Shown here one piece after another: positions 1 to 64,000 of a DNA stretch of 64,000 nt. Numbering within the stretch: the first letter of the stretch is position 1; each line of letters begins with the position of its first letter. A model generated the notes under the pieces. That model was not told the DNA's origin. It ran no database searches and saw nothing but the letters and a program-made list of their open reading frames with translations. The translations under genes and the position numbers were made by a program. The stretch lies in the sequence record OZ413487.1; one strand, written 5' to 3'. The DNA is from a phage.

Positions 1-1
1 C

Positions 2-338
2 ACACTGTGGCGTAAACCTGATTACCGTTTTCATCCTTCTGACTATGGTGGGTATTTACCGGAGGATGATGTAAACCCTTGGTTTCCTGAATTTATAGCT
101 CCACGTGATGCCTATCCAAAAATAACTTGCGGCTGGATAGGTAATGGATTTATAATCCCGCCCACAAAACCTGTCCCGCAAATAGTTGACGCGGTTAGCG
201 GGTATTCCATGCAACACGCCAAGCTGGGTGGAAAGAGTGCAAGAACGAAGATGATTCGAAGCCTCACACCACGTGGCTGGGCAAAAGCCGTATTCTTAGC
301 AAACGAGCCTGTAGTAAGGAGCAGAATTAATGGGAAGT
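2..338 (+). CDS. hypothetical protein, 3' portion of a gene starting upstream of the window
   Basis: Frame open from window edge to TAA at 336-338; overlaps next start by 8 nt. Not in ORF track (no start in window). Confidence 0.35.
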
Positions 339-2408
339 AAATTTATGGCATCTGCATACAACCGTTTCGGTGAGCCAAACCCGAAAGCAACTAAGTATAA
401 AAGTGGGGGAAGTGTGAAACGAGACTATCGTGATGAAAAAGAGATTGAAACTGTAGAGACTGTTTTAGAAAATACTAAAATCGTCCCTGTCCCACAACAA
501 AATATCGGTCTGATGGCTGCACAATATTTTGGTGTGCGATCAGCATTGTCCCAAGAAGACGGTGTGACAGTTACTGCAACATATTTCCCATATTACGACC
601 GCTACGGGAATCTGTCCGGTTTCAAAAAGCGTGACTGGACGATTCCTAAAGAGCAAAGGGGCCATTTCTCCGTTGTTGGCATAGTAAAGGCCAACTCCCA
701 GATGTTTGGTCAAAAGCTGTGTGCATCTTCCAACAACCGTAAGCAGATTAACGTTTGTGAGGGGGAAGGTGATGTTATTGCAGCATGGCAGGCTGCATAT
801 CAGATACAAGTAAAAGGGATTCTCACCAACGCTAAAGCCCCGGCAAAGGTGAAGCAGTGGGCTAAAGAAGTCCAGGACGGGATCGATGCAGTTATCAACG
901 GTGGTGATCTGGCAGGAAAACCATGCCTGCCTTTTGTTGGAATTAACTGTGGATGTGCAAACGCAGTAGATACTTTTGCAAACAATGAGAAGTTTATCCG
1001 TAGCTATGGAACAGTTGTGCTGGCAATGGATAACGATGCAGCTAACGAGGTAGAGAAGCAAAAACACGTCATTAAAGGTGTTGAGGCCACGCACAATATC
1101 GCAGCATTTTTGATGGCTGATAACGTTTACCACGTAGAATACCCTGGTGAAGTAAACGACCCTGACGGTGTAAAAGATATCCGAGACATGCTGAAGGCTA
1201 AAAAGCTGGAAGATATTGTCAACATGTTCCGGCATCCTGTTAAATATGTGCCTGATGCGGTGTCGGATTTAGAAGACTTCTCTATCGAGTCTTTGCGGAA
1301 AAAGACTTCCAACGGGGTAGATATCAGCGCAGAGTTCCCAAAACTGCAAAAAATGCTAAAAGGCTTGCACAAAGGGACACTCGTAATGCTTACAGGTCCA
1401 TCAGGTGGCGGTAAAACAACCGTAGCTAAAAAACTGGAACACTGTATTGCAAGATACCTAATGGACCCGACATGCCCGAAGGCTGATGACTATGAAGAGG
1501 ATGATCGTCTATGTATGATCCATCTTGAGGAGGACCCAGAGGAAGCAATTAACTCCTTGTATGCAAACCAGTTAGGGTTTGATGTTAAAGAGTTTGTTGA
1601 AGATCCTAGCCAGTTTTTAACTGATCAAGAACACGCAGAGATTCACCAATCATGGGCAAAAGCTGGAAAAATCAAAGTGTTCAAACATTTCGGGTCTATT
1701 CCGGTGGATGAGTTGATTACCAAGCTTAAGCAAATGGTTTGCCTGTACCATTGCCGTTATATTGTGCTGGATCACCTGTCCATGGTAATTTCAGGGCTTA
1801 ATGTTAAGGATGAGCGAAAAGAACTGGACATGGCTATGACTCAGCTGGCTGCGTTTTGTAAGCAGTTTAACGTGTTTATCTTGGTGATCGCTCACCTCAA
1901 ACGTACAGAGATTGTGCCTCCTAAGGACAAGGATGGTAACCCGTTACCTTTCTGGTATCCTGTGCGAAAAGAGAATTTGCGAGGATCGGCGGGGCTTGAA
2001 CAGTTGAGTTGGGTAGTCATAGGTGTCGAGGCCGAAGAAATGGTGGATCGTTCTCGTGGACGTGTCCGTCTGGTAGGTCTTAAAAACCGTCCAGCAAAAA
2101 CTCTAGGTATTGCTGACACTTTGGTTATGGACCCGCACACAGGTAAGTTCCATGATGCCAGTAATTGGTACTGGGACAAAGAAATGCAGATGTTTACAGA
2201 CGGAGAAGGTGGGGAGGTTGTTTGGAGACCTCAGGCCATGTTTGAGGACCAAGAGCATGCAGTTGTAGAAACACCTATGGGCAAGGTTGTAGCCGATAAG
2301 GTTGTAACTCCTACTATTAAGCCTGTTGACACGCAGGAAGACCTCCAGTACGATGATCCATCCTCTGATCCGGTCCCCGGTTTTGAGGATGATGAAACAC
2401 CTTTTTAA
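330..2408 (+). CDS. DNA primase/helicase fusion (toprim primase domain + DnaB-like helicase)
   Basis: Toprim motifs VCEGEGDVIAAWQ and VLAMDNDAAN; Walker A GPSGGGKTT; Walker B IVLDHLS; acidic C-terminal tail ending EDDETPF. Confidence 0.8.
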   Translation: MGSKFMASAYNRFGEPNPKATKYKSGGSVKRDYRDEKEIETVETVLENTKIVPVPQQNIGLMAAQYFGVRSALSQEDGVTVTATYFPYYDRYGNLSGFKKRDWTIPKEQRGHFSVVGIVKANSQMFGQKLCASSNNRKQINVCEGEGDVIAAWQAAYQIQVKGILTNAKAPAKVKQWAKEVQDGIDAVINGGDLAGKPCLPFVGINCGCANAVDTFANNEKFIRSYGTVVLAMDNDAANEVEKQKHVIKGVEATHNIAAFLMADNVYHVEYPGEVNDPDGVKDIRDMLKAKKLEDIVNMFRHPVKYVPDAVSDLEDFSIESLRKKTSNGVDISAEFPKLQKMLKGLHKGTLVMLTGPSGGGKTTVAKKLEHCIARYLMDPTCPKADDYEEDDRLCMIHLEEDPEEAINSLYANQLGFDVKEFVEDPSQFLTDQEHAEIHQSWAKAGKIKVFKHFGSIPVDELITKLKQMVCLYHCRYIVLDHLSMVISGLNVKDERKELDMAMTQLAAFCKQFNVFILVIAHLKRTEIVPPKDKDGNPLPFWYPVRKENLRGSAGLEQLSWVVIGVEAEEMVDRSRGRVRLVGLKNRPAKTLGIADTLVMDPHTGKFHDASNWYWDKEMQMFTDGEGGEVVWRPQAMFEDQEHAVVETPMGKVVADKVVTPTIKPVDTQEDLQYDDPSSDPVPGFEDDETPF

Positions 2409-2466
2409 TGTTTAACAAAGAGTGGGAGGGGTAGTACAACCGCCTCCCCTTTAAGGAGAACTGTAT

Positions 2467-4890
2467 ATGAGCATGTGGTCGTTCGACTTTGAGTCATCCG
2501 GTTTGCTGGAAGACCCAGATCTTTATTATCACTGCGGCCTGTTTAAAGAGCTGAATAAGAACCGTTTTATGCTGTTCCTTCCTCTAAATGACCGCACACA
2601 CTACTCCGAGGAGGATATAGAAAAGGCTAAGAACTTCATTCTGGCAAAGAAAACTCTTTATAAAGATTTTGAAGTTCGCATAGCAGATTTTTCAGAGTTG
2701 GAAGGTTGGCTTACAGGAAATTCTGACTGGTCACCAACAGCTTTGAACTGCCATAACTGCTACAGTTATGACTTTATGCTGATGGAAAGATTATCTGGTA
2801 TTCATTTTGATATGTTCCGTGATCCTAAATGTATGGGGACTATCAACGATCACCAGGTTAACCTGTTTGATACGTTGGCGATGAGCCGAATCTTGTGGCC
2901 TGATCGCCCTTTACCAAAAGGTTGTCCGGACTCTGTATTCAACCCGGTTACTAAGAAAATGCAGCCTGTTGGTCCTCACGGCCTTATGGCATGGGGCTAC
3001 GCCCTTGGTAACCAGAAAGTTCAAATTGATGACTGGCGCGATCTTCCGTTGTGGAAGTATGTGGATCGTGTATTCGAGGACGTTATCATCCAGGAGCTGC
3101 TCTGGAAAGAGCTGGTAGCGGAATCAAAAGGTGTATTCTACGGCAAATCTGACATGCAGAACTTTATGTACGATCCGGCCAAAGAGAAGCCGAAAGGGTT
3201 CAAGAAGATCACCTGGAAGAACGCATTACGTCGAGGCATGCTGCAGCACTTCCTGATGGAGCTGCAGGCCCGTCAGGGTGTATACTTCGACATAGATGGA
3301 GCTATTGCTTTACGTGACCGTTGCGATGCGTGGATGAAAGAAATCGCTGATCGTGTTGAACCACAACTACCTTTAAAAGAGCTGTCAATGTCTCAGCGGC
3401 CCAAGTTCCCTGAAAAGCCGTTTAACCAAGACGGGACAATCTCTAATAATGGTTGGAAATGGTTAAAAGATAAGCTTGGCTATCCTGTAGACATGAGTGC
3501 TTTAGAGTTCAAAGCCCTGCCTAAGCGAGCATTTACCTCTACAGGAGATGTCAGCAAGATGGGGATAAAATGGTGTGAAGAGATGGGCTGCAAAGACCCC
3601 GATAAGATGGCTGATTTCTTGAGAGGCTATATTAAGGGCACCTCCACACCACAACCCTTACCTAAAGAGCTGATGGATCAGGCAATAAGTGATCTGCAGC
3701 AGAAGCGAATGCCTGACTGCAAGATACCTATGAAAATCAGCAATCAGGACGACATCAAGCGATACCTAATCAGTGCTGGTTGGCTCCCAACAATGTGGAG
3801 AACTAAAGATGTAACTAAAGACAGCAAGAAGAAAGCTTTACCTGATGCAGATGTTGATGCACGAGTATATGCATATATGGACGAGCTTTTGGAGTCAGAG
3901 TATTGTGACCTAATTATCAACTTCTGGAACAAAACTGATGCTAAGTTCCAGACAACCGTGCACAAGTTCCGAAGCTTTCCTAACTCCGAAAGGATTAAAA
4001 AGGAAGTATTCGGGAAAATACGTAGAAAAGCCAGGGCACTTATTACTTCTCCGCAACTGAAAGATACGTTTGGACACCTATGCCCAAATCTTGAAAAATT
4101 GAACGGAGAGATGGCTAAAGATATCGTCTTGTGGTTATCATTGCGAAACCGCAGATCGGTCCTTGATCCAATCAAGGAGGATAAGGTTGATACTGGTCTT
4201 CTTAATCACCCACGTTTGAAGATTGACCATAAGCTTCCTGCTAAAAGCTCTGGATTAACAAACACTTCCAGACAGAAACACAGTATTTGTGCAAACATGC
4301 CTAAACCATCTCCTAAAGTAGTTATGGGTAAAGAGATGCGTAGTCTGTGGGGTGTTCCTCCAGGATACTTTGAGATCGGTATTGACGGGTCCAACTTAGA
4401 GCAGCTCATCGGGGCTTGGGGTGCCTTTGAGTTCGACAACGGCTTGTATTATGATGTTGTAAGTAACGGAGACGCACACCAAAACAATGCTGAGGCATAT
4501 ACAAAAGTGGCAGGCAGAGAGGTGTCCCGTAACGACGGTAAACCTATCACGTATGGGGTTATGTACGGGGCACAAAAAGATAAAGTTGCAGATATGCTGG
4601 ACATCTCCCCAGAGTTGGGACAAAGGGTAATCGATGCACTCTGGGATGCCAACCCAGGTCTTAAGGGGCGCAAAGAGGATCTGGAGAAATTCTGGGAAGC
4701 AACAGGTAAGAAGTTTATCTACTCTTTTGATGGTCATGCTATCTGGACCCGATCTAAACACTCTTTACTTAATGCATACCAACAAAATGGCGGTGCATCG
4801 TTGTGTGACTTAGTTGGAATACTCATGCACCACCAGATGGTGAAGCGTGGGTGGTACGATGAAGGTGTTCGTCGTATTATTTATTACCAT
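2467..4890 (+). CDS. DNA polymerase, family A, exon 1 (3'-5' exo + polymerase motifs A and B, up to His of motif C)
   Basis: N-terminal exo I motif FDFESSGL; motif A GIDGSNLEQ; motif B RNDGKPITYGVMYGAQ; ORF ends ...RRIIYYH-K-stop where family A polymerases have VHDE. Confidence 0.8.
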
Positions 4891-5166
4891 AAATAACATT
4901 GTGGCTTCATAGAGTAATCTATGTCGAATAACCTCTTTAACTGCGGGAAGCCTAAACCTTATGGCAAGGTAATCCGCAACGAAGCGCTCAAAAGAGCGAA
5001 CGCTCAGAGGCCATTCCGAAAGGAAGTAGACCAGCAAGTGCGGTCGAAATGGGAGGATTCCTGTGGTTGCTTATCATAGGAATATGAGATGGTCCGATCC
5101 TACGTGAAAACGTATGGCTATGCACGTAATGGTGCGGGGTAGCTTAACGACCTACCTGAACTATTG
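4891..5166. other. putative group I self-splicing intron in DNA polymerase gene
   Basis: Exon 1 ends in U (4890); intron ends in G (5166); internal guide CAUUGUGG (4897-4904) can pair with exon-1 end CCAU (P1, U.G at splice site) and exon-2 start GAUG (P10); four in-frame stops; splicing restores YYH-DEYQLQV. Confidence 0.55.
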
Positions 5167-5520
5167 GATGAGTACCAACTTCAAGTGCCTGACACACCGA
5201 AGTATAAGACTGTGTACACCTTCGACACAATTGAAGAACTGGAAGCATTTAAGGCAGAGCAGGAAGCCAAACTTCATGTGTTCGACGGTCATAAGTACAA
5301 AAAGGCACGCAAGGATGAGGACGGAAACGAAGTGGTTGACAGAGACGGAAACACGGTGTACGATCCTATCCTGAACGATGACGGAAAGCTTGAACTTATC
5401 TGGAGCCCTGTGGGTGAAATGGTGGTACATTGCTTCTGGCAAGCTTCTAAAATGATGGGAGTCCCGTTCCAGATCACAGGTGAATACTTGTGTGGTCGTA
5501 ATTGGGGTGATTGTCACTAA
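5167..5520 (+). CDS. DNA polymerase, family A, exon 2 (motif C Asp-Glu and C-terminal end)
   Basis: Same frame as exon 1; begins DEYQLQV (T7 pol has HDEIQVG); ends GRNWGDCH, like T7 pol C-terminus GPNWAICH; ORF-track start 5164 is the TTG ending the intron. Confidence 0.6.
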   Translation, partial: DEYQLQVPDTPKYKTVYTFDTIEELEAFKAEQEAKLHVFDGHKYKKARKDEDGNEVVDRDGNTVYDPILNDDGKLELIWSPVGEMVVHCFWQASKMMGVPFQITGEYLCGRNWGDCH

Positions 5521-5569
5521 TGTAAACTATCAACACATGGAAGTGTTGTTGAGCAAAGAGGAGACTTTT

Positions 5570-5854
5570 ATGGTAGTAGAACCAACAAAAACATTTACAT
5601 CCATGACTATCCCTGTTATTATGCAGGTGGAGTGTGTTCAGGTATCTCAAGTGTGGCCTGGCACCAAAATCCCAACAGGGCCTGATTTCTTTCAGGTTGG
5701 GAAAGTGTACAATGTCTGGAAGGCACCAGATTGTTACCCTTTCATTAAAGATGACCGTGGGATGCTGTGGTACCTTGGAAATGACTTGACACTGCACCTT
5801 GGGAATACTATTATTGCAGTATTCAGACTTAACAAGAAGGAGACCGATCAATGA
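5570..5854 (+). CDS. hypothetical protein
   Basis: ORF track 5480..5854; start moved to ATG with GAGGAG RBS. Confidence 0.4.
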   Translation: MVVEPTKTFTSMTIPVIMQVECVQVSQVWPGTKIPTGPDFFQVGKVYNVWKAPDCYPFIKDDRGMLWYLGNDLTLHLGNTIIAVFRLNKKETDQ

Positions 5855-6078
5855 CGACTTTGGTTAAAGCTACCTTTGTAGAAGAAAAGATGACAGACCT
5901 GTCATTCTTTAAAGAAGGAAAGACCTACGAGGTTTATTACGATAAAGCTCGTGCAAACAAAATGATTAAAGACGAGGAAGGGGTTGCCTGGTATATCTCT
6001 CACCTGGCAAACGGTGAGTATCATATCTACGGAACCACTTTGCTTGCCAAGTTTGTAGTTGTTGAAGAGGACCTATGA
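5851..6078 (+). CDS. hypothetical protein
   Basis: ATG with AAGGAG RBS; 4-nt overlap with upstream gene. Confidence 0.45.
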   Translation: MTTLVKATFVEEKMTDLSFFKEGKTYEVYYDKARANKMIKDEEGVAWYISHLANGEYHIYGTTLLAKFVVVEEDL

Positions 6079-6269
6079 AAGTAAAGTATCTTGCTGAAGG
6101 TATGAATAGGTATTTTACCCTTGGTGAAGAATATTGGCCCTTTACAAACAACGGCGATGTCTACGTGAAAGATAATTTCGGCACGCCGTGGTTTCTGCAC
6201 TCTAATGGGCTGGGATACTCCATTTACTGCGGTGCAGTGAACAACACAACTCTTGCAGAGTTCGTTTAG
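6075..6269 (+). CDS. hypothetical protein
   Basis: ORF track; operon-like 4-nt overlap. Confidence 0.4.
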   Translation: MKVKYLAEGMNRYFTLGEEYWPFTNNGDVYVKDNFGTPWFLHSNGLGYSIYCGAVNNTTLAEFV

Positions 6270-6279
6270 AGGAGGTAGG

Positions 6280-6651
6280 ATGTTAGTAAAAGGTACCCAC
6301 ACAGTCAAACAACGTATTGAAGTTGAGATTGATGATTGTGAGCTGAAGCATATTTTACGGTCATGCTCCAACGTTTTGCTCCTTAGTATTCTTCAGGAGC
6401 GAGCGGAGAACGAGTTCTTAAATGCATTGGCAGGCCGTCCCGGTGACTTCTGTGTGCGTAAGCGTGGTGACAACAAGTCGTGGTTGTGGGAGATCGATGC
6501 CGACTGGGATTACCACAAAAATGAGGGTATAGATGAGCCTATTCGTGAACTGACGGACAAAGAGATTCAGATGTACAATGAAGTTTGTCATTGGGCAACA
6601 CGCCAACAAATTTACCTAGACCCTGTGTGGCTGATTGAAAATAGTCGTTGA
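6280..6651 (+). CDS. hypothetical protein
   Basis: ORF track 6253..6651; start moved to ATG after AGGAGG RBS; stop TGA lies inside the -35 of the next promoter. Confidence 0.45.
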   Translation: MLVKGTHTVKQRIEVEIDDCELKHILRSCSNVLLLSILQERAENEFLNALAGRPGDFCVRKRGDNKSWLWEIDADWDYHKNEGIDEPIRELTDKEIQMYNEVCHWATRQQIYLDPVWLIENSR

Positions 6652-6676
6652 CAAGAAGTAAGGCTAGATGTAAGAT
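6648..6676 (+). promoter_or_regulatory. sigma70-like promoter (TTGACA-17-TAAGAT)
   Basis: Consensus -35, 17-nt spacer; precedes gene at 6728. Confidence 0.55.
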
Positions 6677-6727
6677 ACTCCCCACAAACAGAGTATTGAT
6701 TGTTAAATAATTAAGGAGACCTCTAAG

Positions 6728-6982
6728 ATGAAAATCATGTTGAAACCAGAATGCGTTGCAAACGACCGAGCTTTTAAAGATTGCACACTTGGCGCTACTT
6801 ATGAAGCAGAGTTTTGTGAGAACCCTTTGGTAAAAGCCCTTTTGGAAGAAGGGGCCCCTCTATCACAAGAAGAGCTTGATGAGCTGGAAAACTCAGCACA
6901 GTGCCTTACCTTTAAAGATGATGAAGGAGACTCTGTCTGGTGCACTGTTAATGAAGTAGTTTTTGTAAAACCTGAACATTAA
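6728..6982 (+). CDS. hypothetical protein (paralog of 7046..7306)
   Basis: Shares DRAFKDCT / DSVWCT motifs with next gene; GGAGA RBS. Confidence 0.5.
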   Translation: MKIMLKPECVANDRAFKDCTLGATYEAEFCENPLVKALLEEGAPLSQEELDELENSAQCLTFKDDEGDSVWCTVNEVVFVKPEH

Positions 6983-6985
6983 TAC

Positions 6986-7014
6986 TTGACAACAGTGATG
7001 GGGCCTAATATAAT
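6986..7014 (+). promoter_or_regulatory. sigma70-like promoter (TTGACA-17-TATAAT)
   Basis: Perfect -35 and -10 hexamers with 17-nt spacer. Confidence 0.65.
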
Positions 7015-7045
7015 GGCCCTATCAAAACGAAAGGGGACCACAGCA

Positions 7046-7306
7046 ATGACCAAACAATATCAACGAATTAAAGCCAAGGTTAAGCCAGACTATCTGGAGA
7101 AAGACTCTGCTTTTCGGGACTGCACAGCCGACAAAGTTTACACAGGGGCTGTCCTGTTGAACGATAAACTTGAAGTAGATGTGCTGGGTAAAGAGGCCGT
7201 TATCGAGGATGACAACGGTGACTGGGTTTTCTGCACCACACGAGAGCTAGAAGTCTTAGAATATTTCGGTGAAATCTTCAACTCCTTAGACGACGAGGAA
7301 GCGTGA
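7046..7306 (+). CDS. hypothetical protein (paralog of 6728..6982)
   Basis: ORF track 6986..7306 starts at a TTG inside the promoter; real start likely ATG 7046 after AAAGGGGA. Confidence 0.5.
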   Translation: MTKQYQRIKAKVKPDYLEKDSAFRDCTADKVYTGAVLLNDKLEVDVLGKEAVIEDDNGDWVFCTTRELEVLEYFGEIFNSLDDEEA

Positions 7307-7695
7307 TGAAAAATATTTGGGATATCGATATCTTTGAAGCCTCTAAGCTTGACGGTGCTGATGGAGTGATTATGGTGTCTGATGGCAAGGCAACACTAAC
7401 TTCCGGAGATATCATCTATGCCTTGGACGAGCTGGCGCTTCTGAAATCTACCGGTAACACTTTGGAGGAGCGTCTTCAAGGATTCGCTTTCAAAGAAGGT
7501 ACAAATACAGCCATGATGTGCACCACACGGACAGTTCAGGTTGGTAACGGTGTCTATATGATTATTGCTGTGTGTCCTAAATTCAGCAACGTCAACAAAG
7601 ATGATGCTGACGCGGTCAACGATGTGGTTGTTCTCTTCGTGGGTGACGCTATGGCAGATCTGATGAATGCAGGAGAAGCAGCAAATGAAGACTGA
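7303..7695 (+). CDS. hypothetical protein
   Basis: ORF track; 4-nt overlap with upstream gene. Confidence 0.45.
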   Translation: MMKNIWDIDIFEASKLDGADGVIMVSDGKATLTSGDIIYALDELALLKSTGNTLEERLQGFAFKEGTNTAMMCTTRTVQVGNGVYMIIAVCPKFSNVNKDDADAVNDVVVLFVGDAMADLMNAGEAANED

Positions 7696-7987
7696 AAACA
7701 TCACCCCAGCAGGGTTCTTAAAAGTATACCGTGAACTGCTATATACTACAGAGGACAGTGTTCTAGAGTATCCAGAATATCTTTTGCTGTATAAGTATCT
7801 GCAGGAGGCTGGTGAAAATCTGCCAGTTAGTGCAGAAGGTGGTCCAAACTGGATATACAGCGCATGGAGAAAGGTTGACATTCTCCCAGACCCAGGTAAA
7901 GATATGGTAGTTTGGCAGCTTATCAACAACATCGGGATTCCAATCTTTGATGAAGCTGTTAAAATCTATTTTGAACTTGACGATTAA
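7686..7987 (+). CDS. hypothetical protein
   Basis: ORF track 7667..7987; ATG 7686 has AGGAG RBS. Confidence 0.4.
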
Positions 7988-8004
7988 TATCAGGAGACCT
8001 TAAG

Positions 8005-8250
8005 ATGACTGAAGCAGTTGCTCGCGCAGGACAGAAAGTACGTTGTGTTGAAGTAGGTTTTGGTGGCAAAGGGTGTCAAAACTTGACTCAAGGTAAGGAA
8101 TACGCTGTTATCTCTGGGGGTGGAGACGAAAGTATTGTGTTCGAGGGCCACATCCTGGATGCTGAAAACTTTGAAATCTTTGACGACGATGGGGACCCGA
8201 TCACCTGCCTGCTGGACGGGAATTGGGGAACTTTCGAAGTGATTGGCTAA
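8005..8250 (+). CDS. hypothetical protein
   Basis: ORF track; GGAGA RBS. Confidence 0.45.
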   Translation: MTEAVARAGQKVRCVEVGFGGKGCQNLTQGKEYAVISGGGDESIVFEGHILDAENFEIFDDDGDPITCLLDGNWGTFEVIG

Positions 8251-8260
8251 CAAATACCTA

Positions 8261-8289
8261 TTGTAATTTACAGAAGGGGATGCTAAAAT
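8261..8289 (+). promoter_or_regulatory. sigma70-like promoter (TTGTAA-17-TAAAAT)
   Basis: Hexamers with 17-nt spacer upstream of gene at 8334. Confidence 0.4.
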
Positions 8290-8333
8290 AGTGTCTCCTT
8301 CTATGTTGTTCAAATAAAATCGGAGATTCCATA

Positions 8334-8699
8334 ATGGAACAAATGAACGATCAAGCGTCGGTTGCGATGAACGAGCAAGAACAACCTCAAGAATTTTTCT
8401 TAGGGTTAAGTAAAGATCAAGTGTCTCTTCTGCTAGTGCTTTCTTCTTTCATGGGAAGACTTCAGGAGCTTACACAACAGCCAGAGGCTGAACAATTATT
8501 CCAGGCTCTGCGTGAAGAAGAAAAATATCGTCGTTTGGACTATGCCTTAGGTTGGGTAGCTCAACAACGAGATATGCTGATGGCCCTCTCTGGGACCACA
8601 AGTTTTGCAATGGGCCTGTTGGCTCAAGTTCAGGACAAATTAATTCAAGCAGGGTTTGCACACACGGCAAACACTAACGAAGAACAAGGAGATAAATAA
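8334..8699 (+). CDS. hypothetical protein
   Basis: ORF track; GGAGA RBS. Confidence 0.45.
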   Translation: MEQMNDQASVAMNEQEQPQEFFLGLSKDQVSLLLVLSSFMGRLQELTQQPEAEQLFQALREEEKYRRLDYALGWVAQQRDMLMALSGTTSFAMGLLAQVQDKLIQAGFAHTANTNEEQGDK

Positions 8700-9925
8700 T
8701 GAGCGTTATTCAACAATTCGCTAACCCGATGAATCCGCGTGAAACTGTTTTACTAGCTCACGGCATGATTAAACGTGTCAGCATCAAGCCTATCAAAGGT
8801 GCTGATCCTACAACAGGTATTAAAACCACTGTGTGGCAAGGTAAGAAAATTGAATCCAGCCACACCATCTCTTTACTGATTTCTGAACTGGATTCCTCTG
8901 ATAACCTACTTCAAGGTGGTGAAGAAGTTTGGATCAGTATGGGCGATAAGCTGCTTAAACCAGGTCATCAAGACTCTGTCTCTGTTAAAATTGATGACAA
9001 GTGGGAAACCGTAACGCCAGGATGGATCGTAAATATCCCTTTGAAGGCAAACGAGCATAACGGTAAGACCTACTACAAAGGCTCACTGGCTAAGATGGTT
9101 AAGCTGGGTGCAGGAGAGGCTCCAGCAGCGACTCAGCAGCAAAAACAGCAACAAGGTGCACAATCACAAGGCCAGAAGCAGAAACCTCAGCAGAATGCCA
9201 ATCAGGACGTTTTACGCATCTATGGTGATGTGACTCAGATTGTTGGCAACGTGGTTACTGTTAATGACCACAAGATTGGCGAAGGTGCTATGGTTGTCAC
9301 TGATGAGCAGCTTAAAGACCTGGTGGTAGGTGGTCGTGTTGCAGCCATTGTTGACAAAGACACCGGAAACATTATCAGTGGCTTCAAGGCCTATCCTCCT
9401 AAGGCAGAGAACGGCACTCAAGGCTCTGGTGGCAAGCGTAAATCCTCTTACGACCCTATCGGTGTGGAGACGGGACATAGCATCAATGCGTTGCAGATCA
9501 TCCTGGATCGCGGGTTTAAGGTGGACGACCCACTAGGCGTGGCTAAAACACTGCACGTAGTCACCATTGAGCTTAAGAAAGAGTATGCTCAAGCCACCAA
9601 CCGAACTGAAGATGAAGTAGGTGCCAGTGTCGGCAATGCGGTGTTGAACGCTTGTCGCCGTATTGACAAGAAAACGAAAGTTGATGATTTTGCAGCGGCA
9701 ATTACTGCAGAAGCAAAAGATGTCTTGACTAATCTGGCTGAGCCGTTGTACGATTGGATCAAGAACGGTGCTGGGTCCACTGACCATCAAGAACCTCAAG
9801 CTGCCAAACAGGAAGCAGCTCCACAGCAAAACACTGTAGACGCTCCTCCTGTAAATGACGAGGAAGATGACCCGATGGATCAGAATCCAGCACAGTATGA
9901 GTTCGATGACTCGATCCCTTTCTGA
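8699..9925 (+). CDS. putative ssDNA-binding protein
   Basis: C-terminus QYEFDDSIPF resembles the acidic DDDIPF tail of bacterial SSB; Gln/Pro-rich linker; sits in the replication module. N-terminal fold not verified. Confidence 0.45.
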   Translation: MSVIQQFANPMNPRETVLLAHGMIKRVSIKPIKGADPTTGIKTTVWQGKKIESSHTISLLISELDSSDNLLQGGEEVWISMGDKLLKPGHQDSVSVKIDDKWETVTPGWIVNIPLKANEHNGKTYYKGSLAKMVKLGAGEAPAATQQQKQQQGAQSQGQKQKPQQNANQDVLRIYGDVTQIVGNVVTVNDHKIGEGAMVVTDEQLKDLVVGGRVAAIVDKDTGNIISGFKAYPPKAENGTQGSGGKRKSSYDPIGVETGHSINALQIILDRGFKVDDPLGVAKTLHVVTIELKKEYAQATNRTEDEVGASVGNAVLNACRRIDKKTKVDDFAAAITAEAKDVLTNLAEPLYDWIKNGAGSTDHQEPQAAKQEAAPQQNTVDAPPVNDEEDDPMDQNPAQYEFDDSIPF

Positions 9926-9933
9926 GGTCAGTT

Positions 9934-10512
9934 ATGAAATGCAAACGTTGTGGAGAGGACAAGGAGGCCTCCGACTTCTACACCAGTAACAAATCAACGT
10001 GCAAAGAGTGTTGCAAGAAGGCCAGCAGGGAGGCTGACCAATTTGCTAAAGACTCTTCAGAAAAAGGTGTAATACGTGTGTTGTACAAGGCTCAAAAGTG
10101 CAACAGCAAGCAAAGAGGTCACCCTCCTCCGACTTACACCAAAAAAGAGTTTAAGGAGTGGCTATACCTTAACGGTTACAAAGAGTTGTATGATCAGTGG
10201 GTAGCCAGCGGATACGACAAAAGGAAAAAGCCTTCTTGTGACAGGATAGATGATTTCAAAGGGTACTCTTTTGATAATATCCGTTTAACGACTTGGGGAG
10301 AAAATAAAGACAAGCAGACAGAGGATATTCTGTTACATAGAAGCACCAGCGGTAGACGGTGCAAAAATGTAAGGAGGTTGGACATGAATGGTAACGTTCT
10401 TAAAGAATGGGTATCTCACAACTCTTGTAGCAGAGAAACCGGAATATATATTGGTTACTACATTCATGAAAAAATTCCAGCTCCAGATGGATACTTATAC
10501 GAATACTTTTAA
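9934..10512 (+). CDS. putative HNH-family homing endonuclease
   Basis: N-terminal Cys cluster CKRCGEDK...CKECCKK; SCDRIDDFKGYSFDNIRLTTWGEN resembles degenerate HNH_3 motif. Confidence 0.45.
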   Translation: MKCKRCGEDKEASDFYTSNKSTCKECCKKASREADQFAKDSSEKGVIRVLYKAQKCNSKQRGHPPPTYTKKEFKEWLYLNGYKELYDQWVASGYDKRKKPSCDRIDDFKGYSFDNIRLTTWGENKDKQTEDILLHRSTSGRRCKNVRRLDMNGNVLKEWVSHNSCSRETGIYIGYYIHEKIPAPDGYLYEYF

Positions 10513-10527
10513 CACATAACTAACATA

Positions 10528-10555
10528 GCCCTGCCCGAAAGGGTGGGGCATTTTT
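10528..10555 (+). terminator. intrinsic terminator
   Basis: GCCCTGCCC-GAAA-GGGTGGGGC hairpin followed by TTTTT. Confidence 0.6.
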
Positions 10556-10574
10556 GTATAAGGAGATCTGAAAA

Positions 10575-10991
10575 ATGACATTAGAAGATATCATTGTTAA
10601 ACCTGAGAACTATGACCAATACAACCTGTCAACTCAATCTGTAGACCTTGGATGCGCCACAGTTAGTGCGTGGCTGGTTAATGGAAAAGAGCTGGACAAG
10701 TGCTTAGAAGCTCACATGTCTGTTAACAAGTTTCTGGATGAAAATACTCACTGGCTTGAGGGTGCTGGAGTATATGCTTCATGGTTGGAGAGCATGGGCT
10801 TTGACTATCAATCTGATGAAGGGTGGTGGAGCTATCTGGCTATCTGTCCAGAAACACTGCAATGCTTCATGAAATACTCTGAAGATCTTGAGTACCGAGC
10901 GGTGGTTGATAGTGCTATTGCCCGTTATAGCCGTAAACCTTTTTCCCATGACATTAAAACTGTGGAAGAATTTGTTGAAGTTTTCTGTTGA
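10575..10991 (+). CDS. hypothetical protein
   Basis: ORF track; GGAGA RBS; stop TGA embedded in downstream TTGACA. Confidence 0.45.
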   Translation: MTLEDIIVKPENYDQYNLSTQSVDLGCATVSAWLVNGKELDKCLEAHMSVNKFLDENTHWLEGAGVYASWLESMGFDYQSDEGWWSYLAICPETLQCFMKYSEDLEYRAVVDSAIARYSRKPFSHDIKTVEEFVEVFC

Positions 10992-11087
10992 CACAGGTTG
11001 AAAGGTGTGCAATTATAACTTCATAAAACGGGAGGACGCGATGAACGAAGAAAACTGGGATGTATAACTAACAGGAGACCACTGCCC

Positions 11088-11285
11088 ATGATTTATCGAA
11101 TCCGTGTAAGAGAAGATGCACCAGGCTGTTACTTTGACTGGCGTGGGTGGTGGTTTCTCCACCCGATGGATGGACTCACAGATAGAATGCTGGATGCTGC
11201 CCTTTATACAGATACCGACATAGAATATAATCTTTATCTGAAGGACGGTATAGATAACGGCCTATTTGAAGCAATTCCTGTGTAA
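11088..11285 (+). CDS. hypothetical protein
   Basis: ORF track; AGGAGA RBS. Confidence 0.4.
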   Translation: MIYRIRVREDAPGCYFDWRGWWFLHPMDGLTDRMLDAALYTDTDIEYNLYLKDGIDNGLFEAIPV

Positions 11286-11353
11286 GAGACTGCGATAGCC
11301 ATGTTTTATGATCTTCCTGTAGCACCACCACCTATTGAACCCGGAGAACCAAG

Positions 11354-11773
11354 ATGATCTATGAAATGCCAAAATTGATCCGTGACGATGCCCAAAACCA
11401 CACCATTATTATGGGTAAACGCATGAATATCCTTTGCCGTAACGATTTCTGTGGTGGAGAATACGTTGCAGACTACTTCGGTGAGAATGGTAAACACCCT
11501 GTTCAGTTCTTCCTTGACCATGAGGATAACATTATCTGGGAGTTTGAAACTGAAGATATCCGCAACCTCTTCATCTTCCTCGGTGTCAAGGTTAAGGCCA
11601 ATTTCGCAGAAGGTGAGTGCGACGATTGTGGATTTTATGAGGTGACAGACTTTTATCTCCCGAGTGGCAAGAACCTTTACTATGAGAGTCACTTCGGAAA
11701 CACCAACATGCCTCAAAGCTGGGAAGAATTTTTCAGTATCGTAGAAGAGGAGCTGGCATACCGTGATTATTGA
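11354..11773 (+). CDS. hypothetical protein
   Basis: ORF track; GGAGAA RBS. Confidence 0.45.
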   Translation: MIYEMPKLIRDDAQNHTIIMGKRMNILCRNDFCGGEYVADYFGENGKHPVQFFLDHEDNIIWEFETEDIRNLFIFLGVKVKANFAEGECDDCGFYEVTDFYLPSGKNLYYESHFGNTNMPQSWEEFFSIVEEELAYRDY

Positions 11774-12221
11774 TACTGTAAAGGGAGATTTAATCTCCCT
11801 TTTTAAGAGCGGTGCTGGTCACCTGATCCACGGTTGTAACTGCTTCCACACAATGGGTAAAGGTATAGCAAAACAGATTGCCCGTGAGTTCCCTCAAGCA
11901 TTGGCAGCCGACAAAGAGACGAGACACGGTTGCCTAAGTAAACTGGGTGCGTTCTCCCGATGGGAGCACTTATCTCCGATAGGTATTGTCTACGGAATCA
12001 ATCTGTATACTCAGTTCTACCCAGGGCCTAATGCTGAATATTTCTCAATCCTGAAAGGCTTTGAGCTAGTCAATGAGGTATTCAAGGGATCGACTTTACC
12101 ATTCTACATCCCTAAGATCGGGTGCGGCATAGGCGGTTTGAAGTGGGAGCACGTAGAGGACGTTATTAACCTCGCCACTTTTGATATAGATATTATCGTG
12201 GTGGAGTACAAAGAGTGTTGA
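11763..12221 (+). CDS. macro domain protein (putative ADP-ribose binding / hydrolase)
   Basis: GDLISLF...[22 protein letters not shown] aligns with macro GDIT...[31 protein letters not shown] aligns with ISTGVYGY. Confidence 0.6.
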   Translation: [152 protein letters not shown]

Positions 12222-12246
12222 CAGCTGGCTTTTGAGATGGTATAGT
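12218..12246 (+). promoter_or_regulatory. sigma70-like promoter (TTGACA-17-TATAGT)
   Basis: -35 overlaps stop codon of the macro gene. Confidence 0.55.
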
Positions 12247-12274
12247 CACCACAACGATTGAGAGAGGGAGCACT

Positions 12275-12475
12275 ATGGAGACTAAAATCTTAATTCTGGC
12301 TGTGATAGATACGACCGAAGGGGCCGTGTTCGAATCTGCAGGAGGGTATTTCTACCTGCCCTACGGAAAAAGAACTTCCGAACCGAGTAAAGATTCAATC
12401 CTTAAAGTGTTCCCTTGTGCTTTCTGGCTGGAGATTCTGGTAGAAGATTGCAGAGGATTGGGGAGAGAATTATGA
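12275..12475 (+). CDS. hypothetical protein
   Basis: ORF track; GAGAGGGAG RBS. Confidence 0.35.
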   Translation: METKILILAVIDTTEGAVFESAGGYFYLPYGKRTSEPSKDSILKVFPCAFWLEILVEDCRGLGREL

Positions 12476-12666
12476 GAAACAAGAAAGAGCTTTACTCTGG
12501 CGAGTGGATCAACGATCAACAGGTCGGAGAGGTAACCTGCTTCCGATGTTTTACCAGGTACAATCTTAAAACTGCACCAAAAAGTGTTCCAAAGACTGAT
12601 GGTTATTATATAAAAGAACCTCATTGCCCAAAATGTAAATGCCGATTGTACTGGAGCAATCTGTAA
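12472..12666 (+). CDS. hypothetical zinc-ribbon protein
   Basis: ORF track 12415..12666; ATG 12472 overlaps upstream stop; CFRC...CPKCKC motifs. Confidence 0.4.
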   Translation: MRNKKELYSGEWINDQQVGEVTCFRCFTRYNLKTAPKSVPKTDGYYIKEPHCPKCKCRLYWSNL

Positions 12667-12670
12667 GAGG

Positions 12671-12698
12671 TTGACATCTGAAAACTGCAGTGTATAAT
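12671..12698 (+). promoter_or_regulatory. sigma70-like promoter (TTGACA-16-TGnTATAAT)
   Basis: Consensus hexamers plus extended -10 TG. Confidence 0.65.
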
Positions 12699-12729
12699 AT
12701 ACGCATAAACTAACAGAGAGCGATGTATT

Positions 12730-12921
12730 ATGGTAATTTTTAACCGGGATGGTATCATAGTTAGACAGCACCCGTTCCTTGAATACTATCAAATTGAGCA
12801 ATGGTGCTACGGGGATTGCAGTCACTCCTATGGGCAAAGTTGGGGATACCGTACAGTTTTTGAATCCACAGACCTTGACAAAGTAAGACAGAAAGTTTTA
12901 GAACTTATTAACAACAAGTGA
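12730..12921 (+). CDS. hypothetical protein
   Basis: ORF track. Confidence 0.35.
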   Translation: MVIFNRDGIIVRQHPFLEYYQIEQWCYGDCSHSYGQSWGYRTVFESTDLDKVRQKVLELINNK

Positions 12922-12928
12922 GTATGAT

Positions 12929-13261
12929 ATGGTAACATTAGAAAGACGTAAAGCTATTGCCGCCACACTGGCAGACATCTTTTGGGATTGTAATTTAAAA
13001 TCTACCCGAAATTGTGGCGCATCTGTAGATGTATTATTCCCACGGCCTACTATTGTTGCAATGGGCAACCTTCTTGATGTGGTATATGGAGCATGGGACA
13101 AGGAAGGTGGATTCTATATCTGGCAACCTGACTACGGGACTTGGAAAGAGGTTAGTGGTTCTACGGACTTCACTCCTGCAGTGGCTAAAATGGATGGCTG
13201 GAAAATCTATGTCGGTAACGACATGGAACTGAAAGGCGAAATTGTTTACTGGTTACCTTAA
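12929..13261 (+). CDS. hypothetical protein
   Basis: ORF track. Confidence 0.45.
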   Translation: MVTLERRKAIAATLADIFWDCNLKSTRNCGASVDVLFPRPTIVAMGNLLDVVYGAWDKEGGFYIWQPDYGTWKEVSGSTDFTPAVAKMDGWKIYVGNDMELKGEIVYWLP

Positions 13262-13282
13262 GAGAATGCAGGAGATAAAGTT

Positions 13283-13528
13283 ATGAACAAAGGGTGGACA
13301 TTTGTAGACGGCGTTAAAAACATGCCTCTAGGAAAGTATATTGTAGCCATGGCTGATGAGGATGGCAATGTGGATTTCGGAGCTTGCGAGGTTGTTCTTG
13401 CAGGATCTGGTAACTATGTGGACAAAACCGGGATAATTAACGGTCAGTTCTACTTTGATCACAACCCTGTTGTAGCGTATATGGCTATGCCAGAGTTTAA
13501 GTTCCCAAAGGATGGTGCTGATGTTTAA
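13283..13528 (+). CDS. hypothetical protein
   Basis: ORF track; GGAGA RBS. Confidence 0.45.
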   Translation: MNKGWTFVDGVKNMPLGKYIVAMADEDGNVDFGACEVVLAGSGNYVDKTGIINGQFYFDHNPVVAYMAMPEFKFPKDGADV

Positions 13529-13718
13529 GCTTAAATCCGCATGGAGCATTGCTGTGGGTGATGAGATCCGTATCCCCGGTGGGAAGACCATTATGAAGAT
13601 ATCTCGTATTGAGTACGAAGGTGACCGTGTATTCCACATCTTCGCAGAAGATGGTCGAGAAATTTATATACAGGCAGGTTCTCACATTTATATCCGTAAG
13701 AAAGGGGACGACAAATGA
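13512..13718 (+). CDS. hypothetical protein
   Basis: ORF track; overlaps neighbours in operon fashion. Confidence 0.4.
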   Translation: MVLMFKLKSAWSIAVGDEIRIPGGKTIMKISRIEYEGDRVFHIFAEDGREIYIQAGSHIYIRKKGDDK

Positions 13719-14044
13719 CAGAAATCATCATTTCAACTGCAGGGTATGTGTTCCTGACAATCATTGCACTGACTATTTTGGTGACAGTGTATGGGTTTGT
13801 TATCCTTCCTATCCTTGAGACATTTAGTTTGTGTCGGTGTTGGAGAAAAGCTTACGGTCCACAACCATGGAAGGACTGGCCCCACCTGGTGCGCTTAGCG
13901 TTCTCTTATGCTTACGATCACTCCAGTAGTGCATGCATAACCGGATACCACGCCCACAACTGGAGCTGGGAAGGGTTGAGGAAATGGAATGTTACAAAGA
14001 CCATACCTCTGCGCATGTACAAACCTAAAAACAAAGACAACTGA
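13715..14044 (+). CDS. hypothetical membrane protein
   Basis: N-terminal hydrophobic segment YVFLTIIALTILVTVYGFVILPIL. Confidence 0.4.
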   Translation: MTEIIISTAGYVFLTIIALTILVTVYGFVILPILETFSLCRCWRKAYGPQPWKDWPHLVRLAFSYAYDHSSSACITGYHAHNWSWEGLRKWNVTKTIPLRMYKPKNKDN

Positions 14045-14640
14045 TACTTGAAAATTCTTGGCATATCAAGTATAAGGGGGATTTCTAAAATGGATTTCCT
14101 CCTTTTGATATTTCACCGGGCCGGATATTTTAAAATTCTTAGAAAATCAGAAAATGGATCGAAAACTAAAATGGATTTTTCAGAGTAGGCGCGACAAGCT
14201 GAATAACTCATCCTATCGTTTGCACCATATTCCAGGCCACCATTATAGATTTCCCACACATGCTAACCTCCCTCTACTAGAACTTCCTCCACTTACCCTT
14301 GACCTTCTATGGTAACAATCTAACCGCTATCTTGAAGTTGCTGTGCAGCTTTCCAGGTACTCGATCTACTTTTCATTTCAGGGCTTGGATTTTCTGAAAA
14401 TTTTTCTCGATAAATTTCTCAGTACTCGATCTGTTTTTCGTTTTCTGAATCGGATTTTCTGGAAATCGTTCCGGCTCTCGACCTGAAATTTTTGGGGACG
14501 AAATCGATTTTTCGTTTTCAGAAATGGATTTTTAAAATTTCTATATGGGAATATTTTATGGGATACTGTTTTATAGGAAATTGTTACGGAGGGTAATTAG
14601 CGTGCTAATTAAATTTATTAAATGCGAGGAGTTCTCATTT
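14045..14640. repeat. AT-rich iteron array (AAATGGATTT, GGATTTTCTG, TACTCGATCT units; 64-bp tandem at 14351-14478)
   Basis: Direct read: repeated decamers and two ~64-bp tandem units; no credible ORF. Confidence 0.6.
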
Positions 14641-14680
14641 AGAATTTTGAATGATAATCATTCTCGTTTGCAGAATAACG

Positions 14681-14703
14681 GGCAGGCCCGGTGATTGTCT
14701 CCC
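14681..14703 (+). repeat. conserved 23-nt motif GGCAGGCCCGGTGATTGTCTCCC, copy 1
   Basis: Near-identical copy in inverted orientation at 22121-22143; related copy at 14822-14837. Confidence 0.6.
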
Positions 14704-14821
14704 GGCCCCTACTGCCCCGGCTTGTTATTATAGTATCACACAGGACAAAGAAAGCAAGGATTTTTTGCATAAATTTTTAAATGATAATGATAACCGTTCT
14801 CATTTTATGCAGCGCCCATCC

Positions 14822-14837
14822 CCGGTGGTTGTCTCCC
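14822..14837 (+). repeat. conserved motif CCGGTGGTTGTCTCCC, copy 2
   Basis: Second copy of a ~65-nt unit (begins TTAAATGATAAT... like copy 1). Confidence 0.5.
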
Positions 14838-14880
14838 CCGTCACCGGTGCCTGCCGTCCTTTCGATAGGTATATCGTGCC

Positions 14881-15195
14881 ACCTGGCGGGGCCGCTGTCA
14901 ACACTTTTCAAAAAATTTTTCTAACCTGATGCGCTAACCGCTGCAACCTGGCGGGGTCAGCCTGGCAGGACCTAACTGACCGGGTAGGAGAGAATGAAGG
15001 CTTGTAAACCTGGTGGGCCTATGCTACAGGATAGGTAACAATTGAAGAGGAGGTACAAAAATGAAAGGTAATATGATCCCCCTAGAAAATGTAGCTATTA
15101 ATGACGCTGAGGCTATCGCCCTGGTTGAAAAGGCTATGGCGGGAGCGTTGGAACATAAAGAAGAGTACGAAAAATGGTGGTTAACCTGGCGGGGG
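14881..15195 (+). repeat. four copies of ACCTGGCGGGG-like motif
   Basis: Copies at 14881, 14946, 15007 (ACCTGGTGGG) and 15184; first three spaced ~62-65 bp. Confidence 0.5.
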
Positions 15196-15228
15196 CGGCA
15201 GGTGGATTCTATCATAAAAATAATTTAA
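15061..15228 (+). CDS. hypothetical small protein (55 aa)
   Basis: ATG with strong GAGGAGG RBS; below ORF-track length cut-off. Confidence 0.35.
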   Translation: MKGNMIPLENVAINDAEAIALVEKAMAGALEHKEEYEKWWLTWRGRQVDSIIKII

Positions 15229-15236
15229 AATAGTCG

Positions 15237-15265
15237 TTGACAACAAGGTTAATCATGGTATTATT
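15237..15265 (+). promoter_or_regulatory. sigma70-like promoter (TTGACA, extended -10 TGgTATTAT)
   Basis: Shares AAAATAGTCGTTGACA context with promoter at 6648. Confidence 0.5.
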
Positions 15266-15315
15266 ACCCTACAAGGTGAACAACACCGCACTAACCAGTA
15301 AAGAGGATAAATTTA

Positions 15316-15512
15316 TGAACGCATACGGGATCAAAGTACGTCGCAACACTCGCCAGGTGGTCACCAATCAAGTGATTTGCCGGGTGGATGTAACCATCAA
15401 CAACGGGCAAGGCCTTTATAAATTTCGTCGCGGTCATAGCTATACCCTGCAACAGCTTAATCGTTGCGCCCTGACAAAAGGTCAGATCAACCATTGGTTT
15501 AATAAAAAATAA
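15316..15512 (+). CDS. hypothetical basic protein
   Basis: ORF track 15237..15512; start moved to ATG after AGAGGA RBS. Confidence 0.4.
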
Positions 15513-15515
15513 GTA

Positions 15516-15544
15516 TTGACATACAGTCCGACACCAAATACACT
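15516..15544 (+). promoter_or_regulatory. sigma70-like promoter (TTGACA-17-TACACT)
   Basis: Precedes gene at 15577. Confidence 0.5.
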
Positions 15545-15576
15545 AAAAGCACAAAAGACACTAAGAGGATAAAATC

Positions 15577-15975
15577 ATGAAAACCACTACCTTTAATTTT
15601 GATAATGCAGACTTTTCTTTTTCTGATGTCAAGAACTGCCGCCGTGATCGTGGATTTTACAAGGCTTATAATCTGGTGGGCCTGGACGATGACAATAATT
15701 TGCACGAAGTAGCTGAGATCCGGTATTATGCCGCCGCCAGCGGTAACACTAACTACTGCGTTTTTTGGATACACGACAACAAGAACAATAAGTACGGTTA
15801 TACTGGTGGCAAGGCTAGCGGTCACGGTTATGATAAAGCCAACGCTGCACTTGAAAGCGCATTAAATGCCATGGGAATCACTGCCGACGGCTGGATCTAT
15901 GAAGAAGAGTTTTTGGCGGCACTTGCTGCCCACCTGGGCTATAAAAAGCACATTGTAACATGCGCCCACGAATAA
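15577..15975 (+). CDS. hypothetical protein
   Basis: ORF track; AGAGGA RBS. Confidence 0.5.
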   Translation: MKTTTFNFDNADFSFSDVKNCRRDRGFYKAYNLVGLDDDNNLHEVAEIRYYAAASGNTNYCVFWIHDNKNNKYGYTGGKASGHGYDKANAALESALNAMGITADGWIYEEEFLAALAAHLGYKKHIVTCAHE

Positions 15976-15986
15976 AAAAAAAATTA

Positions 15987-16014
15987 TTGACACGCTGCAA
16001 AATTCAAGTAAACT
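15987..16014 (+). promoter_or_regulatory. sigma70-like promoter (TTGACA-16-TAAACT)
   Basis: Precedes gene at 16063. Confidence 0.5.
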
Positions 16015-16062
16015 AGGCACAAAAGGCGGGAATGTTTCCCGCCAACACGAAGGAAAAAGATC

Positions 16063-16458
16063 ATGAATAAAAACGTACGCCGCATCATGAACGAACTGGC
16101 AAACGATGAAAAAATTATTGATATGCATTTGGTCAACATTTGCCGCCGTTGTGTAACATATAACAACCGCGCCGCAAAAGCGCGTGAGATGAACGCAAAA
16201 GGCACCTTAAAGCCCTTTCAGGTGGTTGTAAAATCTATGACCAGTGCAGCAGGCCAGGCGCATGACCACAACAACGGGAGCACTAATATTGATCCATCTT
16301 ACGTAATGAAACGGATCCGGACTTGCAAGAATAAAGAGCAGGTGTATAACGTCATAGATTGGCTGGACTCCCTGGGTGACGTGGTTTACAATAGGTTTTC
16401 TGCAGCTATTGAAATTCAGTTAGACAGGTTGGACGGGAAAGTACTGAAAACTTACTGA
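16063..16458 (+). CDS. hypothetical protein
   Basis: ORF track; AAGGAAAAAGA RBS region. Confidence 0.5.
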   Translation: MNKNVRRIMNELANDEKIIDMHLVNICRRCVTYNNRAAKAREMNAKGTLKPFQVVVKSMTSAAGQAHDHNNGSTNIDPSYVMKRIRTCKNKEQVYNVIDWLDSLGDVVYNRFSAAIEIQLDRLDGKVLKTY

Positions 16459-16460
16459 GT

Positions 16461-16506
16461 TTATTTTTAGATGGCCTTGACTCCAGGGCCATCAATAAAG
16501 TAAACT
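16461..16506 (+). promoter_or_regulatory. repeated hairpin/promoter element, copy 1
   Basis: GATGGCC-TTGACTCCAG-GGCCATC inverted repeat enclosing TTGACT, then TAAACT 18 nt downstream; sits directly after a stop codon. Confidence 0.55.
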
Positions 16507-16538
16507 AATCCCAGTTAAGCGAAAAAGGAGGCTTGAAG

Positions 16539-16658
16539 ATGAGCACTACACGCCAGCACACAAAGGTAACTATTATCGTTTGCATCATTGGTTATATCCT
16601 GGCGCAAATGTTGATGGGTAGCGCTAACGGTGTCGCAAAATTTTTCTTAAACTTTTAA
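16539..16658 (+). CDS. hypothetical small hydrophobic peptide (39 aa)
   Basis: ATG after AAAAAGGAGG RBS; hydrophobic core IIVCIIGYILAQMLMG. Confidence 0.3.
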   Translation: MSTTRQHTKVTIIVCIIGYILAQMLMGSANGVAKFFLNF

Positions 16659-16659
16659 T

Positions 16660-16687
16660 TGACAAGCTAACTTAGATCAGTATACTA
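16660..16687 (+). promoter_or_regulatory. sigma70-like promoter (TTGACA-16-TATACT)
   Basis: Precedes gene at 16736. Confidence 0.55.
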
Positions 16688-16735
16688 AACACATAAACGG
16701 GAAAACTTCCCAGAACACCAAAAGGAGAAAACATT

Positions 16736-17086
16736 ATGAATACTTCCATCACTATGACCGCCGAAGAAAAAGCCCTGCAGATCGCCGCTCTGAAAAAACA
16801 GATTGCAGAACTTGAAGACAAGATCGACAATTTTGAAATCGACGAAGACAAATACGACGATAAATATGATGAATGGTTGGACGAGATCTACGGCGAAATT
16901 ATGATCGGAAACATTTCTTTTCTTCCGTCGCGTATCCTCAAGGAGCTAGATCCTATCGCTTACCGCTGCGGATTTAGCGACTACATCGACAGCCTGGATA
17001 TTGAGGACGATGAAGAATACCAGGAATTGCAGACAGAGCTTGAAGAAGTGAAAGAAGAGCTTGCAGAACTGGAAGAAAACGAGTAA
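16736..17086 (+). CDS. hypothetical acidic coiled-coil protein
   Basis: ORF track; AAAGGAGA RBS; Glu/Asp-rich. Confidence 0.5.
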   Translation: MNTSITMTAEEKALQIAALKKQIAELEDKIDNFEIDEDKYDDKYDEWLDEIYGEIMIGNISFLPSRILKELDPIAYRCGFSDYIDSLDIEDDEEYQELQTELEEVKEELAELEENE

Positions 17087-17088
17087 GA

Positions 17089-17134
17089 TTATTTTTAGAT
17101 GGCCTTGACTCCAGGGCCATCAATAAAGTAAACT
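17089..17134 (+). promoter_or_regulatory. repeated hairpin/promoter element, copy 2
   Basis: Identical to copy 1 over ~45 nt. Confidence 0.55.
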
Positions 17135-17175
17135 TTATACTGTTAACACTGAACTAATGCATAGGAGTTAAAACC

Positions 17176-17421
17176 ATGGCAGCACTAATCACCAAATATT
17201 ATGCCCCTACCAACACCAAAAGCGCCCGTATCATGGTAAAAGGCTTCGGACGTAAAAAGGTTTACACTTGGGATTATTCCCTAGACATGGAAGACAACTA
17301 CACCAACGCGATGACCGATTTTATTAATGAACTAAATAAGCAGATCTTAACCAATTATAAGGTGACCGACATCGCCTATGTTGGGGAAGGTGGGATCTGT
17401 TTTGTCGGTATTGTCAAATAA
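17176..17421 (+). CDS. hypothetical protein
   Basis: ORF track; AGGAG RBS. Confidence 0.5.
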   Translation: MAALITKYYAPTNTKSARIMVKGFGRKKVYTWDYSLDMEDNYTNAMTDFINELNKQILTNYKVTDIAYVGEGGICFVGIVK

Positions 17422-17430
17422 GCTGTTTTT

Positions 17431-17470
17431 TCGGTGGTCCTGGTGGCAGGGCCATCTATAAAGATAGTTT
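17431..17470 (+). promoter_or_regulatory. repeated element, degenerate copy
   Basis: Shares CAGGGCCATC-nATAAAG 3' half with copies 1-3; 5' half diverged. Confidence 0.35.
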
Positions 17471-17496
17471 ATTAACACCATGAAAGGAGAAAGTAC

Positions 17497-17850
17497 ATGA
17501 TCAGCGGGGCTAGTTTTATTATTGGCGCTATTGCTACAGCTTTAATTGTAAACAAGATCCAGGATAAAAAGGAAAGAGGAAGTACCGCCCTTGCAGAATA
17601 TCCATTTTGGACATTCAACGATAACGAAGATTATATTATAAAGTATAAAAATAAAGAAGGTGACCAAGTAACACCGCGACCGATCCCGGCTTACAAGATG
17701 CAGGAAACACTATACCGCTTGGAGGCAGGGGGCGCAAAAATTGTGGACTTTTGGGGATACGATCACACAGATCAGGAAGTTATAAAGCGCCGTATCCGGG
17801 CTATTCAGGCCAATATTGAAGTTAGCAAGGGGGGAATATATGAAGATTAA
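17497..17850 (+). CDS. hypothetical protein with N-terminal hydrophobic segment
   Basis: ORF track; AAAGGAGA RBS. Confidence 0.5.
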   Translation: MISGASFIIGAIATALIVNKIQDKKERGSTALAEYPFWTFNDNEDYIIKYKNKEGDQVTPRPIPAYKMQETLYRLEAGGAKIVDFWGYDHTDQEVIKRRIRAIQANIEVSKGGIYED

Positions 17851-18037
17851 TTTTGAGAAAATTGTAAAGCGATCTCATGATTCCGAAGAGCTGCCGGAAC
17901 GCCGCCAGCGTAACAATAAACTGAATAAGCCAAAAAGATTTGGGAAGATCTGGCGGAATCATTATGATCGTAAATTGCCGGGCCTCCTTTTGGAACGTGA
18001 ACGGCAGGCGGAACGATACCGCCACAAAGGCAACTAA
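17840..18037 (+). CDS. hypothetical basic protein
   Basis: ORF track 17816..18037; start moved to ATG after AAGGGGGGA. Confidence 0.4.
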   Translation: MKINFEKIVKRSHDSEELPERRQRNNKLNKPKRFGKIWRNHYDRKLPGLLLERERQAERYRHKGN

Positions 18038-18045
18038 CAACCAAC

Positions 18046-18074
18046 GCCCCGCCATCGTGCGGGGCTTTTTATTT
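18046..18074 (+). terminator. intrinsic terminator
   Basis: GCCCCGC-CATCGT-GCGGGGC followed by TTTTTATTT. Confidence 0.7.
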
Positions 18075-18195
18075 CTACCCTACGAATAGCGCCCCTGGTT
18101 GGCCCCACAACGCCCTAAAAGCCCCCTACCCATGCAATCCCATTTCTTAACCTGAAAACATCGTCAAAGGCTGTTTTAAAGCGTTAAAAATATTG

Positions 18196-18223
18196 TTGAC
18201 ATCTAAAATATTCTAGATATACT
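18196..18223 (+). promoter_or_regulatory. sigma70-like promoter (TTGACA-16-TATACT)
   Basis: Precedes gene at 18259. Confidence 0.55.
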
Positions 18224-18258
18224 AATCACATCAAAGCGAGAAGTAAGGAGTAAACGCC

Positions 18259-18519
18259 ATGCGTAAATTAAAAAATTTTGATAAAGTTGATATTGTCCTG
18301 AATAATTTTTACTACTGCAATAACAAGGCCGTTTGGTGGCGTGATAGTTCCACCGATAAAGTCAAGGCGCGCTTTCTCCAGGGGCACTGGCAAGGCCGCC
18401 CAGTGATTAAAATCATGGGGCAATTGGTAGCGTTTAAAAATTGCCGCCGTGTTGATGACGTTGAAGAGATTTTAAACATTTTGCGCCACAATAATTTAAA
18501 AAATAGTGTTGACAAGTAA
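18259..18519 (+). CDS. hypothetical protein
   Basis: ORF track; AAGGAG RBS. Confidence 0.5.
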   Translation: MRKLKNFDKVDIVLNNFYYCNNKAVWWRDSSTDKVKARFLQGHWQGRPVIKIMGQLVAFKNCRRVDDVEEILNILRHNNLKNSVDK

Positions 18520-18536
18520 ATCTCAATAAGTATAAT
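18509..18536 (+). promoter_or_regulatory. sigma70-like promoter (TTGACA-16-TATAAT)
   Basis: Consensus hexamers; precedes gene at 18594. Confidence 0.6.
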
Positions 18537-18593
18537 TAAAAACACAGGCGGGAAAACTTCCCGCCACTAACAAAGAAAACAGGAGAAAATATC

Positions 18594-19217
18594 ATGACCA
18601 CCGTTAACATTACCACAGGTTACAATTTATCTTTCGACGTGCTGACCGACGAACAAAAAGAAAAAGCCGTGGAAATGGTCCGCGAAAGAGAAGAACACAG
18701 CGGGGATAACTTTTTTGCAGAAAGTGTAATTGAGTACTATAAAGAATATGTTTTTCCAGAGTACGGCCTTGAAGATACCGATGTACATTGGTCAGGCTTT
18801 TGGTGCCAGGGTGACGGCGCGTCAATCAGTGCGGAAAACGTGGATTTAGAAAAATTCTTGCGTAAAGTCAAGTCTCTGACTAAATTCCGCTCAATTCGTC
18901 ACTTGTTCGGCACAATGCACGATGGCGAGTTATCCGCAAGTGTTGAGCGTGATCCATATAGCCGCTATAGTCACGAAAACACTGTAAACGGATACATCGA
19001 TACTACATGGCTAGACCTGACCACCAAACAAGAAAACAAAGTGGAAGATCTGGAAGAGCTGATCACCGAGACGGTACGGGAGTTATCCCGCAAGGTTTAC
19101 GTAGACCTGGAGGAGGCCTATCTTGAACAATTCACCGCCGAAAACTTGATCGGCCTTATCGAGGCCAATGATTGGCGGTTTGATGTCGATGAACACGGTA
19201 AGATGACTTTTTCATAA
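18594..19217 (+). CDS. hypothetical protein
   Basis: ORF track; CAGGAGAAAA RBS. Confidence 0.5.
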   Translation: MTTVNITTGYNLSFDVLTDEQKEKAVEMVREREEHSGDNFFAESVIEYYKEYVFPEYGLEDTDVHWSGFWCQGDGASISAENVDLEKFLRKVKSLTKFRSIRHLFGTMHDGELSASVERDPYSRYSHENTVNGYIDTTWLDLTTKQENKVEDLEELITETVRELSRKVYVDLEEAYLEQFTAENLIGLIEANDWRFDVDEHGKMTFS

Positions 19218-19225
19218 ATAAAGTG

Positions 19226-19253
19226 TTGCAATAACCTAAAAACCTGCTATATT
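19226..19253 (+). promoter_or_regulatory. sigma70-like promoter (TTGCAA-16-TATATT)
   Basis: Precedes gene at 19306. Confidence 0.45.
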
Positions 19254-19305
19254 AAAACTCAAGGGGCAAGACGTTTGCCCCACACAAAACAAAGAGGTAA
19301 ACATT

Positions 19306-19686
19306 ATGAAAAACACTACTAAAGCTATTGACACCGTTATGTTTAACCTGGTTACATTCCGTGAAGATATGAAAGATCTTCCACGTGAAACAGTGTGCGA
19401 TCACATTGAAAACTATCGCAAACTAATCAAAGAGTTGCCTTTAAAACGTGACCAGTATGCGGCTAACGCTATGCTTAACGCCATGATCAAAAAGATGATT
19501 CAGTGTGATTTAACTCTGGCCTATGATTATGCAGGTGGTCGTTTTGCAGTATACAATCAGCCCGTGCCTGGTATGAGCACCACCGAAGAATTGCACGCGT
19601 TAAATCTGAAACAAGATGTATGGGATAACATGCCCCGCGTGGTGGTGTGGGCAGAAAGCGGAAAGATTTACGGCGATAATTTTTAA
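19306..19686 (+). CDS. hypothetical protein
   Basis: ORF track; AAAGAGG RBS. Confidence 0.5.
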   Translation: MKNTTKAIDTVMFNLVTFREDMKDLPRETVCDHIENYRKLIKELPLKRDQYAANAMLNAMIKKMIQCDLTLAYDYAGGRFAVYNQPVPGMSTTEELHALNLKQDVWDNMPRVVVWAESGKIYGDNF

Positions 19687-19696
19687 TCAGGTAACA

Positions 19697-19722
19697 GGCG
19701 GCATATTTGCCGCCTTATTGTT
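19697..19722 (+). terminator. intrinsic terminator
   Basis: GGCGGCA-TATT-TGCCGCC followed by TTATTGTT. Confidence 0.6.
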
Positions 19723-19750
19723 AAACAGAACTGCAAAAGAGGTACATAGA

Positions 19751-20122
19751 ATGGAATTTATTATTTTGGCTGTAGTAGTTGCCTTGTTCAACGCCTGGAT
19801 CGCTGGCAAGATAGGTAGATCCGCTTTTCTATGGTTTGTTATATCTATTTTCCTGGGAGTGGTTGCAACTATTGTATTGGTTATCCTTGCAATTGTTGAC
19901 AAGGGCGATAATAGAAAGGGTAAAGTGTTTTCCGACCTGTATGACGCACAAACGTTTGTCAACGCCTATTATAGTGATCTTCCAGTCTCCCTACGCTGCA
20001 GCCTGGCACAACAGGTTTTTGATGAGGCTAAAACCAGAGACCAAGCCCATGAGATATGTTTAACTGAAGCGGATCGCCTATTTGAGAGGAATAGAAAATA
20101 TGTGGACCAGCCGTTTAAATAA
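19751..20122 (+). CDS. hypothetical membrane protein
   Basis: ORF track 19616..20122; ATG 19751 after AAAGAGG; two hydrophobic helices. Confidence 0.45.
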   Translation: MEFIILAVVVALFNAWIAGKIGRSAFLWFVISIFLGVVATIVLVILAIVDKGDNRKGKVFSDLYDAQTFVNAYYSDLPVSLRCSLAQQVFDEAKTRDQAHEICLTEADRLFERNRKYVDQPFK

Positions 20123-20465
20123 CGCCACGTTAATTAATCCCTTTAGTGAAGATTTGAAGCCAGCCGCCTGGCGTGACGGATTCAATAACGAACGCTTTAT
20201 TTTCAGGCCTGATCTTGAGGAATTTTATAACAATGGATCGAACAACAGCGGAGATAATTTTTCTTGTGGTGTGCGTGGTGATAGGACTCCTGGGGGCCAT
20301 TGTAAACCACGTCACTACTAACAGGAGGGAAGGGGGAGACGATGACAACCAAAGATAAGCCATGCGCTGATAAGGTGCGCCGTGTTATGGTATGGCTTGA
20401 GATTATCGCCCTTGAAATATTGTTAGGCGTAGGGATGTACTTTATCGCTGTAAGTAACTAAGAGC

Positions 20466-20494
20466 GGCCCCCGATCATGGGGGCCTATCTTTTA
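20466..20494 (+). terminator. intrinsic terminator
   Basis: GGCCCCC-GATCAT-GGGGGCC followed by TATCTTTT. Confidence 0.65.
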
Positions 20495-20515
20495 AAAAAT
20501 TTTTCTTCCGGGGTG

Positions 20516-20544
20516 TTGCAATCCGGTCCGGAATGTGGATAATA
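20516..20544 (+). promoter_or_regulatory. sigma70-like promoter (TTGCAA-17-ATAATA)
   Basis: Precedes gene at 20600. Confidence 0.45.
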
Positions 20545-20599
20545 ACAATCAACGGGGAGCTAATCCCCACCACCACAAAAACCAGAAAGGAGAAACAAA

Positions 20600-20800
20600 A
20601 TGAGCAACAATATCCGCGTTATTAACTTCAAAAAAGAAGAAAAAATTGCCGTGCTGATTGACGGTCAAGAAATCTTCAAGGGCGACTATGAAGATCATCA
20701 AACGGCGATTAGTATCACTCGCGTGATTGGTTATCATAATTTCTACCCCCAAGGCGCTGAGGCAGCAGTTAAACGAATCAAAGAGATTGTAGGCCTGTAA
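20600..20800 (+). CDS. hypothetical protein
   Basis: ORF track; AAAGGAGAAA RBS. Confidence 0.5.
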   Translation: MSNNIRVINFKKEEKIAVLIDGQEIFKGDYEDHQTAISITRVIGYHNFYPQGAEAAVKRIKEIVGL

Positions 20801-20803
20801 AAT

Positions 20804-20848
20804 TTATTTTTAGATGGCCTTGACTTCAGGGCCATCGATAAAGTAAAT
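20804..20848 (+). promoter_or_regulatory. repeated hairpin/promoter element, copy 3
   Basis: Same element as 16461 and 17089 with 2 substitutions (TTGACTTCAG loop, GATAAAG). Confidence 0.55.
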
Positions 20849-20893
20849 TTAAACCCTGTTAAAATACCACGCAGTTAACAAGGAGTGATAGAC

Positions 20894-21193
20894 ATGTTTA
20901 TCCAGGCTAATAATCTTTATTTCTTTGATGGTCAGATCGTAGATGGTGTGGAAGTGGAGATCACCGGGTGCCCTGGCGGTCAGGCTATGACTTTTCGGAA
21001 TAATGCCTTTGATGATTCTCATATCGTTATAAGAATGGAAGTTACGAAGCTGGACGACAAGAAAACACTTATTGACTATTCTGTGAAAGATCATCCAGAC
21101 TACCGCATGATCCATGGTGATTTGTGCATTGTTGACCGTGACAAGGTGGGCGGCATTGTGATCGCTATTGTGAACGATGTTTTCTCAAACTAA
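20894..21193 (+). CDS. hypothetical protein
   Basis: ORF track 20885..21193; ATG 20894 after AAGGAG. Confidence 0.5.
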   Translation: MFIQANNLYFFDGQIVDGVEVEITGCPGGQAMTFRNNAFDDSHIVIRMEVTKLDDKKTLIDYSVKDHPDYRMIHGDLCIVDRDKVGGIVIAIVNDVFSN

Positions 21194-21210
21194 TTTCAGC
21201 AGGCGATTTT

Positions 21211-21561
21211 ATGAAAGTCAAACTATATTACCTTAATGAGCTTAACCCCCTTGCCCAGGTCCGCGCCCTAGCTAATACCTTGATTTGTGAGAAATCTGTA
21301 TATTGTGTTGAGCTTAACGCCATGCGTGAACGTCTCAAAGGTGGTTACTTTGACATCCATGCTGCAATCAACGGCCTGAATATGGAATTTATACGCTTAC
21401 GTAACAGCCGCCGGAATCTGGCAAGAATGGAACAAGATCCGGCCCACCTTCGTAAACTGGTTATTGAAAATCATCTGATGTTTAATGCCGAGGGGGATTA
21501 TTACCATTTTCACCGCAAACGCTGGTACCGTGGCGGCAATACAGGCAAGAATGCAAAATAA
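21211..21561 (+). CDS. hypothetical protein
   Basis: ORF track. Confidence 0.5.
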   Translation: MKVKLYYLNELNPLAQVRALANTLICEKSVYCVELNAMRERLKGGYFDIHAAINGLNMEFIRLRNSRRNLARMEQDPAHLRKLVIENHLMFNAEGDYYHFHRKRWYRGGNTGKNAK

Positions 21562-21598
21562 GGCCCCTAGCAGGGCCTGCAGCAATATAATCACATAA

Positions 21599-21630
21599 AG
21601 GCCATGCGGTTGCATGGCCTTTATTATTTT
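21599..21630 (+). terminator. intrinsic terminator
   Basis: AGGCCATGC-GGTT-GCATGGCCT followed by TTATTATTTT. Confidence 0.7.
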
Positions 21631-21678
21631 GGCGTTACAACGGCATACGGGGCGCTTAAAAAATTTTTAAAGAAGTAC

Positions 21679-21707
21679 TTGCATCATTCCCGACAATATG
21701 GATAATA
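21679..21707 (+). promoter_or_regulatory. sigma70-like promoter (TTGCAT-17-ATAATA) driving a region with no convincing ORF
   Basis: Downstream 21714-22100 has only a 22-codon ORF with RBS and a distant 11-bp inverted repeat. Confidence 0.45.
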
Positions 21708-22120
21708 AGAGTTGTCGAGGGGGAGGCCCCCAATCGTTGACCAGATAGATAGGAGTTAAAATCATGGCTATTGTTACCGCTGGCTATCTTCAAAGATGCG
21801 GAAGCAAAACAACGCCGGATCTCAATACATGAGATCATCAACCTTAACGCTGGAGGCACACCATACCGCCCAGGACCTGGCCGTGAGATGGACAATACGC
21901 TAGCGATCCTGAAGATACGCCGTAAACGGTCCTCCCTTACTCTGGACTCATTACACACAATGCAGCCTCCGTTCCAGGTGACCGGGAAACGGATCGCCAG
22001 GTCCTGGACAAAGGCCAATGATCGGACCGTATAAATAAAAGTGTTTTGGTACTGATTTTGGGGTTGACTTGTTCGGCCCCTTTTGCTATTCTTATTAAAC
22101 GGGCGGCACTTGGGAACAGG

Positions 22121-22143
22121 GGGAGACAATCACCGGGCCTGCC
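22121..22143 (-). repeat. conserved 23-nt motif, copy 3 (inverted orientation)
   Basis: Reverse complement GGCAGGCCCGGTGATTGTCTCCC matches copy at 14681 at about 21/23 positions. Confidence 0.6.
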
Positions 22144-22167
22144 TGTCATATAAGAACTATAAAAACC

Positions 22168-22196
22168 GTTGACATCTGCCATGGGGTGGGGTAACA
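22168..22196 (+). promoter_or_regulatory. sigma70-like promoter (TTGACA-17-TAACAT)
   Basis: Precedes gene at 22252. Confidence 0.5.
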
Positions 22197-22251
22197 TTTA
22201 TCTTGAAGGGGCAAAAGTGCCCACACAACAACCAAGAGAGAGGAAAACACT

Positions 22252-22524
22252 ATGTCAAACTGGATTAATCAAGAAGTCGAATCACGTTTTAATGCTATTT
22301 GGGATCTCATCGAAAAAGAAGACGGCACATCAAGCCCCTACCTCAACAATTTGGAATTCCATTTTGTGGAAGCGATGAACGCAGAACATGATCACGAAGG
22401 TGGCGCGGATGAGTTCGCTAAAGGTTATGGCTTTAACAATGCCAACGAAATGATCGAGGCGGTAGTACTCCAGGCTGAGGAAGATTATCAACTAAAAACG
22501 CTTGAATTCTGCCGCCGCAAGTAA
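22252..22524 (+). CDS. hypothetical protein
   Basis: ORF track; GAGAGGAAAA RBS. Confidence 0.5.
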   Translation: MSNWINQEVESRFNAIWDLIEKEDGTSSPYLNNLEFHFVEAMNAEHDHEGGADEFAKGYGFNNANEMIEAVVLQAEEDYQLKTLEFCRRK

Positions 22525-22584
22525 TAAGATAATGACACGGGCCAAAAGGCCCACTAATCAGAACCGCACAAAGAGGTAAACATC

Positions 22585-22848
22585 ATGAAACGTCTTGATC
22601 AGCTCAAATTAGTTCAATATATGGCTTATCGTGTTCTTGAAGTCCAGAAAGGTAGCAAAAAAGAGGTTTGCGAGAAAGCTTATAAGATCTTCACTCGCAA
22701 AAAAGATGACTGGATGCTACGCCAGACTAAAAAGGCTGACATCTTGGGGTACCTGGAAGAAGAGATCCGCCTTGAAGAGCAAGAAGAGATCCGCCGTAGT
22801 GAGGCAGATTATCAGGCAGCTTGGGAAAACTGGATGAGCAACAAATAA
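22585..22848 (+). CDS. hypothetical protein
   Basis: ORF track; AAAGAGG RBS; last + strand gene before the noncoding zone. Confidence 0.5.
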   Translation: MKRLDQLKLVQYMAYRVLEVQKGSKKEVCEKAYKIFTRKKDDWMLRQTKKADILGYLEEEIRLEEQEEIRRSEADYQAAWENWMSNK

Positions 22849-22867
22849 TACAACAAGGTGCACGGTC

Positions 22868-22893
22868 AGGGGCTTAAAGCCCCTTTCTTTTTG
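22868..22893 (+). terminator. intrinsic terminator ending the + strand gene block
   Basis: AGGGGC-TTAAA-GCCCCT followed by TTCTTTTTG. Confidence 0.7.
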
Positions 22894-23502
22894 TCTCCTC
22901 TTTTCCTACCACAAATGGCCCCGCCTGGCAAATGGAATAATCAACAAGCCAGCAATTAACCCCACTGTACAAACATACATATAAAATAACTATTGCATAA
23001 TTTTTCATTGTGTGGTAGCAGTGCCATTTTTACACGTTTTTCCTTCCAAAATTGCACGTAATGCAGCATTTGCACAAAATTTAACCTGATGCATATCTTC
23101 AATAGCTTGTCAACAACTAAAAATCTTTATAAGTCATACACTTACATAACTACAAAAACGTTTTCTACGTGAAAAATCGAGTATAACTATAGCCGCCAGA
23201 TCTCAGAATTTACGTACGCTCGCCATTCTATAGCCTGCTAAGCATTTATTCCAACCATAGAATAACGGAATAGTCAATACCTGCATAAAATAATTATTCG
23301 TGTAAACTGCATAACATAAATCGGCCCAGGTGTCAACATTTTTCGTAAACAGTCTGGAATTGTCACGTTAGGTTACCATAAGCAGAGAAATCTTTAGTCG
23401 TCTAATGTTTACTGTACATTACTATACTGACTGGAATCATTAGATGACTAAGAGAAAGATAAGAAATAATTAATAATGTAATTATTTTACCTGTAACAAT
23501 AA

Positions 23503-23760
23503 GGCAACTATGCAAACGAATGGCATGGCGCGACGGAGTCGCGACATAATATAAAAGCAGTAACCATCACCCCCGTGATAGTTTGTCTGCAAACTATTAA
23601 TCAGATCATAGTTGCCTTGTATTTAGTTAATCATGACATGACAAGCAAGGCAACTATAGATCTGCTAATAGTTGCCCTGCTTTTATATTATGTCATGCTA
23701 ATTATAATCAGTGCGATTATTGTCATGTATAATTATTGTCATGCAAACGAATGGCATGGC
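23503..23760. repeat. GGCAACTAT motif x4 (two inverted pairs) bracketed by 19-nt direct repeat TGCAAACGAATGGCATGGC
   Basis: Direct repeats at 23511-23529 and 23742-23760; 12-bp inverted repeat ATAGTTGCCTTG / CAAGGCAACTAT at 23608-23619 and 23646-23657. Confidence 0.6.
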
Positions 23761-23767
23761 TGATTAT

Positions 23768-23862
23768 CGGTGTGTAAACAGTCAATCATGTAAATGGTTA
23801 GCATGTGAACAATCAGGAATGTAAACAATCCAGTGTGTAAACTAATAGGTGTGTAAAAGTGT
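23768..23862. repeat. TGTAAAC iteron cluster (5 copies in ~95 bp)
   Basis: GTGTGTAAAC x2-3, ATGTAAA, AATGTAAAC at 11-25 nt spacing. Confidence 0.55.
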
Positions 23863-24134
23863 CATGTTGTGTCAGTTAGGTCACATTATGTCAGACAAGT
23901 TTTTCTCCTCTTTGTCAAGTGCTGCATGAAAAATTTACAAGCTTGTATGGTAGCATTTTTGCGGCCCTGTTTACATTCAGTAATGTATGTATAATCCTTG
24001 TTGTGTGGGCGTTTAGACGTCTAGACGGTTGGAAGTCCACAGGTCAATATCTAATCTATCGGCTGCTAACTATATCCCACACAAATAGTAAGAAATATGA
24101 TTGTTATATGCGTAAACTGTAACTCATGTTATCA

Positions 24135-24505
24135 ATCCCTGTATGGATCGCCAGTGGTGCGCATAATAGGTATTATGTTAAATTGCCCGTAATGATAACA
24201 GTTCTCACAATGATAGGTATTCTCATTCATCCACACAAAATAGGTTGCAAATGTTGTGCCACTGTGTGAACGGCCTGGCCTATTAATTTCTCTCACTGCC
24301 TCGATATTTGAGAATTGTTATCCCTGTATGGATCGCCAGTGGTGCGCATAATAGGTATTATGTTAAATTGCCCGTAATGATAACAGTTCTCACAATGATA
24401 GGTATTCTCATTCATCCACACAAAATAGGTTGCAAATGTTGTGCCACTGTGTGAACGGCCTGGCCTATTAATTTCTCTCACTGCCTCGATATTTGAGAAT
24501 TGTTA
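24135..24505. repeat. tandem duplication, two ~185-bp units
   Basis: Unit beginning ATCCCTGTATGGATCGCCAGTGGTGCGCATAATAGG... occurs twice head-to-tail, essentially identical. Confidence 0.85.
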
Positions 24506-25564
24506 TAAGAATGAGAAGTATTCCCATTCCGTCCGCCTGGCAGCACTCCTGTAGGTCCTGCAAGGACTCTAGCTGAAAGCTAGACCCTTCGGGCCTCCCT
24601 GTAGGTCAGGTCAAAATCGTGGTAGAATTGGGCCTGTTCAGATATTTCTGGCTGACTCTTCAGGTCTGTGTGGGAAAAGCCAACCTCTCCGGCGGGGCAG
24701 GGGGTCATGACGGGAAAATTGCAGGTCAATTAAAAAATTTACGTGGTGTATGAAGCGCTCTTCAGGTAAGGCATGTATTATGGGATGAAACCCTCTTCAG
24801 GCAATGATATTTGTGGGTGTGATATTTGCTGGAAAGCCAGATATGACGGGACTCCCGGCGGGGATGGGGTAGTACAGACAGGGAAAATATGAGAATGTAG
24901 TTGGGGAAATTGATCAGACAGGTAGAGTATGGAATATGTTACAAGTATGTTAAATATGGAGGTTGAATATCTGTAGGATTTGTGTGTAAAATCAAAGACT
25001 TAAGGGGTGTTGTGGTATTTTCTATAAATAATTCAAGTTTAATAGGCAATATTTGTCTCTATCCGCTTTGTGTGGTAAACAGATTCAGATTAGATTGGTT
25101 TACAAGTGTATACATAATATACAAATTAAAGATACAAGAAACCCCCCTCCCCCTTCGGCTACCATTCACCTTTTCCTCTGACTGGTACTTAAACACTTAT
25201 TCAGACTCTTCAGGTTATCACCCATATATCATATGGCAGTGACTGGTGTCCTCCGGCCCCTCTTTCGTCACCCGTCCGCTTCGCCATGCTAATGCCATAG
25301 CCAATGGTTCGGTTGTTCACTCTGTTCACTCAGGTGTATCTCCATACCCCTTCAAACCGAAGAGAACAGAAAACCCGAATTACTCGGTAAAAGAAAAGAG
25401 AAGAACTTAATTTTATCAGGATAGGCAAGAATGTCAAGGCATGACTGCTCACTAAACAAGCAAACAGTCATGTGTGGAAGGTAAGTGATTGTGGTGGTGG
25501 GAAATTTAGTTGAAAGATGTGTTATAGGTGCTCCCAGCACTTTAGCCGGGTAGCTAATTGTGTG

Positions 25565-25846
25565 TCAGTCCAGTGGTTCATCACCTACTTCACTGAAATC
25601 AATGTTCATGGTCTCCTCCCAACCATCAATCTCAGCACCAGAGTAGAGATCTTTAGGACTTACTCCCAAAGCATCAGCAACAGAGTCCATATTTAACACC
25701 TCTGGCAGGTATGATTCATCGAATTCAAGGTAAATCAGGCCACGAGTGTTGTCAGCTCCACCAAATATTTCTATCTTCATGAAATCTCCTCTGGGAATGA
25801 GAGTGTGAACAGGGTTTATACGTTCCAATGCGCTGGAATTATGCAC
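25565..25846 (-). CDS. hypothetical acidic protein
   Basis: ORF track; last gene of the - strand block. Confidence 0.4.
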   Translation of the reverse strand: MHNSSALERINPVHTLIPRGDFMKIEIFGGADNTRGLIYLEFDESYLPEVLNMDSVADALGVSPKDLYSGAEIDGWEETMNIDFSEVGDEPLD

Positions 25847-26473
25847 GTTTGCCTCTTCAGGCCATGCTTCAGCATGAGGAACCTGTGTGGGCTCGGTGCT
25901 TCATAGTCTACCACCCCTGAACTCTTCGTGCTCAGGCATAATAGAGAACCAGATATCTACGATGTCTTCCCACGTCAGGTCATCAGCCTCAGGATCTACC
26001 TGGAGCGAAGATGAAGAATCTTCAGAATCGAAGTTTTCCTCTTGCACTGGCTCAGTCAAGGGACATATAGTCACTCCTTTGGATGTCTCTTCAGATGCAT
26101 GTGTGTTTATCATGTTCCACCCGTGAGTATTCCGGCAACAGCTGCTATGGACGTAATGATCATCAGGATCACCACTAAAACTTCGGACAATGTTCTCATT
26201 GTGTACTCCATATTCTACAAACTATGTGTGGATACTATCACTGGATCGGTAATGTGTCAACAGAAACGCCGCGAGGGTTTGGTTAAAATCCGAGCGTATG
26301 GTGATTTGGGTCAAAACGGACGTGCGTTCTCGCTACGCTCGAAATATGGAGTTGTTTGTAGGGAGCTCTTAAACGCTCTGTAATGAAATTAACTACCCAA
26401 GGTATGCAATCGTGCACCAGACAAAGAAAAGGACGCCACAGAGCGTCCTAGGTGTCTTAAATTTGATATTTTG

Positions 26474-26785
26474 CTATACCCACGAGGGCTTATCAAGGTT
26501 GGAGTAGCTGAAAGGTGTCAAAAGGTGACTGTCAAAATCTCTCAAACTATCCAAATCTTTTTCCTCGTCCTGACACCATCTGTGCCTACATTTGTTGTTG
26601 TAGTGCATGGAATGCATAGCGTTCTGCAACTTAACAGGCACAAGTGATTCAGGAGTAGATAGTATTGTTGGGTATGCCAGAACCACCTCAAACAGTGGAA
26701 ACACATCGAAACTAAAGTCTACCTCTGCAGAGGTTGATGGCATATAGGAGTATTTAGCCGCCTTTGTAGACATAATCCACCTCAC
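26474..26785 (-). CDS. hypothetical protein
   Basis: ORF track. Confidence 0.4.
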   Translation of the reverse strand: MRWIMSTKAAKYSYMPSTSAEVDFSFDVFPLFEVVLAYPTILSTPESLVPVKLQNAMHSMHYNNKCRHRWCQDEEKDLDSLRDFDSHLLTPFSYSNLDKPSWV

Positions 26786-27114
26786 ACAGGTTTGATAATA
26801 CCTTCACCGAATAGCTCTTCGTATCTAATCTTGTCCGGATCCCACTCCTGTATAATTTCGAAGACAATATCCAACCCAGGAACAATCACTTCTCCAGTGT
26901 CAAGCTTAGCAAGAACAAAACCGGAAGGTTGAATGGTTTCCCAGTTACGGCGATCAGAATAAAATACTTCGAAAATATCACCAACCTCAATCCGTTTCTG
27001 TTGCTCAAGATGCTGAAGGTTCTCTTTCATACGGATGCAGCGTATTTTTCGTGCAGGCCATAGACCACCTGCATCACGTTCATTCAATTCTTTTACAGTG
27101 ATCGGTATACCCAT
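26782..27114 (-). CDS. hypothetical protein
   Basis: ORF track; 4-nt overlap with downstream gene. Confidence 0.45.
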   Translation of the reverse strand: MGIPITVKELNERDAGGLWPARKIRCIRMKENLQHLEQQKRIEVGDIFEVFYSDRRNWETIQPSGFVLAKLDTGEVIVPGLDIVFEIIQEWDPDKIRYEELFGEGIIKPV

Positions 27115-27169
27115 CTCAAGTCTCCTTCATGGATAGTAAAAAGAGGGGCCTAAGCCCCCCTCTTTGTCA

Positions 27170-27475
27170 TTATTCTACAGAGCGTTTGAACAGAATGTCT
27201 GCCTCAGACATGTGCTCAACCTCTTCTTCGATTTTAGCTCGACGTTTTTCAGCCTCATATCGAATATCGAACTCGGTAGCCACCAGAGATTTGATGAATT
27301 TAGGAGAATACAGATGATCCTGCTTCTCAACAAGAATGATATCCTTGATGGCATCTTTCAAATCTTTAATCTGAAGCTGGAGTTCCACCAGTTCTTCAAT
27401 TGTTTTGCGAAGGCGATCACGTTCTGCAGTGTCAGAAGGAAGAGAGGTGAACAGTTCAACTTTAGATTTAGCCAT
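27170..27475 (-). CDS. hypothetical coiled-coil protein
   Basis: ORF track. Confidence 0.45.
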   Translation of the reverse strand: MAKSKVELFTSLPSDTAERDRLRKTIEELVELQLQIKDLKDAIKDIILVEKQDHLYSPKFIKSLVATEFDIRYEAEKRRAKIEEEVEHMSEADILFKRSVE

Positions 27476-27503
27476 AGTAAGAGTCTCCTTATGTTGTTTT
27501 AAA

Positions 27504-27821
27504 TTAACGTTCTACAAAAATACCGTTCAGTTCAATAACCAGGAATTTCTGGTCTTCACTATCGTCTCGTGCCAGCACCTCACAGACGTATCGGTCATCC
27601 CCATCATCATCGCAGTCAAATACAAGACTGAGGACTTTATCATGGTAAACCTTCGCCACTACCGCCTCGTAAGTATTGCCGATTGTGAATCCAAGATAAT
27701 CTCCGATGCATTTGACAACAACATGGTCTCCAGCATTTAAGTCAATCTTCGTCATTACTGCGCTCCTTGGGTAATAATACTGTATGTAAAACTTTAACCA
27801 GAGATGTGAATAACGCCCCAA
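27504..27821 (-). CDS. hypothetical protein
   Basis: ORF track; true start may be the internal Met (MTKIDLNAG). Confidence 0.4.
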   Translation of the reverse strand: MGRYSHLWLKFYIQYYYPRSAVMTKIDLNAGDHVVVKCIGDYLGFTIGNTYEAVVAKVYHDKVLSLVFDCDDDGDDRYVCEVLARDDSEDQKFLVIELNGIFVER

Positions 27822-27910
27822 AACACACCGATAGCGCTAAAACAGACAAGGCCATCATTAAAGCTTCAGTAAAATCCGTCATTCCTCACCTCTTGTTAGT
27901 CACTATACTA

Positions 27911-28174
27911 TCATTTATCCTTGTCGTCAAGAACTTTTTTAAATCTTTCAGGGATATCTCCCGTTCTTAGATAGTTCATGACCTCGCAAGGTTCCCACTT
28001 GAATTTCTTACAGAGCAGGGCGGCTGAGATTGTTTCATTGCGAAAAGAAAGGATATTAATATCCCACTCTGAGAACCCCAACTTCCGAAGGGTAGCTACA
28101 GAAATCCTCACCGCAACCCAGCAGCAAAAACATGCAACAAACGCCACTGCTACAACCCACATCAGGATGTTCAT
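27911..28174 (-). CDS. hypothetical membrane protein
   Basis: N-terminal TM segment ILMWVVAVAFVACFCCWVAV. Confidence 0.4.
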   Translation of the reverse strand: MNILMWVVAVAFVACFCCWVAVRISVATLRKLGFSEWDINILSFRNETISAALLCKKFKWEPCEVMNYLRTGDIPERFKKVLDDKDK

Positions 28175-28263
28175 ATAAGCACCTTACTGAAATACAAGAC
28201 ACAGTGTTAAGGTTACTGACCAGCAAATAATTAACAGTGCCGTTGCAACCTTGGCAAGATTTA

Positions 28264-28551
28264 TCATAGTGCCTCTAAGATTTCATATCCTTCGGGTCGG
28301 AATACAAGCCACTCCGTGGCTCCGTTTGGTCGATACGCTTTATACAGAACAACCTGATCTCGGCACATGCACATGGCTACATAGTTTTCATCCACACCTG
28401 CAGCCTGCATTGCATCTTCTTCTCCGGCAACCGCTTTGCTTACAACTTCCTTGGTAGGCAGGTGTGCGATCAGCTCGTCACCATCATTAATTCCAAAATG
28501 GCTGAGTTCTCCATTGGTATCTTTGATCTTAATCTTAACCAGATCTTTCAT
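28264..28551 (-). CDS. hypothetical small protein (MKI/MKV paralog group)
   Basis: ORF track; abutting neighbours. Confidence 0.45.
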   Translation of the reverse strand: MKDLVKIKIKDTNGELSHFGINDGDELIAHLPTKEVVSKAVAGEEDAMQAAGVDENYVAMCMCRDQVVLYKAYRPNGATEWLVFRPEGYEILEAL

Positions 28552-28880
28552 TAGTCTTTCTCCAGGTTCAAAGGTCCTAAGATTTCATATGCCAGATTAG
28601 AAGTTACAAGAGGGTCTTCTGCGTCTTTAGTATTATACCACCCGTGAATAACCAGAGTCCCACTTTGTTTCATGTCCAACTGTAACTCTTCTGCCGTTTC
28701 CTCATCCAGCTCCAAGATTTCCATAAGGTATTTGATGTTAGGGAGGTATGCAGCTGTTACAGTCCCCTCTACCAGACCTTCAGGCCAACCTACATCTGGA
28801 TGACAAGTAGGAACCAGGTTGGTCAGCTTAATGGTGTACGCTTTTTCTGCACGAGCCTTCAGTAACGGGTCAATCTTCAT
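28551..28880 (-). CDS. hypothetical small protein (MKI/MKV paralog group)
   Basis: ORF track; start codon overlaps upstream stop. Confidence 0.45.
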   Translation of the reverse strand: MKIDPLLKARAEKAYTIKLTNLVPTCHPDVGWPEGLVEGTVTAAYLPNIKYLMEILELDEETAEELQLDMKQSGTLVIHGWYNTKDAEDPLVTSNLAYEILGPLNLEKD

Positions 28881-29230
28881 TATTCGTCCTCCTCTTCGGT
28901 ACCTGCTTCCAGTAATAAGTTAAGAATATCTTCTGCACAAGGCTCATAGAACTCTTGGCCTTCATTATCGATGATTTTATAGTCATCTCCACGAATAATC
29001 AGGGGATCACTCTCAAAATTATCGAGACCTTTAACAACGACAACACGATCGATTGCCATCATTGTAAGAACTTTATCGACATCTTCCTCTGCTACACCAT
29101 ACTGCAGCAGAATGTCTTTGGTAGGAGGAACAGCATCCACCACAACGCCGTTACCAAAACCTTCTGGAAGTTTAGCTAAAATATCTTCCGGAACCACATT
29201 CACATCAAAACCGGTAATTTCTACTTTCAT
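28880..29230 (-). CDS. hypothetical small acidic protein (MKI/MKV paralog group)
   Basis: ORF track. Confidence 0.45.
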   Translation of the reverse strand: MKVEITGFDVNVVPEDILAKLPEGFGNGVVVDAVPPTKDILLQYGVAEEDVDKVLTMMAIDRVVVVKGLDNFESDPLIIRGDDYKIIDNEGQEFYEPCAEDILNLLLEAGTEEEDE

Positions 29231-29491
29231 TTACAGCACCTCTTCGTCAACTACTTCATAAAAATGGCCTGGGATTGCAATAGCGTTCTCACCTTCACCT
29301 ACAAACACAGTTCCGTCAAGAATCAACATCATAAGAATTTCTGTAATATCCTCTTCCGGAACGTTGCCAAAACCTTTAATCAGCTCGTAGGTTGGAATAT
29401 TTACCTCTAAGATGTCACCATCTTTAGAACGGAAATCAACACCGTCCTGAATCTCTGCCGTTTCAAGGTTTTTCAATTTAATCTTCATCAA
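29231..29491 (-). CDS. hypothetical small protein (MKI/MKV paralog group)
   Basis: ORF track. Confidence 0.45.
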   Translation of the reverse strand: MMKIKLKNLETAEIQDGVDFRSKDGDILEVNIPTYELIKGFGNVPEEDITEILMMLILDGTVFVGEGENAIAIPGHFYEVVDEEVL

Positions 29492-29567
29492 TCGGTCTCC
29501 TGTCTTGTTAAGATGAAGGTATTATTTCACACAGGGTTGGCGTTGTCAACACCTGTGTGCAAGAAAA

Positions 29568-29963
29568 TTACTGAAACAGTGCGGATAAATTACCTTCTGG
29601 TGGGAACTTATCTGCCAAAAACGGTGTTAGCACAGTAGCCCTCTGAAGATCTGGGGTCCACTCGTTGTTCAGAACATCCCAGTAGTACGCAATGTTGCTG
29701 TGTGGGTGCCGCATTACGAACTTTTTCCCTTCGTAGTCATCTGAAACCTCTACAGAAGAAATAACAACAGAATCTTCAAGGGTTTCTTCATAGAAAGATC
29801 CACCTTCAAATTTCCAACGAGATGCAAGAGCCCCTGCCTTGAACGCTGCAGATAACGGACTGTCGGCAAGAACATACATTTCTTGCACTCTGTCGCTGCG
29901 ATCTTTGCTTCTTACGTTGTATACAGTATCTGAGCTATACTCAACACGGTATAGGCTTACCAT
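29568..29963 (-). CDS. hypothetical protein, paralog of 31770..32168
   Basis: Shared block HPHSNIAYYWDVLNNEWTP vs HPDSRVKHYWNARTKTWTP. Confidence 0.5.
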   Translation of the reverse strand: MVSLYRVEYSSDTVYNVRSKDRSDRVQEMYVLADSPLSAAFKAGALASRWKFEGGSFYEETLEDSVVISSVEVSDDYEGKKFVMRHPHSNIAYYWDVLNNEWTPDLQRATVLTPFLADKFPPEGNLSALFQ

Positions 29964-30322
29964 TACCGAACCTCCTCAATAACTTCCACATCTGAACCTA
30001 CCACAAATGCAAAAGGACAGGTTTCATGAAAGATATCCGGATCGCCGCCAAGCTTGCTAACAATTTCTCCACCACTAATAAACACAAGCTCACCGATATT
30101 CATCAGATTGCTGAAATAGTACCCATAATGATTAAAGAATGCAGCAGGGTCAGGTAGACTAGTAGCCTCAAGCACTACATCGGTTGAGGTTACTTTCTTA
30201 TCATAACCTCTCGCCTTTTGAGATGCAAGATCTGCAGAATCCTCAGGCGACCGGAGATGCACAGGAATTGTTTCACCAATAAAGCGTACTTTCATATTAT
30301 CACCCAACAACCATAGCTTCAA
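29963..30322 (-). CDS. hypothetical protein (family A-like, MKVRFIGE...)
   Basis: ORF track; internal Met start plausible. Confidence 0.45.
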   Translation of the reverse strand: MKLWLLGDNMKVRFIGETIPVHLRSPEDSADLASQKARGYDKKVTSTDVVLEATSLPDPAAFFNHYGYYFSNLMNIGELVFISGGEIVSKLGGDPDIFHETCPFAFVVGSDVEVIEEVR

Positions 30323-30563
30323 AAGGAGTCATGAACGAATAAACGGCATCATCATCTGCTTCAGGGAATGCTCCCAAAGACTTCATATCTGAGCCCTTGA
30401 CAAATACAAGGTTTTGATCAAAGGCTTCTTGGGGGTCAATCCGATACATATTTCGTAAAATATCGCTTACCTCCTCATCAAGAGGTGAGTATGCTGTGCA
30501 CGTTTTTCCGATCAAGCTTTGAGAATCAGGGTATCCACCTGAAGTTTTAAAATAAACAATCAT
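30300..30563 (-). CDS. hypothetical protein
   Basis: ORF track. Confidence 0.4.
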   Translation of the reverse strand: MIVYFKTSGGYPDSQSLIGKTCTAYSPLDEEVSDILRNMYRIDPQEAFDQNLVFVKGSDMKSLGAFPEADDDAVYSFMTPFEAMVVG

Positions 30564-30654
30564 ATAGTATCACCTCTGGTAAGAGATTGGGACTCCTTTC
30601 CCACAAATAATTACAAATCTTCCTTAGCGAGGAAGTATGCTAATCCAAGCAGGA

Positions 30655-30924
30655 TTATTCCTCTACAATCTCATACACATCAGGAGTTACAATCAACTCT
30701 TCTCCGTTACCCGGTGCAACAAACACCACCAAACCTTCAGGTGTGTGCTTTTTAGCCATCTCGATAACATCTTCTCGCAGAGCTGGCTCCATCAGATCAA
30801 AACCTTCACCTAGGGCATCACGAACCACCTTCATATAGTCCACTGGTTGTGCTTCAACAATCATGCCTTCAACCAGTCCACAATTTTTGTCTGCCAGCTC
30901 AGTTTGGAATAATTTAATTTTCAT
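30655..30924 (-). CDS. hypothetical small protein (MKIK paralog group)
   Basis: ORF track. Confidence 0.45.
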   Translation of the reverse strand: MKIKLFQTELADKNCGLVEGMIVEAQPVDYMKVVRDALGEGFDLMEPALREDVIEMAKKHTPEGLVVFVAPGNGEELIVTPDVYEIVEE

Positions 30925-31061
30925 TTAGAGGTCTCCTCAATTATTTGATATTAATAGCCGTAACCTAACACATTAACTACAACTGCGATTGCAAACATAA
31001 TTTCAAAGCATGCAATCTCTACATTTGGGACTAATTTCTTAATCACACCCATTGTAGCACC

Positions 31062-31379
31062 TCATTCTCCAAAGTCAATCTTTACTTTGCCTTTCCCCTT
31101 ACCTTTCTTTCCACCGCATTTAGCCAGCTGACGTGCTGCAACATCTACCATACGGTCAGTTGCCTCGTAAGCATCACTGCCTTTAGCCTTGGCAATAACT
31201 TCTTTTCCAGAATTGTCAAAAATGAACGCCATAACTTCCTGGTGATCATTTTCAACTTTTACACTCACACGTGCATAGTTGGCAGAGGGATGCAAACGCT
31301 CCAACTTAGACATTTTGTGGGAAATGAAAGACACCATACCTTCAGTGATTTCTACGTTGCCAGTGATTTCAATTTGCAT
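31062..31379 (-). CDS. hpf: ribosome hibernation promoting factor / RaiA (YfiA) family homolog
   Basis: MQIEITGNVEITEGM...KLERL...DAYEATDRMVDVAARQLAK aligns with E. coli HPF MQLNITGNNVEIT...KFAKLEQ...DMYAAIDGLIDKLARQLTK; Lys/Gly-rich C-tail. Confidence 0.65.
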   Translation of the reverse strand: MQIEITGNVEITEGMVSFISHKMSKLERLHPSANYARVSVKVENDHQEVMAFIFDNSGKEVIAKAKGSDAYEATDRMVDVAARQLAKCGGKKGKGKGKVKIDFGE

Positions 31380-31427
31380 AACGTGTTCCTTTTAAAGAAG
31401 AGGGAACCGAACCCTCTTTGAAAACAA

Positions 31428-31455
31428 TGATACTAAATCTGAAGCGTTGTGTCAA
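31428..31455 (-). promoter_or_regulatory. sigma70-like promoter for hpf-like gene (TTGACA-17-TATCAT on - strand)
   Basis: Followed in the 5' UTR by hairpin AAGAGGG-TTCGGTT-CCCTCTT (31389-31409) and RBS AAAAGGAA. Confidence 0.5.
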
Positions 31456-31461
31456 CAGTTT

Positions 31462-31752
31462 TTACAGATTGTTGTCGATAGTTTTTAAAATATCCACAGC
31501 AAGATCTGCCATTTTTCGAACATACTCTGCAAACTCAACAGGATCCTTGATCAAAGAATTCACAGGGTCGTACCCTAGAGCGTTCAAAATGGCTGCAGCA
31601 TCTACAACCTTCTCATCATTTGCGAAGATCTCTCCATCAAACTTGTAGGTCCATTTTGAGTCAATCTTGGCAGGGAATGATTGGTCAACGCTTGTTACAC
31701 CATCCTTTTTAAACGCTCCGGTGTTATCAGTGTCTAGAACTAAATCCATCAT
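31462..31752 (-). CDS. hypothetical protein
   Basis: ORF track. Confidence 0.45.
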   Translation of the reverse strand: MMDLVLDTDNTGAFKKDGVTSVDQSFPAKIDSKWTYKFDGEIFANDEKVVDAAAILNALGYDPVNSLIKDPVEFAEYVRKMADLAVDILKTIDNNL

Positions 31753-31769
31753 GTTAGTACCTCACCGTT

Positions 31770-32168
31770 TCAGTTTAGCTTTTCTTCAACAACCCCATAG
31801 CTCGGGACAGAGTCAAGAGCTTTCTGGTTTAAAAGTGGTGTAGCAGAATCTGCAAACGGTGTCCAAGTTTTTGTTCTGGCGTTCCAGTAATGCTTCACTC
31901 TGGAATCTGGATGCACTATAACAAAAACTTTTTCACTTGTCAACACATTAATTTCTTCCACACCCCTGCTGATAATTTCTCCGTCATATCCCCCGGTCTG
32001 GTATCCTTCGTACCAGGTTCTTGCATAGGCATAGCCAGCCTGCCAGCATGCAGCCTCCTCCGAGGTGGAGACTACGTAGAAGTCTTTCTCAAATTCTGGG
32101 ATACGCCCTTGCTTTACGCTCCAAGCTCCGCGAATTTTCATTGTAACTTTGAATAGTTTATTTTTCAC
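31770..32168 (-). CDS. hypothetical protein, paralog of 29568..29963
   Basis: Shared conserved block (see 29568). Confidence 0.5.
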   Translation of the reverse strand: MKNKLFKVTMKIRGAWSVKQGRIPEFEKDFYVVSTSEEAACWQAGYAYARTWYEGYQTGGYDGEIISRGVEEINVLTSEKVFVIVHPDSRVKHYWNARTKTWTPFADSATPLLNQKALDSVPSYGVVEEKLN

Positions 32169-32180
32169 AACGGTTACCCA

Positions 32181-32435
32181 TCACAGTTCTACAATATCTG
32201 CATCTGACCCTGCCCCAAAGGCATAATAGGACTCTTCCCCGAAATAATATTCCGGTGCACCAGCAGCGATCAGGTCTGATCCCAAAATGAATACCACGTT
32301 GTGGCCTACATAGCTGTGATTTTGCCGCACAGGATCATCCCACGGCAACCCTTCGAAGTATACCGCAGGGACGACCTTTCCTTTCAGGAAGGATTGCCCC
32401 AAGTAGACGTTAGAATCAAGAATTTTAACCTTCAT
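32181..32435 (-). CDS. hypothetical small protein, MKVKxLD family
   Basis: MKVKILD N-terminus and GSDLIAAGA motif shared with 32425..32652 and 36065..36298. Confidence 0.5.
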   Translation of the reverse strand: MKVKILDSNVYLGQSFLKGKVVPAVYFEGLPWDDPVRQNHSYVGHNVVFILGSDLIAAGAPEYYFGEESYYAFGAGSDADIVEL

Positions 32436-32652
32436 GATCGTCCTCCACTATCTCTACATCCTCACCTAGGGCAAAGTTGTAGGTCCACTGACTGTCAAAG
32501 CATTCCTGAGATGCACCAGCGGCAATAAGATCTGCCCCTTTTATTTTTAAAAGGTCAGGGTAATCTTCGTTAGGGACAGCAGTAAACACTTTCCCTACTA
32601 AAGGCTCCTGACCAATATAGAAGCTTGAATCTAAAACTTTAACTTTCATCAA
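32425..32652 (-). CDS. hypothetical small protein, MKVKxLD family
   Basis: MMKVKVLD...GADLIAAGA. Confidence 0.5.
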   Translation of the reverse strand: MMKVKVLDSSFYIGQEPLVGKVFTAVPNEDYPDLLKIKGADLIAAGASQECFDSQWTYNFALGEDVEIVEDDHEG

Positions 32653-32936
32653 CGGTCTCCATCAGGTGGTTGTGGGACGTAAACACTGTTACGAATATCG
32701 TCCGCAGTATAGTAATAAGTGTCTCCAACCCTATCTCTGGCTGCAATGTACTCTGCTATACCAATAAGTGCCATTGATTTGGTGGCGTATCTTCCCCACT
32801 CGTTAGCTCCCCAGTAGAATTTAGACCAGTAGGGAATAATACCGAACAAATATACCTTTTGACGAACTTCCCAGTAAGTGCCTTTTCCGACAAGTTTAAA
32901 CTCTACTTCACTACTGTTAATCTTTTTCATTATCAA
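32649..32936 (-). CDS. hypothetical protein
   Basis: ORF track. Confidence 0.45.
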   Translation of the reverse strand: MIMKKINSSEVEFKLVGKGTYWEVRQKVYLFGIIPYWSKFYWGANEWGRYATKSMALIGIAEYIAARDRVGDTYYYTADDIRNSVYVPQPPDGDR

Positions 32937-33229
32937 TCTCCCTCTACCGTGGTCGGATTGTCAGTAAGAAATTGAGCATTGGCTGGAGGCACGCCTGACA
33001 TTTTCCACACAACCATAAGTTTGTAACCAGGAACTCTATTAAGTGCAGATCGAGTAGAGTTTGTGCACGTATACTTTCGCTTTCCAAACCCGTTCTCCAT
33101 CATAATCCAGTACCCAGTATCTTTGTCACCAGGTATCGGTAGACCACCTTCATCAACCCACTGAATGGACCACGGCACGATGGCTACAGCTTTATATTTA
33201 AACTTTTTAAACCACTCAAAAAGTTTCAT
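32933..33229 (-). CDS. hypothetical protein
   Basis: ORF track. Confidence 0.45.
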   Translation of the reverse strand: MKLFEWFKKFKYKAVAIVPWSIQWVDEGGLPIPGDKDTGYWIMMENGFGKRKYTCTNSTRSALNRVPGYKLMVVWKMSGVPPANAQFLTDNPTTVEGD

Positions 33230-33324
33230 AATTCAGCCTCGCATAGACATAATCACTATAAACAGGCAAACAATGAATCCGAATGCCACGCCACCCATAA
33301 ACGTTAATATTGATGCAATCATAG

Positions 33325-33510
33325 TCAATCAGCCTCGCTTGGCAACTCTTCTACCTTAACATGCCGAAAAGTGTTACCGTAATGGTTGATCCATGACATC
33401 AGCTCGCTTTCTTGCTCTTCCTCTGGGATGAACTCTCGAATGCTGACAAGTTTTAAGAAAACCCAATCACAATCTGCACCCATTCTACCAGACAGGCAAT
33501 AGTGCTTCAT
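33325..33510 (-). CDS. hypothetical protein
   Basis: ORF track. Confidence 0.35.
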   Translation of the reverse strand: MKHYCLSGRMGADCDWVFLKLVSIREFIPEEEQESELMSWINHYGNTFRHVKVEELPSEAD

Positions 33511-33528
33511 AAAAACCCCCCGCCTGGT

Positions 33529-33723
33529 TTAGAATATTGCTTCTTCCATTGCACCTGAGAGCAACAAAGAGGTGATCTGGCTAACATTCATCTCAGACTC
33601 TACTTCCTCCCCTTTGAAAGGTTCGCGGCAGAATAGGACTGTTTCAGGACTTTTACTTCGAACAATATAATACAAATCATTCAATGTGTTGTAGTAATAA
33701 GTGTTAAAACGTAAGTTTTTCAT
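33529..33723 (-). CDS. hypothetical protein
   Basis: ORF track. Confidence 0.4.
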   Translation of the reverse strand: MKNLRFNTYYYNTLNDLYYIVRSKSPETVLFCREPFKGEEVESEMNVSQITSLLLSGAMEEAIF

Positions 33724-34007
33724 TTTCTAGTCCCCTTCTTAGATTTTTGTGTAGAAACGCTTTCTGCAATACGAGACAAACGTTCTTCTGAAGCCTTGCC
33801 TATTCCAGGTTTTTTGAGTGGGTTATCTTTATGACCACAATCCAATTGGATATTGGATACCTCTCCAACCTTGTAAGTCAATTCTAGCAAAAGGTTGTCG
33901 TCCTTGTCAAATGTTCTTACGATAAATTTTTTATCGTTCTCCTGAACTTCGTATCGGGTACCCGCAGTATACAGCATGGTGCCATCCGCATAGGATATCC
34001 AGATCAT
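33720..34007 (-). CDS. hypothetical protein
   Basis: ORF track. Confidence 0.4.
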   Translation of the reverse strand: MIWISYADGTMLYTAGTRYEVQENDKKFIVRTFDKDDNLLLELTYKVGEVSNIQLDCGHKDNPLKKPGIGKASEERLSRIAESVSTQKSKKGTRK

Positions 34008-34351
34008 TGAACCTCCTTCTGCTGCAACAGCATTAACTCTTTGTTGGAGATTTTTACTGCTGTTTTTATTGTTCCATCTTCACGAAACCACGACCAGAAC
34101 TCTACAGTGTCCCCACTGTCAAGCAAAGCATACCCGTGGTAGAAGTCTTTGTCCTTAGACAGTTTCTCATCTATGTCTGCATCGACACATTCGTGATCCA
34201 TAGCATTTTGCCTGAATGCATCGGTTATACCAATGCACGCCTTGCTCTCAAGACTGGTATATCCGATATCTTTTAATTCAGTTTCCCAAGTCCAGTACCC
34301 TATAAAAGCTAAAACAGCTACCCACATTAATAACGTTTTAATCTTTGGCAT
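34004..34351 (-). CDS. hypothetical protein with N-terminal signal/TM segment
   Basis: LLMWVAVLAFIGYWTW hydrophobic N-terminus. Confidence 0.4.
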   Translation of the reverse strand: MPKIKTLLMWVAVLAFIGYWTWETELKDIGYTSLESKACIGITDAFRQNAMDHECVDADIDEKLSKDKDFYHGYALLDSGDTVEFWSWFREDGTIKTAVKISNKELMLLQQKEVQ

Positions 34352-34413
34352 TCTCTCTACCTCTTTCTTAGTTTATTTCACTATGGCACATCCTTTGTGC
34401 CATATCTCAACCA

Positions 34414-34875
34414 CTACTTAAATAGTAGTCCAAAATAGTGCAAAATTAACAGAAGTTGAACTACACCTAGTGCAACGGCGAGTATGTTAATCTTAGAATC
34501 GAAAAACTTCTTAACTTTTACTCTAAAAGGTTCCTTAATGTCCTTTACGATCCTATTTATAGATGATTTCATATCCCTGATTACCATCCTAAACATTAGA
34601 GACGGATCTTCCTTCTCTGTAATAGAATCGAAAACATACTCTCTTCGGTCATAAGGACCTCCAGATCTGCGTATTAACCTCTCCACAGAGACCTCGTACG
34701 ACACACCTGTAACGTAATCATCTATGATAAGTAGTGACGGGTCTTTATCGTCCAAGGGTATTAAAGTTATCTTTCCAGATTTTGTTAAAATTTCTCCTTT
34801 TTCAAGCAAGGTGTACCAATGCTCTCTACCAAGATTGTTGAGGCACGTTTTTACATATTTAACAAACATCGTCAC
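34414..34875 (-). CDS. hypothetical protein with C-terminal TM anchor
   Basis: C-terminal ILAVALGVVQLLLILHYFGLLF. Confidence 0.4.
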   Translation of the reverse strand: MTMFVKYVKTCLNNLGREHWYTLLEKGEILTKSGKITLIPLDDKDPSLLIIDDYVTGVSYEVSVERLIRRSGGPYDRREYVFDSITEKEDPSLMFRMVIRDMKSSINRIVKDIKEPFRVKVKKFFDSKINILAVALGVVQLLLILHYFGLLFK

Positions 34876-35075
34876 CCCTCATCGCACGTCTGATATAACC
34901 ACTCTATGAAATCTTGATACCATTCGCCCTCTGAGCGCTCCGTAGGCCAATAATCTTCACCCTCTCGTGCATTAAAATCTGAGTATTCAACTTTCCACTC
35001 CTTTACCAGCTCGTGGAGAAGGTTTTCAGCCTGCTCTAAAGATTTATTTTTTGCCATTGCTGTCTCCTTTTTCAA
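34872..35075 (-). CDS. hypothetical protein
   Basis: ORF track. Confidence 0.4.
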   Translation of the reverse strand: MKKETAMAKNKSLEQAENLLHELVKEWKVEYSDFNAREGEDYWPTERSEGEWYQDFIEWLYQTCDEG

Positions 35076-35276
35076 GATAGTTATACATCAGAACTGCACC
35101 ACCTAAGATGGCTACCAGTAACAATATCCCAGATAGCATCTCAATAAACATGGCTTGAAACACTGGAAGGTCTCCCTAAATTAACGCACCATTTTAAATA
35201 CATGCTCTTTTCCCATAAAGGTGCCTGGCTAAGATCTGCGTAGAACGCAATCTCTTTAAGAACAGTATAGATAGTT

Positions 35277-35504
35277 TTAGGTGCGGTCTCCATCCCTACT
35301 CTCCTTCCTGATATTCTTGTAGTAATCAACTAGGCACATTGTTACGATGAAGATAACAACAGGCCAAAAAGGTGCAGCAGTGATGATGGTGATAAAATCA
35401 TCAAACTTCACCCTTCGTCTGGACACGATGCATACACCTGTCAAGAATGCCGCTGTTATAACGGACATTACCAGGTAACCTATTAGCACAACATTTATAC
35501 TCAT
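35277..35504 (-). CDS. hypothetical membrane protein
   Basis: Two hydrophobic segments. Confidence 0.4.
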   Translation of the reverse strand: MSINVVLIGYLVMSVITAAFLTGVCIVSRRRVKFDDFITIITAAPFWPVVIFIVTMCLVDYYKNIRKESRDGDRT

Positions 35505-35534
35505 TGGTCCTCCCTTTGTAGGTTAAATTGTATA

Positions 35535-36068
35535 CTACAAATGGTCGCTGAGGGTGTCAAGAAAATTATCCCGTTCTTTCTCAGAGTTTTCATGTGTGTA
35601 GCTGAAAAACATATCGAGAATAACCTTATTGATATATTCCAGCTCCTCTGTGTTCAGATGCTTAGCAGGATCTACAATGACATCCCAAATATCATACAGA
35701 CCACACTCATGATACCCATAACGCCACTCAATTGTCAAGCTGAGCGGCAAATCTTTACCTTCACAAACAACCTTCCATCTACATATGTTGGTATCTGGTC
35801 GTACCTGTGCACGGTACACCTGCACAAAATCCAATTTGAATTTGAGGTACTCGTCATACAATTTAAGCACAAAGCTCTCGATTTGTGGAGACACTTTTGC
35901 AGCAAACTGTGCGTATTTGTACTTGCACTGGATGATCTTTCTACGTTTTGCAGTTAAATTTTTTGCCGCCAGTTGTTCTTCAGTGTATCTCCACCTACGA
36001 TCAACAAACGCAACAGGGTCTTTGTCCCCATAGAGGTCTTCCCAGTTAATCAGAAGCATACCTGTCAC
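35535..36068 (-). CDS. hypothetical protein
   Basis: ORF track. Confidence 0.45.
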   Translation of the reverse strand: MTGMLLINWEDLYGDKDPVAFVDRRWRYTEEQLAAKNLTAKRRKIIQCKYKYAQFAAKVSPQIESFVLKLYDEYLKFKLDFVQVYRAQVRPDTNICRWKVVCEGKDLPLSLTIEWRYGYHECGLYDIWDVIVDPAKHLNTEELEYINKVILDMFFSYTHENSEKERDNFLDTLSDHL

Positions 36069-36298
36069 TCCTCCACAACTTCAAGGCCTTTACCGCCTCG
36101 CTCTGGCAGATTACTTAAAGATAGGTAATACATATAATCAGGAGAGATCCTGCCAGACTCTGCACCTGCAGCTAGTAAATCCTTCCCTTTAACCAGGACA
36201 ACATTCTCGTTTGCAGATAGCCGTTTTGCTTCCACAATTTTACCAACACAGTCAACCAAGGAAGGGTACCCTAAATCTGTAAGAAATTTAACTTTCAT
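36065..36298 (-). CDS. hypothetical small protein, MKVKxLD family
   Basis: MKVKFLTD...GKDLLAAGA. Confidence 0.5.
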   Translation of the reverse strand: MKVKFLTDLGYPSLVDCVGKIVEAKRLSANENVVLVKGKDLLAAGAESGRISPDYMYYLSLSNLPERGGKGLEVVEE

Positions 36299-36335
36299 GC
36301 TACCTCCTACCTACCGTCCCTGGTAAGATAAATTA

Positions 36336-36734
36336 TTACTGAACAGAGCGCGGTGCTGGGAAGGATAACTCCTCTAAAGAGAAGATTTCATTTCCTACCA
36401 CCCAAGTTGCTGGGTCATCTGGATCAACAGGTTGGATAATCATTACCTCATCCGCCTCGCACACACGTTTCCCACCCATAGTAGCGTCAGCCACTAACAT
36501 ACGCGGCTCTTCAGAAATGCACAGGTAGCCACCTCGGCCCACTGTTCCTTCCACGGGATCCTGCCCTTTGACCACAATGAATACCTTCTCTCCTGTGGAG
36601 ATATTACTTTTCACACTAACAGTTTGACCAACTTTAGATGTACCGATCTTGGTGGCTTCAAACATTAAATCCCGAATTACTGTTGCATAGTTGCCGGACA
36701 CTTTCTTACCTTCTTTAGTAATCTCAATCTTCAT
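36336..36734 (-). CDS. hypothetical protein
   Basis: ORF track. Confidence 0.45.
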   Translation of the reverse strand: MKIEITKEGKKVSGNYATVIRDLMFEATKIGTSKVGQTVSVKSNISTGEKVFIVVKGQDPVEGTVGRGGYLCISEEPRMLVADATMGGKRVCEADEVMIIQPVDPDDPATWVVGNEIFSLEELSFPAPRSVQ

Positions 36735-37006
36735 AATCTAGGCTCCTTAAATGAATCTATGTAATCAATTAAATCCCAAGCATCGCGATGGGCTGTCAGA
36801 GGGTATACTTCTCCGAGAGGGATCATAGCAATAAGTCTATCAAAAACCCAGTCTGGACGCAACATTTTATGGTGATATTCCCACTCACCTTCCACAGATT
36901 TTTTCTGAGTTATCAGGATCTCTGTGTAGTGTTTCTCCTGTCTTGAGTAGATTGAAAATGACTTGTACATAAATGACCCCCTCTTGTTGAAAACAACAAT
37001 ACACAA
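36731..37006 (-). CDS. hypothetical protein
   Basis: ORF track. Confidence 0.4.
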   Translation of the reverse strand: MCIVVFNKRGSFMYKSFSIYSRQEKHYTEILITQKKSVEGEWEYHHKMLRPDWVFDRLIAMIPLGEVYPLTAHRDAWDLIDYIDSFKEPRL

Positions 37007-37321
37007 CTACCAGGTTACTGTCAAGTAGGCAACCGTATTATTTTTCTCTGGGGAGATGCCAACAACATCTACCTGCAGACCTCCTGCCCTTAAATCTCCA
37101 ACAATGTGAGGGAAGTAATCTGAGAGATGCGAGGGTAGATTTATCGAAAATCCGCACCCCAGAAAGCCTGCTAACGCTTTATTTTGTATCTCCCCCACAA
37201 TCGCATCATAAATGGAGTTAAGCTCGTCAGGGAGCGTTACAGGACGTTTTAGCGCTAACTGGTGTAATTTGTCCTTAGCACTCATTTTCATTTCAGGTCT
37301 ACCTCTGGAGGTGCCAACCAC
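37007..37321 (-). CDS. hypothetical protein
   Basis: ORF track. Confidence 0.4.
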   Translation of the reverse strand: MVGTSRGRPEMKMSAKDKLHQLALKRPVTLPDELNSIYDAIVGEIQNKALAGFLGCGFSINLPSHLSDYFPHIVGDLRAGGLQVDVVGISPEKNNTVAYLTVTW

Positions 37322-37821
37322 ATAAACGGCGGCAAGTCTAAACGGTTTTTCTTATCCCACACAAAATATGCATATGCTTGCCCGTCAGTTCTGCCGTTTG
37401 ATTGAAATGATGGACGCTTAGATATTGTGATCACAGTAGTAGGTGCATTATCAAGCCACCATTCAAATCTGGCTTTGCTTTCCAGAAAATTAAGACGCAA
37501 AAGCATAATAACTACGTCAGCATCTTTCAACGCCTTGTCTACAAACTCACGAGCCAGGCTGTATGGTGGGTTGGTGATAATACAGTCAACATGGTTGTAT
37601 TCTGTATTCAGATAGTCAACACCTTCTTGTATTTCTCCCCATGCAGATCCTAACGGCATACGGGAGTAGAACACACCTGAGGCACTATTCCTGCAAGGCT
37701 CTAAGTAGGTCCAGTCTTCTGGGAACGGAATAAGGTCATACAGCCCTTCTGCACACCACTCCGGTGTCACATACTCATCGTAGGCGTTACGTTGTTCATC
37801 AGGTTTTCGAGCACAAGTCAT
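37288..37821 (-). CDS. small phage-type N6-adenine DNA methyltransferase
   Basis: Catalytic motif IITNPPY preceded by motif-I-like LEPCRNSASGVF; ~177 aa. Confidence 0.65.
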   Translation of the reverse strand: MTCARKPDEQRNAYDEYVTPEWCAEGLYDLIPFPEDWTYLEPCRNSASGVFYSRMPLGSAWGEIQEGVDYLNTEYNHVDCIITNPPYSLAREFVDKALKDADVVIMLLRLNFLESKARFEWWLDNAPTTVITISKRPSFQSNGRTDGQAYAYFVWDKKNRLDLPPFMWLAPPEVDLK

Positions 37822-37872
37822 GCAAATCTCCAGATCATAAAAGCCCTCCGAAGAGGGCTTTAGAATTAATGT

Positions 37873-38922
37873 TTAAGCTTCTTCGACAATTCCTGCACCC
37901 AGGATTTTTTCATTGAGCTCTTTTGCTGTTTTAATAATATTGTCCACCAGACGCTTGCGAGTCTTATCTTTTACCTTAACCTCTTCACCGCCGTTTAGGG
38001 TTGTCTTCAATTGGGACAAAATGTCTTGAAGTTCAACGACAGAGAATCGCTGCAGATCTTCTGAGGTAATCTCACCTAAGGCAATCTTAACGGTCTCACC
38101 ACTTTCCATCTGCAGGTTCAGGAACACAGTGTGAACATCCCCTTTCGAACCACCCGCTTTTGCAGATTCAACAGCATGAACTAACTCATCTAAAGATGTG
38201 CACTGGTGAATCTCCGGAAGACCTGCTTCACCTAACACGCCTTCTTCATCACCTTTTGCCAGAAGCTTTTTCGGTTTTTGTCCGTTCTGGATGCGTTGTA
38301 TGTTGCCTTCATCCAGAATAATAGCTCCAGTGCGTGCTGCCAGCTCTTCTCCGTCCAACCACACTTCGCCACCAGCTGTGATGGATGCGATCTCATCTTC
38401 TGTCAGCACCCCACCGTAGTATTTTTCGATCAGGCGTTCAAAACGTTTTTTCCAGTAGCTGACCTGAGTATTCATGTTCACACCGTTACCATAAGTGCCA
38501 CCTTGATAGTAGTGGAACATAAACTCTGTGTCCGGAGCCACAGTACGTTCTTTGCAACCCAGCCATAAGATTGTTCCCGCAGAGCAGCACATCCCTTCCG
38601 CATGTGCAACAACGCTTGCCTGAGACTCGCGGAATGCCTGCAGATAAGCCATCGCAATGTGCACGCAACCACCAGGGCTGTTAATGATCACTCGAATGCT
38701 TTCTTCAGGCTGAGCCATACGGATCGTCTGCAGGCGAGACATATGATCCTGCAGGTCTTCCAAATCGTCGATATAAAGAACGTGGTCAACAACAGGTGTT
38801 GGGTAGCTGTATGTTTCCATGATACCGCCCGGCATACCAAACATTTTATTACTCATAGGTTCGAAACCGTTCTGTTTCTCTTTCATGCCGTGTACCATGG
38901 TGCTGCGAGGTGTTAAATTCAT
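37873..38922 (-). CDS. ClpP-family (S14) serine peptidase-like protein
   Basis: INSPGG...EGMCCSAGT...FMFH matches ClpP INSPGG / AASMGA / MIHQP pattern; C-terminal coiled-coil extension. Confidence 0.6.
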   Translation of the reverse strand: MNLTPRSTMVHGMKEKQNGFEPMSNKMFGMPGGIMETYSYPTPVVDHVLYIDDLEDLQDHMSRLQTIRMAQPEESIRVIINSPGGCVHIAMAYLQAFRESQASVVAHAEGMCCSAGTILWLGCKERTVAPDTEFMFHYYQGGTYGNGVNMNTQVSYWKKRFERLIEKYYGGVLTEDEIASITAGGEVWLDGEELAARTGAIILDEGNIQRIQNGQKPKKLLAKGDEEGVLGEAGLPEIHQCTSLDELVHAVESAKAGGSKGDVHTVFLNLQMESGETVKIALGEITSEDLQRFSVVELQDILSQLKTTLNGGEEVKVKDKTRKRLVDNIIKTAKELNEKILGAGIVEEA

Positions 38923-38982
38923 GAGAAATCCTTAATATTGGAAGTTGAAAGCTATTTATTTAAACCTGATTCACATTTACCT

Positions 38983-39294
38983 TTATTTAGCAATCACTAT
39001 GGAATACTTACGATTGTCAGAAGCATCACAGCTCAATGATTGCCAGTCTACCACATACCACGTATCATTGTCAACAATTACTTTATCGCCTGTTCTGTAG
39101 CAAGTGCTGCTTTCAATAATTCGAGACTCGATAAAGAATCTGTGTCGGCGCTCACGTAGCAACGCTAAGTTAATTATATTACCACCGCTGTCCTTGGTCC
39201 ACACATTCTTGGATCCCTTATTTGCCAAAATTGTCTCGCCGTTATAGACAAACAGGCAGTATATTTTATTCAGTTTCTCTTGTATTGTAGCCAT
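38983..39294 (-). CDS. hypothetical protein
   Basis: ORF track. Confidence 0.4.
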   Translation of the reverse strand: MATIQEKLNKIYCLFVYNGETILANKGSKNVWTKDSGGNIINLALLRERRHRFFIESRIIESSTCYRTGDKVIVDNDTWYVVDWQSLSCDASDNRKYSIVIAK

Positions 39295-39395
39295 ACTGTC
39301 CTTCTCTCTGTTTTGTCCGATAATAATATCTAAAGCTTACCTATTTGTCAACAACTGTTTTAGATATTTAAGGGTGGAATAACCACCCTTCTGTA

Positions 39396-40184
39396 TTACT
39401 CGGAAACAGGGGTCCAAATATGATTTGCACGATCCTCAATAAGATTGAGTGCGATCTGACGACCCAACCCAGAACGAACGACATCGTCTGGACTATCAAA
39501 GCTGATCATTCCAACCTCAGGATCTGGATGACGAGTAAAGAAATCCGTCACCCATGCAAGGCCAGATTTACCAGGGATGTCACGTTGGCTATTATCACCC
39601 ATAATTACAAGGGTGGCTTGATCAGAGATCCTTGTGATAATTGACAACATTTCTTCAGGGTTAGTTTGCTGTGCCTCGTCAATCAGGACAAAGCATCGCT
39701 CATCGAAACTACGACCACGAATGCTTTCAACTTCACAAATCTCGATACGACTGTTCTGACCGTCTCCCAGCATTGCGGCAAAAGCACCTTTGCCAACACG
39801 ACGACAAATCGTGTCCATCATGCTTCGAAGATAGGGCCACAGTTTCTGCATTGCATTTCCGGGTTTAAATCCTGAAGTCTTTCCTGTCTGGACGTAAGGA
39901 CGTGCAACAATGATCTTATCAATCTCATTCTTACGCAGAAGATCACCTGCATATGCAGATGCCATGAATGTCTTACCGGATCCAAACACACCGTTTACAA
40001 TAATAATCTTACGTGACCCTAGATAATCAAGATACTTTTGCTGCTTTTTATTCATTGGTCGGAGAGCTGGAGCGGTGTGCTCTCGTTCGTCAGCAAATTT
40101 CTCAGCAGCCTTACGCAGGCGATCAGATTTGCGAGCCTCTCTAGCTTCATCACGCATGCGTTTTGTTTCTTTAGCTCGACCCAT
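39396..40184 (-). CDS. phoH: PhoH-like ATPase
   Basis: Walker A GVFGSGKTF; Walker B VLIDEAQQ; PhoH-type length. Confidence 0.85.
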   Translation of the reverse strand: MGRAKETKRMRDEAREARKSDRLRKAAEKFADEREHTAPALRPMNKKQQKYLDYLGSRKIIIVNGVFGSGKTFMASAYAGDLLRKNEIDKIIVARPYVQTGKTSGFKPGNAMQKLWPYLRSMMDTICRRVGKGAFAAMLGDGQNSRIEICEVESIRGRSFDERCFVLIDEAQQTNPEEMLSIITRISDQATLVIMGDNSQRDIPGKSGLAWVTDFFTRHPDPEVGMISFDSPDDVVRSGLGRQIALNLIEDRANHIWTPVSE

Positions 40185-40222
40185 GTTGGGACTCCTTTCA
40201 GATTGAGATGTGCCAAGTACTT

Positions 40223-40573
40223 TTACTGCAACAGTTTTTCAATAGCCGCTTCCATGCTGCTTGCAACAGCCTGAACTCGGATATTCATCTCTTCTTGGTG
40301 GATCAGCTCCTTAAGCTCTTTAATGGTAAATTCTTTAGAGAAACCTTCCACCATAATCTTGTGCAAGGCTTCTTGCGTGTCTACTTGCAAGAACTTTTCC
40401 AGTTTGTTGGCAGAGGCTTCTAAATCAGCCCGAATACGAGGGTCATCTGTGCGATTCAGCATTAGGCGTAAGCCATCAAGATTAGTAGAAATAGCGTCTG
40501 CATGTTGAGTAACTAACCGTGGCAAAATGAGATCTACAAACTTATTAGCCAAATCGATACGTTCTTGTGTCAC
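40223..40573 (-). CDS. hypothetical protein
   Basis: ORF track. Confidence 0.4.
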   Translation of the reverse strand: MTQERIDLANKFVDLILPRLVTQHADAISTNLDGLRLMLNRTDDPRIRADLEASANKLEKFLQVDTQEALHKIMVEGFSKEFTIKELKELIHQEEMNIRVQAVASSMEAAIEKLLQ

Positions 40574-40745
40574 TGTTGCACCCCCTCTTCATCCTCATGA
40601 TATTTCTTTTCACGCTTGTGTTTTTTCTTAAGCTCAAGCGCAATCTCTTTTTTGTACGCCTTCTTCAAGGCTTTTTTAGCCATTTGGCACCTCCTCTGCT
40701 CTCATTACGCTAATTATAACCAACTTAACAAAGCTTTGTCAACGA

Positions 40746-41219
40746 TTAGTCAACCTGAACCCAACCATCTGCTACCTTTTTAAACATTCTTTGGTTATCA
40801 CTACCTCTGAATGGTTTTTTGGTGGGGTTATCTTTTTCGTACTTACCATCCATAATGTAATCGACACTATCTTTAATATAATCTGGGACTTCTTCAAACA
40901 AATACCCTGTGTACACCCAGATAGTTTTTGTGTTGCCGAAGCGTTCACGGATAGCGAGAATGATCGAGTACATACCATCGATATTGTAAGGCGCTAAAGG
41001 TTCGCCACCACACAATGTAACTCCGGTAATATGTTTCGGCTCTATAGAGTGAAGTATACTCTCAATTGTGTCATTTGTTAACGGTTCCCCTTTAGCGGGT
41101 GACCAAACACTTTTGTTTTGGCAACCAACACAGTGATGTGGACAACCAGAACAGAACACCGTTGTCCTAATGCCTGGGCCGTCAACCATGCTACACTCTA
41201 TAATATTAACAACATTCAT
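40746..41219 (-). CDS. nrdG: anaerobic ribonucleotide reductase activating protein (radical SAM)
   Basis: Cys cluster CSGCPHHCVGC; size and position next to nrdD. Confidence 0.8.
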   Translation of the reverse strand: MNVVNIIECSMVDGPGIRTTVFCSGCPHHCVGCQNKSVWSPAKGEPLTNDTIESILHSIEPKHITGVTLCGGEPLAPYNIDGMYSIILAIRERFGNTKTIWVYTGYLFEEVPDYIKDSVDYIMDGKYEKDNPTKKPFRGSDNQRMFKKVADGWVQVD

Positions 41220-41452
41220 TCCTTACCCTCTTTGAGGTAGGGATATTCAGGCCCACAATAAGCTCTATCTAAGAAAACAGCTTCTTCCCCTCTGGAATCA
41301 GTAGATCTATAATACCCATCACCCTGGTAACTAACGAACCAGTAGCACCCATCATCGCTTTCTACTGTTGTGGCTCTGTCCGAATGAAAGATAATTTCGT
41401 AATCCTTGCCGAATGTAAACCATCTGTTAGCTTTTACACAGACACCTACCAT
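41216..41452 (-). CDS. hypothetical protein
   Basis: ORF track; 4-nt overlap with nrdG. Confidence 0.4.
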   Translation of the reverse strand: MVGVCVKANRWFTFGKDYEIIFHSDRATTVESDDGCYWFVSYQGDGYYRSTDSRGEEAVFLDRAYCGPEYPYLKEGKE

Positions 41453-41783
41453 AAGGAACCTCTCTTCTGTGGTGTGCTTCTATTCAAGATAAACTTATAA
41501 AAGTCCATTTGATGAAGCCGTATAACTTTTTATACTTACGCTTCAGTGCTAACAATTTTATCTTGAGTTTCTTGATAGATTTCCGCATTTCGACCCCTTA
41601 TGCTTATAAGTACTCTGCATCGCATTCAGGACAATGCCAAATAAAATCGTCCAGTGCCTTGCACCAACGAAGATTGCAACGACAACCACACTTGCAAATT
41701 TTATAAATACCTTTAGACATACTGTACCTCCTAGCTCACTGTGTGTCAATAATATGCCACATCCTTGTGGCTTTTGTCAAGTA

Positions 41784-43907
41784 TCAGCAAATACAACTTC
41801 CATAGTGCTTAACTCGCTCGATAACTTCCGCTTGCTTACCTTTATTGTAAGGACGGGAGTTAGGACTGGAAAGGTATCCAGACACACGTCGAATTACACT
41901 GATCGTTCCCTCTTCATGGTTTCCACACTCTGGGCATACAAAGCCTTTAGCTGTTGCACTGAACTCACCAGAGAAACCACACTTGAGACATTTATCCACA
42001 GGTTGGTTAATACCAAAATACATAATATGTTTATATCCGAAATCAACAAGAGTTTCCAAAGCATCTAAGTTGTTTTTCAGATTTGGTGTCTCTACGTATC
42101 CGATGTTGCCACCAGAGGAGATCATAGCAAAACCTTCCTCATACTCCCACTTATCAAAAGGAGAGCTACTGATCCATACTGGCTGATGGAAACTGTTGGT
42201 GAGATATTCATGCTCGTGCTTCAACACTTCCGGATATTCACGATCCAGACAGGTTGCAGCTTTATAGCATAGACTTTCAGAAGGGGTGCCGTACAAGCTA
42301 AATGCTAGTCTACTTTCCTTCTTGTATCTCTCACAAGCATCTCTCATGTGCTGAAGGATTCCAAGAGCTAAAGCCTTGTCACCCTCTCTGCCCAAAATCT
42401 TACAGGTTTCATACACACCAATATACCCAATACTGATGGAAGCGTACCCGTCATAGAAGAGTTTATCAATACTCTCTTCAGGATCCAGGCGAGCAAGAGC
42501 GCCTTCACACCACATGATAGGGTTCTGCCCTGCCTTGGTGCCTTTCAGACGGTTAACCCTTACAAGGTGAGCTTCATATGCCAAATCCAGATACTCGTCA
42601 AGAACGGCAAAGAAATCAACACCTTCCGTCTTAGCTTTTGCCGCAATCATTGGTAGGTTAAGGCTAACAACACCCAAGTTGAATCTGCCGAGGTATTTCT
42701 CCTCACCTGTTTCCAAGTCATTGTATTTGCTAAGAAAACTCCGGCAACCCATACTCGTTACTTTGCCATCTGTCGAGCCTGTCACTTTACGATTTAGTGG
42801 AACAGAAACAAAGTCAGGATAAATCCGCTCTGCAGAGCATTCCAGAGCTAATCGTTTCAAATCATAGTTGGGATCTCCAGGGTTCATGTTGACACCCTCT
42901 TCTAGGAAGAACAGCACTTTAGGGAACACAGGTGTGATACGTTCTTCACCAAGACCCATTTTGTGGACTTTCAAGTAGTTTTTGGTAATCATTCTACCAA
43001 AGACTGAGGTGTCCAAACCTAAACTCAATGTGATGAATGGAGTTTGCCCGTTGACAGAAGTTAACGTATTGATTTGATAGAGCAAAGTCTGCATGCTGTC
43101 AAATACGTCTTTATCTGTCATTTGCATTGCAACAGTCTCAGCATCTGGCAACCAATGTTCCTGGCAAAATTTAAGGTTCTTCTCATAAGTCGCCTCAACA
43201 TACTGTGCCAAATAATGGTCAATATGGCTCATAGTCTGACCCCCATATTGAGCACTAGCTACTGCACTAGAGATTTGGCTAAGGATTGTTGTTGCAACCC
43301 CTATTGACTTCGGCTTACTGACATGGGCGTTACCAATGTTGAATCCGTTTTCCAACATATCTGGATAATTTACCAAACAACAGTTTGTTAACGGACTGAT
43401 CAAGTAGTCAAGATCATGCACATGGATGAAGCCTTTATTGTGCTCTTCTGAGACACGGTCTGGCAGGATCTGTGTTGATGCAAGGTGTTTGCTAAGGATG
43501 CCTGCAAGCAGGTCACGATGAGTGTGTACATGATTGGTAGGCTTATTTGCGTTTTCTTTTGTAAATTCATCACAAGTTCGATCCAAGAAGCCACTAATAT
43601 CTGCAAGCAGTTTTCCACCTGCCTCTCTGTTATTATCTCTTGTCTGTCTATACTGGATGTATTCTCTGGCTGCACATTTTAAACCCATATCCATAAGAGC
43701 ATCTTCAACAAGGATATGGATATTTTTTACAGAGATCGTGCACTGGTCGGTTGGTAGATTGTTAGCAACAACTTCATTAACCGCACAAGCGATCCGGTAA
43801 GCTTCTTCTTCAGTATGTCCAGACTCAAGTAAGGCGGACTCTGCCGCCTTGATCACCTTAATTCCGTTATAGACCTCTTCTCTACCGTCCCGTTTTACAA
43901 CTTTCAC
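41784..43907 (-). CDS. nrdD: anaerobic ribonucleoside-triphosphate reductase
   Basis: N-terminal ATP-cone; C-terminal glycyl-radical motif RVSGYL; zinc ribbon CLKC...CPEC. Confidence 0.9.
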   Translation of the reverse strand: MKVVKRDGREEVYNGIKVIKAAESALLESGHTEEEAYRIACAVNEVVANNLPTDQCTISVKNIHILVEDALMDMGLKCAAREYIQYRQTRDNNREAGGKLLADISGFLDRTCDEFTKENANKPTNHVHTHRDLLAGILSKHLASTQILPDRVSEEHNKGFIHVHDLDYLISPLTNCCLVNYPDMLENGFNIGNAHVSKPKSIGVATTILSQISSAVASAQYGGQTMSHIDHYLAQYVEATYEKNLKFCQEHWLPDAETVAMQMTDKDVFDSMQTLLYQINTLTSVNGQTPFITLSLGLDTSVFGRMITKNYLKVHKMGLGEERITPVFPKVLFFLEEGVNMNPGDPNYDLKRLALECSAERIYPDFVSVPLNRKVTGSTDGKVTSMGCRSFLSKYNDLETGEEKYLGRFNLGVVSLNLPMIAAKAKTEGVDFFAVLDEYLDLAYEAHLVRVNRLKGTKAGQNPIMWCEGALARLDPEESIDKLFYDGYASISIGYIGVYETCKILGREGDKALALGILQHMRDACERYKKESRLAFSLYGTPSESLCYKAATCLDREYPEVLKHEHEYLTNSFHQPVWISSSPFDKWEYEEGFAMISSGGNIGYVETPNLKNNLDALETLVDFGYKHIMYFGINQPVDKCLKCGFSGEFSATAKGFVCPECGNHEEGTISVIRRVSGYLSSPNSRPYNKGKQAEVIERVKHYGSCIC

Positions 43908-44182
43908 TTTTTCTCTCCAAAACCATTCTTAACAAAAGAGATGAAATCGTCGGCACCGCCTATATGGACACTTTCAAGATTGCTTTCTAAGAAGATCTGC
44001 GGCAACGTTCTGGGTACGATTGGACTGCACTTCTCAATAAGCTCTTCTTTTGTGTAACCCTCGCCAAGTGTCTTATATACAAAAGGCAGACCTTTACTGA
44101 CTGCAAATTCTTTTGCTCTTACACAATGTGGGCAGTTATCTTTACCGTAAATAATAAAGAAAAAAGATTTTTCACAGCTCAT
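43904..44182 (-). CDS. glutaredoxin-like protein
   Basis: Active-site CPHC; ~92 aa; between nrdB and nrdD. Confidence 0.7.
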   Translation of the reverse strand: MSCEKSFFFIIYGKDNCPHCVRAKEFAVSKGLPFVYKTLGEGYTKEELIEKCSPIVPRTLPQIFLESNLESVHIGGADDFISFVKNGFGEKK

Positions 44183-44185
44183 GTA

Positions 44186-45274
44186 TTAAAACTCCCAAAT
44201 TTCTTCTTCAGCGTCATTAACAGTTGTGTTGACGCGGTAGTCAGTGTTCGACATTTCTTGGTTCGCCGTCTGTTGCAATGAAGGTTTCATCCACACCTGC
44301 ATAAACGGTAGAGGGTCCTTTGTTGGCGGCACAAAGTCTTTGTCGATGCCGTAGTAATCATAAATCGGTGAGCAGTTATAGTCAACCCATTCTTTAAGCA
44401 ACGGTGAGTTAAGACCTATAATCGCTCTTCCTTCGCTGAAAATATAGTCACTCCAACCGTACTCTTTGGTTCGTACTTCATCAAGAATCTCTTTTAACTC
44501 CCCTTTTATCTCAAGGAAGCTTTTCTCCCATGCCGGATCATTAAGCAGGATATCAATGATGGCAAAATCACCTTTCGAGTGTAGCATTTCGTCAAGCATG
44601 ATTTTTTGAACAAGCTGCGCCACCTGAACAAAAATACCCTGTTCAGCTACTGCGAAAGTGCATGCAAAACTTGCAATAAACTCAATACTTTCCAGGGCTA
44701 AAAGTGCAAAAAGCGCTCTAAGAATGCATTTCCGCACAATATCTTCTTCAACACTAGAAGGATCCAGTCGGTATTTTGCACCAATAACCTCAAGCTCTTG
44801 CATGTATTTGACAATAACGCCAGATCTGCTCAGAACGTTTTGGTTTTCCTGAATCTCTTCTATAATCTCACGGGCATTGGGGAGGCATTGTCTAACAATC
44901 TCTGAGTAAGTTAGTGCGTGAAGAACTTCAATCTCTGACTGTTTCATCAATAGAGTGAAAAGCTCACTATTAGTGATGAATGGTGAAAAGAGGCAGATGA
45001 TCGATCTTGCCGCAACGCTATCAGCCTCCCATTGCCACATCAAGGTCTGCACCATCACGTCATAAGTTGACTTGGAGCATGTTACAAAATCTGAAATAGA
45101 TTGCGACAAATCCACTTCATCCTCTGCCCAATCTTGCTCTTTTTGTTTTTTGTATAGTTCAAACAGTTGTGGATATTTTTTGTTGATAGAGTCATACATA
45201 CCCATTTGCTGTCCTAGAAACAGCGGATAGTCACCAGTTTTATGAGCGGTGTTCTCAGCATTAAATACAGCCAT
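44186..45274 (-). CDS. nrdB: ribonucleotide reductase class Ia beta subunit
   Basis: Ferritin-like helices; 362 aa; directly downstream of nrdA. Confidence 0.85.
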   Translation of the reverse strand: MAVFNAENTAHKTGDYPLFLGQQMGMYDSINKKYPQLFELYKKQKEQDWAEDEVDLSQSISDFVTCSKSTYDVMVQTLMWQWEADSVAARSIICLFSPFITNSELFTLLMKQSEIEVLHALTYSEIVRQCLPNAREIIEEIQENQNVLSRSGVIVKYMQELEVIGAKYRLDPSSVEEDIVRKCILRALFALLALESIEFIASFACTFAVAEQGIFVQVAQLVQKIMLDEMLHSKGDFAIIDILLNDPAWEKSFLEIKGELKEILDEVRTKEYGWSDYIFSEGRAIIGLNSPLLKEWVDYNCSPIYDYYGIDKDFVPPTKDPLPFMQVWMKPSLQQTANQEMSNTDYRVNTTVNDAEEEIWEF

Positions 45275-45313
45275 TATTCTAACCTCTAAAATGGGGCCGA
45301 AGCCCCTTTAAAA

Positions 45314-47629
45314 TTATAGTGCACAACTTTCGCAATACGGATCTTCAACCGAACTATCTGCAATCAAAGGGTAGTTCTTTCTGGTTTCATCTTCAGCCTG
45401 TTTCTTGGCATGAAGTTCCTCTGCCAATGAGTCACCAGCACCAACCCTGGAGTTTAAATAATACCATGTCTTCATCCCGAATTTAGTGGCACGGATAAGG
45501 TACCCTAGCTGCTCCTTCATTGAAATTTTACCATCTTTCAACTTGGTGTAGTCTATGTATAAATCCGCGCTGATTGCCTGACCTGTAAATTTTTGAATCA
45601 CAGCATACATATCGATCATGTCGTTAGTATCAACGTCCCAAGCCGAGGTGTAATACTCTTTCAACTCATCATAGTCAGGAACGATAAACAGCACCTGCCC
45701 TTGTGGCGACTTTTTAAAGATAATGTGCTCACGGACAGGATAAACCCCGTTAGTGGTGTTTGTTGCCAGCGAAGAGCTTTCATTAGGCATATATGCTTCA
45801 AGAACGCTATTACGTAGCCCACCATTTTCAATGATTTCTTTACGTAACCCTTCCCAATCCTGTTTAAGAGAAGGATCTTTCACCACGCTATCGACCTCTT
45901 TGTTATAGGTGTCGATTGGTAACCAACCTTCTGGATATTTTGTTTTATGCATCCACTCGCAGACACCACGCTCTTTTGCCAACCGTAAACTTGCCTTATG
46001 CAAGCTGTAGCTGTGAAGTTCTGCAAGATCGTGAACAAGCTGTTTACTTTCAGGAGATCCGTAAGTAACCTTGTGGCTGGCAATAAAATGTGCAACATTG
46101 GTAAGGCCAACCCCGATGGATCTGCGTTTTTTAACTGTGCTTTCCATATTTTCATACGGATATGTCATGATTTCCATAACATTGTCAATCATAAGCACCG
46201 TGTAGTATGCAACATCCTCATACTCCTCTGGAGTAACCCTTCCAGCTACAAGAGATGACAGGAAGCACAATGCAACCTCTCCATCATCAGCATCGTACTT
46301 GAAGATATTACGCATATCTGAATAGCCTTTTGTAGGGAGGGCTATTTCTGCACACAGGTTACTTGAATAGATCACATCTTTAAAAGGTGTATGTCTATTC
46401 ATCTCATCTGTCCAGTATACATACAGCCTTCCCACCTCAGTACGCTGCGTGATCAGTTCAACAGCAAGATCTCTGGCTCGGATCCATGTTTTAGGAATAC
46501 TGTCATCTTTAGCAATACGATCAACCTCTGCATCAAACTCCTCCATAGACATGGTGAAGATACCCTCATGCAGTTGAGGAGCGTGCTTATAAGAAACAAG
46601 CATCCAATCTAAATTCTTAGCCACACGGTTGATAAACGACCTATTAATACCGATGGAGTAGTCCATGGTGTTGATTCTTTTTGAAGCAACAGTCATAGGG
46701 TTTCTCAAGCGGATTAGCTCATCAATCTGCGGGTCTAGTGCAAGGAATGATACTGTTGCAGAACCGCCACGTGATTGTTGTCTGTTCTCCTTAACACCAG
46801 CATCAATACCTCGATAATATGGAATCTTACCCATGTGTTTAATAGTGTTACCGCGAACACCATCACCTGCAGATCTTGATGATAAATAGTAGCCGATACC
46901 TGCTTGGTTAACCGTCATTGTGTACGCAACTTCACGTGCCACACCAATAGATTTTGCTGTATCGTCAGCTTTTATTACACAACAAGATGCATACCCTGTC
47001 TTACCTGTGCGCAGCCCGTTTAAGTACGGTGTCGGGGCATTGATCTTTAAGTCGGACAGATAAGTGTATAATTTTACAACATCGTTGATACGACGTTCTT
47101 TTGGCATATTCTTCATGACAGCCATTGCTATCCCCATAAACATCATCTGGGGAGATTCAAACAAGGTGTCTTTAAGAGTATCCTTGATCCCGTATTTGTC
47201 GCGAAACTGTTTAAGGACTGCATAGCCATAACCGAGATCTTTACTGTGGTCAATAACAGCGTCTAAAGTGTTTAGCTCGGTAAAGCTATATCCCATATCC
47301 TCCCAATACCCTTTCTCAACCATGTCGTTGTAAAATGATGGTAAGGAAGGGATCTTTGTAAACCCTCCAAAAGCCTCTTTATAAATCTGACCAATAAGAA
47401 CACGACCAGCCATACGGGAATGTGCTTCGTCTTTACGGCTAACACAGGAGTCTATGATAGCTTGGTTAACTTCTTTGGTTGTACATCCATCATACAGTCG
47501 TTTGTATGCATCCAGTGCAATATGTGACCAATTGCCGTTACCGTCGTCACCGAAAATAGCTGCCTTATTTAAACGTTCTGGATCGAATGCCACTTCACAT
47601 CCGTTGCTTTTAATTACCTTGGTGATCAA
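45314..47629 (-). CDS. nrdA: ribonucleotide reductase class Ia alpha subunit
   Basis: ATP-cone N-terminus; active-site SNLCAEIALP; C-terminal redox Cys pair CESCAL. Confidence 0.9.
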   Translation of the reverse strand: MITKVIKSNGCEVAFDPERLNKAAIFGDDGNGNWSHIALDAYKRLYDGCTTKEVNQAIIDSCVSRKDEAHSRMAGRVLIGQIYKEAFGGFTKIPSLPSFYNDMVEKGYWEDMGYSFTELNTLDAVIDHSKDLGYGYAVLKQFRDKYGIKDTLKDTLFESPQMMFMGIAMAVMKNMPKERRINDVVKLYTYLSDLKINAPTPYLNGLRTGKTGYASCCVIKADDTAKSIGVAREVAYTMTVNQAGIGYYLSSRSAGDGVRGNTIKHMGKIPYYRGIDAGVKENRQQSRGGSATVSFLALDPQIDELIRLRNPMTVASKRINTMDYSIGINRSFINRVAKNLDWMLVSYKHAPQLHEGIFTMSMEEFDAEVDRIAKDDSIPKTWIRARDLAVELITQRTEVGRLYVYWTDEMNRHTPFKDVIYSSNLCAEIALPTKGYSDMRNIFKYDADDGEVALCFLSSLVAGRVTPEEYEDVAYYTVLMIDNVMEIMTYPYENMESTVKKRRSIGVGLTNVAHFIASHKVTYGSPESKQLVHDLAELHSYSLHKASLRLAKERGVCEWMHKTKYPEGWLPIDTYNKEVDSVVKDPSLKQDWEGLRKEIIENGGLRNSVLEAYMPNESSSLATNTTNGVYPVREHIIFKKSPQGQVLFIVPDYDELKEYYTSAWDVDTNDMIDMYAVIQKFTGQAISADLYIDYTKLKDGKISMKEQLGYLIRATKFGMKTWYYLNSRVGAGDSLAEELHAKKQAEDETRKNYPLIADSSVEDPYCESCAL

Positions 47630-47934
47630 TTTGCTTCCTCCACTTCATCAACGTATTTATCAAGGCAGGTATCAGTATCTTGCTGGATAAAGGTATCCTC
47701 TTCTACAGAGATATTTATAATTTTGCCTGTATACTCGTCATAATAAACATCATCATACATTTTAATATCGTTTGTCAGGCCGTTGAACCAAAGCCAACCA
47801 ACATACTCTGACCGACTTGCAAAACCAAGATCCTTCCACTTGGAGTTATGACTCATCTTCACCACCTTAGCTTTCAATACCGAATAATTTTTCCAGGCGA
47901 TGCAGATCTTCAAAATTGAAAGGTTCATCAACAA
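47626..47934 (-). CDS. hypothetical protein
   Basis: ORF track; start may be an internal Met. Confidence 0.35.
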   Translation of the reverse strand: MLMNLSILKICIAWKNYSVLKAKVVKMSHNSKWKDLGFASRSEYVGWLWFNGLTNDIKMYDDVYYDEYTGKIINISVEEDTFIQQDTDTCLDKYVDEVEEAN

Positions 47935-48367
47935 TATGAATATCTTCAGCCTTTTCAGATTGTTTTGTATACTTTCTTACATTAACACGATCCTCTACAG
48001 GAATATCATACGGAAGATCTTGAACAAGCATTGCCTCACCAGGTGCTTTATCCACATCTAAAATATCTACACCGTTATACATTTGCGGGTATCTAAAGTC
48101 TGCACGCATGACACCAGCAAATACATCTGCCTTTCGATAATGTGTTGGCTTATTTTTGCATCGAACGTTTTTTCCACGAAGAACATCAATACTTTTTAAA
48201 TCAAACCCTACGGCAAAGAGTGCAGCTCGGAGACCGTTTCGTGTGCGAACGTTAAACCCGGGAACGGTAGATAGGAAATCCAAAGTAACTGAAATAAATG
48301 TCTTTTTAGGAATCATAACATTACTCATATCTGTCTCCATTTCTGGCTCACCAACAAAGTGAGCCAT
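47867..48367 (-). CDS. hypothetical protein
   Basis: ORF track; no confident motif. Confidence 0.4.
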   Translation of the reverse strand: MAHFVGEPEMETDMSNVMIPKKTFISVTLDFLSTVPGFNVRTRNGLRAALFAVGFDLKSIDVLRGKNVRCKNKPTHYRKADVFAGVMRADFRYPQMYNGVDILDVDKAPGEAMLVQDLPYDIPVEDRVNVRKYTKQSEKAEDIHIVDEPFNFEDLHRLEKLFGIES

Positions 48368-48426
48368 TATTATAGATTATCTAATACTATTAGTCAACAC
48401 AAAAGTTACCTATCGCTGTGATAGGA

Positions 48427-49410
48427 TTAACCTTTCACGAAGTGGTTATTAAGCAGTTGTCTGTGCTGAACCCACCCACAAAAGTTGGCAGACCAGAATT
48501 TACCATCACGGTCTTGATGGGTTACACCTTCCTGCCAAGTACTGATGTCTTGTGTGATTTCACATGAAGACAGGTAGTAGTTTAAACGTTCCATTGCGTT
48601 ATCGTGATCCATAGGTGTTGCCTGGTGCTCGTAAGGGCTTGCATGAATACGATCCCCACCAATCAATTTTTTAGCAACACTATCTGCCTTTTCAAACGTG
48701 CTGTCAATATTTCGATAAGATACTTGTGCACAGCAACTAGCACTGATAGACAGAGCTTCTTTAGTATCGAGAATGCAAAGCTTTCCTTCTGTGTCACGTA
48801 CAGCGTAGTTAAACTCTCCGTCCAAATAAACGTGCTCTACATATGGGGTGTGCCATTGACCCGGTTTAAGGATTTCAGGAGTGCTATTCTCAAGAGCCTC
48901 CCACATACAATTAGCTAACATCTGAATCGTAGGATCCGCATCGTGCCAGCAACGGAGGTGGAAAAAATTATTCCACTCGGTGCTTGTTACAACTGTTTTC
49001 ATGCGCTGGAACGGCTCCACTAAGCGGTTACATACTTGCTTATGGTAACCAGCAAGGGCGAACTTCTCTGCATGCCAAGCGGCGTTTTTTGCAGCTTCTT
49101 TCCAAAACTCTTCAGGAGTTAGCTCCATGTCAGTGTACTCTACACGGATCTTTTGATCGTGTTCCCCACCATCTTCCATTCCTCGCTTATTTACACCGAA
49201 GCGAACTGGCATTGCCGGATTCTCCACAATCTGTTGCAGCATCTTTCCGACAGGCACTGCACGGGAAGACATGGCGTTTCGGCTGAACACTCGGTGCGTC
49301 ATAAGCTCTGAGTGAATAATTCGAGGATACTCTAGCTCAAAAGTGGTGATGCGCTTACCTTTCTCGGAAATGCTGTCAGCAATGATCTTTGCAGTGCACA
49401 GTTTTAGCAT
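48427..49410 (-). CDS. thyX: putative flavin-dependent thymidylate synthase (ThyX-like)
   Basis: ELMTHRVFSRNAMSSRAV fits ThyX signature RHR-x7-S with first Arg replaced; within dNTP-synthesis cluster. Confidence 0.5.
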   Translation of the reverse strand: MLKLCTAKIIADSISEKGKRITTFELEYPRIIHSELMTHRVFSRNAMSSRAVPVGKMLQQIVENPAMPVRFGVNKRGMEDGGEHDQKIRVEYTDMELTPEEFWKEAAKNAAWHAEKFALAGYHKQVCNRLVEPFQRMKTVVTSTEWNNFFHLRCWHDADPTIQMLANCMWEALENSTPEILKPGQWHTPYVEHVYLDGEFNYAVRDTEGKLCILDTKEALSISASCCAQVSYRNIDSTFEKADSVAKKLIGGDRIHASPYEHQATPMDHDNAMERLNYYLSSCEITQDISTWQEGVTHQDRDGKFWSANFCGWVQHRQLLNNHFVKG

Positions 49411-49610
49411 TATTTAGCTCTCCTTGTTTTAATTTTGGAAATTTCGTCTGGGTTTATGTTGGCCTTAAATGCAAGGTATCTGTTGAACATATCGGAGCAC
49501 ATGTCTTGGGTGATCCTAGAGGCATACACTAGCTTACCTCCTAGATCATACACCTCTAGCCAGTCACCGTATCTGACTACAGGATCGCCACCTTTAGAAC
49601 ATCTGCCCAT
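49410..49610 (-). CDS. hypothetical protein
   Basis: ORF track. Confidence 0.35.
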   Translation of the reverse strand: MGRCSKGGDPVVRYGDWLEVYDLGGKLVYASRITQDMCSDMFNRYLAFKANINPDEISKIKTRRAK

Positions 49611-49611
49611 T

Positions 49612-50205
49612 TCAAATACCTTCTAAAAATTTTCCTATTTTATACCAGCTATTAGCGGTATAGTCAACACTGACCTTTAACTCCTCGAATTGCTCATAAG
49701 GCGTATCTTTTAGGATTTTAATAACTTCAGGTCGTGAAGCGAATTGGTTCAGGTATTCATGCCTGTCATCAATTATAACATCTACAGCCACATTTCCTTT
49801 GAAATGTGTGGCGTAGAATCCGTGGCCCTGGGTGTGATCGTCCAGATCCATAAAATCACTGGTCCAACGCTTTAAGAACCTTGATTTAGATGCAAGGTGA
49901 CCTTTCTTGCATACCGAGATAAATGCAAGCTTGTGACCACGAGCCACCAAATCTTTCATAACCTCAATAGCCCCCTCTTCAGGCTTAAGGAAGTCGTAGA
50001 GGGACGGATCACTCCAGAAATCAAAAGGTCCTATGATGTTTTCTTTGGGACGATCAGGCCAATACTTTGACAGATCGTAATACATTAGCCCATTAGAAGG
50101 TTTAGCTACTGTCTTACTGGCTGGACCATACAAACGCTCCAACCACTCCCACCATGCTGTTCCTGAATCTACCAGTGTCAGATCTACATCAATTCCGATT
50201 AACAT
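49612..50205 (-). CDS. HAD-superfamily phosphatase, putative 5'(3')-deoxyribonucleotidase
   Basis: N-terminal GIDVDLTLVDS (DxDxT/V) and later VDVIIDD. Confidence 0.5.
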   Translation of the reverse strand: MLIGIDVDLTLVDSGTAWWEWLERLYGPASKTVAKPSNGLMYYDLSKYWPDRPKENIIGPFDFWSDPSLYDFLKPEEGAIEVMKDLVARGHKLAFISVCKKGHLASKSRFLKRWTSDFMDLDDHTQGHGFYATHFKGNVAVDVIIDDRHEYLNQFASRPEVIKILKDTPYEQFEELKVSVDYTANSWYKIGKFLEGI

Positions 50206-50813
50206 TCTTCTTGGGCCTCTTTAGCATCAATATACTTGCACACAATCTCCGATGCACACTCCCAAGGTGCACCTTCAGGGTTTACAACATCAAACTCAAC
50301 CCCTTTTATTCCGTTCTTTTCCAGACTTAGATAGGTTCTGGAATCATTTCCCCAGTCATATCCTACACGGTGAATACGGAACAACAACAGATCTCCACCT
50401 GTGCTGTATGCGTACTCGCTAAGGCATGCCAGCTCCTCTTTGAATCCCCCATCGGAGTAAACAATAACCCCTTTACCTTCAGGGAAATCTTTCTTCAAAG
50501 ATGCGACTGCGGCTTTACCGAAAGCATCTTCACCAAAGATAGGTTTAATCAGATTTTCACTACAATGGATCATCCATTCTCGCGGAGAAACATGCTTGCC
50601 GTCTATCATTAAGAAAGGGCAAGGCTCTTCTTTGTAGTGACGGTCATAAAGTGCATTCCAGAGTTGAGGAGTTACACCAGCTGCCTTAATTGCCACACTG
50701 AAGAGCATTTCCTTAACCTCGCGGTGGTGTGAGTTAGGAATAGCTTCCAACAAGAGATCTGCAATGTGATCCTTACCACTGCTGGGTGGGGCGTTAAGAA
50801 CAATAATATCCAT
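50199..50813 (-). CDS. P-loop nucleotide kinase, putative dNMP kinase
   Basis: N-terminal LNAPPSSGKDHIADLL resembles T4 dNMP kinase P-loop. Confidence 0.5.
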   Translation of the reverse strand: MDIIVLNAPPSSGKDHIADLLLEAIPNSHHREVKEMLFSVAIKAAGVTPQLWNALYDRHYKEEPCPFLMIDGKHVSPREWMIHCSENLIKPIFGEDAFGKAAVASLKKDFPEGKGVIVYSDGGFKEELACLSEYAYSTGGDLLLFRIHRVGYDWGNDSRTYLSLEKNGIKGVEFDVVNPEGAPWECASEIVCKYIDAKEAQEEC

Positions 50814-51016
50814 TAAAAACCTCCGTGGTATTCTTCAACTGCATCAATAATACTTTTACACTTATCTACCAGCTCGTTAGCCACTACAGAATCGTCTTCC
50901 CAAACAGCCTCCTCAATCTGATCAAGCAATGATCGCATCTTACTCATCATTTCTGGGATAAAGTTTTCTGAAAAGTTGTCTGGAATTGTTAACTCTAGTG
51001 TCATTTCGGTCTCCAA
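50813..51016 (-). CDS. hypothetical acidic protein
   Basis: ORF track. Confidence 0.35.
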   Translation of the reverse strand: METEMTLELTIPDNFSENFIPEMMSKMRSLLDQIEEAVWEDDSVVANELVDKCKSIIDAVEEYHGGF

Positions 51017-51031
51017 TCATACTATGCGTTA

Positions 51032-51490
51032 TTAGAAGTTTGTTTTTACACGTCCCTTCTCATCAACCTCGTTGTTAGCTAAAAGCGTTACAAAGTCTGT
51101 GAAACGAACATGAAGAACCCTTTTCTTATCAAGGTATCCTAAAGCCACCCCTGAGAAATTTAGCATCAAAGGGGCTAAAGAAGCTCTGGCACTGAAATGC
51201 TGTTGTTCTACCCTTCCAACACCCTTAGTGTAGGATGGGTTAAGATTGTAAGTTCTGAATCCCAGTTTTGTTGGAGCTTTAGAATTAAAAACGACTTTAT
51301 AGCGTTTCTTACTCAACTTATGCTCCAGGATAAGCATTCCCTTATCACCTTTGATAAGTTGAAAATCTGTAAAGTGCTCTTTTAAGACGAAAGGTAGTGC
51401 CAGTCCCATCGCCTGTCCTCTTTGTACCGCTGTCTCACCAAAAGCTTTTGCATCAGTAAGTTCTTTGGTCAAGTCTATGCTTTTGATCAT
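51032..51490 (-). CDS. hypothetical protein
   Basis: ORF track. Confidence 0.4.
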   Translation of the reverse strand: MIKSIDLTKELTDAKAFGETAVQRGQAMGLALPFVLKEHFTDFQLIKGDKGMLILEHKLSKKRYKVVFNSKAPTKLGFRTYNLNPSYTKGVGRVEQQHFSARASLAPLMLNFSGVALGYLDKKRVLHVRFTDFVTLLANNEVDEKGRVKTNF

Positions 51491-52301
51491 ACCTGGTCTC
51501 CAAAATGTATTGTAGTTCTTTCTTACCTATACTCTTCATTCCAGCAGTCTTACCTGCTTCTTCTTGAAAAGAAGAATAGCATTCAGCAAACACTCTGTCA
51601 ACACCGTTAACTAAAGATTTTATGAAATATGTTGATTCTTCAGATTTTGGGTCATCATCCCCCAATACTTTTCCAGCATTATACCCAACACGTCTTACAC
51701 AGAAGTCGTAGTCATCTGGTGTGCTAAAAGAAAATAACTTATTCTCTCCAATCTCTACAGGATCCCTATTGCACGCCTTTTTCTCCCAAATTTGGAAAAC
51801 ACATGGCACGTCATAAGGTTTGCCATTAAGTAAAAACGAATTCTTAGGGCACCTTTCGCTGTAGACAAGGTGCATCGACATGTCCAGTTTGTTTGCAAAA
51901 AATATTTTTTCAAATGTCCGTGGCAAGATGAAGGCTATAGCCCCTCCAAGCTCTAGCAATGATGCACAATGGTTAAAGAATTTGCAAGCTAAGGATGAAT
52001 TCTTGCCAAATGGTGGGTTACCTATGAAGACATCTGCCTTGGGATGCACCTCCAAGAAGTTTGCCTGAATGCACGGTGTTGGTCCTTCAAATTCAGGATC
52101 TGGTACTAAATCGTACGACAGTATCTCTGAAAATAGTTTTGAAAAAGAACCCCTTCCAGCAGAAGGCTCAACGTATGCACAATTCCCATACTTATCTTTT
52201 ACTTTACCAACAAGATATTCTGCATACTCAGGGTTTGTGTAGTATTTGTCGTTGGACTCTTTCTTGCTCAAAGTGCCTCCAAAAGGAAAAGGGAGGCGCA
52301 A
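51453..52301 (-). CDS. N6-adenine DNA methyltransferase (motif I before motif IV)
   Basis: YYTNPEYAEYL, motif I VEPSAGRGSF, motif IV IGNPPFG. Confidence 0.75.
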   Translation of the reverse strand: MRLPFPFGGTLSKKESNDKYYTNPEYAEYLVGKVKDKYGNCAYVEPSAGRGSFSKLFSEILSYDLVPDPEFEGPTPCIQANFLEVHPKADVFIGNPPFGKNSSLACKFFNHCASLLELGGAIAFILPRTFEKIFFANKLDMSMHLVYSERCPKNSFLLNGKPYDVPCVFQIWEKKACNRDPVEIGENKLFSFSTPDDYDFCVRRVGYNAGKVLGDDDPKSEESTYFIKSLVNGVDRVFAECYSSFQEEAGKTAGMKSIGKKELQYILETRYDQKHRLDQRTY

Positions 52302-52316
52302 GCCTCCCTATAATTG

Positions 52317-53300
52317 TTAGATTATCTGAATCAGGGTATTTTTCATTTCTTCTCTGGTTCGGATGTTGTTACGGTCACGAACAACAGATCCACAACCTTC
52401 GCAGCGGTATGTTTTAAATGCACTCAGTTGAGTATACGCCAAAGCTTCTTCCTCGTGAAGGTGTTCTCCACCACAGCGTGGGCAACGAACTTTTGGCTCC
52501 TCATCCTGGTAGTACAATGACATGTTGGGGTGCTGCTTAGCAAACGGGCGAGCCAGCAAATACAGGCCTTCCAGAGATAGGATATCGCCAACATTGTACT
52601 CCCGCATCTGTTTAAACGCCTCAAGATCACCGTGAACACACTTGATCCACATTTCAAATGTGTGGTCAATCAGTTTCTGTCGGGCAAGTTGGAAGTATTT
52701 GCATGCATACTCCAAAGTGTTTGCATTCAAACGGAATGCCTTCTTGATCATTTTAAGGGTGTCAACCTCTTTGTAGGGGCTTGTTGGAGGCAATCCGTGA
52801 AATGCAAATCGTTGGTTGGCCCACCCACAGTCAAAACCTGAATTGTGGGCTACTGCGACATCACATTTATCCAGATAATACCACAAATCCTGAATCAATT
52901 CGAGATCATTGTGAATATCCTCATCCCACATTTTGTAATCAGGAAGAGCGCAGTCAACCACACTAGGACTGTCTAACCACTTACCTGCGAAAGTTAGCAT
53001 GTAGGGCATAATTTCAATACCACAGGTTTGAATGTTGGTCTTATAGTGCCCAAAGAACCAGCCGTTTGTTGGGGATGTCTCTGTATCATACACCCAAACT
53101 TTAGCACCTTTGTGCTCCTCAAGGAAGCGCTCCGTTGCCTCTCCTACAATCTCTGACATATTCTCTTGTGCACGTTTAAGCTGTAGTCGGATCCAGCTCT
53201 CACGTGACTCACGGCCTAAAAATTCACGAGCAATTTGTCTATTAGTGTATCCCTGTTGCTTTAGTGTTAAAATTTGCTCAAGAGTTAACTTTGTCATCAT
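52317..53300 (-). CDS. DnaQ-like 3'-5' exonuclease with N-terminal HTH and C-terminal zinc ribbon
   Basis: Exo I VYDTETS; Exo II VAHNSGFDCGW; C-terminal CPRCGG...CEGCG. Confidence 0.55.
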   Translation of the reverse strand: MMTKLTLEQILTLKQQGYTNRQIAREFLGRESRESWIRLQLKRAQENMSEIVGEATERFLEEHKGAKVWVYDTETSPTNGWFFGHYKTNIQTCGIEIMPYMLTFAGKWLDSPSVVDCALPDYKMWDEDIHNDLELIQDLWYYLDKCDVAVAHNSGFDCGWANQRFAFHGLPPTSPYKEVDTLKMIKKAFRLNANTLEYACKYFQLARQKLIDHTFEMWIKCVHGDLEAFKQMREYNVGDILSLEGLYLLARPFAKQHPNMSLYYQDEEPKVRCPRCGGEHLHEEEALAYTQLSAFKTYRCEGCGSVVRDRNNIRTREEMKNTLIQII

Positions 53301-53312
53301 CGTTAAGATTCC

Positions 53313-53534
53313 TTAGTAAAACTGAAGAATGTCTTTTAAAGCGAAGTCACGATATTCGCCCTTGTCTACATCGAAGGCACGCATCAACCACTGCTCTTCT
53401 TTATGATACTCTGTAGAGCCAAACCATAAATTAGGCTCAGTAACGCAGCGATCTGCAACAACACCTTTCCAGTTACGGTATTTCATCCTGATCAGGACTG
53501 AGTCGCAAGGATTGAATACCTTTTTCATCCCCAT
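53313..53534 (-). CDS. hypothetical protein
   Basis: ORF track. Confidence 0.35.
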   Translation of the reverse strand: MGMKKVFNPCDSVLIRMKYRNWKGVVADRCVTEPNLWFGSTEYHKEEQWLMRAFDVDKGEYRDFALKDILQFY

Positions 53535-54078
53535 AGAAATCTCTCTCCTCAGTTTTCTTTATAAACTCTTGCATGTAGGACTCAATAGCCTCATGCTTGG
53601 TGCACTCCGGATCAATGACAAGATTGAGATCTGATTCTGCTCGTGCAATAATCGTAGCTTTAGAGCATCTCCTCAAGAACTTTGTCATATCATCTCTGTA
53701 GTTTTTGTGGAGCGGGAAGTCGCTGTAGTCTTTCTCCAAATAGTCAGCCATCCGGCGCAACGCCTCTGATAAACTGCAATCTGTATACTCGTTACAGTAT
53801 TTCATCCAGTATTTAAGCACATACCCCTCAAAGGTATTAGTGCATTGAGACAAAACACCCCTGCAACGACCAGTCAGATGATCATGATCTAAACAAGGCT
53901 TACGAAGTGGCTCGCACAAGATCGGATCAAGACCATCCTGCTCCTCTGACAATTCTTTTCGAAAGTTGGCTATGTCCTTAGAATCTTTTAACCACCCGTT
54001 ATGAACTGGGGCTTTGACAGCTTTCTTTCTTATTTTACGCTTTGCGATAATCCCTCCAGATGAGCCCTGCCTATCCAA
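53473..54078 (-). CDS. endonuclease VII-like (His-Me finger) junction-resolving nuclease
   Basis: CLDHDHLTGRCRGVLSQCTNTFEG matches T4 endo VII LDHDHELNG...VRGLLCNLCNAAEG. Confidence 0.6.
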   Translation of the reverse strand: MDRQGSSGGIIAKRKIRKKAVKAPVHNGWLKDSKDIANFRKELSEEQDGLDPILCEPLRKPCLDHDHLTGRCRGVLSQCTNTFEGYVLKYWMKYCNEYTDCSLSEALRRMADYLEKDYSDFPLHKNYRDDMTKFLRRCSKATIIARAESDLNLVIDPECTKHEAIESYMQEFIKKTEERDFYGDEKGIQSLRLSPDQDEIP

Positions 54079-54659
54079 TAAGCATCTGCGAGATCGGCCT
54101 TACCTTGTACCAAATTGATCCCGTCTAGGAACCCAGGTTCAGATACTTCGCAGGCCTTAACCATCAACTTTTTATCCATTGTAACAGGTTTCTTCACAGT
54201 ATGCTCTTTACCTGTCTTTTTGTCAAGCTTTTTCTTCTCCTCAAAAGCAAGTTCTTCAGGAAGATGACTACGAGCAAACTTTTTGGCAGTTGTTGGTGTC
54301 ACTGTGTGGACCTTAAACAGGCCGTCATTTTCACAATCAGCTAAGGCATCCCAAAGCATAATTTCAAGACCGTAAAACAACCCAGCCAGTTCACGTGTGG
54401 CATCCCCGCGTGATCCAAAGGAAAGCCCTTCCATAACCACGGTGTCAACGTGATGCGTGTGGATATAATATCTGACCTGTTTGCAGATCCAGTCAATACG
54501 CTCAGCAGCTGTTGCAAAAGAAACCGTCCCTGGTTTCTTCTCTTTTGCAGATGAGCTTTGAGTTCGTAACACAACCTTATGAACAGGCTTTCCATCGTCC
54601 CATACAACGCAAGCTGTGTGTGTCAACGACTGGTCTATGGATAATAGACGCTCTCTCAT
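54030..54659 (-). CDS. RuvC-like Holliday junction resolvase
   Basis: N-terminal LSIDQSLTHTACVVWD, VVMEGLSF, C-terminal DLADAYWIGRAHL resemble RuvC catalytic motifs. Confidence 0.5.
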   Translation of the reverse strand: MRERLLSIDQSLTHTACVVWDDGKPVHKVVLRTQSSSAKEKKPGTVSFATAAERIDWICKQVRYYIHTHHVDTVVMEGLSFGSRGDATRELAGLFYGLEIMLWDALADCENDGLFKVHTVTPTTAKKFARSHLPEELAFEEKKKLDKKTGKEHTVKKPVTMDKKLMVKACEVSEPGFLDGINLVQGKADLADAYWIGRAHLEGLSQSVK

Positions 54660-54991
54660 ACTTCCTCATCCTCCTCTCCTTCATCAGGAGCATAAGCCTT
54701 ATCTTTGAACAAGACGAGAGAGCAAAGCTTAACATCTGTTTCCACACTGGTGAACATGCATAACCGCTCGCCCTCAATCAGTTCACAATCCTCTTTTAAA
54801 ACAGCAGACCATACACGGTCATCTGCGTAATCATCAGTGTACAGGATGTATGAAATGGTGTCATCTTCATACAACCGCCACATACCTGTGGCAACAACGA
54901 ATGTATTTTTTGTTTTAAGTGTCCCTGTTGTATGATCATCCTCAAAAACAGCTTCCATAATTGCACTATCTACAGAATTTTTAGTCATCAA
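54656..54991 (-). CDS. hypothetical acidic protein
   Basis: ORF track. Confidence 0.4.
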   Translation of the reverse strand: MMTKNSVDSAIMEAVFEDDHTTGTLKTKNTFVVATGMWRLYEDDTISYILYTDDYADDRVWSAVLKEDCELIEGERLCMFTSVETDVKLCSLVLFKDKAYAPDEGEEDEEV

Positions 54992-56127
54992 ATTGCTCCA
55001 ACATTTCTAAGAACGTTAACAAGTTTTGTTTGATCATTGAATGTTCGCTTCATATACAAACAGTCAAAAATTATACTCATCCATTGACCTACGGAAATTC
55101 TACGATCAACACCATTGAAGTCAGTATACTTAACAACACCTTTCGGGAACCACTTCTTGTACTGATCAATAATAGCCACCCACATCTCCTTTGGAGTGCT
55201 GCACTGAGACAGTAGGTAGAATGCTGAGGCATCTCCGAACTTACCCTTACCGATAAGTCCCTGATACGGCTTGATGTTGTCAGCAGAGTCACCACACAGC
55301 ATTTGGTATCCGAAGAACAGCATTCCGTAACCACCAACCTCTCCATTAGGCTTCATGAAGATGTTCCCCATACCGTTATCGATCAGCATAGGGGTTTCTC
55401 TTACAAAATCTCCCTTATCGTTTCGCATGGGATCGAACACAAGCCCCGGTAGTGTTCTTTGGTCCTTATCAATAGAGATAATAAACTTGTTGAACTTACC
55501 TGTTTTTTGGTAGTGGTTCCAACCTTCAAATTGCTGGATAGCTAACCAGTCGTCAGCCTCGATACCGTTGATCACTTGAGCATTATACTGCTTTTGGAGA
55601 TACTGTCTTGCATCTCCAAGCAGCAGTGGTCGAAGAGTATTGTTACGGTTGGCTTTATATCTTTCCGGCATGGGAAGATCTAGTCTGAAATTACCTGTGC
55701 CTCCAAGTACCCCCACGCACCGATCTTCCGGAATACCGAGATAATTAAGGACTGCATTAGCTTTACACTTAATTGTGTGCAAGCAGTTCTCTACAGGATC
55801 AGGGGTTTGGATATCCAAGACATCGAAATCTTCTCGTGTCCACGGAATAAACTCCTTGCCAGCCTTTTTACATGCAGCTTCACGGTTGGTATTCTCAGCT
55901 TTTAACCAACCACCAACGGTGTTCTTCTGCCGCCCCCAGAACTCTGTTCGTGTTTTAAACATCTTCTTACGTCCGGAGGCTTTGTGTGTTACCTCAATTG
56001 TCCTTTTTTCACAACTTGCTGCAGCTTGATATGCAACCTGATCGAAGTCATAATAAACTATAGCGTCAGGTTCAAGAAGATCAGCCAGACAATCTATGGA
56101 CTCAATAAGTGGATATTCTCTACTCAA
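54988..56127 (-). CDS. 5'-3' exonuclease / flap endonuclease (FEN family)
   Basis: VINGIEADDWLA and H3TH-like CGDSADNIKPYQGLIGKGKFGDA match T5 D15-type GVEADD / GDLGDNIRGVEGIGAKRG. Confidence 0.6.
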   Translation of the reverse strand: MSREYPLIESIDCLADLLEPDAIVYYDFDQVAYQAAASCEKRTIEVTHKASGRKKMFKTRTEFWGRQKNTVGGWLKAENTNREAACKKAGKEFIPWTREDFDVLDIQTPDPVENCLHTIKCKANAVLNYLGIPEDRCVGVLGGTGNFRLDLPMPERYKANRNNTLRPLLLGDARQYLQKQYNAQVINGIEADDWLAIQQFEGWNHYQKTGKFNKFIISIDKDQRTLPGLVFDPMRNDKGDFVRETPMLIDNGMGNIFMKPNGEVGGYGMLFFGYQMLCGDSADNIKPYQGLIGKGKFGDASAFYLLSQCSTPKEMWVAIIDQYKKWFPKGVVKYTDFNGVDRRISVGQWMSIIFDCLYMKRTFNDQTKLVNVLRNVGAI

Positions 56128-56428
56128 AGACCCTCCTGTTAGTTATTCTGCAAGATGGTTGGATGCTGTAATGGAAGGCATCATCACTCTCTGCAATAAG
56201 TGACTCAACATCCCAATACTTTTCAAAAAGGAACGGATTAGACCCCCAGTGGTGGGTTATTTTCATCAAGGAGTCTGGTATCATATAACCACAGATCTTA
56301 ATTACATCGCCAGGTTGAATTGTGTTTTCATGAAGGTTGCTTGCCTTCTTCAGAATCATACCTTTATGATTCTCGTTTGCATACAACTGGACAATATCTT
56401 TATCTTCAACAATAAAAATTTTAAGCAT
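56120..56428 (-). CDS. hypothetical protein
   Basis: ORF track. Confidence 0.4.
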   Translation of the reverse strand: MLKIFIVEDKDIVQLYANENHKGMILKKASNLHENTIQPGDVIKICGYMIPDSLMKITHHWGSNPFLFEKYWDVESLIAESDDAFHYSIQPSCRITNRRVFE

Positions 56429-56487
56429 ATCTAGTTCTCCTAGTTTATAGATATCTTACCGATAATATCAGATTAATAACACTTTTG

Positions 56488-56781
56488 TCAAGACTTTTTA
56501 GTCTTTCTTGGAGAGCTTTTTGTTGATCTTTTCCTTTTGTGGTAGATTCCAAGTGCAGCGTTTTCTTGGGCGCACGTTTTAACAGTTCTCAGACAAGAAC
56601 TTTCAGCTTTAGGCAGGTTTAACTCCCACCAACCAAGCCAGTAAAGTTCTGATTCAGACAACTGCTCAGATTCAGCCTTCCGATACAAGGCTTGCATACC
56701 TCTGATGATATCGTCCAGAGGTGTATCGAATACAAAAGCTGTCTTATCGAATTTCTCTTTTACAGGTTTCTTAGCCATCAA
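56488..56781 (-). CDS. hypothetical basic protein
   Basis: ORF track. Confidence 0.4.
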   Translation of the reverse strand: MMAKKPVKEKFDKTAFVFDTPLDDIIRGMQALYRKAESEQLSESELYWLGWWELNLPKAESSCLRTVKTCAQENAALGIYHKRKRSTKSSPRKTKKS

Positions 56782-57235
56782 GGTAACCCTCTATCCACGA
56801 AAAGTCAGTCTTCCACTCTGGAACTTTACTAAGCTCACGCCACTCTGCAAAGCAGTCTCGGTAATACTCCTCTGCCATACCTTTGGTGATCTTATTCACC
56901 TTAGCCAACTGATTAACTGCCTGAGCATACTTTCCACGGATATTTGCTAACCCAGGGTGCACCGATGTGTGACAATCCGGGCACAACGCTATCAGTCCGA
57001 CAAGCCGGATCACTCCCTCTTCGAAAGTGTAAAGTTCATGACACTCCACTGGGTGTTTGCTGCCTTTACCGCCGCACACCTCACAGGTGTAGTTGGCTTC
57101 TCTATAGCACTTCTTGCGGATCTTATCCCACTCACTCTTCTTTACAGCGTTTCGGAGGTTATTATACCAAGCTGTTTCTGGGATCAGTTGCACAATAAGC
57201 CTGCGTTCAGACTTCATTAAACGTCCGTCTTCCAC
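56771..57235 (-). CDS. hypothetical Cys/His-rich (zinc-binding) protein
   Basis: CEVCGG...H...CPDCH pattern. Confidence 0.4.
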   Translation of the reverse strand: MEDGRLMKSERRLIVQLIPETAWYNNLRNAVKKSEWDKIRKKCYREANYTCEVCGGKGSKHPVECHELYTFEEGVIRLVGLIALCPDCHTSVHPGLANIRGKYAQAVNQLAKVNKITKGMAEEYYRDCFAEWRELSKVPEWKTDFSWIEGYLDG

Positions 57236-57244
57236 GTATCCTCC

Positions 57245-57451
57245 TCATTCAAAGAAATGGGTACGAGGGCAGGAACCTGCCTCTCCTTGTTTCACAAGTT
57301 CGTAGAGCTCACCTTGGCTTGTCTCATAAAGGCAAATACGTTTACCATTGTCCCGATATACATCGACAAGATACGCTGTTTCACCTGCAAACACTACACC
57401 ACAGGCCAGACATGCCGCCATGAACAAAATTGCCAACAGAAAATCTTTCAT
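57245..57451 (-). CDS. putative secreted small lipoprotein
   Basis: Signal-like MKDFLLAILFMAACLAC; two Cys in short mature part. Confidence 0.4.
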   Translation of the reverse strand: MKDFLLAILFMAACLACGVVFAGETAYLVDVYRDNGKRICLYETSQGELYELVKQGEAGSCPRTHFFE

Positions 57452-57519
57452 GGTTAAACCCTCTCAAACATTTTATGAGGTGACAATACCACGTCCGTGT
57501 GGTTATGTCAATGATACTG

Positions 57520-58218
57520 TTACAAGCTTTCAGTAAGAGCCTTTGCGTAACACGCTTCAGCAGACTCTTTGGTGTCAAACCTGCCTAACGTTTTTCCTCT
57601 GAAAGTTACTTTCCATTTGCCCCTGTCTGCTTCAAATCTGACACCTCTAGATTTATCCCTCCCTAAAGGCTGTCCACGATATTCCCTGACAAACGTGCCA
57701 CTTTCAAAAGACTTTTGAGCAGCAATGGCCTCTTCTAAGGTATCGTATTCTCCTAAATCTTTCTTATAGTAATGACCTACCTTACCAAAAGCAGCATACC
57801 TTCCAGATCTAGCATGAAAATATACACCCAAATGTCCAGTATTGGATTTAGGTATCTTGCGTGCCAGGCATCCGTCATCTGCCGCCTTTTTTGCATTTTC
57901 TTCTGGTGTTAACAGTTGTAGGTTTTCTACCCTATCATCCGCAACACCATCGGAATAGAAAAGTGGCTTTATGTGATCAACTTCGTACCCTTCTGGGATT
58001 GGTCCATAGTGCATCTCCCACACCAATCTATGCCTGTAGTAATGCACGCCACAATAGACTATATCCCTGTACCCGTCCATGTTAGTACATCCAGCCTCCT
58101 TTCCCAGTAGTTGAGGTTTGTTTTTTGGCGGGGACTTCCAAAACAACCTTCCAGTTCCTGTATCGTATCTAAAGACACTCCACCAGTTAATCCCGTTACT
58201 CATCTGTAACAACTCCAC
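57520..58218 (-). CDS. HNH homing endonuclease with AP2 DNA-binding repeats
   Basis: HNH core HRLVWEMHYGPIPEGYEVDHI...NLQLLTPEEN; two AP2-like repeats (GRYAAFGKVGHY...EAIAAQKS; GKWKVTFRGKTLGRF...AEACYAKA). Confidence 0.75.
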   Translation of the reverse strand: MELLQMSNGINWWSVFRYDTGTGRLFWKSPPKNKPQLLGKEAGCTNMDGYRDIVYCGVHYYRHRLVWEMHYGPIPEGYEVDHIKPLFYSDGVADDRVENLQLLTPEENAKKAADDGCLARKIPKSNTGHLGVYFHARSGRYAAFGKVGHYYKKDLGEYDTLEEAIAAQKSFESGTFVREYRGQPLGRDKSRGVRFEADRGKWKVTFRGKTLGRFDTKESAEACYAKALTESL

Positions 58219-58684
58219 CTGCCTTCTTAAAGATATCCAGCATCTTGTCTATACTTTCTGCTCGCTGATTGTACAGCTTTCCAGCTCCTGGCGGTGGTGG
58301 GAAGCTTGCCCAGCGGCTGCGGCATTTATAAATGGCCTGATGAATACGCCCTTCGTCAATGTCAGCGAGAGCCTTGCACTCACGGATCAGTTGCAACGCA
58401 ATCTTGTCCTGACTGGCAGGGCCAAAATCTGGTAATCCTAACTGTTTCATGTAGTGTTTAGCAAACTTCTCCAAAACCTGGTAACGACCAGCAGCGGAGG
58501 AGGTAAGTTTAGCATTTAGCTTAACGTAAACACCTGGATGCTTGCTGTAATCGCTGAACAGCTTGCCGCCGACTATGACATCGTACCCCCGATCCTTGGT
58601 AGGTTGTCTACCATTATCTGTTCCTTCCGAATATGCGATCATATCCAAGAAAGCTTTTCGTTGAACATTTTTATCAAGTTTCAT
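58196..58684 (-). CDS. lysozyme, lambda R-type lytic transglycosylase
   Basis: NVQRKAFLDMIAYSEGTDNGRQPTKDRGYDVIVGG near-collinear with lambda R NNQRKAFLDMLAWSEGTDNGRQKTRNHGYDVIVGG. Confidence 0.85.
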   Translation of the reverse strand: MKLDKNVQRKAFLDMIAYSEGTDNGRQPTKDRGYDVIVGGKLFSDYSKHPGVYVKLNAKLTSSAAGRYQVLEKFAKHYMKQLGLPDFGPASQDKIALQLIRECKALADIDEGRIHQAIYKCRSRWASFPPPPGAGKLYNQRAESIDKMLDIFKKAGGVVTDE

Positions 58685-58808
58685 TTTTCATACTCTCCAG
58701 TTTGCTCATAACTAACCCGATCAACAACACTGCATAGTGTGGTTATGTAGGTGCCAATTGAAAAACCATCATTCAATTGGCTACCGTTACCTACTAAACC
58801 ATCCTACA

Positions 58809-60092
58809 TCATTCCAGAACCTCCCAAGTGTCTGGGTCAACATTTCGGACGCAGATACCGACAGGGAATTGGTAGTTGTTGTCTTCTGTCCTTGATTGAT
58901 ATTTGAAGGTGACAAACTTGCCGATCATTTCCTGCATCCTGTCATAGCTACGCTCCTCGTGCGTGCCTTTCATCTTCATTTTAACAATAACACCTTCCTT
59001 GTCAACACAGATAAGAACACCTTCATCATTCTTATCTTTCTCAACGTCAATAACTTTCACCTCTGCGTCGTTGAACTTTTTCCATTTCAATGCTTCAGAT
59101 GTTCGCTGACCGTACTCGTATTTACCGCAGAAATTACGCATGATAGTACCTTCATATCCTTCGGACATGAATATACCAACAGATTCTTCGCAATGATCAA
59201 CTGTGTACGCAAGCTCTGCGTCAACAACCTTGATATGGTCAAGCATCAGAGTGGTAACGGTATCCTCTGCATCCATAAGATCCTTGCAGCGTCCAGACTC
59301 TGTTTCTGGATCCCACCACACCTTGTCGCTAGGAATATCAAAAATGTGATACTCCAGATCGTAGCTACAGTACCCACCGTAACGCAAATCATCACGAACA
59401 GGCTCAACATCGACAGGAATATCTACCTTGTTGAAGTTTTTGTATGTTGATAAGCCTGCCTTAATTGCTGCATGACGGCGTTTTTTATCTGCCTCATAGT
59501 CTTTATCGATCTCGGCCTGAATTTCTTCCTGTGTGCGCCACCGTTTAGCAAGAGACACTATTTTCTGCAGAGGAAGACCATGAATATAGAGCTCTCCGTC
59601 GAGCTGTTTAATCCCGGTGGTTAGGTGGAAAGAGCGAAGTTGCTCCAGAAGCTTTCCTTGAATAGGGTAGGACTTATTACCACGGGAAATAAATTTAGGC
59701 TCACCATTTTGGAAAACAACAAGCAGACGAAGGCCATCTAACTTACGCAAGATCCAGCAAGGTAATTTAAGTGCCTTGCCACGCTTCAGGTAGTCATGCA
59801 CCAGCATGGGTAAAAGATCAACACCCTGCTCGCAATCTTCCATGTTTTCAACATACCCCAGACGGACTTGTTTTTCCCACTTGCTGATAGCCTCAAGCTC
59901 GGCCTGTTGCTCAGCTGTAGTCTCGTTGGCACGACCTACGTTCTTAGGTGTGCATACCGTCTCTTTGTACTGCAGTTTACCATCAAGCTTGCCAAACTCT
60001 ACGATAACCTTATCACCATCCGTGAATACTTTCCACTGTTGGTAGCTGCCATCTTTATTCAGTGCGTACAGTGTTGTTTTGATCTGATGCAT
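58809..60092 (-). CDS. ATP-dependent DNA ligase
   Basis: Motif I KLDGLR (KxDGxR); motif IV EGYEGTIMRN; motif V LKWKKF. Confidence 0.7.
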   Translation of the reverse strand: MHQIKTTLYALNKDGSYQQWKVFTDGDKVIVEFGKLDGKLQYKETVCTPKNVGRANETTAEQQAELEAISKWEKQVRLGYVENMEDCEQGVDLLPMLVHDYLKRGKALKLPCWILRKLDGLRLLVVFQNGEPKFISRGNKSYPIQGKLLEQLRSFHLTTGIKQLDGELYIHGLPLQKIVSLAKRWRTQEEIQAEIDKDYEADKKRRHAAIKAGLSTYKNFNKVDIPVDVEPVRDDLRYGGYCSYDLEYHIFDIPSDKVWWDPETESGRCKDLMDAEDTVTTLMLDHIKVVDAELAYTVDHCEESVGIFMSEGYEGTIMRNFCGKYEYGQRTSEALKWKKFNDAEVKVIDVEKDKNDEGVLICVDKEGVIVKMKMKGTHEERSYDRMQEMIGKFVTFKYQSRTEDNNYQFPVGICVRNVDPDTWEVLE

Positions 60093-60361
60093 TACTCGGC
60101 CTCTTCCTTAAAAATTTTAAACATCTCTTCTTTACTCATTACCAACCAGTCTCCCATAAAGTCAACTAGCCAATCTCCCTGGTACAAGACAAGGTTACCA
60201 AAAGGCTCGACAAGCTCACACATGCGACGAAGATCTCTGGTCCGAACAGGTGACGATGTAAACACACCTGTATCAATCCACCGTTGCAGATCAGATACTG
60301 ATGAAGAGCTTCCGTCAAACTGATGTGCTTCTACAGGTTTAGCAAGATTAAATAACGGCAT
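60092..60361 (-). CDS. hypothetical protein
   Basis: ORF track. Confidence 0.4.
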   Translation of the reverse strand: MPLFNLAKPVEAHQFDGSSSSVSDLQRWIDTGVFTSSPVRTRDLRRMCELVEPFGNLVLYQGDWLVDFMGDWLVMSKEEMFKIFKEEAE

Positions 60362-60686
60362 TGCAGTCCTCCTTCTGTAGTAGGTCTTTTATAGGATAAA
60401 CAAGTAAGTGTGGGTCGTAATAACGTATAGTCCTATTCTGCCACACTATGAACTTTATTACAACCAAATTTACAATATCTTTATCACCATGTAGCCCAAC
60501 ACACACATTTGTCCATATTTTGTGGTTGAAGACCTTGCTATCGATGTAGATTTTAGTGTCAAACTTATCCTCCATTCTACCAATAAGTTTAACCAACTCT
60601 TTCATCTGATCCCCAAACACAGCATCGTTTTCAAGATCTCTAGAGTGCTTGTACATAACTATCTGCCTCACTTGCATACTTTCCAC
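60348..60686 (-). CDS. hypothetical protein
   Basis: ORF track. Confidence 0.4.
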   Translation of the reverse strand: MESMQVRQIVMYKHSRDLENDAVFGDQMKELVKLIGRMEDKFDTKIYIDSKVFNHKIWTNVCVGLHGDKDIVNLVVIKFIVWQNRTIRYYDPHLLVYPIKDLLQKEDCNAVI

Positions 60687-60719
60687 AACAAGTAAAGCCG
60701 GGTAATCCCGGCTATGTTG

Positions 60720-61433
60720 TTAAATATACTCTGTTACATCCTTGAAGCTCGAAGGCTTCATGATCTTACCTTTACTGTCAAGGAATATGATAACTTTATT
60801 ACCGTTGTAGAATTCTTCCTTAGCAACAAAACCTTCATATCGACCATCAAAGCGTCGTTCAAGATCTTTAATCTCCAACTCGATGAGTTGTTCAGCAGGC
60901 ATATCTGCACTGGCACCGTGTGAATACCGTAGATGGTTGACCCGTGCAAACTTGCTGTCATTCGATTTGAGAACCTTACGCATCATCCCGCACACATCGC
61001 CGCGAAGCTGGAACAGCAAAGCTGTTGACAACTCTGCTAAGCGGTAAGCGGATGCTCTTTGCTTAGAGGTGTTTTTCGCAGCGATCAGTGTATCATAGAA
61101 CTCACCGATCTTGAACTTAAGACCTCGTGGATTATCAAACAGGTTTGACCACTTTTCGTGATTGTCATTAACAAGATAAGCGGCATAACTTGTGACAACG
61201 TGAAGATCGCAGGCCTCTTTTAGCAGGTGATCTCCACCATCCCCTTTCTCCAGCTCTTCCAAAACTTCATTGAACTCTTCCTCAATGAAGCTAAGCTGTA
61301 ATTCGAACGGTATGTATGATTTTTTCACTTTAGCTGCCACACGGTTCCAGTTTTCCACCCAGTTGGCAGACCAAAGGTAGTTTTCAGGTTGGGACAGTTT
61401 TTCCAGGTTGTCAATTAATTTGGTATTCAGCAT
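60720..61433 (-). CDS. hypothetical protein with MazG-like NTP pyrophosphohydrolase N-terminal region
   Basis: EEEFNEVLEELEKGDGGDHLLKEACDLHVV resembles MazG E-x2-E-x-EA...ELGDLL helix pair. Confidence 0.35.
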   Translation of the reverse strand: MLNTKLIDNLEKLSQPENYLWSANWVENWNRVAAKVKKSYIPFELQLSFIEEEFNEVLEELEKGDGGDHLLKEACDLHVVTSYAAYLVNDNHEKWSNLFDNPRGLKFKIGEFYDTLIAAKNTSKQRASAYRLAELSTALLFQLRGDVCGMMRKVLKSNDSKFARVNHLRYSHGASADMPAEQLIELEIKDLERRFDGRYEGFVAKEEFYNGNKVIIFLDSKGKIMKPSSFKDVTEYI

Positions 61434-61446
61434 TAAAGGTCTCCTT

Positions 61447-62208
61447 TTAAAGTTCCATAAAGTTTTCTACGGTCTCAATGAATGTTTTATCAGAGAAGGC
61501 ATCAACCGCACCGTTAAACCAAACTGGGATGCCGCGATCCTCATACTGGTAAATATCACTACGTGAAATGCCATTCTCCTCTAGATGCTGTGAGTCGTAT
61601 TTATTAACGATCAGTAGTTTGGTTCCCTTATTGCAGGCAGGGAATAGCTCCCAGTTAAAATTGATAACTGTGTTGGAACACCCTACAAGGATAACCATAT
61701 CATTGCTTGTAAGAGAAGTCAACAGGTCATACATGTCTGTATACTTCGGAGCTACTTCTCCGAAGAACACCACATTAGGTTTAACCCAGGTATACTTTCC
61801 TGCATCTACCTCAGAGTATCCAATGTCCTTAATGACGTCACTTCCTTCATCGTCCTCATAGACTATTTCTGGCAAATACCCGTGAACATGTAAAATATCT
61901 TCATGTTTTACACCAGCACGCTCCAGCAAATCATCTACATTGGTGGTAAGGTTGATCACACGACCAGACCAGCGGGAATACCACTCAGCGATCCGAAGAT
62001 GTGCAAGGTTAGGCTCAACACCGCCTAGAGCTACACGACGTGCATTGTAAAAGTCATGCACCTTGTAGTAGTTCTTGGCAAAGGTGTGGATGTTGCACAC
62101 CTCATCGATGCTGAAATTCTCCCACATTGCAGTGCTACCAGATCGGAAAGTGGGAATACCAGATTCAGCGCTCAAACCAGCACCGGAGATAATAATCAGT
62201 CGTCGCAT
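61447..62208 (-). CDS. Sir2-family protein (sirtuin-like NAD+-dependent enzyme)
   Basis: GAGLSAESGIPTFR; catalytic HG in DILHVHGYL; FGE and VGCSNTV motifs; no Zn-ribbon cysteines. Confidence 0.75.
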   Translation of the reverse strand: MRRLIIISGAGLSAESGIPTFRSGSTAMWENFSIDEVCNIHTFAKNYYKVHDFYNARRVALGGVEPNLAHLRIAEWYSRWSGRVINLTTNVDDLLERAGVKHEDILHVHGYLPEIVYEDDEGSDVIKDIGYSEVDAGKYTWVKPNVVFFGEVAPKYTDMYDLLTSLTSNDMVILVGCSNTVINFNWELFPACNKGTKLLIVNKYDSQHLEENGISRSDIYQYEDRGIPVWFNGAVDAFSDKTFIETVENFMEL

Positions 62209-62216
62209 AAGTGTCC

Positions 62217-62567
62217 TCAGTAGATGTTTTGTTTAATCTCTATTCCAAACTTTTTAAACGAGTCAGCTGCAAGCATGAATTTACGAGCCGCTGATGGGTT
62301 AGAAGTATGCACGAAAATCTTCACGTTGTCAACTACAGGGGGCTTACCAAATACAAATTTTTCCTCCAACATAGATAGGCAATCGTACCCTTCGAACACC
62401 TCTCCAAGGTCGTTGTCCATGTGCCACTCAGAAACGCGTCTGTAGAGCTTTCCCCTATCGTTAATAAAATCTATAAACTCGGAGGAATTCTTTAGCCAAA
62501 TAGCGTCTGGGAGCCCATAATTTGACGGATCTCTCAAGTCATCCAGCCACACAATCAACTTCTTCAT
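62217..62567 (-). CDS. hypothetical protein co-operonic with Sir2 and RNA ligase
   Basis: 4-nt overlap with RNA ligase gene; 9-nt gap to Sir2 gene. Confidence 0.4.
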   Translation of the reverse strand: MKKLIVWLDDLRDPSNYGLPDAIWLKNSSEFIDFINDRGKLYRRVSEWHMDNDLGEVFEGYDCLSMLEEKFVFGKPPVVDNVKIFVHTSNPSAARKFMLAADSFKKFGIEIKQNIY

Positions 62568-63499
62568 TGCATATAGTTCTCGTTGTGGAAATAGTAATCA
62601 AGTATCTCACGGCGTTCCTGCTCCAGGAGGCAGTTCCACACATCTTCTGTGTAATTGTTACGAATGAAGTTTACCATGCCGTAAAACTCTTCGTCAACAC
62701 GTTTAAAGATATCATCATCCCAAATCCTCCAAGCTTTACCCCTCATTACGGCCTTCCGTGCCAGGTAGTATGGAGACTTGATCTTCAGCTGCAGGTCATA
62801 AGGGTAGTAAGGCTTACGGATCATATACCCTTCGCCCCTTGTTTCTGCGGCTAATTCTTTTGCATAGCTGAACGGGATTTCACGCACAGTGTGAGGACGT
62901 TTTGCACCAAGGTATTTGGCAATCCCATCTAAAGCTGCTTCTGGTAGCATTATTCCAGAATCATTATATCTGCAACCTATCAAATATGCGCCATGGTCTT
63001 CTTGAACAATATGCGGATCTGAAGGGTGACAAATTTCAAACATGAATGTCATGTTTTCATTGCCCATAACCTTCTTGATAAGATCTAAATTACCACATTG
63101 CTCTTGGATGGTTTCCTTTGCAAGGTTACAATATGGAGAATCAAGAGACCCGGTTGTTGAGAACAATAGGTCACCTTTATGAGATGATACCACACCAAGG
63201 AATCCGTTCTTTTTCTCTACCGCAGTCACAAGCTTATTGTCAGGCAGGTTGGTGGAGTTTTCTCCCAAGTTAAACACTTTTGTGAAGGGCCATGCCACAA
63301 CATTTCCTTCATTACCTACAACAATGCCTCGACACTCCAGTAAACGAGGGGACAAATGCCATAAATTGTTGTAAAATACTTTTCTAGCATATTTATAGAT
63401 CTTTAACCCAAGATCCGGGTAATATCTACTGGTTACAAGACCTTTGTCAACTAGGTCGTCTGCATTAAAATACTTCATCATACGTTCCTCATTTGTCAT
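62564..63499 (-). CDS. putative RNA ligase (nucleotidyltransferase superfamily)
   Basis: Motif I-like VEKKNGF, motif IV EGYMIRK, motif V-like LKIKSPYY; a separate DNA ligase exists at 58809. Confidence 0.5.
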   Translation of the reverse strand: MTNEERMMKYFNADDLVDKGLVTSRYYPDLGLKIYKYARKVFYNNLWHLSPRLLECRGIVVGNEGNVVAWPFTKVFNLGENSTNLPDNKLVTAVEKKNGFLGVVSSHKGDLLFSTTGSLDSPYCNLAKETIQEQCGNLDLIKKVMGNENMTFMFEICHPSDPHIVQEDHGAYLIGCRYNDSGIMLPEAALDGIAKYLGAKRPHTVREIPFSYAKELAAETRGEGYMIRKPYYPYDLQLKIKSPYYLARKAVMRGKAWRIWDDDIFKRVDEEFYGMVNFIRNNYTEDVWNCLLEQERREILDYYFHNENYMQ

Positions 63500-63543
63500 T
63501 TTGTCAGTCTATCCTGCCACACAAATAACCTAGTGTCAACACT

Positions 63544-63572
63544 TGAAATTAACAAAACAGTTAGGTATACTA
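63544..63572 (+). promoter_or_regulatory. sigma70-like promoter (TTGAAA-17-TATACT)
   Basis: In the divergent intergenic region; precedes ATG 63600. Confidence 0.5.
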
Positions 63573-63599
63573 TCGTTGAAATTAAAACGGAGTATTACT

Positions 63600-64000
63600 A
63601 TGTCTAAAATGCTATATATCGTGCGTGGTCTACCAGGGTCTGGCAAATCAACACTGGCAAATGCGCTATCTTTAGAAGGTCTGTATCCACATTTTGAGAA
63701 CGACATGTTCTGGTACGACGATGATGGAAATTACAACTGGGATGCAAGTAAAGTAACACTTGCAGCAAAATGGTGCAAAGATAACGTAGAAGATATGATG
63801 CGTATGGGATACGACCGTATCGTGGTAAGTAATACGTTTACAAAAGAAAAATATGTGCAAGAATATATTGACATGGCGATCAGTCATGGGTATAGTTATA
63901 CCGTGATCGTGGTTGAAAACCGCCATGGTAATAAAAGCATTCATGATGTTCCAGACAGGGTTGTGGATCGTATGGAACGCCAGCTTAAAAACTGCATTAA
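63600..64000 (+). CDS. P-loop kinase, polynucleotide-kinase-like (runs off the window end)
   Basis: MLYIVRGLPGSGKSTLANAL resembles T4 Pnk kinase-domain P-loop GCPGSGKST; RBS ACGGAG. Confidence 0.45.
   Translation, partial: MSKMLYIVRGLPGSGKSTLANALSLEGLYPHFENDMFWYDDDGNYNWDASKVTLAAKWCKDNVEDMMRMGYDRIVVSNTFTKEKYVQEYIDMAISHGYSYTVIVVENRHGNKSIHDVPDRVVDRMERQLKNCI

Follow-up and report, generated by a model that had tools for sequence, protein, structure and literature searches.

Group I introns in family A DNA polymerase genes of phages have been described previously. The T7-like phages phiI and W31 are reported to carry, at Pol I site 881, self-splicing introns of subgroup IA2 whose P6a holds an HNH gene (PMC3428280). 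Introns of the same subgroup, likewise with HNH genes, occur in the family A polymerase genes of the Bacillus phages SPO1, SP82 and Bastille, cyanophage Pf-WMP3 and Xanthomonas phage phiL7 (PMC3428280). These endonuclease-bearing introns lie at a site in the fingers subdomain (674 in Pf-WMP3 and 676 in phiL7) and not in motif C. For the intron of phage CB7 that contains the gene CB7_50, RT-PCR and Sanger sequencing have demonstrated splicing (PMC7344957). For phage rV5, the 2013 paper reports introns in the terminase gene only and gives the polymerase as 775 amino acids (aa), and the rV5 reference records show a 775-aa polymerase and, in the region of the intron and exon 2, small ORFs annotated separately.

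The stretch of phage DNA analyzed here (the window, 64 kb in full) contains at positions 4891-5166 what is almost certainly a group I intron of subgroup IA2 in a family A DNA polymerase gene. As phage group I introns go it is an ordinary one: its subgroup and the type of site that it occupies are both known, and identical copies of it have already been annotated. The introns of phages LL12 (MH491969) and RudolfGeigy (MZ501102, from the BASEL collection) are 100% identical to it and share both its insertion site and its exon junction, and the deposited proteins (AXC42883.1 for LL12 and QXV84155.1 for RudolfGeigy) match the predicted splice products exactly. In the LL12 record the CDS is in two parts and is annotated 'intron-interrupted gene; intron splice site predicted based on homology', and the RudolfGeigy record has a joined CDS; in both, the joined CDS stands alone, without intron class, ribozyme structure or splicing evidence. 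The CB7 intron interrupts the same junction between the motif C His and Asp-Glu, begins with the same first bases (AAGUAACAUUGUGG) and is ~75% identical over 73% of the intron; CB7_51 terminates in RRIIYYHK and a stop, and LLDEYQLEV is found within CB7_49. It differs from the window's copy in length (687 nt vs 276 nt) and in its HNH gene (CB7_50), which occupies the P6 region; at that place the window's copy has a 5-bp P6a hairpin instead. As for the T7-like phages, we take Pol I site 881 to be the motif C His (H881-D882-E883 in E. coli numbering). The introns of phiI and W31, as reported, share with the window's intron the family A polymerase and subgroup IA2, with site 881 corresponding to the motif C His, and the P6a location of their HNH genes recurs in relatives of the window's intron; they carry an endonuclease gene whereas the window's intron does not.

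Over positions 2400-5600, the window matches Escherichia phage rV5 and O157 typing phage 5 (Vequintavirus) at 98.8% identity, and this region is mostly covered by more than 100 related records. Judged by this similarity, the source phage is evidently an rV5-like Vequintavirus, i.e., a coliphage. The features of the locus are as follows:

330-2408: DnaB-like primase/helicase gene (Pfam DnaB_C and AAA_25), upstream of the polymerase gene
2467-4890, plus strand: exon 1 of the family A DNA polymerase gene; 808 codons, ending ...RRIIYYH, last base U4890
4891-5166, plus strand: predicted group I (subgroup IA2) intron, 276 nt, based on Rfam, intron-less alleles, covariation and the minimum-energy fold
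4894-4896, plus strand: in-frame UAA, one codon into the intron in loop L1, ending translation of unspliced RNA after 809 aa
5166, plus strand: terminal G at the 3' splice site, fixed by intron-less alleles
5167-5520, plus strand: exon 2 of the polymerase gene; 117 codons plus a stop (5518-5520), DEYQLQV...GRNWGDCH

The original prediction, which was made from the sequence alone, described a polymerase ORF that stops one codon past the motif C His and an Asp-Glu and C-terminus that resume 276 nt downstream. Both the sequence and the ORF list agree with this description: the ORF at 2467-4896 terminates in RRIIYYH-K-stop (CAT 4888-4890, AAA 4891-4893 and TAA 4894-4896), and DEYQLQV follows from 5167, in frame, at an offset of 276 nt (92 codons) that leaves the frame unchanged. 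The predicted splice product is a polymerase of 925 aa in which exon ligation rebuilds the His-Asp-Glu of motif C. The suggested correspondence with the HDE of T7 DNA polymerase was also borne out when the spliced protein was aligned with it, as IIYYHDEYQL aligns with the T7 sequence MAWVHDEIQV across the junction and through HDE. The T7 polymerase has GPNWAICH at its C-terminus. The Pfam DNA_pol_A alignment covers residues 620-742 with exon 1 alone and extends to 620-822 in the spliced protein, for which the score is 31.8 bits, below the 34.3 cut-off.

The exact ends of the intron are given by relatives that lack it, which were found by tblastn with the predicted spliced junction peptide (a 208-aa query). 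This query matched without interruption in, among others, phages pangalan and A12a (100% identity) and MaxBurger and typing phage 4 (99.5%). Pangalan and typing phage 4, which have no insert, read continuously from CCAT into GAC, which sets the limits of the intron at exactly 4891-5166. Around the junction, the empty alleles have ...TATTACCAT followed directly by GACGAATATCAG..., compared with ...TATTACCAT, the 276 nt, and then GATGAGTACCAA... in the window; as filled and empty alleles differ in the neighboring bases, no other placement of the boundary is possible. The insert follows a U (U4890) and ends in a G (G5166), as had been proposed. The terminal G is kept in 13/13 homologous introns examined (this copy included), and AAAUAA or AAGUAA is found in 11 of 12. 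The alignment with intron-less polymerases that the original prediction recommended supports the same junction: the spliced 925-aa protein shows 3 differences from the uninterrupted pangalan protein (also 925 aa) and 6 from that of typing phage 4, and the nearest of these differences is 52 residues from the junction.

A covariance-model scan for the group I core, which the original prediction also recommended, was positive. Rfam RF00028 matches positions 4881-5116 with 64.7 bits (gathering score 50) over model positions 1-253 of 253, with an E-value of 7.5e-16 over the 1.2 kb searched, or 4e-14 for the whole window. The Rfam model stops at P9, and the remaining 50 nt comprise the P9.1 and P9.2 hairpins and then the terminal G. 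The elements of the ribozyme fold are listed below, with the evidence for each (changes refer to base pairs in the alignment of homologous introns):

4887-4892 / 4899-4904, plus strand: P1, with the 5' splice-site wobble U4890.G4901; Rfam alignment and minimum-energy fold
4897-4904, plus strand: internal guide, of which GUGG 4901-4904 pairs with CCAU 4887-4890
4897-4900 (CAUU) with exon 2 GAUG 5167-5170: potential P10, 4 bp
4908-4912 / 4919-4923, plus strand: P2, 5/5 pairs changed on both sides, 100% paired; minimum-energy fold
4932-4937 / 5051-5056, plus strand: P3, 3/6 pairs changed on both sides, 100% paired; Rfam structure
4942-4947 / 4973-4978, plus strand: P4, enclosing P5; Rfam alignment and minimum-energy fold
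~4950-4953 / 4967-4970, plus strand: P5, short, exact pairing ambiguous
4980-4981 / 5001-5002, plus strand: P6, pairs changed on both sides in CB7 and SPA01
4985-4989 / 4994-4998, plus strand: P6a, loop AAAA, the position of the HNH gene in relatives
G5007 and 5009-5013 / 5090-5095, plus strand: P7, A5008 bulged; 6 pairs, 100% paired, 2 changed on both sides
5014-5017 / 5022-5025, plus strand: P7.1, GAAA loop; minimum-energy fold
5026-5028, plus strand: GUA linker between P7.1 and P7.2, invariant in 12 introns
5029-5032 / 5042-5045, plus strand: P7.2, 2 pairs changed on both sides; minimum-energy fold
5057-5067 / 5073-5083, plus strand: P8, 6 of 7 counted pairs changed on both sides; minimum-energy fold
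5099-5105 / 5110-5117, plus strand: P9, U5115 bulged; 5/8 pairs changed on both sides
5121-5125 / 5132-5136, plus strand: P9.1, 2 pairs changed on both sides, 100% paired; past the end of the Rfam model
5138-5142 / 5152-5156, plus strand: P9.2, 3 pairs changed on both sides, 100% paired; past the end of the Rfam model

What characterizes subgroup IA2 is a pair of additional helices, P7.1 and P7.2, that lie between P7 and P3 and are joined by G-U-A (PMC3428280), and the presence of P7.1-GUA-P7.2 places the window's intron in this subgroup. The energy-only fold of 4885-5170 is more stable than its shuffles (z = -3.24), and the minimum-energy structure recovers P1, P2, P3, P4, P5, P6a, P7.1, P7.2, P8, P9, P9.1 and P9.2. 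P7 is missing from it because P7 is a pseudoknot, which is beyond the method. The original prediction had also named an 8-nt guide at 4897-4904 in the P1/P10 arrangement of group I introns. This guide is present: GUGG pairs with the CCAU at the end of exon 1 (including the U.G wobble) and CAUU can pair with the GAUG at the start of exon 2, a potential P10 that in relatives amounts to only 2-4 bp. The P5 region is much shorter here than in most relatives, and the GAAA tetraloop of P9 (5106-5109) is invariant. By analogy with standard group I architecture, the pair G5009-C5094, next to the P7 bulge, would be the guanosine-binding pair.

Pairs were counted in a MAFFT alignment of 12 introns against a hand-drawn structure of 57 pairs. 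Endonuclease ORFs were excised before alignment, and the P6a of ORF-bearing relatives lay outside the pair count; the count also excludes P5, P7.1 and the inner pairs of P4, because MAFFT gave inconsistent registers there (a one-base bulge in P4 and length-variable segments). Standard pairs occupy 98.6% of the pair cells (57 pairs, 12 introns), and 30 of the 57 pairs have changed on both sides, with compensatory changes in each of P2, P3, P6, P7, P7.2, P8, P9, P9.1 and P9.2. When the 3' partner was slid by 1-3 columns as a control, only 34-43% of cells remained paired and 1-11 pairs were changed on both sides. For four of five measures, no column shuffle out of 500 attained the observed value; the fifth, the number of additional pair types, was attained in 163/500. 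In P4, the pair G4945-C4975 is U-A in 7 of 12 homologues, as seen by eye in the alignment. All six P1 pairs are invariant in the 12 introns and covariation is thus uninformative for P1, either way; such invariance is expected because P1 overlaps the Tyr-His codons. This pattern as a whole points to strong selection on the intervening RNA for the ribozyme fold.

The steps by which the window's own copy would splice can be inferred from the standard group I pathway. The polymerase gene would be transcribed as a single RNA, in which the intron would fold into the P1-P9.2 ribozyme. The pair G5009-C5094 of P7 would bind a free guanosine, which would attack the bond 3' of U4890; this U would be held in P1 by the wobble U4890.G4901. 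The terminal G5166 would next occupy the guanosine site and the guide at 4897-4900 would align exon 2 through P10, so that ligation would give ...UAC CAU/GAU GAG.... The ligated exons are predicted to read ...UAUUACCAU/GAUGAGUACCAA (the slash marking the junction in each case), with the junction peptide IIYYHDEYQLQVPDTPK. In family A polymerases, the catalytic carboxylates reside in the His-Asp-Glu of motif C. Ligation would restore this motif together with the 925-aa polymerase, whereas unspliced RNA would yield an 809-aa product that stops at the UAA in the P1 loop and lacks the motif C Asp-Glu.

As an alternative, the original prediction allowed for a genuinely split polymerase, in which the polypeptides of 2467-4896 and 5164-5520 would be made separately and then assemble. 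Such an arrangement reportedly exists in Aeromonas phage Aeh1, whose intron-split NrdA has been described as separate polypeptides that assemble, and the annotation of two separate ORFs in many records (e.g., rV5 RefSeq and typing phage 5) would agree with it. It is contradicted by the uninterrupted 925-aa proteins of near-identical sister phages and by the nature of the intervening RNA, which contains a full group I core with strong covariation and appears to be under selection as an RNA, not as a spacer. Furthermore, a split between His and Asp-Glu would sever the catalytic motif. A TTG at 5164 is a formally possible start for exon 2, but no Shine-Dalgarno-like sequence was seen by eye before it in 5140-5166, and this region is locked in P9.2. 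One phage HNH insertion without splicing is cited in PMC7344957, but the same source shows that the CB7 homologue, at the same site as the window's intron, does splice. We consider a split polymerase extremely unlikely. We give a negligible chance to an intein, or to translational bypassing of 4891-5166: the length of 276 nt is divisible by three, but an in-frame UAA lies one codon into the insert with more stops beyond, no Hint/intein domain is present, the 52-aa internal ORF belongs to no family and is unconserved, and the RNA fold accounts for the insert fully.

There is also a very small chance that the intron is a decaying relic that self-splices inefficiently and needs factors of the host or phage, or whose presence largely disables the polymerase. 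The lack of an endonuclease gene and the shortening of P5 relative to the 329-nt and 842-nt variants could be read in this way, but the core helices and conserved joining segments are all intact, and equally small ORF-less copies of 253-254 nt are maintained in Vibrio phages. Moreover, at least 23 phage genome records, submitted independently, contain copies of at least 99% identity. A relic is unlikely because identical copies sit in the apparently sole polymerase gene of many sequenced isolates; no second polymerase gene came to light, and splicing thus looks essential. Taken with the splicing of its CB7 homologue, an intact group I intron whose removal yields a complete polymerase is the reading that we retain, and the window's own copy probably splices.

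Introns homologous to this group I intron are widely distributed at the same position, as the His/Asp-Glu junction is occupied by 11 homologous introns in Vequintavirinae, Vibrio and Pseudomonas phages. The 276-nt form occurs in at least 23 other phage genome records at 99% identity or more, and this number of sequenced copies argues for a functional polymerase. Within Vequintavirus, the same site holds the 276-nt form, an ORF-less form of 329 nt (JLBYU08) or an 842-nt form with an HNH gene (I29 and HeinrichReichert). Distant carriers include phages 18-1-2 (Avunavirus), SSE121 and PVP-SE1 (Seunavirus), and A5-4, CR9 and CB7 (Certrevirus), and further carriers are Vibrio phages K412, 10AMN and qdvp001 and Pseudomonas phage SPA01 (Pakpunavirus). 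The homologues are found in phages of Escherichia, Salmonella, Cronobacter, Pectobacterium, Vibrio and Pseudomonas. The distant homologues begin with AAAUAA, AAGUAA or, in 18-1-2, AAACAA, and end in UG. A blastn search of the intron against the phage collection matched no T7-like phage. To Bacillus and Pseudomonas jumbo phages, the same search gave short matches only. The motif C His/Asp-Glu junction of family A polymerases is thus a recurrent landing site, used in myophages of enterobacteria, Vibrio and Pseudomonas by related IA2 introns with an HNH gene, a LAGLIDADG gene or no endonuclease gene.

The prediction that an insert of 276 nt cannot carry a homing endonuclease gene also held. The sole ORF inside the intron (4921-5079, 52 aa) was considered as a gene and rejected, as it has no Pfam family, is shortened or changed in frame in those homologues that keep its AUG, and has no AUG in the others. 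A tblastn search with 11 endonucleases from related loci gave no match in 4891-5166. The window's copy is therefore without a homing endonuclease gene, one of the marks of mobile group I introns. In all copies of the HNH-bearing relatives, complementary stems flank the ORF, which forms a loop extending from the P6 region (P6a), and in PVP-SE1 a LAGLIDADG gene follows the 5' strand of P7.

Empty, 276-nt, 329-nt and 842-nt alleles are all present at this one site, and the polymerase regions of these phages are ~96-99% identical. Filled and empty alleles differ in a synonymous block at the start of exon 2, which reads GAT GAG TAC CAA in 8 of 9 intron-containing alleles (GAT GAA TAT CAG in JLBYU08) and GAC GAA TAT CAG in both empty alleles (2/2). 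Going by these codons, the block fits either co-conversion or protection of the target site. The window's intron would be inherited vertically or through recombination with co-infecting relatives, and it may be that the HNH enzymes of sister introns could mobilize it in trans. A more specific scenario, which we regard as doubtful, is that the ORF-less intron is a mosaic 'hitch-hiker' spreading among Vequintavirus populations via an HNH enzyme supplied in trans (by the 842-nt sister intron or by a free-standing gene such as the one at 57520-58218), with the four synonymous changes in exon 2 representing a co-conversion tract or protection from cleavage. If this scenario were true, it would represent collaborative homing at a polymerase active-site codon common to several phage families.

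General knowledge of group I introns is unchanged by this finding, and its consequences mainly concern annotation. In rV5 and many of its relatives, the 'hypothetical' ORFs rv5_gp222, gp221 and gp220 are really the intron and exon 2. Recognizing the intron corrects the truncated polymerase annotations as well as the pangenomes and phylogenies that rest on them. Across the whole 64 kb window, the Rfam scan returned no family other than the group I intron, and no tRNA genes were found. A free-standing HNH gene is located in the window at 57520-58218.

Selfish elements seem to have a hot spot at the polymerase locus of these phages. The following were located in the window and in extracted loci of related phages.

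Window 57520-58218, minus strand: free-standing HNH ORF of 232 aa (Pfam HNH_3, 50.2 bits)
Navn (L010) 368-1102, equivalent window site 2409-2466: HNH/AP2 endonuclease gene between the primase/helicase and polymerase genes
Typing phage 4 (L009) 1-453, equivalent window site 2409-2466: HNH/AP2 endonuclease gene between the primase/helicase and polymerase genes
Salmonella phage PVP-SE1 (L022) 851-1444: LAGLIDADG endonuclease gene, carried by an intron that is homologous to the window's copy and shares its insertion site in the polymerase gene
241Ecol014PP (L011) about 2381-3349, equivalent window site 4479/4480: 323-codon insertion within exon 1, in frame

In the PVP-SE1 intron, the LAGLIDADG gene lies 3' of the 5' strand of P7, instead of an HNH gene in P6a. 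Therefore, two endonuclease families, unrelated to each other, have invaded one ribozyme lineage, each at a different loop. The ORF at 57520-58218, which also has a weak AP2 domain match and shares 36% identity with the navn HNH gene, is a homing-endonuclease-like gene that is distant from the intron. Another HNH gene is found directly downstream of the polymerase in 241Ecol014PP. The 323-codon insertion in that phage is probably an intein; it follows ...SNGDAH, begins with CYSGDTQIL, ends with ...VAVCGN before a Cys, and gives a weak match to Hint_2. At 4479/4480, the window carries no insertion.

The start of exon 2 was compared between the window (5167-5178) and the two intron-less alleles, pangalan (L008) and typing phage 4 (both 2874-2885). 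Eight of the nine intron-containing Vequintavirus alleles examined begin exon 2 with GAT GAG TAC CAA, JLBYU08 has GAT GAA TAT CAG, and both intron-less alleles have GAC GAA TAT CAG; the differences among filled and empty alleles are synonymous throughout. As a whole, this synonymous block has the look of a co-conversion tract, or else of changes that protect against endonuclease cleavage. The T at position +3 is common to all nine intron-containing Vequintavirus alleles (Pseudomonas SPA01 has GAC), and this base completes the proposed P10 pairing.

Segments of the intron were also found, at roughly 73-80% identity, in the introns of other phage genes:

Vibrio phage 1.161.O (L020) 1501-1584: 3' P9-P9.2 module, within a ribonucleotide reductase small-subunit gene that is split
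Escherichia phage Av-05 (L023) 1501-1633: 5' half of the intron, within a large terminase gene that is likewise split

This recurrence of intron parts suggests that phage introns may exchange modules among themselves. The P9 loop (5106-5109) is an invariant GAAA, and in relatives the P5 region has CUAAG...UAUG, similar to the 11-nt GAAA tetraloop receptor. P5 of the window is shortened, with the halves CCUAAA and UAUGG (4951-4964) just 3 nt apart. The P5 pairing is ambiguous here, and the L9-P5 contact is at most a candidate.

In the rV5 RefSeq annotation, exon 2 is rv5_gp220, and two further small ORFs are recorded as hypothetical proteins:

Window 4921-5079: rv5_gp222, in the intron
Window 5114-5374: rv5_gp221, across the 3' end of the intron and exon 2

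The small ORFs annotated over the intron and exon 2 look like artefacts of an unrecognised intron. The 52-aa ORF inside the intron has no match in Pfam, and homologous introns do not conserve it. The rV5 reference records place the start of the polymerase at an internal ATG, so that the protein has 775 aa.

It should also be noted that sixteen MG0656xx records are named 'Campylobacter phage' and carry the host label Campylobacter jejuni. These labels look doubtful; over the polymerase region the records share 96-98% identity with E. coli rV5-like phages. The identical intron is present in several of them.

Follow-up and report, generated by a model that had tools for sequence, protein, structure and literature searches.

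The product of the gene at 11763..12221 in the window, the 64,000-nt stretch of OZ413487.1 analysed here, is a genuine macrodomain of the stand-alone, single-domain, ALC1-like class that includes TARG1, DarG, SCO6735 and Poa1p. Judged by its alignment, it is a clear relative of T4 Tk.4/AdfM and the counterpart of that protein in Vequintavirus, the window being derived from an rV5-like E. coli myovirus of this genus. The protein probably acts as an orphan, antitoxin-like DNA ADP-ribosyl-glycohydrolase, which would remove DarT2-installed ADP-ribose from thymidines in single-stranded phage DNA by a Gln/Asn-assisted, water-mediated reaction. An anti-DarTG2 role of the family has been on record since a 2025 publication on T4; mildly new here is only that phage anti-DarT macrodomains are explicitly split into a Gln type and a Lys type. 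The gene and its active-site motifs are located as follows:

11763..12221, + strand: macrodomain gene, Tk.4/AdfM-type, single domain (profile, alignment, AlphaFold2 and Foldseek evidence)
11829..11843, + strand: H23-G24-C25-N26-C27 motif (conservation and alignment mapping)
11853..11870, + strand: M31-G-K-G-I-A36 loop, the first phosphate/ribose-binding loop, in which K33 corresponds to SCO6735 K34
12000..12014, + strand: N80-L-Y-T-Q84 motif (conservation and profile alignments)
12111..12137, + strand: P117-K-I-G-C-G-I-G-G125, the Gly-rich diphosphate-binding loop

The initial annotation had recognised macro-domain signature blocks in this 152-aa ORF and suggested an HMM search and a structure prediction, both of which were run and bear out the assignment. 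The protein scores 28.3 bits against Pfam PF01661 (Macro; gathering score 22, E 1.8e-6) and 205 bits against phrog_335 (E 3.9e-60), and a profile of 51 homologues matches PDB macrodomains at E 5e-19 to 1e-13. The AlphaFold2 model (pLDDT 94.6, pTM 0.90) has the three-layer alpha/beta/alpha macro fold with the Gly-rich loop in place, and Foldseek matches it to many solved macrodomains in the PDB with a probability of 1.00 and TM-scores of 0.70-0.78 to TARG1, DarG, Poa1p, BT1257 and SCO6735. The loops of the ADP-ribose pocket are conserved (N26, G32-x-G34 and G120-x-G122-x-G-G125). The best single-sequence PDB match is the M. tuberculosis DarG macrodomain 5m3i, and the two top PDB matches of the family profile are BT1257 and SCO6735, both of the Gln type. 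A search across the window found this one macro-like (Tk.4-like) ORF only. The protein is slightly acidic (pI 6.3); net charge was dropped as an argument against DNA binding because phiKZ AdfM, a proven DNA enzyme, is more acidic still (pI 5.05).

The active site is strongly conserved. Among the 51 homologues, whose identity reaches down to 29%, residues G24, N26, C27, G34, A36, N80, Q84 and G120 are invariant (51/51), and H23 (50/51), M31, G32, Y82, T83, P117, I119, G122 (48/51) and G125 (47/51) are nearly so, while T30 is found in 37/51 and K33 in 7/51. N26 aligns with DarG N22 and SCO6735 N27, an Asn by which the catalytic residue is kept in position, and G24 aligns with SCO6735 V25, the residue proposed to retain the catalytic water through its backbone carbonyl. 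In profile alignments to 4j5r, 5e3b and 2fg1, in an alignment to 5m3i and in one further alignment, Q84 falls on the site of TARG1 K84, TaqDarG K80, SCO6735 Q85 and the lysine of the M. tuberculosis DarG PTK motif; G124 aligns with TARG1 D125. With Gln and Gly replacing Lys and Asp at these two positions, the protein lacks the chemistry of DarG and TARG1, which relies on Lys or on Lys/Asp. The combination that defines the SCO6735 type, a Gln at the TARG1 K84 position together with a locking Asn, is present in every homologue (Q84 and N26, both 51/51). The earlier reading of the ORF had overlooked the Gln at the catalytic-lysine position of TARG1 and DarG.

A characterised enzyme with this arrangement in its active site is SCO6735 of Streptomyces coelicolor (PDB 5e3b), which has the Gln at the catalytic-lysine position, the locking Asn, an H-x-C-N motif and a G-C-G loop in common with the phage protein (profile E 9e-18, TM-score 0.74, identity about 22%). 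SCO6735 acts faster than DarG or TARG1 on DNA that bears thymidine-linked ADP-ribose and gives rescue from DarT in both E. coli and S. coelicolor; its activity is abolished by Q85A and Q85E and nearly so by N27S, and the mechanism proposed for it is water-mediated, with the Gln orienting the distal ribose and the V25 backbone carbonyl keeping the water in place (PMC9411070). However, SCO6735 is a cellular, DNA-damage-inducible protein, its mobile loop, with K89 and K94, is longer, and in place of its V25 an invariant Gly is found in the phage family. This extended basic loop is absent from the window protein, in which the loop following Q84 is shorter (QFYPGPN), and K33, the counterpart of the DNA-binding K34 of SCO6735, is present here but in only 7/51 homologues.

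Models built on DarG recognise the window protein, but only through its macro part. DarG was the only PADLOC match (E 9.5e-14, macro part), and antitoxin_DarG (NF048014) was the only NCBIfam match (E 5.9e-13), with 48.8 bits against an equivalog cut-off of 250 and positions 2-143 of the 338 in the model covered. The DarG2 macrodomains of T. aquaticus (5m31/5m3e) and M. tuberculosis (5m3i) have the fold, the ADP-ribose pocket and the Asn (N22) in common with the phage protein; in contrast, their catalytic K80 is replaced by Q84 here, and neither a C-terminal DarT-binding domain nor an adjacent darT gene is present. Assignment to DarG was rejected on the sub-threshold score, the missing C-terminal domain and the missing catalytic Lys. 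Human TARG1/OARD1 (4j5r/4j5s) gives the best TM-scores (0.77-0.78) at equal length and topology, but its catalytic dyad K84/D125 corresponds to Q84/G124 in the window protein.

A phenotype for the family is known from T4. In a HIDEN-SEQ transposon screen, tk.4 was the sole gene depleted from the T4 library on DarTG2, a clean tk.4 deletion made T4 sensitive to DarTG2, and the gene was named adfM (anti-DarT factor Macrodomain), its product being similar in structure to M. tuberculosis DarG (10.1101/2025.11.20.689424). The window protein aligns with T4 Tk.4 from end to end, with 39% identity over 152/155 aa (E 5e-41), and carries the family signature HGCNC ... NxYTQ ... PxIGxGxGG; the two have motifs such as P-IG-GIG in common and fall into the same PHROG, where Tk.4 scores 223 bits. 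Both are single domains of about 150 aa with the N...Q signature and the Gly-rich loop, and both are encoded among small accessory genes. They differ in that T4 belongs to the Tevenvirinae and the window phage to the Vequintavirinae, that synteny is lacking (the T4 gene lies between vs and tk.3), and that T4 has a Ser where the window protein has K33.

A second group of phage macrodomains that counter DarTG2 is found in chimalliviruses. AdfM of phiKZ (gp104) takes T-ADPr off DNA in vitro and confers protection from DarTG2 (PMC13309987), and, like the window protein, it is a stand-alone, phage-encoded macrodomain that falls in phrog_335. PHROG 335 lumps together the window protein, T4 Tk.4 and phiKZ gp104. 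Scores on DarG models are 133-138 bits for chimallivirus AdfM, 49 for the window protein and 30-36 for T4 Tk.4. Chimallivirus AdfM is of the Lys type (FPTKDNW), is imported into the phage nucleus, and forms a separate lineage with 20% identity to the window protein (E 8e-5); the low identity and the Lys-type site led us to reject the two as the same protein. By its sequence, the window protein belongs to the Gln-type, Tk.4-like lineage. The name AdfM covers two lineages that look unrelated, the Lys-type, DarG-like one of the chimalliviruses and the Gln-type, Tk.4-like one of T4 and the window phage, and the Gln type, present in about 2,700 phage records, would use an SCO6735-style rather than a DarG mechanism.

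Taking the T4 phenotype and the biochemistry of SCO6735 as a guide, the window protein would have the same substrate and role as these relatives. Host-type promoters would express the macro gene along with other small accessory genes, and the protein would bind the ADP-ribose that the host toxin DarT2 puts on thymidines of single-stranded phage DNA. Hydrolysis of the N-glycosidic bond between ribose and thymine would then yield free ADP-ribose and replicable DNA, so that the protein would serve as an orphan antitoxin against DarTG2. The chemistry is predicted to resemble that of SCO6735 and not the lysine chemistry of TARG1 or DarG: Q84, held by N26, would position the distal ribose, and a water held by the backbone carbonyl of G24 would begin the cleavage. 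Genotype and phenotype agree in T5, which is DarTG2-sensitive (10.1101/2025.11.20.689424) and has no macrodomain detectable by tblastn or with the family HMM, and the chimallivirus macrodomains show, with biochemical proof, that another lineage also counters DarTG2 (PMC13309987). Several observations weigh against the anti-DarT2 role. The T4 evidence is genetic and comes from a preprint, and the identity to Tk.4 is only 39%; by profile, the Tk.4-like family is about as far from the small-molecule phosphatase Poa1p as from TARG1; the lysines with which SCO6735 contacts DNA do not characterise the family (K33, the counterpart of K34, occurs in only 7/51 homologues, and the loop that carries K89 in SCO6735 is shorter); and the protein is slightly acidic and its gene neighbourhood holds no pointer to DNA or DarT.

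An unlikely alternative is that the protein is an eraser or sponge for another ADP-ribose-based defence, one that removes ADP-ribose from RNA or protein (for example CmdT-type mRNA ADP-ribosylation, or adducts on uracil or other bases) or degrades or sequesters a TIR/Thoeris signal derived from ADPR (such as His-ADPR or gcADPR). Macrodomains are a versatile class: protein as well as DNA is a substrate for SCO6735 and for TARG1. The Thoeris II effector ThsA binds His-ADPR through a macrodomain, and the occurrence of a homologue in 2717 phage records may exceed the breadth of DarTG2 itself. However, no member of the Tk.4-like family has been tied to such systems, tk.4 was the single hit of the T4 DarTG2 screen, and in its active site the family has the very signature of a thymidine-ADPr-DNA hydrolase.

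The initial annotation had also grouped the macrodomain with a Sir2-family gene at 61447 as two NAD/ADP-ribose-related proteins, suggesting interplay with host ADP-ribosylation. The sirtuin is real, and it lies in a cluster with two further genes:

61447..62208, - strand: Sir2 gene (PF02146, E 5.5e-27)
62217..62567: cREC cyclic-phosphate-processing domain gene, beside Sir2
62564..63499: Rnl1-type RNA ligase gene, in the Sir2 cluster

A role together with these genes is the basis of a second alternative, which we consider quite improbable, namely that the macrodomain is a Poa1p-like small-molecule enzyme that dephosphorylates ADP-ribose-1''-phosphate or deacetylates O-acetyl-ADP-ribose arising from an NAD-dependent RNA-repair module of the phage itself. 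The sirtuin would act like KptA/Tpt1, cREC would open the cyclic phosphate and Rnl1 would seal the RNA, placing macrodomain and Sir2 in one pathway. T4 Tk.4 and many homologues are annotated with 'phosphatase / A1pp motif', the window encodes Sir2, cREC and the ligase, and ADPr>P is the predicted product of such sirtuins (Iyer et al.). The yeast ADP-ribose-1''-phosphate phosphatase Poa1p (6lfq-6lfu) is moreover the top Foldseek match and has the HxCNC motif, and its residues H23 and S30, mutated in 6lfs and 6lft, align with H23 and T30 of the window protein. Against this, Poa1p has a Ser at the position of the invariant Gln, and DarTG2 counter-defence is the sole phenotype known for the family. 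Poa1p, the origin of the legacy 'phosphatase' annotation, also carries a large insertion (about 180 aa in total) and acts on a small-molecule substrate in tRNA splicing.

The genomic evidence likewise argues against a functional pair. The Sir2 gene, flanked by the cREC and Rnl1-type ligase genes, lies 49 kb from the macro gene on the opposite strand, and according to Iyer et al. 2022 such a context marks a viral sirtuin clade that is predicted to act in RNA repair and is not coupled to Macro genes. T5 encodes a Sir2 protein 57.6% identical to that of the window (E 2.6e-99) in a genome lacking a macrodomain. Evenly spaced samples of the match lists contained no T4-sized genome among 30 rows of the 1010 Sir2-positive phage records, and no T5-sized genome among the rows drawn from the 2717 macro-positive records, in which T4-like phages are numerous; these samples suggest that T4-like phages carry the macrodomain without such a Sir2. 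With this phyletic uncoupling, macrodomain and Sir2 are therefore separate modules. The idea of a SirTM-like pair was dismissed, as the two genes lie far apart on opposite strands, Sir2 has a context of its own, and T5 is a counter-example. A shared pathway, in which the macrodomain would clear ADPr-1''-P from the sirtuin route, is a minority possibility. Of the proposed interplay with host ADP-ribosylation, the part that stands is the link to the host, the best-supported role by homology to T4 Tk.4/AdfM being reversal of DNA ADP-ribosylation by DarT2; a functional pairing with Sir2 finds no support.

A combined reading, to which we would give little credence, is that the Gln-type, Tk.4-like macrodomains are broad, lysine-independent, water-mediated ADP-ribose erasers, which in Vequintavirinae would both clear DarT2 adducts and process ADPr-1''-phosphate or ADPr>P from sirtuin-cREC-Rnl1 repair. 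If true, a single enzyme would tie anti-DarT defence to NAD-dependent RNA repair. It is very improbable that the protein is non-catalytic and blocks DarT2 by direct binding or binds ADP-ribosylated DNA without hydrolysis. In favour of this, the dead SCO6735 mutant Q85A still inhibits DarT in vitro, more so than DarG or TARG1 mutants (PMC9411070), and the Tk.4-like family lacks the Lys nucleophile, but the DarT-binding C-terminal domain of DarG is absent (152 aa compared with a model of 329-338 positions), binding would need to fit diverse DarT2 proteins, and the fact that N26, Q84 and the Gly loop are absolutely conserved speaks for catalysis.

The macrodomain that probably acts as an anti-DarT2 DNA glycohydrolase is encoded within a + strand series of small ORFs, with the following elements around it:

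10528..10549, + strand: strong terminator-like hairpin and T-run, ends the preceding transcription unit
10988-11016, + strand: second upstream sigma-70-like promoter match (consensus match only)
11203..11231, + strand: sigma-70-like promoter match closest to the macro gene on its 5' side, TTTATA-17-TATAAT, 10/12 (consensus match only)
11354..11773, + strand: 139-aa ORF of unknown function, phrog_8157, 5' of the macro gene
11747..11752, + strand: GAGGAG, Shine-Dalgarno-like, 10 nt 5' of the GTG (read from the sequence)
12218..12246, + strand: sigma-70-like promoter match beginning in the macro stop codon, TTGACA-17-TATAGT with TG, 11/12 (consensus match only)

The ORF runs from a GTG start to a TGA stop, and the start at 11763 is correct, since the N-terminus, MIIDTVKGD, aligns with those of homologues (for example MIVKYIKGD in T4). 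The 3' end of the 139-aa ORF overlaps the macro start by 11 nt, which makes co-transcription and translational coupling of the two probable; the annotation of phage HdK5 has the same arrangement, and it also places a terminator at the position equivalent to the hairpin. No terminator-like site was seen between the two upstream promoter matches and the macro gene, and the match at the macro stop codon would drive the next small ORFs. Placement of the gene in an early region, as claimed in the initial annotation, accords with the small + strand ORFs and their sigma-70-like matches, but the scan returned 16 sites where 12 +/- 3.6 are expected in shuffled sequence, a count that is not significant. 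Since the promoters are consensus matches only, early expression of the macro gene is no more than plausible. Apart from a zinc-binding domain and an HNH/endonuclease VII-like insert, the ten flanking ORFs match only PHROGs of unknown function; no ART, NADAR or Nudix domain and no DarT gene was found among them. The neighbourhood was set aside as uninformative about function, nearly all flanking ORFs belonging to unknown-function PHROGs and none pointing to DNA or DarT.

By tblastn, a homologue of the macrodomain is present in 2717 of 50,697 phage records. About 119-120 records with at least 80% protein identity are Vequintavirinae, in which the gene is single-copy where checked, and T4-like phages follow at 39-47% identity, their homologue being tk.4, beside vs. 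Over the 3 kb around the macro gene, identity to phage MaxTheCat is 96.8%, and at least 80% of this region is covered in 116 records. A bacterial homologue (Pelagimonas, P0065, 38% identity) was examined for a neighbouring DarT, which would have hinted at an antitoxin origin, but unrelated housekeeping genes flank it. In the literature, no test of a Vequintavirus macrodomain, nor of Vequintavirinae on DarTG2, was found. Should the anti-DarT2 role hold, rV5-like phages, which serve in E. coli O157 biocontrol and in therapy cocktails, would carry a ready counter to DarTG2, and their host range on DarTG2-positive strains would be easier to predict. Annotations of several relatives already call the gene a macro domain protein or a 'phosphatase'; the analysis corrects the legacy 'phosphatase' label and sets the phage sirtuin, with its RNA-repair context, apart from the macrodomain. 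HdK5 annotates the same gene model as 'macro domain protein', and dN/dS against the HdK5 orthologue is 0.13, indicating purifying selection.

The DNA polymerase gene is interrupted by a group I intron, to which the Rfam model RF00028 matched full-length (64.7 bits, E 4e-14), and a second candidate mobile element lies downstream on the same strand:

4881..5166, +, group I intron
9934..10512, +, HNH/endonuclease VII-like ORF of 192 aa (phrog_1035, E 2.7e-32)

The 809-aa ORF at 2467..4896 ends shortly past the 5' edge of the intron and the polymerase reading frame picks up again 3' of it. Exactly the 276-bp segment 4891..5166 is absent from the related phage HdK5, which marks the intron as ORF-less, mobile and polymorphic among Vequintaviruses. 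Segment 9898..10506, carrying the HNH/endonuclease VII-like ORF, is likewise an insertion relative to HdK5, located between a 408-aa ORF and the terminator hairpin upstream of the macrodomain gene. This ORF probably encodes a free-standing homing endonuclease, present in some Vequintaviruses and missing from others. A short distance downstream of the macrodomain gene lies a small protein gene, directly followed by a perfect (12/12) match to the sigma-70 consensus promoter at 12671-12698:

12475..12666, +, 63-aa protein; it has the phage zinc-binding domain PF23903 (E 7.8e-23)

The plus- and minus-strand arms are separated by a stretch that coincides with the maximum of the cumulative GC skew:

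22850..24980, ORF-poor stretch of about 2.1 kb

It contains a 185-nt perfect tandem duplication (24135-24319 and 24320-24504). Two shorter repeats also lie in it: an exact direct repeat of 20 nt, with copies at 23510 and 23741, and a perfect inverted repeat of 18 nt, with arms at 23543 and 23677. Since the equivalent intergenic region of about 2 kb in Bas54 tolerated zero transposon insertions (HIDEN-SEQ preprint, bioRxiv 10.1101/2025.11.20.689424), the comparison suggests an essential non-coding element here, with an origin and a regulatory RNA as candidates.

The Sir2-family protein, which is 57.6% identical to Sir2 of T5, is encoded within a predicted RNA-repair cluster:

60720..63499, -, predicted RNA-repair cluster
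62564..63499, -, Rnl1-type RNA ligase
62217..62567, -, cREC cyclic-phosphate-processing domain protein
61447..62208, -, Sir2-family protein
60720..61433, -, 237-aa protein without a Pfam match

This Sir2 is also present in phage-collection records titled 'Campylobacter phage' (16-25 records, host C. jejuni, including MG065644, MG065690 and MG065676). These records are 92-93% identical to the E. coli Vequintavirus studied here over the compared region, and appear to be rV5-like coliphage genomes that either were mislabelled or are contaminants.

Follow-up and report, generated by a model that had tools for sequence, protein, structure and literature searches.

A gene-free module in the early-gene block

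The window analysed here, 64,000 nucleotides of sequence record OZ413487.1, belongs to a Vequintavirus, that is, an rV5-like coliphage: it shares 98.5% identity with Escherichia phage EdH4 over positions 13700-15300, and most of this interval is covered by 111 phage records. The locus sits in a block of plus-strand early genes and is flanked by two ORFs on that strand (13715-14044 and 15061-15228), neither of which has a Pfam or functional PHROG match. The original prediction had singled out about 600 bp (596 bp, 14045-14640) free of credible ORFs; this holds, and the gap without genes is larger, extending over 1,016 bp (14045-15060). A comparison with eight close relatives shows that each of the four candidate ORFs within it is hit by frameshifts or stops in one relative or more; among these ORFs is the one at 14651-14929, which would encode 92 amino acids and has a PHROG family of its own (phrog_14993). 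GenBank records of the gap annotate small ORFs differently, with mutually inconsistent positions and strands. A set of small translated proteins, the outcome that had been named as speaking against the prediction, is not supported, since the ORFs are broken in relatives. The AT-richness ascribed to the region turned out to be moderate only (36.6% GC versus 43.0% for the window), and 14481-14680 ranks third-lowest in GC among the 200-bp stretches of the window. A search of 5,426 E. coli genomes gave no host homologue of the region, and Rfam 15, at gathering and permissive thresholds, gave no relevant match in the window or in seven orthologous loci. On sequence grounds, 14045-15060 is one conserved non-coding module, of which the region reported earlier is the left two-thirds. 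Its features, together with one related element located elsewhere in the window, are as follows.

14048-14188, 14154-14315, 14651-14929 and, on the minus strand, 14113-14259: broken candidate ORFs in the gap
14074-14113, plus strand: predicted intrinsic terminator of the upstream operon, hairpin AAGGGGGAUUUCUAAAAUGGAUUUCCUCCUU, then UUGAUAUUU
14077-14183: block A, with (T/G)GATATTT at 14106 and 14123 and AAATGGAT at 14088, 14152 and 14169
14184-14346: variable spacer, 51% invariant columns in a nine-genome Vequintavirus alignment
14347-14411: composite unit 1, GTACTCGATCTACTTTTC ... GGATTTTCTG ... GAAAATTTTTC
14412-14485: composite unit 2, GTACTCGATCTGTTTTTCGTTTTC ... GGATTTTCTGG ... TGAAATTTTTGG, invariant in the genus
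14486-14545: composite unit 3, degenerate, ACGAAATCGATTTTTCGTTTTC ... AAATGGATTTTTAAAATTTC, 74% identity
14546-14619: AT-rich linker, ~32% GC, candidate site of unwinding; a 15-bp repeat is present twice at 14554-14585
14620-14639: distal palindrome AAATGCGAGGAGTTCTCATT, class TGAGAA-N3-TTCTCA; orthologues are better palindromes (ATGAGAATCGTTCTCAT and similar)
14647-14665: Fur-box-like palindrome 1, TTGAATGATAATCATTCTC, 15/19 to the consensus GATAATGATAATCATTATC
14680-14716, minus strand: putative hairpin RNA copy 1, stem GGGCAG/CUGCCC, invariant GAGACAAUCACC (14701-14690), then UUAUUCUGC
14757-14727, minus strand: predicted promoter P5, TTGCTT (14757-14752), 19-nt spacer, TATAAT (14732-14727), predicted start ~14720
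14783-14801: Fur-box-like palindrome 2, GATAATGATAACCGTTCTC, 16/19 to GATAATGATAATCATTATC, the best match in the 64-kb window
14809-14855, minus strand: putative hairpin RNA copy 2, a Vequintavirus-specific duplicate, GAGACAACCACC at 14835-14824
14901-14873, minus strand: predicted promoter P3, TTGACA (14901-14896), 17-nt spacer, CACGAT (14878-14873), predicted start ~14866
14880-15018, plus strand: (A/C)ACCTGG(C/T)GGG motif at 14880, 14945 and 15007, and also at 15183 in the next ORF
22064-22146, plus strand: third promoter-hairpin copy, TTGACT-17-TATTCT (22064-22092), predicted start ~22099, stem ACGGGCGG...CUGCCUGU around GAGACAAUCACC

At the left end of the gap, a stable plus-strand hairpin followed by the U-rich tract UUGAUAUUU has the make-up of an intrinsic terminator, folding with -15.8 kcal/mol (z -2.8) on the plus strand and -6.9 kcal/mol (z -0.25) on the minus strand. 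Relatives carry GGAGGA for GGGGGA, an exchange of A:U to G:U that is compatible with plus-strand RNA only. The loop of this hairpin is the first copy of the decamer AAATGGATTT, for which four copies had been claimed; the exact count is three (14088, 14169 and 14522), while the two copies each of GGATTTTCTG and TACTCGATCT are present in the region as described. Of the five plus-strand copies of the 8-mer AAATGGAT in the whole 64 kb, four lie in the region, the one at 14152 included. With up to two mismatches allowed, CTCGATCNNTTTTTC has eight matches in the window versus 2.3 expected, a number reached in 0 of 100 shuffles, and three of the eight fall in the region.

Block A has 90% invariant columns among nine Vequintavirus sequences, and within this genus no conserved motif was found in the spacer that follows it (14184-14346). 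Upstream of the arrays of other genera lie TGATATTT and GAAATGGTTTT repeats; the position of block A itself is taken in Mydovirus, Seunavirus and Henunavirus by TGATATTT and GAAATGG(T/A)TTT repeats, and that of the spacer, in other genera, by three copies of TTATCTCAAA at kept spacings of 22-23 and 87-88 bp.

The two-unit tandem repeat of about 64 bp placed earlier at 14351-14478 is a real repeat, but it has three units (14347-14393, 14412-14458 and 14486-14532), spaced by 65 and 74 bp and 70-74% identical to each other, a divergence too high for Tandem Repeats Finder, which did not detect the three composite units. In each unit, whose outline is CTCGATC..TTTTTC plus an A/T tract, GTACTCGATC(T/G)nTTTTTC is accompanied by a motif of the GGATTTT type and an A/T tract of the GAAAATTTTT type. 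The array (14347-14545) shows 81% invariant columns in the genus, and its motifs are confined to the locus across a genome equivalent made up of the window and the remaining EdH4 genome. For 14347-14560, RNA of the minus strand, as P3 and P5 would produce it, shows no excess of folding over shuffled sequences (z +0.34); the constraint on the array therefore acts on the DNA. At the opposite end of the gap, before the gene at 15061, the segment 14880-15018 is rich in indels and contains ACCTGGCGGGG repeats, the indels of relatives corresponding to repeat-unit steps; the (A/C)ACCTGG(C/T)GGG motif has nine matches versus 2.6 expected, again a number reached in 0 of 100 shuffles.

Predicted leftward promoters, hairpin RNAs and palindromes

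The boundaries first proposed (14045-14640) divide the module: they enclose the array and leave outside most of the segment with the promoters, hairpins and Fur-like palindromes (14620-14901), its probable drivers. The sigma70 hexamers of P3 and P5 are conserved across genera while their spacer lengths vary, and both predicted promoters aim leftward, via the palindromes, into a stretch of linker and repeats that lacks an intact ORF. The -10 element of P3 is CACGAT in the window and CACAAT in relatives, and the window's P3 scores below the threshold of the promoter scan. For phiTE and GEC_vB_MG, the scan gave TTGCAA-17-TATATT (L004) and TTGATC-16-TATTAT (L007) as orthologues of P5, and TTGACG-18-TATACT (L004) and TTGCAA-17-TATAGT (L007) as positional equivalents of P3.

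The predicted transcripts of P3 and P5 begin at the base of a GC hairpin of ~40-50 nt bearing GAGACAAnCACC. Its invariant 12-mer is GGTGATTGTCTC at 14690 and GGTGGTTGTCTC at 14824, and a third exact copy is found on the opposite strand at 22123-22134. The promoter-hairpin copy to which the latter belongs has neither a Fur-like box nor a repeat array, and it is kept in Stephanstirmvirinae (anhysbys 53264-53319). All three copies have a sigma70-like promoter directly upstream on the strand reading GAGACAAnCACC (the GAGACAA side), and the rest of the EdH4 genome holds no further hairpin copies. The locus yields a candidate new small-RNA family of three copies. Among 14 non-Vequintavirus orthologues the closing stem reaches 89% pairing, and three of its pairs show AU/GC/GU exchanges; slid controls are 23-57% paired, and the observed pairing was reached by 36 of 500 shuffles. 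The G:U pairs of the closing stem can form only in the strand of the predicted transcripts. Single-sequence folds of the hairpins are weak (z -0.5 to -1.6), and there is no clear terminator downstream of them. We dropped two further structural proposals: covariation of the GGGCAG/CUGCCC stem within the genus, where the variable bases occur in all four combinations, and a long structured RNA spanning the 250-nt conserved element, whose folding is weak on both strands (consensus folding, -18 kcal/mol).

The palindromes at 14620-14639, 14647-14665 and 14783-14801 belong to the class TGA(T/G)AA-N3-TTCTCA. The latter two are the window's two best matches to the Fur consensus GATAATGATAATCATTATC; shuffles give 0.3 matches of at least 15/19 per 64 kb, and two such matches within 200 bp occurred in 0 of 60 shuffles. 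The palindrome at 14647-14665 is the most conserved piece between genera (75-88% DNA identity), and other genera have two to four Fur-like boxes in series. The form found in Seunavirus and Henunavirus, GAGAATCATTCTCATTTGC, agrees at 16 of 19 positions, counted by hand, with GAGAATCATTAGCATTCGC, the Fur box of the iucABCD promoter that is bound in vitro by E. coli Fur (PMC10318462). Compared with Fur operators, the boxes of the window match the 19-bp consensus at 15 and 16 positions yet show no convincing overlap with a promoter: they lie downstream of the hairpins, and the only overlapping candidate, TTGAAT-17-CAGAAT, matches at 8 of 12 positions, below the scan threshold. This candidate, considered as a Fur-repressed plus-strand promoter (P1), was dropped, as its -11 position, where an A is essential, is A, T or G among genera; the conserved GAAT is more plausibly the AUUC tail of the hairpin RNA made from the minus strand.

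Four IMG/VR contigs (33-57% GC) contain the 23-bp palindrome in exact form; one of them has it in three 30-bp repeats, arranged in tandem, that precede strong sigma70 promoters. These contigs have no consistent protein in common with the phage, which suggests that the ligand is a host factor. On the other hand, a second cluster at 24193-24512 contains seven related palindromes that match Fur at only 13 of 19 positions, and so a phage-encoded dimer recognising TGA(T/G)AA half-sites is also possible. In other genera, a perfect GTAAA-N5-GTAAA, the pattern of a CpxR box, precedes the P5 -35 element by a few bases, once per locus and at a constant place; it is absent from Vequintavirus. The window presents predicted, near-consensus Fur-like operators in a strictly lytic phage, and if Fur binds them, host iron status would be linked directly to the programme of a virulent phage.

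Conservation between genera

Across nine Vequintavirus genomes the motif blocks are 81-90% invariant, compared with ~50% for the spacer and for the coding DNA next to the gap. A sensitive DNA search extended this beyond the genus: 14609-14766 has 70-88% identity in phAPEC8-like phages (Stephanstirmvirinae), and likewise in Mydovirus, Seunavirus, Certrevirus, Henunavirus and others, in genomes that are otherwise less than 50% identical to rV5. Every such phage has a gene-poor gap of 0.8-1.3 kb at the match. For the IMG/VR contig L025, the phage collection yielded no close relative. The flanking genes differ from genus to genus, the proteins encoded being of unknown function, HNH or NADAR, with no homologue in the Vequintavirus genome. 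Three units at 65-76 bp spacing are found in GEC_vB_MG, Hena1, ABPH49 and Seu621; in Seunavirus, Henunavirus, Mydovirus and ABPH49 the units consist of boxI (CTCGATCGGTTTTTC) and GAAAAAATTTTT and keep a near-constant distance to the palindromes. What the array retains between genera is short DNA motifs and their spacing only. Certrevirus phages have more copies of GGGTCTCGATC, and in phAPEC8-like phages the upstream array is different although the palindromes, hairpin and promoters are retained. Judged from these alignments, the layout recurs in other Vequintavirinae genera, and its promoter, hairpin and palindrome part also in Stephanstirmvirinae. What the sequences establish is the anatomy of the module, its non-coding status and conservation, and the presence of both promoter-like hexamers and a pairing hairpin stem.

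On the rV5 genome map a 'non-coding' box is drawn with no explanation given (PMC3606486). The searchable literature on rV5 or Vequintavirus origins, transcriptomes and termini, and on Fur boxes in lytic phages, contains nothing on the locus. Phages are already known to have non-coding origins or control regions that combine repeats with promoters, but not with this architecture, and the repeats, hairpin family and Fur-like boxes of these phages are absent from that literature. Phages of the rV5-like and phAPEC8-like groups are common in therapy and biocontrol cocktails, with no origin, transcript map or regulatory site defined. The locus offers a concrete, conserved and testable candidate for an origin or control region, and knowledge of the origin would be useful for engineering these genomes.

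Candidate functions of the module

The module is probably a replication origin or a control hub, into which two predicted promoters without a gene of their own would feed. Weighing the points for and against, we rank first, as a tentative choice, a transcription-activated replication origin of the type of the T7 primary origin or T4 oriF/oriG, and second a purely transcriptional or small-RNA hub; an array acting as RNA, a packaging site and an ordinary region follow in that order, and part of the probability is assigned to none of these.

In the origin scenario, the upstream operon would stop at the terminator at 14074-14113, and host RNA polymerase would initiate at the tandem leftward sigma70 promoters P3 (~14866) and P5 (~14720). 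Each transcript would contain the GC hairpin first, the Fur-box-like palindrome next, and then the AT-rich linker and the three ~70-bp repeats. The transcript, or perhaps transcription itself, would open or prime the DNA for a T7-type replisome with a PolA-type polymerase and a gp4-like primase-helicase, the repeats and block A serving as assembly sites. The palindromes, if bound by host Fur or another dimer, might gate the transcription passing through. That the promoters fire, that proteins bind and that the module serves replication at all are, in this scenario, inferences.

T7 replication is started by transcripts from tandem promoters that enter an AT-rich region; the primary origin consists of the promoters phi1.1A and 1.1B followed by an AT-rich stretch, and T4 oriF and oriG each combine a promoter with a downstream unwinding element. 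The locus resembles these origins in that promoters, here two in tandem without a gene, are predicted to run into AT-rich DNA, and in the T7-type replisome. As the T7 and T4 origins need no initiator protein, the lack of one at the locus is consistent with this likeness. Unlike those origins, the predicted promoters of the locus are of the host sigma70 type and their transcripts would open with a GC hairpin that is conserved and would then traverse Fur-like palindromes and the three composite repeats of 70 bp. The replisome of rV5 has been described as T7-like, with gp228 a PolA-type polymerase and gp230 a gp4-like primase-helicase (PMC3606486), which by analogy favours the origin reading. The non-coding gap, the purifying selection on the motif blocks, the architecture shared by the genera and the motifs unique to the locus would also speak for it, as would the three phased A/T-tract units with their DNA-level constraint. 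The arrangement expected of a transcription-primed origin is present, with the two conserved predicted promoters directed into an AT-rich stretch that has no downstream gene.

Several observations count against an origin. There is no initiator-like gene in or beside the locus, and 14000-15100 contains neither a DnaA box (TTATCCACA, up to one mismatch) nor the IHF consensus WATCAANNNNTTR. The -10 element of P3 in the window is weak (CACGAT), and the spacer of P5 is 19 nt long. The hairpin module is not specific to an origin, given the 22.1-kb copy without a repeat array. The GC3 skew of plus-strand genes is +0.03 to the left of the locus and drops to -0.14 beyond it on the right (p = 0.02), opposite in sign to a bacterial-type origin, a weak signal confounded by gene content; the published skew analysis of rV5 saw transcription-linked changes only and did not place the origin (PMC3606486). 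An alternative origin site is 22850-25000, a non-coding stretch of 2.1 kb that is larger, more AT-rich and more repeat-dense. Two other ideas were dropped along the way: a Dam/SeqA-type GATC cluster as in oriC or P1 (three GATC in 1 kb versus 5.4 per kb overall), and an analogue in the mapped origin region of ICP1 (~60 kb), which has no comparable non-coding gap.

The original prediction had pictured an array of iterons, or a site for multimeric protein binding. The second part is well supported, as a conserved, non-coding, multi-motif region that is likely to bind proteins. As to the first, classical iterons are three or more direct repeats of about 17-22 bp that bind a cognate initiator, and the units here, three in number, measure 65-74 bp; shorter repeat cores do exist (CTCGATCnnTTTTTC, two to three copies; AAATGGAT, four copies). 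An AT-rich element (14546-14640, ~32% GC), judged by composition only, adjoins the repeats as in an iteron origin. Like iteron origins (lambda ori, P1 oriR, plasmid oriV and PLE), the locus is non-coding, combines direct repeats with A/T tracts and is AT-rich on one flank; unlike them, it has only three units of 65-74 bp and no adjacent Rep- or O-type gene, DnaA site or IHF site. In PLE the non-coding-region origin has RepA_N iterons around a poly-A tract (PMC7145576). The loci of other genera invite a further comparison, with ColE1 RNA II and RNA I: they carry a plus-strand hairpin with G:U pairs (GCCCCGCC..GGGGUGGC, U/C-rich tail) that faces the minus-strand promoters, and overlapping sense and antisense transcripts are therefore possible there. 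No plus-strand promoter for that hairpin was supported, and, unlike a ColE1-type arrangement, Vequintavirus has the duplicated hairpin and Fur-like unit in place of the segment with the plus-strand hairpin.

Taken to its full extent, the transcription-activated origin would become a host-gated one, shared by Vequintavirinae and partly by Stephanstirmvirinae, in which two promoters make a new family of small hairpin RNAs and entry into the array is controlled by Fur (iron) and, in other genera, by the CpxR-type box, coupling replication to the iron and envelope state of the host. We consider this complete scheme doubtful.

The second-ranked possibility, that the module is a transcriptional or small-RNA hub without any role in replication, we hold to be possible though rather unlikely. 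P3, P5 and the 22.1-kb copy would then be genes for hairpin small RNAs of ~50 nt with GAGACAAnCACC as a functional loop, the palindromes would be operators for Fur or a phage dimer, and the repeats and block A would be regulator-binding arrays; a regulator bound to the array might time early and middle expression or insulate two plus-strand operons. Such a hub fits with the three paralogous promoter-hairpin modules, in which the promoter is always on the GAGACAA side, and with the 89% pairing of the closing stem in 14 orthologues, its GC/AU/GU exchanges and strand-specific G:U pairs. It also accommodates the plus-strand terminator and the downstream plus-strand promoters that bracket the locus, the single perfect CpxR-type box by the P5 -35 element in other genera, and the clustering of seven palindromes of the same class at 24193-24512. 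However, the single-sequence folds are weak, the pairing is equalled in 36 of 500 shuffles, neither strand gives a good consensus fold of the whole element, Rfam has no match, and no clear terminator follows the hairpins. The number and spacing of the three 70-bp A/T-tract units across genera would also be left unexplained by a hub.

It is improbable that the array acts as RNA, in which case read-through from P3 and P5 would bring its repeats into a decoy or antitoxin-like transcript comparable to the pseudo-ToxI repeats of phiTE. The direction of P3 and P5 into the array, the near base-by-base invariance of the array in the genus, and the presence of a functional repeated non-coding RNA in phiTE, a related phage of the Vequintavirinae, though at another locus, are in keeping with it. 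An identity of the two loci was dropped, as that of phiTE lies at 106.7 kb. The z-score of +0.34 for minus-strand RNA from 14347-14560, the lack of an Rfam match, units of 65-74 nt versus ~36 nt in ToxI, and the retention between genera of short DNA motifs and their spacing only all argue against an RNA-level role.

A packaging (pac) site, with small-terminase-binding repeats and phased A/T tracts, is disfavoured, and we give it less credence still. The combination of repeated elements and bendable A/T tracts is reminiscent of SPP1 pac or lambda cosB, and rV5-type genomes have been reported to be circularly permuted. Against this, the large terminase gene lies tens of kb away (90411-91958 in EdH4, where the locus is at ~11.2-12.2 kb). 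The physical ends of the Mydovirus KPP-1 are a 514-bp direct terminal repeat at 116316-116829 (PMC9862379), which is 8.3 kb from the homologous locus, at a convergent strand switch, and whose equivalent position in the window is 22850-25000 rather than 14 kb.

That the region is ordinary, with decayed or spurious repeats or a small-protein set, as the small ORFs annotated in several GenBank records (one with phrog_14993) might suggest, is highly improbable, given ORFs broken by indels and stops in relatives, annotations that disagree in position and strand, motif blocks that exceed the neighbouring genes in conservation, and a core with 75-88% DNA identity across genera whose genomes are otherwise less than 50% identical.

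P3 and the ACCTGG repeats

At P3, one of two predicted minus-strand sigma70 promoters in the non-coding gap, the -10 element (14873-14878) reads CACGAT in the window versus CACAAT in eight aligned relatives, and this single difference makes the window's promoter match weaker. The hexamer ACCTGG, found within the P3 spacer and in phiTE immediately after the promoter -35 (TTGACAACCTGG), forms part of a longer repeat:

14880-15194: (A/C)ACCTGG(C/T)GGG, four copies, at 14880, 14945, 15007 and 15183

Indels among relatives across this span are whole units of the repeat.

Corresponding loci outside Vequintavirus and a further module copy

Most loci of the non-Vequintavirus set (L003-L016) have a perfect GTAAA-N5-GTAAA, the CpxR-box pattern, just 5' of the -35 of the promoter equivalent to P5, typically as one copy per locus (for example, L004 2117-2131 and L007 2119-2133). 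Among the non-Vequintavirus loci examined, Hena1 and ABPH49 do not have it upstream of this -35, and no perfect copy occurs in the window. Non-Vequintavirus genera (L004-L010, at about 2140-2230 of each locus) also have in common a non-coding segment of ~170 nt (CTACCGGCGATCCACCTTCC ... GTTAGCCCCGCCTTTTCGCCGTGGGGTGGCG), the + strand hairpin of which includes several G:U pairs, followed by a small minus-strand ORF that is DUF7170 in Seu621 and carries an LGWQGGTVHQV motif in phiTE and phAPEC8. Vequintavirus has, instead of this segment and ORF, a duplicated hairpin and Fur-like unit. The combination of promoter and hairpin is present again between the genes at 21765-22034 and 22252-22524:

22064-22146, + strand: third instance of the module, with promoter TTGACT-17-TATTCT and then a stem around GAGACAAUCACC

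Stephanstirmvirinae keep this third copy (anhysbys 53264-53319).

The strand-switch region and palindromes in other phages

Window 22850-25000, at a convergent strand switch, is a gene-free, AT-rich stretch of 2.1 kb dense in repeats, with a GC content of 35% across 23001-24000. Within it, a 185-bp unit is repeated exactly in tandem (24135-24506; 2.0 copies, 100% matches), and this repeat includes seven TGA(T/G)AA-N3-TTCTCA palindromes and TCATCCACA, which by hand count agrees with 8/9 of a DnaA box; GTGTAAAC and CAAGGCAACTAT are further repeats of the region. By position, 22850-25000 corresponds to the region of the 514-bp terminal repeat in Klebsiella phage KPP-1, which makes it a candidate for a terminus/packaging region or for an alternative origin.

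In L025 (IMGVR_UViG_3300042896_000600), an uncultivated viral contig for which no close relative was found in the phage collection, GCTGAATGAGAATCATTCTCATTTGGAAAA forms three tandem 30-bp repeats (1805-1895), with two strong predicted sigma70 promoters directly 3' of them. Their perfect palindrome recurs in contigs L026, L029 and L031, so near-consensus Fur-type boxes may be a wider trait of phage early regions.

The window additionally contains an intron:

4881-5116, + strand: group I catalytic intron, matching Rfam family RF00028 at 64.7 bits (E 4e-14)

Follow-up and report, generated by a model that had tools for sequence, protein, structure and literature searches.

Several described systems resemble the locus analyzed here in one respect or another. 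PrrF1 and PrrF2 of Pseudomonas aeruginosa are tandem Fur-regulated small RNAs. The OOP RNA of phage lambda is a short convergent antisense transcript that ends at a terminator, and the invertible segments of the Mu G, P1 C, and Salmonella Hin type carry alternative tail-fibre or flagellin genes. Upstream of the gene for RyhB, a Fur-repressed small RNA of E. coli, lies a Fur box (retrieved as AATGAGAATGATTATTATT), and Fur retards the ryhB site in gel-shift work (PMC2189734). The terminal repeats of phage T5 contain highly conserved non-coding repeat regions, among them "Repeat Region 3" with its palindromes (palC, palD and so on), which closes the left terminal repeat on the inner side; the paper describing them leaves their function unexplained and treats DnaA boxes, not Fur boxes (Davison, bioRxiv 10.1101/866236).

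The window, a 64,000-nucleotide stretch from an rV5-like Vequintavirus, contains a 23-nt motif, GGCAGGCCCGGTGATTGTCTCCC, with no mismatches at 14681-14703 (+) and 22121-22143 (-). No further site with three or fewer mismatches occurs in the 64 kb, and the expectation from shuffled sequence is 0.00, which makes the inverted pair noticed in the original prediction real and non-random. The copy at 22121 had been called near-identical; because there are 0 mismatches over 23 nt, it is fully identical. A related form reported at 14822 (+) is also present, in that a 16-nt core, CCGGTGRTTGTCTCCC, occurs three times in the window, at 14688 (+), 14822 (+), and 22121 (-). The repeat unit of ~65 nt ascribed to the two plus-strand copies holds roughly, with sharing confined to a 33-nt stretch (14637-14669 and 14773-14805, 73% identity) and a 17-nt stretch (14687-14703 and 14821-14837, 94% identity) at a start-to-start spacing of 134-136 nt. 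A profile made from the corresponding units in other phages matches the window at three places and no others: unit 1 at 14644-14706 (+, E = 1.5e-19), unit 2 at 14786-14838 (+, E = 1e-7), and unit 3 at 22149-22117 (-, E = 8e-8). Between the outer copies lie small plus-strand ORFs with many consensus sigma-70 promoter-like sites. The bracketing of this block, as first proposed, is non-random and functionally constrained; the same layout of sense and inverted copies recurs in other genera. The condition that the original prediction set for its own refutation, many copies genome-wide, does not hold, since the motif occurs only two to three times per genome.

The 23-mer is best read as a conserved core, close to the putative promoter, that is common to a family of short, paralogous non-coding units. 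Each unit of ~60 nt runs from a palindromic box through an AT-rich hexamer and 4 nt to the motif. Ahead of unit 1, a weak palindromic Fur-box-like site, AATGCGAGGAGTTCTCATT (14621-14639), has three mismatches to the phage box consensus AATGAKAAYNRTTCTCATT. The operator-like box of unit 1 itself, at 14647-14668, has one mismatch; it holds a perfect palindrome, GAATGATAATCATTC (14649-14663), and a -35-like TTGAAT (14647-14652). The putative -10-like hexamer CAGAAT (14671-14676) stands 18 nt after TTGAAT and 4 nt ahead of motif copy 1 (14681-14703). A possible hairpin at 14680-14717 would pair GGGCAG (14680-14685) with CTGCCC (14712-14717) and, inside, CCGG (14688-14691) with CCGG (14702-14705), leaving UGAUUGUCUC in the loop; the single-sequence fold is not significant (z = -0.96). 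Unit 2 has a box with no mismatches to the phage consensus, GATAATGATAACCGTTCTCATT (14783-14804), a putative -10-like TTTTAT (14803-14808) in the position equivalent to CAGAAT, and motif copy 2 (14822-14847), with its core CCGGTGGTTGTCTCCC at 14822-14837 and a CCGGTG that can pair with CACCGG at 14842-14847 (single fold, z = -1.08).

Unit 3 is read from the minus strand, where ATGTCA (22175-22170), a 16-nt spacer, TTATAT (22153-22148), and 4 nt precede motif copy 3 (22121-22143), the exact inverted copy. The promoter-like region at 22148-22175 contains no Fur-like box, and the match to the unit profile begins only at the hexamer. About 40 nt past copy 3 in its own direction is a GC-rich hairpin (22060-22080), the intrinsic terminator of the convergent plus-strand gene 21771-22034. 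It has no U tail on the minus strand in this phage; in relatives the homologous position is occupied by bidirectional terminators that have a U tail on each strand. The comparison with lambda OOP rests on this arrangement: unit 3 would be short, directed against its flanking genes, and would run into the terminator hairpin of a convergent gene. It differs in that the putative unit stops before coding sequence in the window.

Similar units were found in rV5-likes, Certrevirus (CR8, POP15, phiTE), Seunavirus (SPLA5a), Henunavirus (Hena1), Mydovirus (BIS47, AV124), Stephanstirmvirinae (phiWec181, KP13-26), one Aeromonas Plateaulakevirus, and T5-like phages, the last with a diverged homologue in the terminal repeat. 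The unit is always intergenic, and its conservation reaches far beyond that of the surrounding genes. In most of these genera the 16-nt sequence is unchanged or altered at no more than two positions; it is more diverged in Mydovirus and in the inverted unit of Hena1. In all six genera examined, a single sense unit lies upstream of the block of small genes, and a single inverted unit follows 7.4-12 kb downstream; the bracket of sense and inverted units is seen in rV5-likes, Certrevirus, Seunavirus, Henunavirus, and one Phapecoctavirus. The literature yielded no description of the unit, and no Rfam family covers the units by gathering score or low E-value, either in the window or at eight related loci.

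Exact 23-bp inverted repeats on both sides of a gene block suggest sites for inversion or excision of the 7.4-kb segment, much as short inverted repeats surround a few kb in Mu G, P1 C, and Hin, and this was one function initially proposed. It is already largely refuted, and we regard it as extremely improbable. Each of the 30 relatives listed aligns on a single strand to 14000-23000, a range that takes in the flanks; they are collinear over both junctions, with no flipped isoform among them. The block genes are co-oriented with the upstream unit in all six genera. Among ORFs of the segment and its edges, the ten largest contain no recombinase domain and no Pfam family above cut-off. The repeats, moreover, have promoter- and operator-like flanks for which recombination sites have no need. 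Unlike the Mu G, P1 C, and Hin segments, that in the window lacks an enhancer and consists of co-oriented, promoter-driven early genes. On our preferred reading, the copies are inverted because two paralogous units are convergently oriented, and not because of recombination.

A second proposal, that the motif bounds an acquired cassette, is not supported: no indel breakpoint lies at the motif, and the ~2.3 kb by which the window differs in length from relatives falls at about 21780, ~340 nt away from copy 3. That distance also weighs against a related explanation, in which the units are conserved islands that serve as homologous-recombination junctions for exchange of modules between related phages, as does a length of 23-60 nt, short for efficient homologous exchange. 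Block content does vary between genera while the flanking units persist, and two alternative alleles of the gene and terminator beside copy 3 occur among rV5-likes, but we consider such a role very unlikely. It would amount to a cassette-boundary by-product of conservation and is compatible with the other readings.

The phage box consensus has the same 9-1-9 palindromic design as the E. coli ryhB Fur box. The site at 14783-14801 matches the classical Fur consensus GATAATGATAATCATTATC at 16 of 19 positions, the sole such site in the 64 kb against 0.06 expected, and 14647-14665 matches at 15 of 19, scored by eye. The box is strongly over-represented in the window, with eight sites (16 strand-hits) versus 0.7 expected. 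Judged by a 19-bp consensus or a verified site, the boxes belong by sequence to the Fur-box class. Relative to the motif, the predicted Fur boxes are 12-35 nt upstream, where they overlap the -35-like TTGAAT. The suggestion that the motif is a binding site for a factor survives in modified form, as a motif adjoining palindromic Fur-box-like operators.

In ryhB and in the phage units, a Fur-type box of the form AATGAGAAT-N-ATTnTnATT immediately precedes a short non-coding stretch and lies across the promoter, which is a predicted one in the phages. Both are small, and in several phage relatives a terminator hairpin follows ~60-90 nt downstream. The RNA bodies are dissimilar except for 12 identical nt, TTGTCTCGCGAT, shared, perhaps by chance, between the -8 to +4 region of ryhB and the SPLA5a-type motif. 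The phage unit differs further in coming from virulent phages; its transcript, Hfq dependence, and targets are putative, and copy 3 lacks both the Fur box and the U tail. In layout, two tandem paralogous units ~135 nt apart (14647-14717 and 14783-14847), each with its own Fur-type box, recall PrrF1/PrrF2. The sequences are unrelated, however, the downstream phage unit may run on into early-gene mRNA, and the phage has a third, inverted paralogue 7.4 kb away.

ORFs that cross the motif are non-coding; in relatives they are interrupted by frameshifts and stops, and third-position bias is absent. An AT-rich hexamer precedes the motif by 4 nt in every copy and genus compared, but its sequence differs among copies (CAGAAT, CTGAAT, TTATAT, TTTTAT, GAGAAT). 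In the supposed -10 (nnGAAT) the critical A at -11 is not conserved, while the opposite strand reads TATTCT, which is just as -10-like. The profile listing shows no -35-like element at the inverted units of Certrevirus and Seunavirus.

Comparison of rV5-likes, Certrevirus, Seunavirus, and Stephanstirmvirinae delimits a candidate seed. In most units the sequence GGTG(N)TTGTCTCC is constant except at N and at its final one or two bases, between variable flanks, and this conserved seed lies single-stranded in the loop of several single-sequence folds. C-to-U changes preserve G-U pairing on the motif-sense strand (CCUGG/CCGGG, UCCGG/CCGGG). Structural support at the RNA level is otherwise weak. 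RNAalifold recovered the terminator alone and no conserved structure with covariation; most single-sequence folds are no better than shuffles. The outer helix GCGGG/CCCGC has uncompensated changes in 6 of 13 lineages and would fall upstream of the predicted start, and the T5-like homologue folds into a different hairpin. The only strong complement (-34 kcal/mol) in four of the six genomes scanned (window, CR8, SPLA5a, POP15) is the opposite strand of the partner unit, and target scans found no ribosome-binding site elsewhere in the window above shuffled seeds.

Behind units of the inverted type, a terminator hairpin follows at 60-70 nt; on the strand of the unit itself this hairpin ends in a U tail in SPLA5a, EdH4, L057, and phiWec181, but not in CR8, POP15, L126, BIS47, and AV124. 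Might the GC-rich motifs be mere stems of neighbouring genes' intrinsic terminators, or mRNA-stabilising hairpins? The T5-like hairpin lies ~25-35 nt past the stop of a convergent gene, and the annotators of phiTE marked a terminator within the unit. In the window, however, copies 1 and 2 have no upstream gene on the minus strand and, on the plus strand, no good U tract directly behind a stable stem. The terminator scan called none of the three motif sites; beside copy 3 it called 22060-22080, and copy 3 lies beyond that already complete terminator of the plus-strand gene. A near-invariant 16-nt sequence in most genera is not expected of a terminator, and we judge this explanation unlikely, at under one chance in ten as we see it.

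A serious rival, because the RNA-structure support is weak and the start site is a prediction, is a role at the DNA level, although we think it somewhat doubtful. The motif and adjacent boxes could form a composite double-stranded binding site for a host or phage protein, whether operator, roadblock, or an anchor that marks the terminal early region at its inner and its outer end, and transcription of the motif would be irrelevant. Primary sequence is conserved where predicted RNA folds are not, and the conserved stretch is continuous across box, hexamer, and motif. Additional clusters of boxes, unaccompanied by the motif, occur at 24191-24528, near the probable genome end. The sense unit lies ~7-7.5% of genome length from the terminus and points toward it in Hena1 and T5-like pork27, and a genome end at about 24.3 kb would give the window the same arrangement. 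The T5-like homologous unit and box clusters fall within the repeat regions proposed for an injection stop signal (bioRxiv 10.1101/866236). Set against this are a motif that is non-palindromic, unlike most operators of dimeric proteins, its fixed orientation to the AT-rich hexamer and box, the strand-specific nature of the G-U-compatible changes, and the lack of an identified candidate binding protein.

In pork27 the homologous unit (9112-9174) consists of a perfect box, AATGAGAATCATTCTCATT, GAGAAT, and GGGGCACTCCCTGGTAGTTGCGCCCC, with further boxes at 9508-9647 and 5698. T5-like phages differ from the window in having one unit per terminal repeat, without an inverted partner, and a core ~70% identical with a different fold. 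DnaA boxes, which the T5 paper discusses, are not enriched in the window.

We favour, at a probability of about one half, the view that these are paralogous, Fur-box-controlled short transcription units. Each would comprise at least one palindromic Fur-box-like operator, an AT-rich -10-like hexamer, 4 nt, and the GC-rich motif, whose U/C-rich part, UGAUUGUCUCCC, resembles an anti-Shine-Dalgarno sequence and would tend toward a loop closed by CCGG...CCGG or equivalent pairing. The two tandem units (14647-14717 and 14783-14847) would head the block and point into the early genes, while the boxless third (22175 to 22060, minus strand), a convergent sRNA-like unit, would point back at the block and reach the hairpin that terminates its last gene. 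Host Fur-Fe2+, bound to boxes over the -35 and spacer, would repress units 1 and 2; under iron limitation or Fur titration, host RNA polymerase would transcribe them. The product would be a short RNA or 5' leader with a conserved C-rich segment, acting by base pairing. The opposite strand of the partner unit, on this reading the one perfect complement in each genome, would occur in mRNA reading out of the block, and copy 3 may therefore give a convergent antisense or insulating RNA, like lambda OOP. What the sequences themselves show is the conservation, the architecture, the likeness to Fur boxes, the lack of coding, and the lack of inversion; transcription, its start, binding by Fur, and the target of the RNA are proposed.

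To our knowledge, sensing of the host's iron status is not generally attributed to virulent phages. It is possible, and we propose it tentatively, that an undescribed family of Fur-controlled small RNAs or leaders in large virulent enterobacterial phages (Vequintavirinae, Stephanstirmvirinae, T5-like Demerecviridae) couples the first minutes of infection to host iron, and that the sense unit in addition delimits the terminal 7-8% of the genome. By analogy with the first-step-transfer region of T5, the sense unit would be the inner border mark, pointing endward; rV5-likes might therefore have a T5-like staged entry or share a common boundary element. If true, this would link iron limitation directly to early phage gene expression over several phage subfamilies. 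Part of the long-unexplained T5 terminal-repeat palindromes would gain a concrete identity, and in rV5-like genomes the unit would provide a landmark for the edge of the terminal early region. Iron limitation is the normal state in the gut and during infection, and such a link would bear on phage therapy with rV5-like and T5-like phages.

The 23-nt motif GGCAGGCCCGGTGATTGTCTCCC occurs without mismatch at 14681-14703 on the plus strand and at 22121-22143 on the minus strand, both copies containing the stretch TTGTCTCC, and a search with its 16-nt core, CCGGTGRTTGTCTCCC, leads to a third site at 14822-14837 (+). All three copies of the original prediction, at 14681 (+), in a related form at 14822 (+), and as a reverse complement at 22121, are confirmed, and the outer two prove identical. 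Many copies genome-wide, unrelated to the segment boundaries, would have refuted the prediction, but a search of the 64 kb at up to three mismatches found no further 23-mer site (shuffle expectation 0.00). The two plus-strand copies belong to a repeated stretch (33 nt at 73% and 17 nt at 94% identity, with a spacing of 134-136 nt) within a non-coding gap of ~900 nt (about 14340-15240) whose flanking small genes are co-oriented. The third copy is flanked by the terminator of the gene at 21771-22034 and by a consensus promoter at 22169. Open reading frames that span the motifs are not genes: relatives show 1-2-nt indels and stops in them, and substitutions do not favour third codon positions (8/8/2 and 6/6/0 across the three positions, for example). 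A Chi-like reading was rejected, since CCGGTGG differs from GCTGGTGG at two or more positions. DnaA boxes are not enriched in the window, no Rfam family covers the units in the window or its relatives, and E. coli genomes searched with 14600-14900 gave no similarity.

At 91-97% identity, the region matches rV5-like E. coli myophages (Vequintavirus), best of all vB_EcoM_10C2_SA_NWU, and the motif sites keep their position and orientation in EdH4 and isim. Short-query searches also found the motif, intergenic every time, in Certrevirus CR8, POP15, and phiTE, Seunavirus SPLA5a, Henunavirus Hena1, Mydovirus BIS47 and AV124, Stephanstirmvirinae phiWec181 and KP13-26, and metagenomic relatives. In INPHARED, ~480 genomes matched. 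In all these phages ...TTGAATGAGAATCATTCTCATTTGCAGAATAGCG precedes the motif, and together they form a unit of ~60 nt with the order palindromic box, AT-rich hexamer, four nucleotides, GGCAGG. The hexamer varies by copy (CAGAAT, CTGAAT, CGGAAT, TTATAT, TTTTAT, GAGAAT), and its distance from the motif is constant. A diverged version in an Aeromonas phage keeps the box and GAATAGCGGGCAGGTC and then has a different C/U-rich continuation, and a T5-like homologue, at the inner end of the left terminal repeat, consists of the box, GAGAAT, and GGGGCAC-TCCCTGRTAGTT-GYGCCCC. Scanning the window with a profile of the unit gave three units and no more. We found no description of the unit in literature on rV5/Vequintavirus small RNAs and transcriptomes, phage Fur boxes, or T5 pre-early sRNAs; the pseudo-ToxI non-coding locus of phiTE sits at another place in that genome, at 106.7 kb.

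A scan of viral contigs with the 16-nt core returned few relevant matches and mostly an enterobacterial prophage capsid-like gene (...CTGCCGGTGATTGTCTCCCAGTAC..., encoding ...LPVIVSQYV...; loci L003-L122, from IMG/VR prophage contigs), an unrelated coding coincidence that swamps naive motif scans. One phage contig, IMGVR_UViG_3300027123_000194 (46.8 kb; L092 / L123), has the exact core twice in opposite orientations, both copies reading TTGAAAAAC..GCC-CCGGTGATTGTCTCCCCCGTTCTCAGGTATTGA...TTATAT, with different flanks and no Fur-like box.

The bracket that the original prediction had drawn around the small-gene block is real and ancient, for the pair of sense and inverted units recurs across phage genera. 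Every long-enough Vequintavirinae or Stephanstirmvirinae locus has one sense unit upstream of the block, pointing into it, and one inverted unit downstream, pointing back, 7.4 kb apart in the window and 7.7-12 kb elsewhere. The unit profile recovers both members of the pair in the rV5-likes, CR8, SPLA5a, POP15, and Hena1 (13010+ / 21089-), while the inverted unit of phiWec181 was recovered by core search only. The suggestion that such inverted copies are sites of inversion or recombination is contradicted by the relatives: among the matches listed, 30 of 30 align to 14000-23000, including flanks, on one strand, and in every genus compared the block genes run in the same direction as the sense unit. 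No recombinase, or other Pfam family above cut-off, was found in the ten largest ORFs of the segment. Nor is there support for the motif as the boundary of an acquired cassette, as had also been proposed: the ~2.3 kb that the window lacks relative to its relatives map to about 21780, some 340 nt away from copy 3. That absence (compared with 9277-11485 of locus L001), just inside the right end of the block, amounts to roughly seven small genes that are present even in the closest relatives.

A second strongly conserved non-coding block of ~130-150 nt, CAAGCGTCTTTACAnnTCTTTACAAAACTATT...CCGGCGATTCACCTTCCGACCTGGCCC...GGTACGTTAGCCCCGCCTTTTCGCCGTGGGGTGGCG, follows the sense unit in phiTE (L140, about 790-960), KP13-26 (L141), CR8, SPLA5a, POP15, Hena1, and phiWec181. 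It has no Rfam match, and in the rV5-likes unit 2 stands in its place.

The palindromic boxes look like Fur boxes. The box AATGAKAAYNRTTCTCATT is found eight times in the window, where 16 strand-hits compare with an expectation of 0.7; three of these sites fall within 14621-14804 and the other five within 24191-24528. The stretch 14783-14801 agrees with GATAATGATAATCATTATC at 16 of 19 positions and is alone in the window in doing so (0.06 expected). In the E. coli ryhB promoter the Fur box is GCGAATGAGAATGATTATTATT, a 9-1-9 palindrome as in the phage boxes, with a left half identical to boxes in POP15 and phiWec181; Fur shifted the ryhB site in a gel-shift assay (PMC2189734). Because the box is common to phages of seven host genera (Escherichia, Salmonella, Klebsiella, Cronobacter, Pectobacterium, Erwinia, and Aeromonas), its distribution argues for recognition by a conserved host factor, not a phage-specific repressor. 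A 12-nt identity, TTGTCTCGCGAT, between the promoter/+1 region of ryhB (L145, 140-153) and the motif form of SPLA5a and KP13-26 (L130/L141) could be coincidental or a vestige of shared ancestry.

Units 1 and 2 each have the operator over a -35-like TTGAAT, then the AT-rich hexamer and a GC-rich predicted start region; unit 3 reads ATGTCA-16-TTATAT and has no box. Inverted-type units continue with an A-rich stretch and then a terminator hairpin 60-70 nt downstream, which carries a U tail on the unit's own strand in SPLA5a, EdH4, the related locus L057, and phiWec181. In the rV5-likes, copy 1 (ACAGGACAAAGAAAGCAAGGATTTTTT, compared with ACAGGACAAAAGCAAGCCCTGTTTT in the inverted-type unit) resembles a paralogue whose terminator has decayed. 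Rich in U and C and anti-Shine-Dalgarno-like, the conserved segment UG(A/U)UUGUCUCC is often enclosed by CCGG...CCGG or CCYGG...CCGGG, with C-to-U changes in the enclosing stems that preserve G-U pairs on the motif-sense strand only. In the window, CR8, SPLA5a, and POP15, four of six genomes scanned, the segment has a single strong complement, the opposite strand of the partner unit (-34 kcal/mol), and an mRNA reading through and out of the block would thus pair with unit-3 RNA. This complementarity, together with the architecture of a small transcription unit, leads us to favour a reading of the units as short RNAs or leaders under Fur control, in which unit 3 would serve as a convergent antisense or insulating RNA.

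Several features weaken this reading. In the nnGAAT hexamer A-11 is not conserved, and TATTCT on the opposite strand is equally -10-like; the inverted units of Certrevirus and Seunavirus have no -35, and the region upstream of them resembles a degenerate second unit. Sigma-54, sigma-E, and extended -10 promoters do not fit. We also rejected the idea that the promoter lies downstream and that the motif serves as its activator site near -42: the spacing is 22 nt in rV5/CR8 and 22-27 nt elsewhere, and inverted units hold the same AT-rich element where there is nothing to drive. A scan for targets at ribosome-binding sites did not rise above shuffled seeds, the best match being a 39-aa gene at 20342-20461 (-26.5 kcal/mol).

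A serious rival is that the motif acts as a binding site at the DNA level, because conservation falls on sequence rather than structure. Consensus RNA folding recovered the terminator only, single-sequence folds were mostly no better than shuffles, and the T5-like homologue folds differently. An outer helix, GCGGG/CCCGC, shows G:C to A:U changes in Hena1, L148, and phiWec181, but changes in POP15, KP13-26, and loci L152, L155, and L156 are uncompensated (6 of 13 lineages in all); for this reason, and because it would lie upstream of the predicted start, the helix is not relied on.

Beyond the block, ~2.4 kb (22.9-25.3 kb) contain no convincing genes. This stretch is rich in A and T (its GC content is 33-38% as far as about 24.1 kb), short repeats are numerous in it (GTGTGTAAAC-type, ATAGTTGCC, and two copies of ATGCAAACGAATGGCATGGC), and it includes five more boxes, namely two tandem pairs within 185-nt repeats and AATGAGAAGTATTCCCATT at 24510, directly followed by GGCAGCACTCCTGTAGGTCC, which faintly resembles the T5-like motif version. 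The 185-nt repeats are a perfect tandem duplication at 24135-24504 (two copies, 100% identical). In EdH4 the segment is single, and the record begins at the equivalent of ~24537, about 33 nt beyond it; a 30-nt piece of the segment is shared with the direct terminal repeat annotated in Erwinia phage Hena1. From the EdH4 record start and the Hena1 match, the physical genome end, or a terminal-repeat region, is probably here (predicted at about 24.1-24.5 kb). In that case the end would be ~9.6-9.8 kb from the sense unit, or about 7% of the genome, and the unit would point towards it. The corresponding distance is 11.1 kb (7.4%) in Hena1 and 9.1 kb in T5-like pork27, whose unit falls inside the first-step-transfer region (bioRxiv 10.1101/866236); the parallel is suggestive only.

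Other elements accompany the units. Three tandem 65-74-nt repeats (14347-14532; 70-74% identity), rich in GATC and TTTTCGTTTTC, lie immediately upstream of the Fur-box units, and similar GATCGAAATCG-type sequences precede the units of phiTE and KP13-26. The leader from unit 2 to the first early ORFs contains AACCTGGCGGGG three times (14880, 14945, 15183). A repeated intergenic sequence of ~60 nt with TTGACT-18-TAAACT promoter-like sites is dispersed among the early genes (16458-16518, 17083-17146, 20800-20862), every copy matching several places in relatives. At 4881-5116 (+) there is a group I catalytic intron (Rfam RF00028, full-length model, 64.7 bits where the gathering score is 50, E 4e-14).

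RyhB and PrrF1/2 are Fur-repressed sRNAs, and lambda OOP is a convergent short RNA. By analogy, the unit would work most like a Fur-repressed sRNA gene such as RyhB or the tandem PrrF1/2, although its predicted RNA structure is poorly supported and a U tail is present only in some relatives, and unit 3 would resemble a convergent short RNA such as OOP. In kind, we rate the unit an ordinary-looking regulatory module; what we did not expect, and what can be tested directly, is its conservation across phage subfamilies, its link to Fur, and the fixed inverted arrangement.
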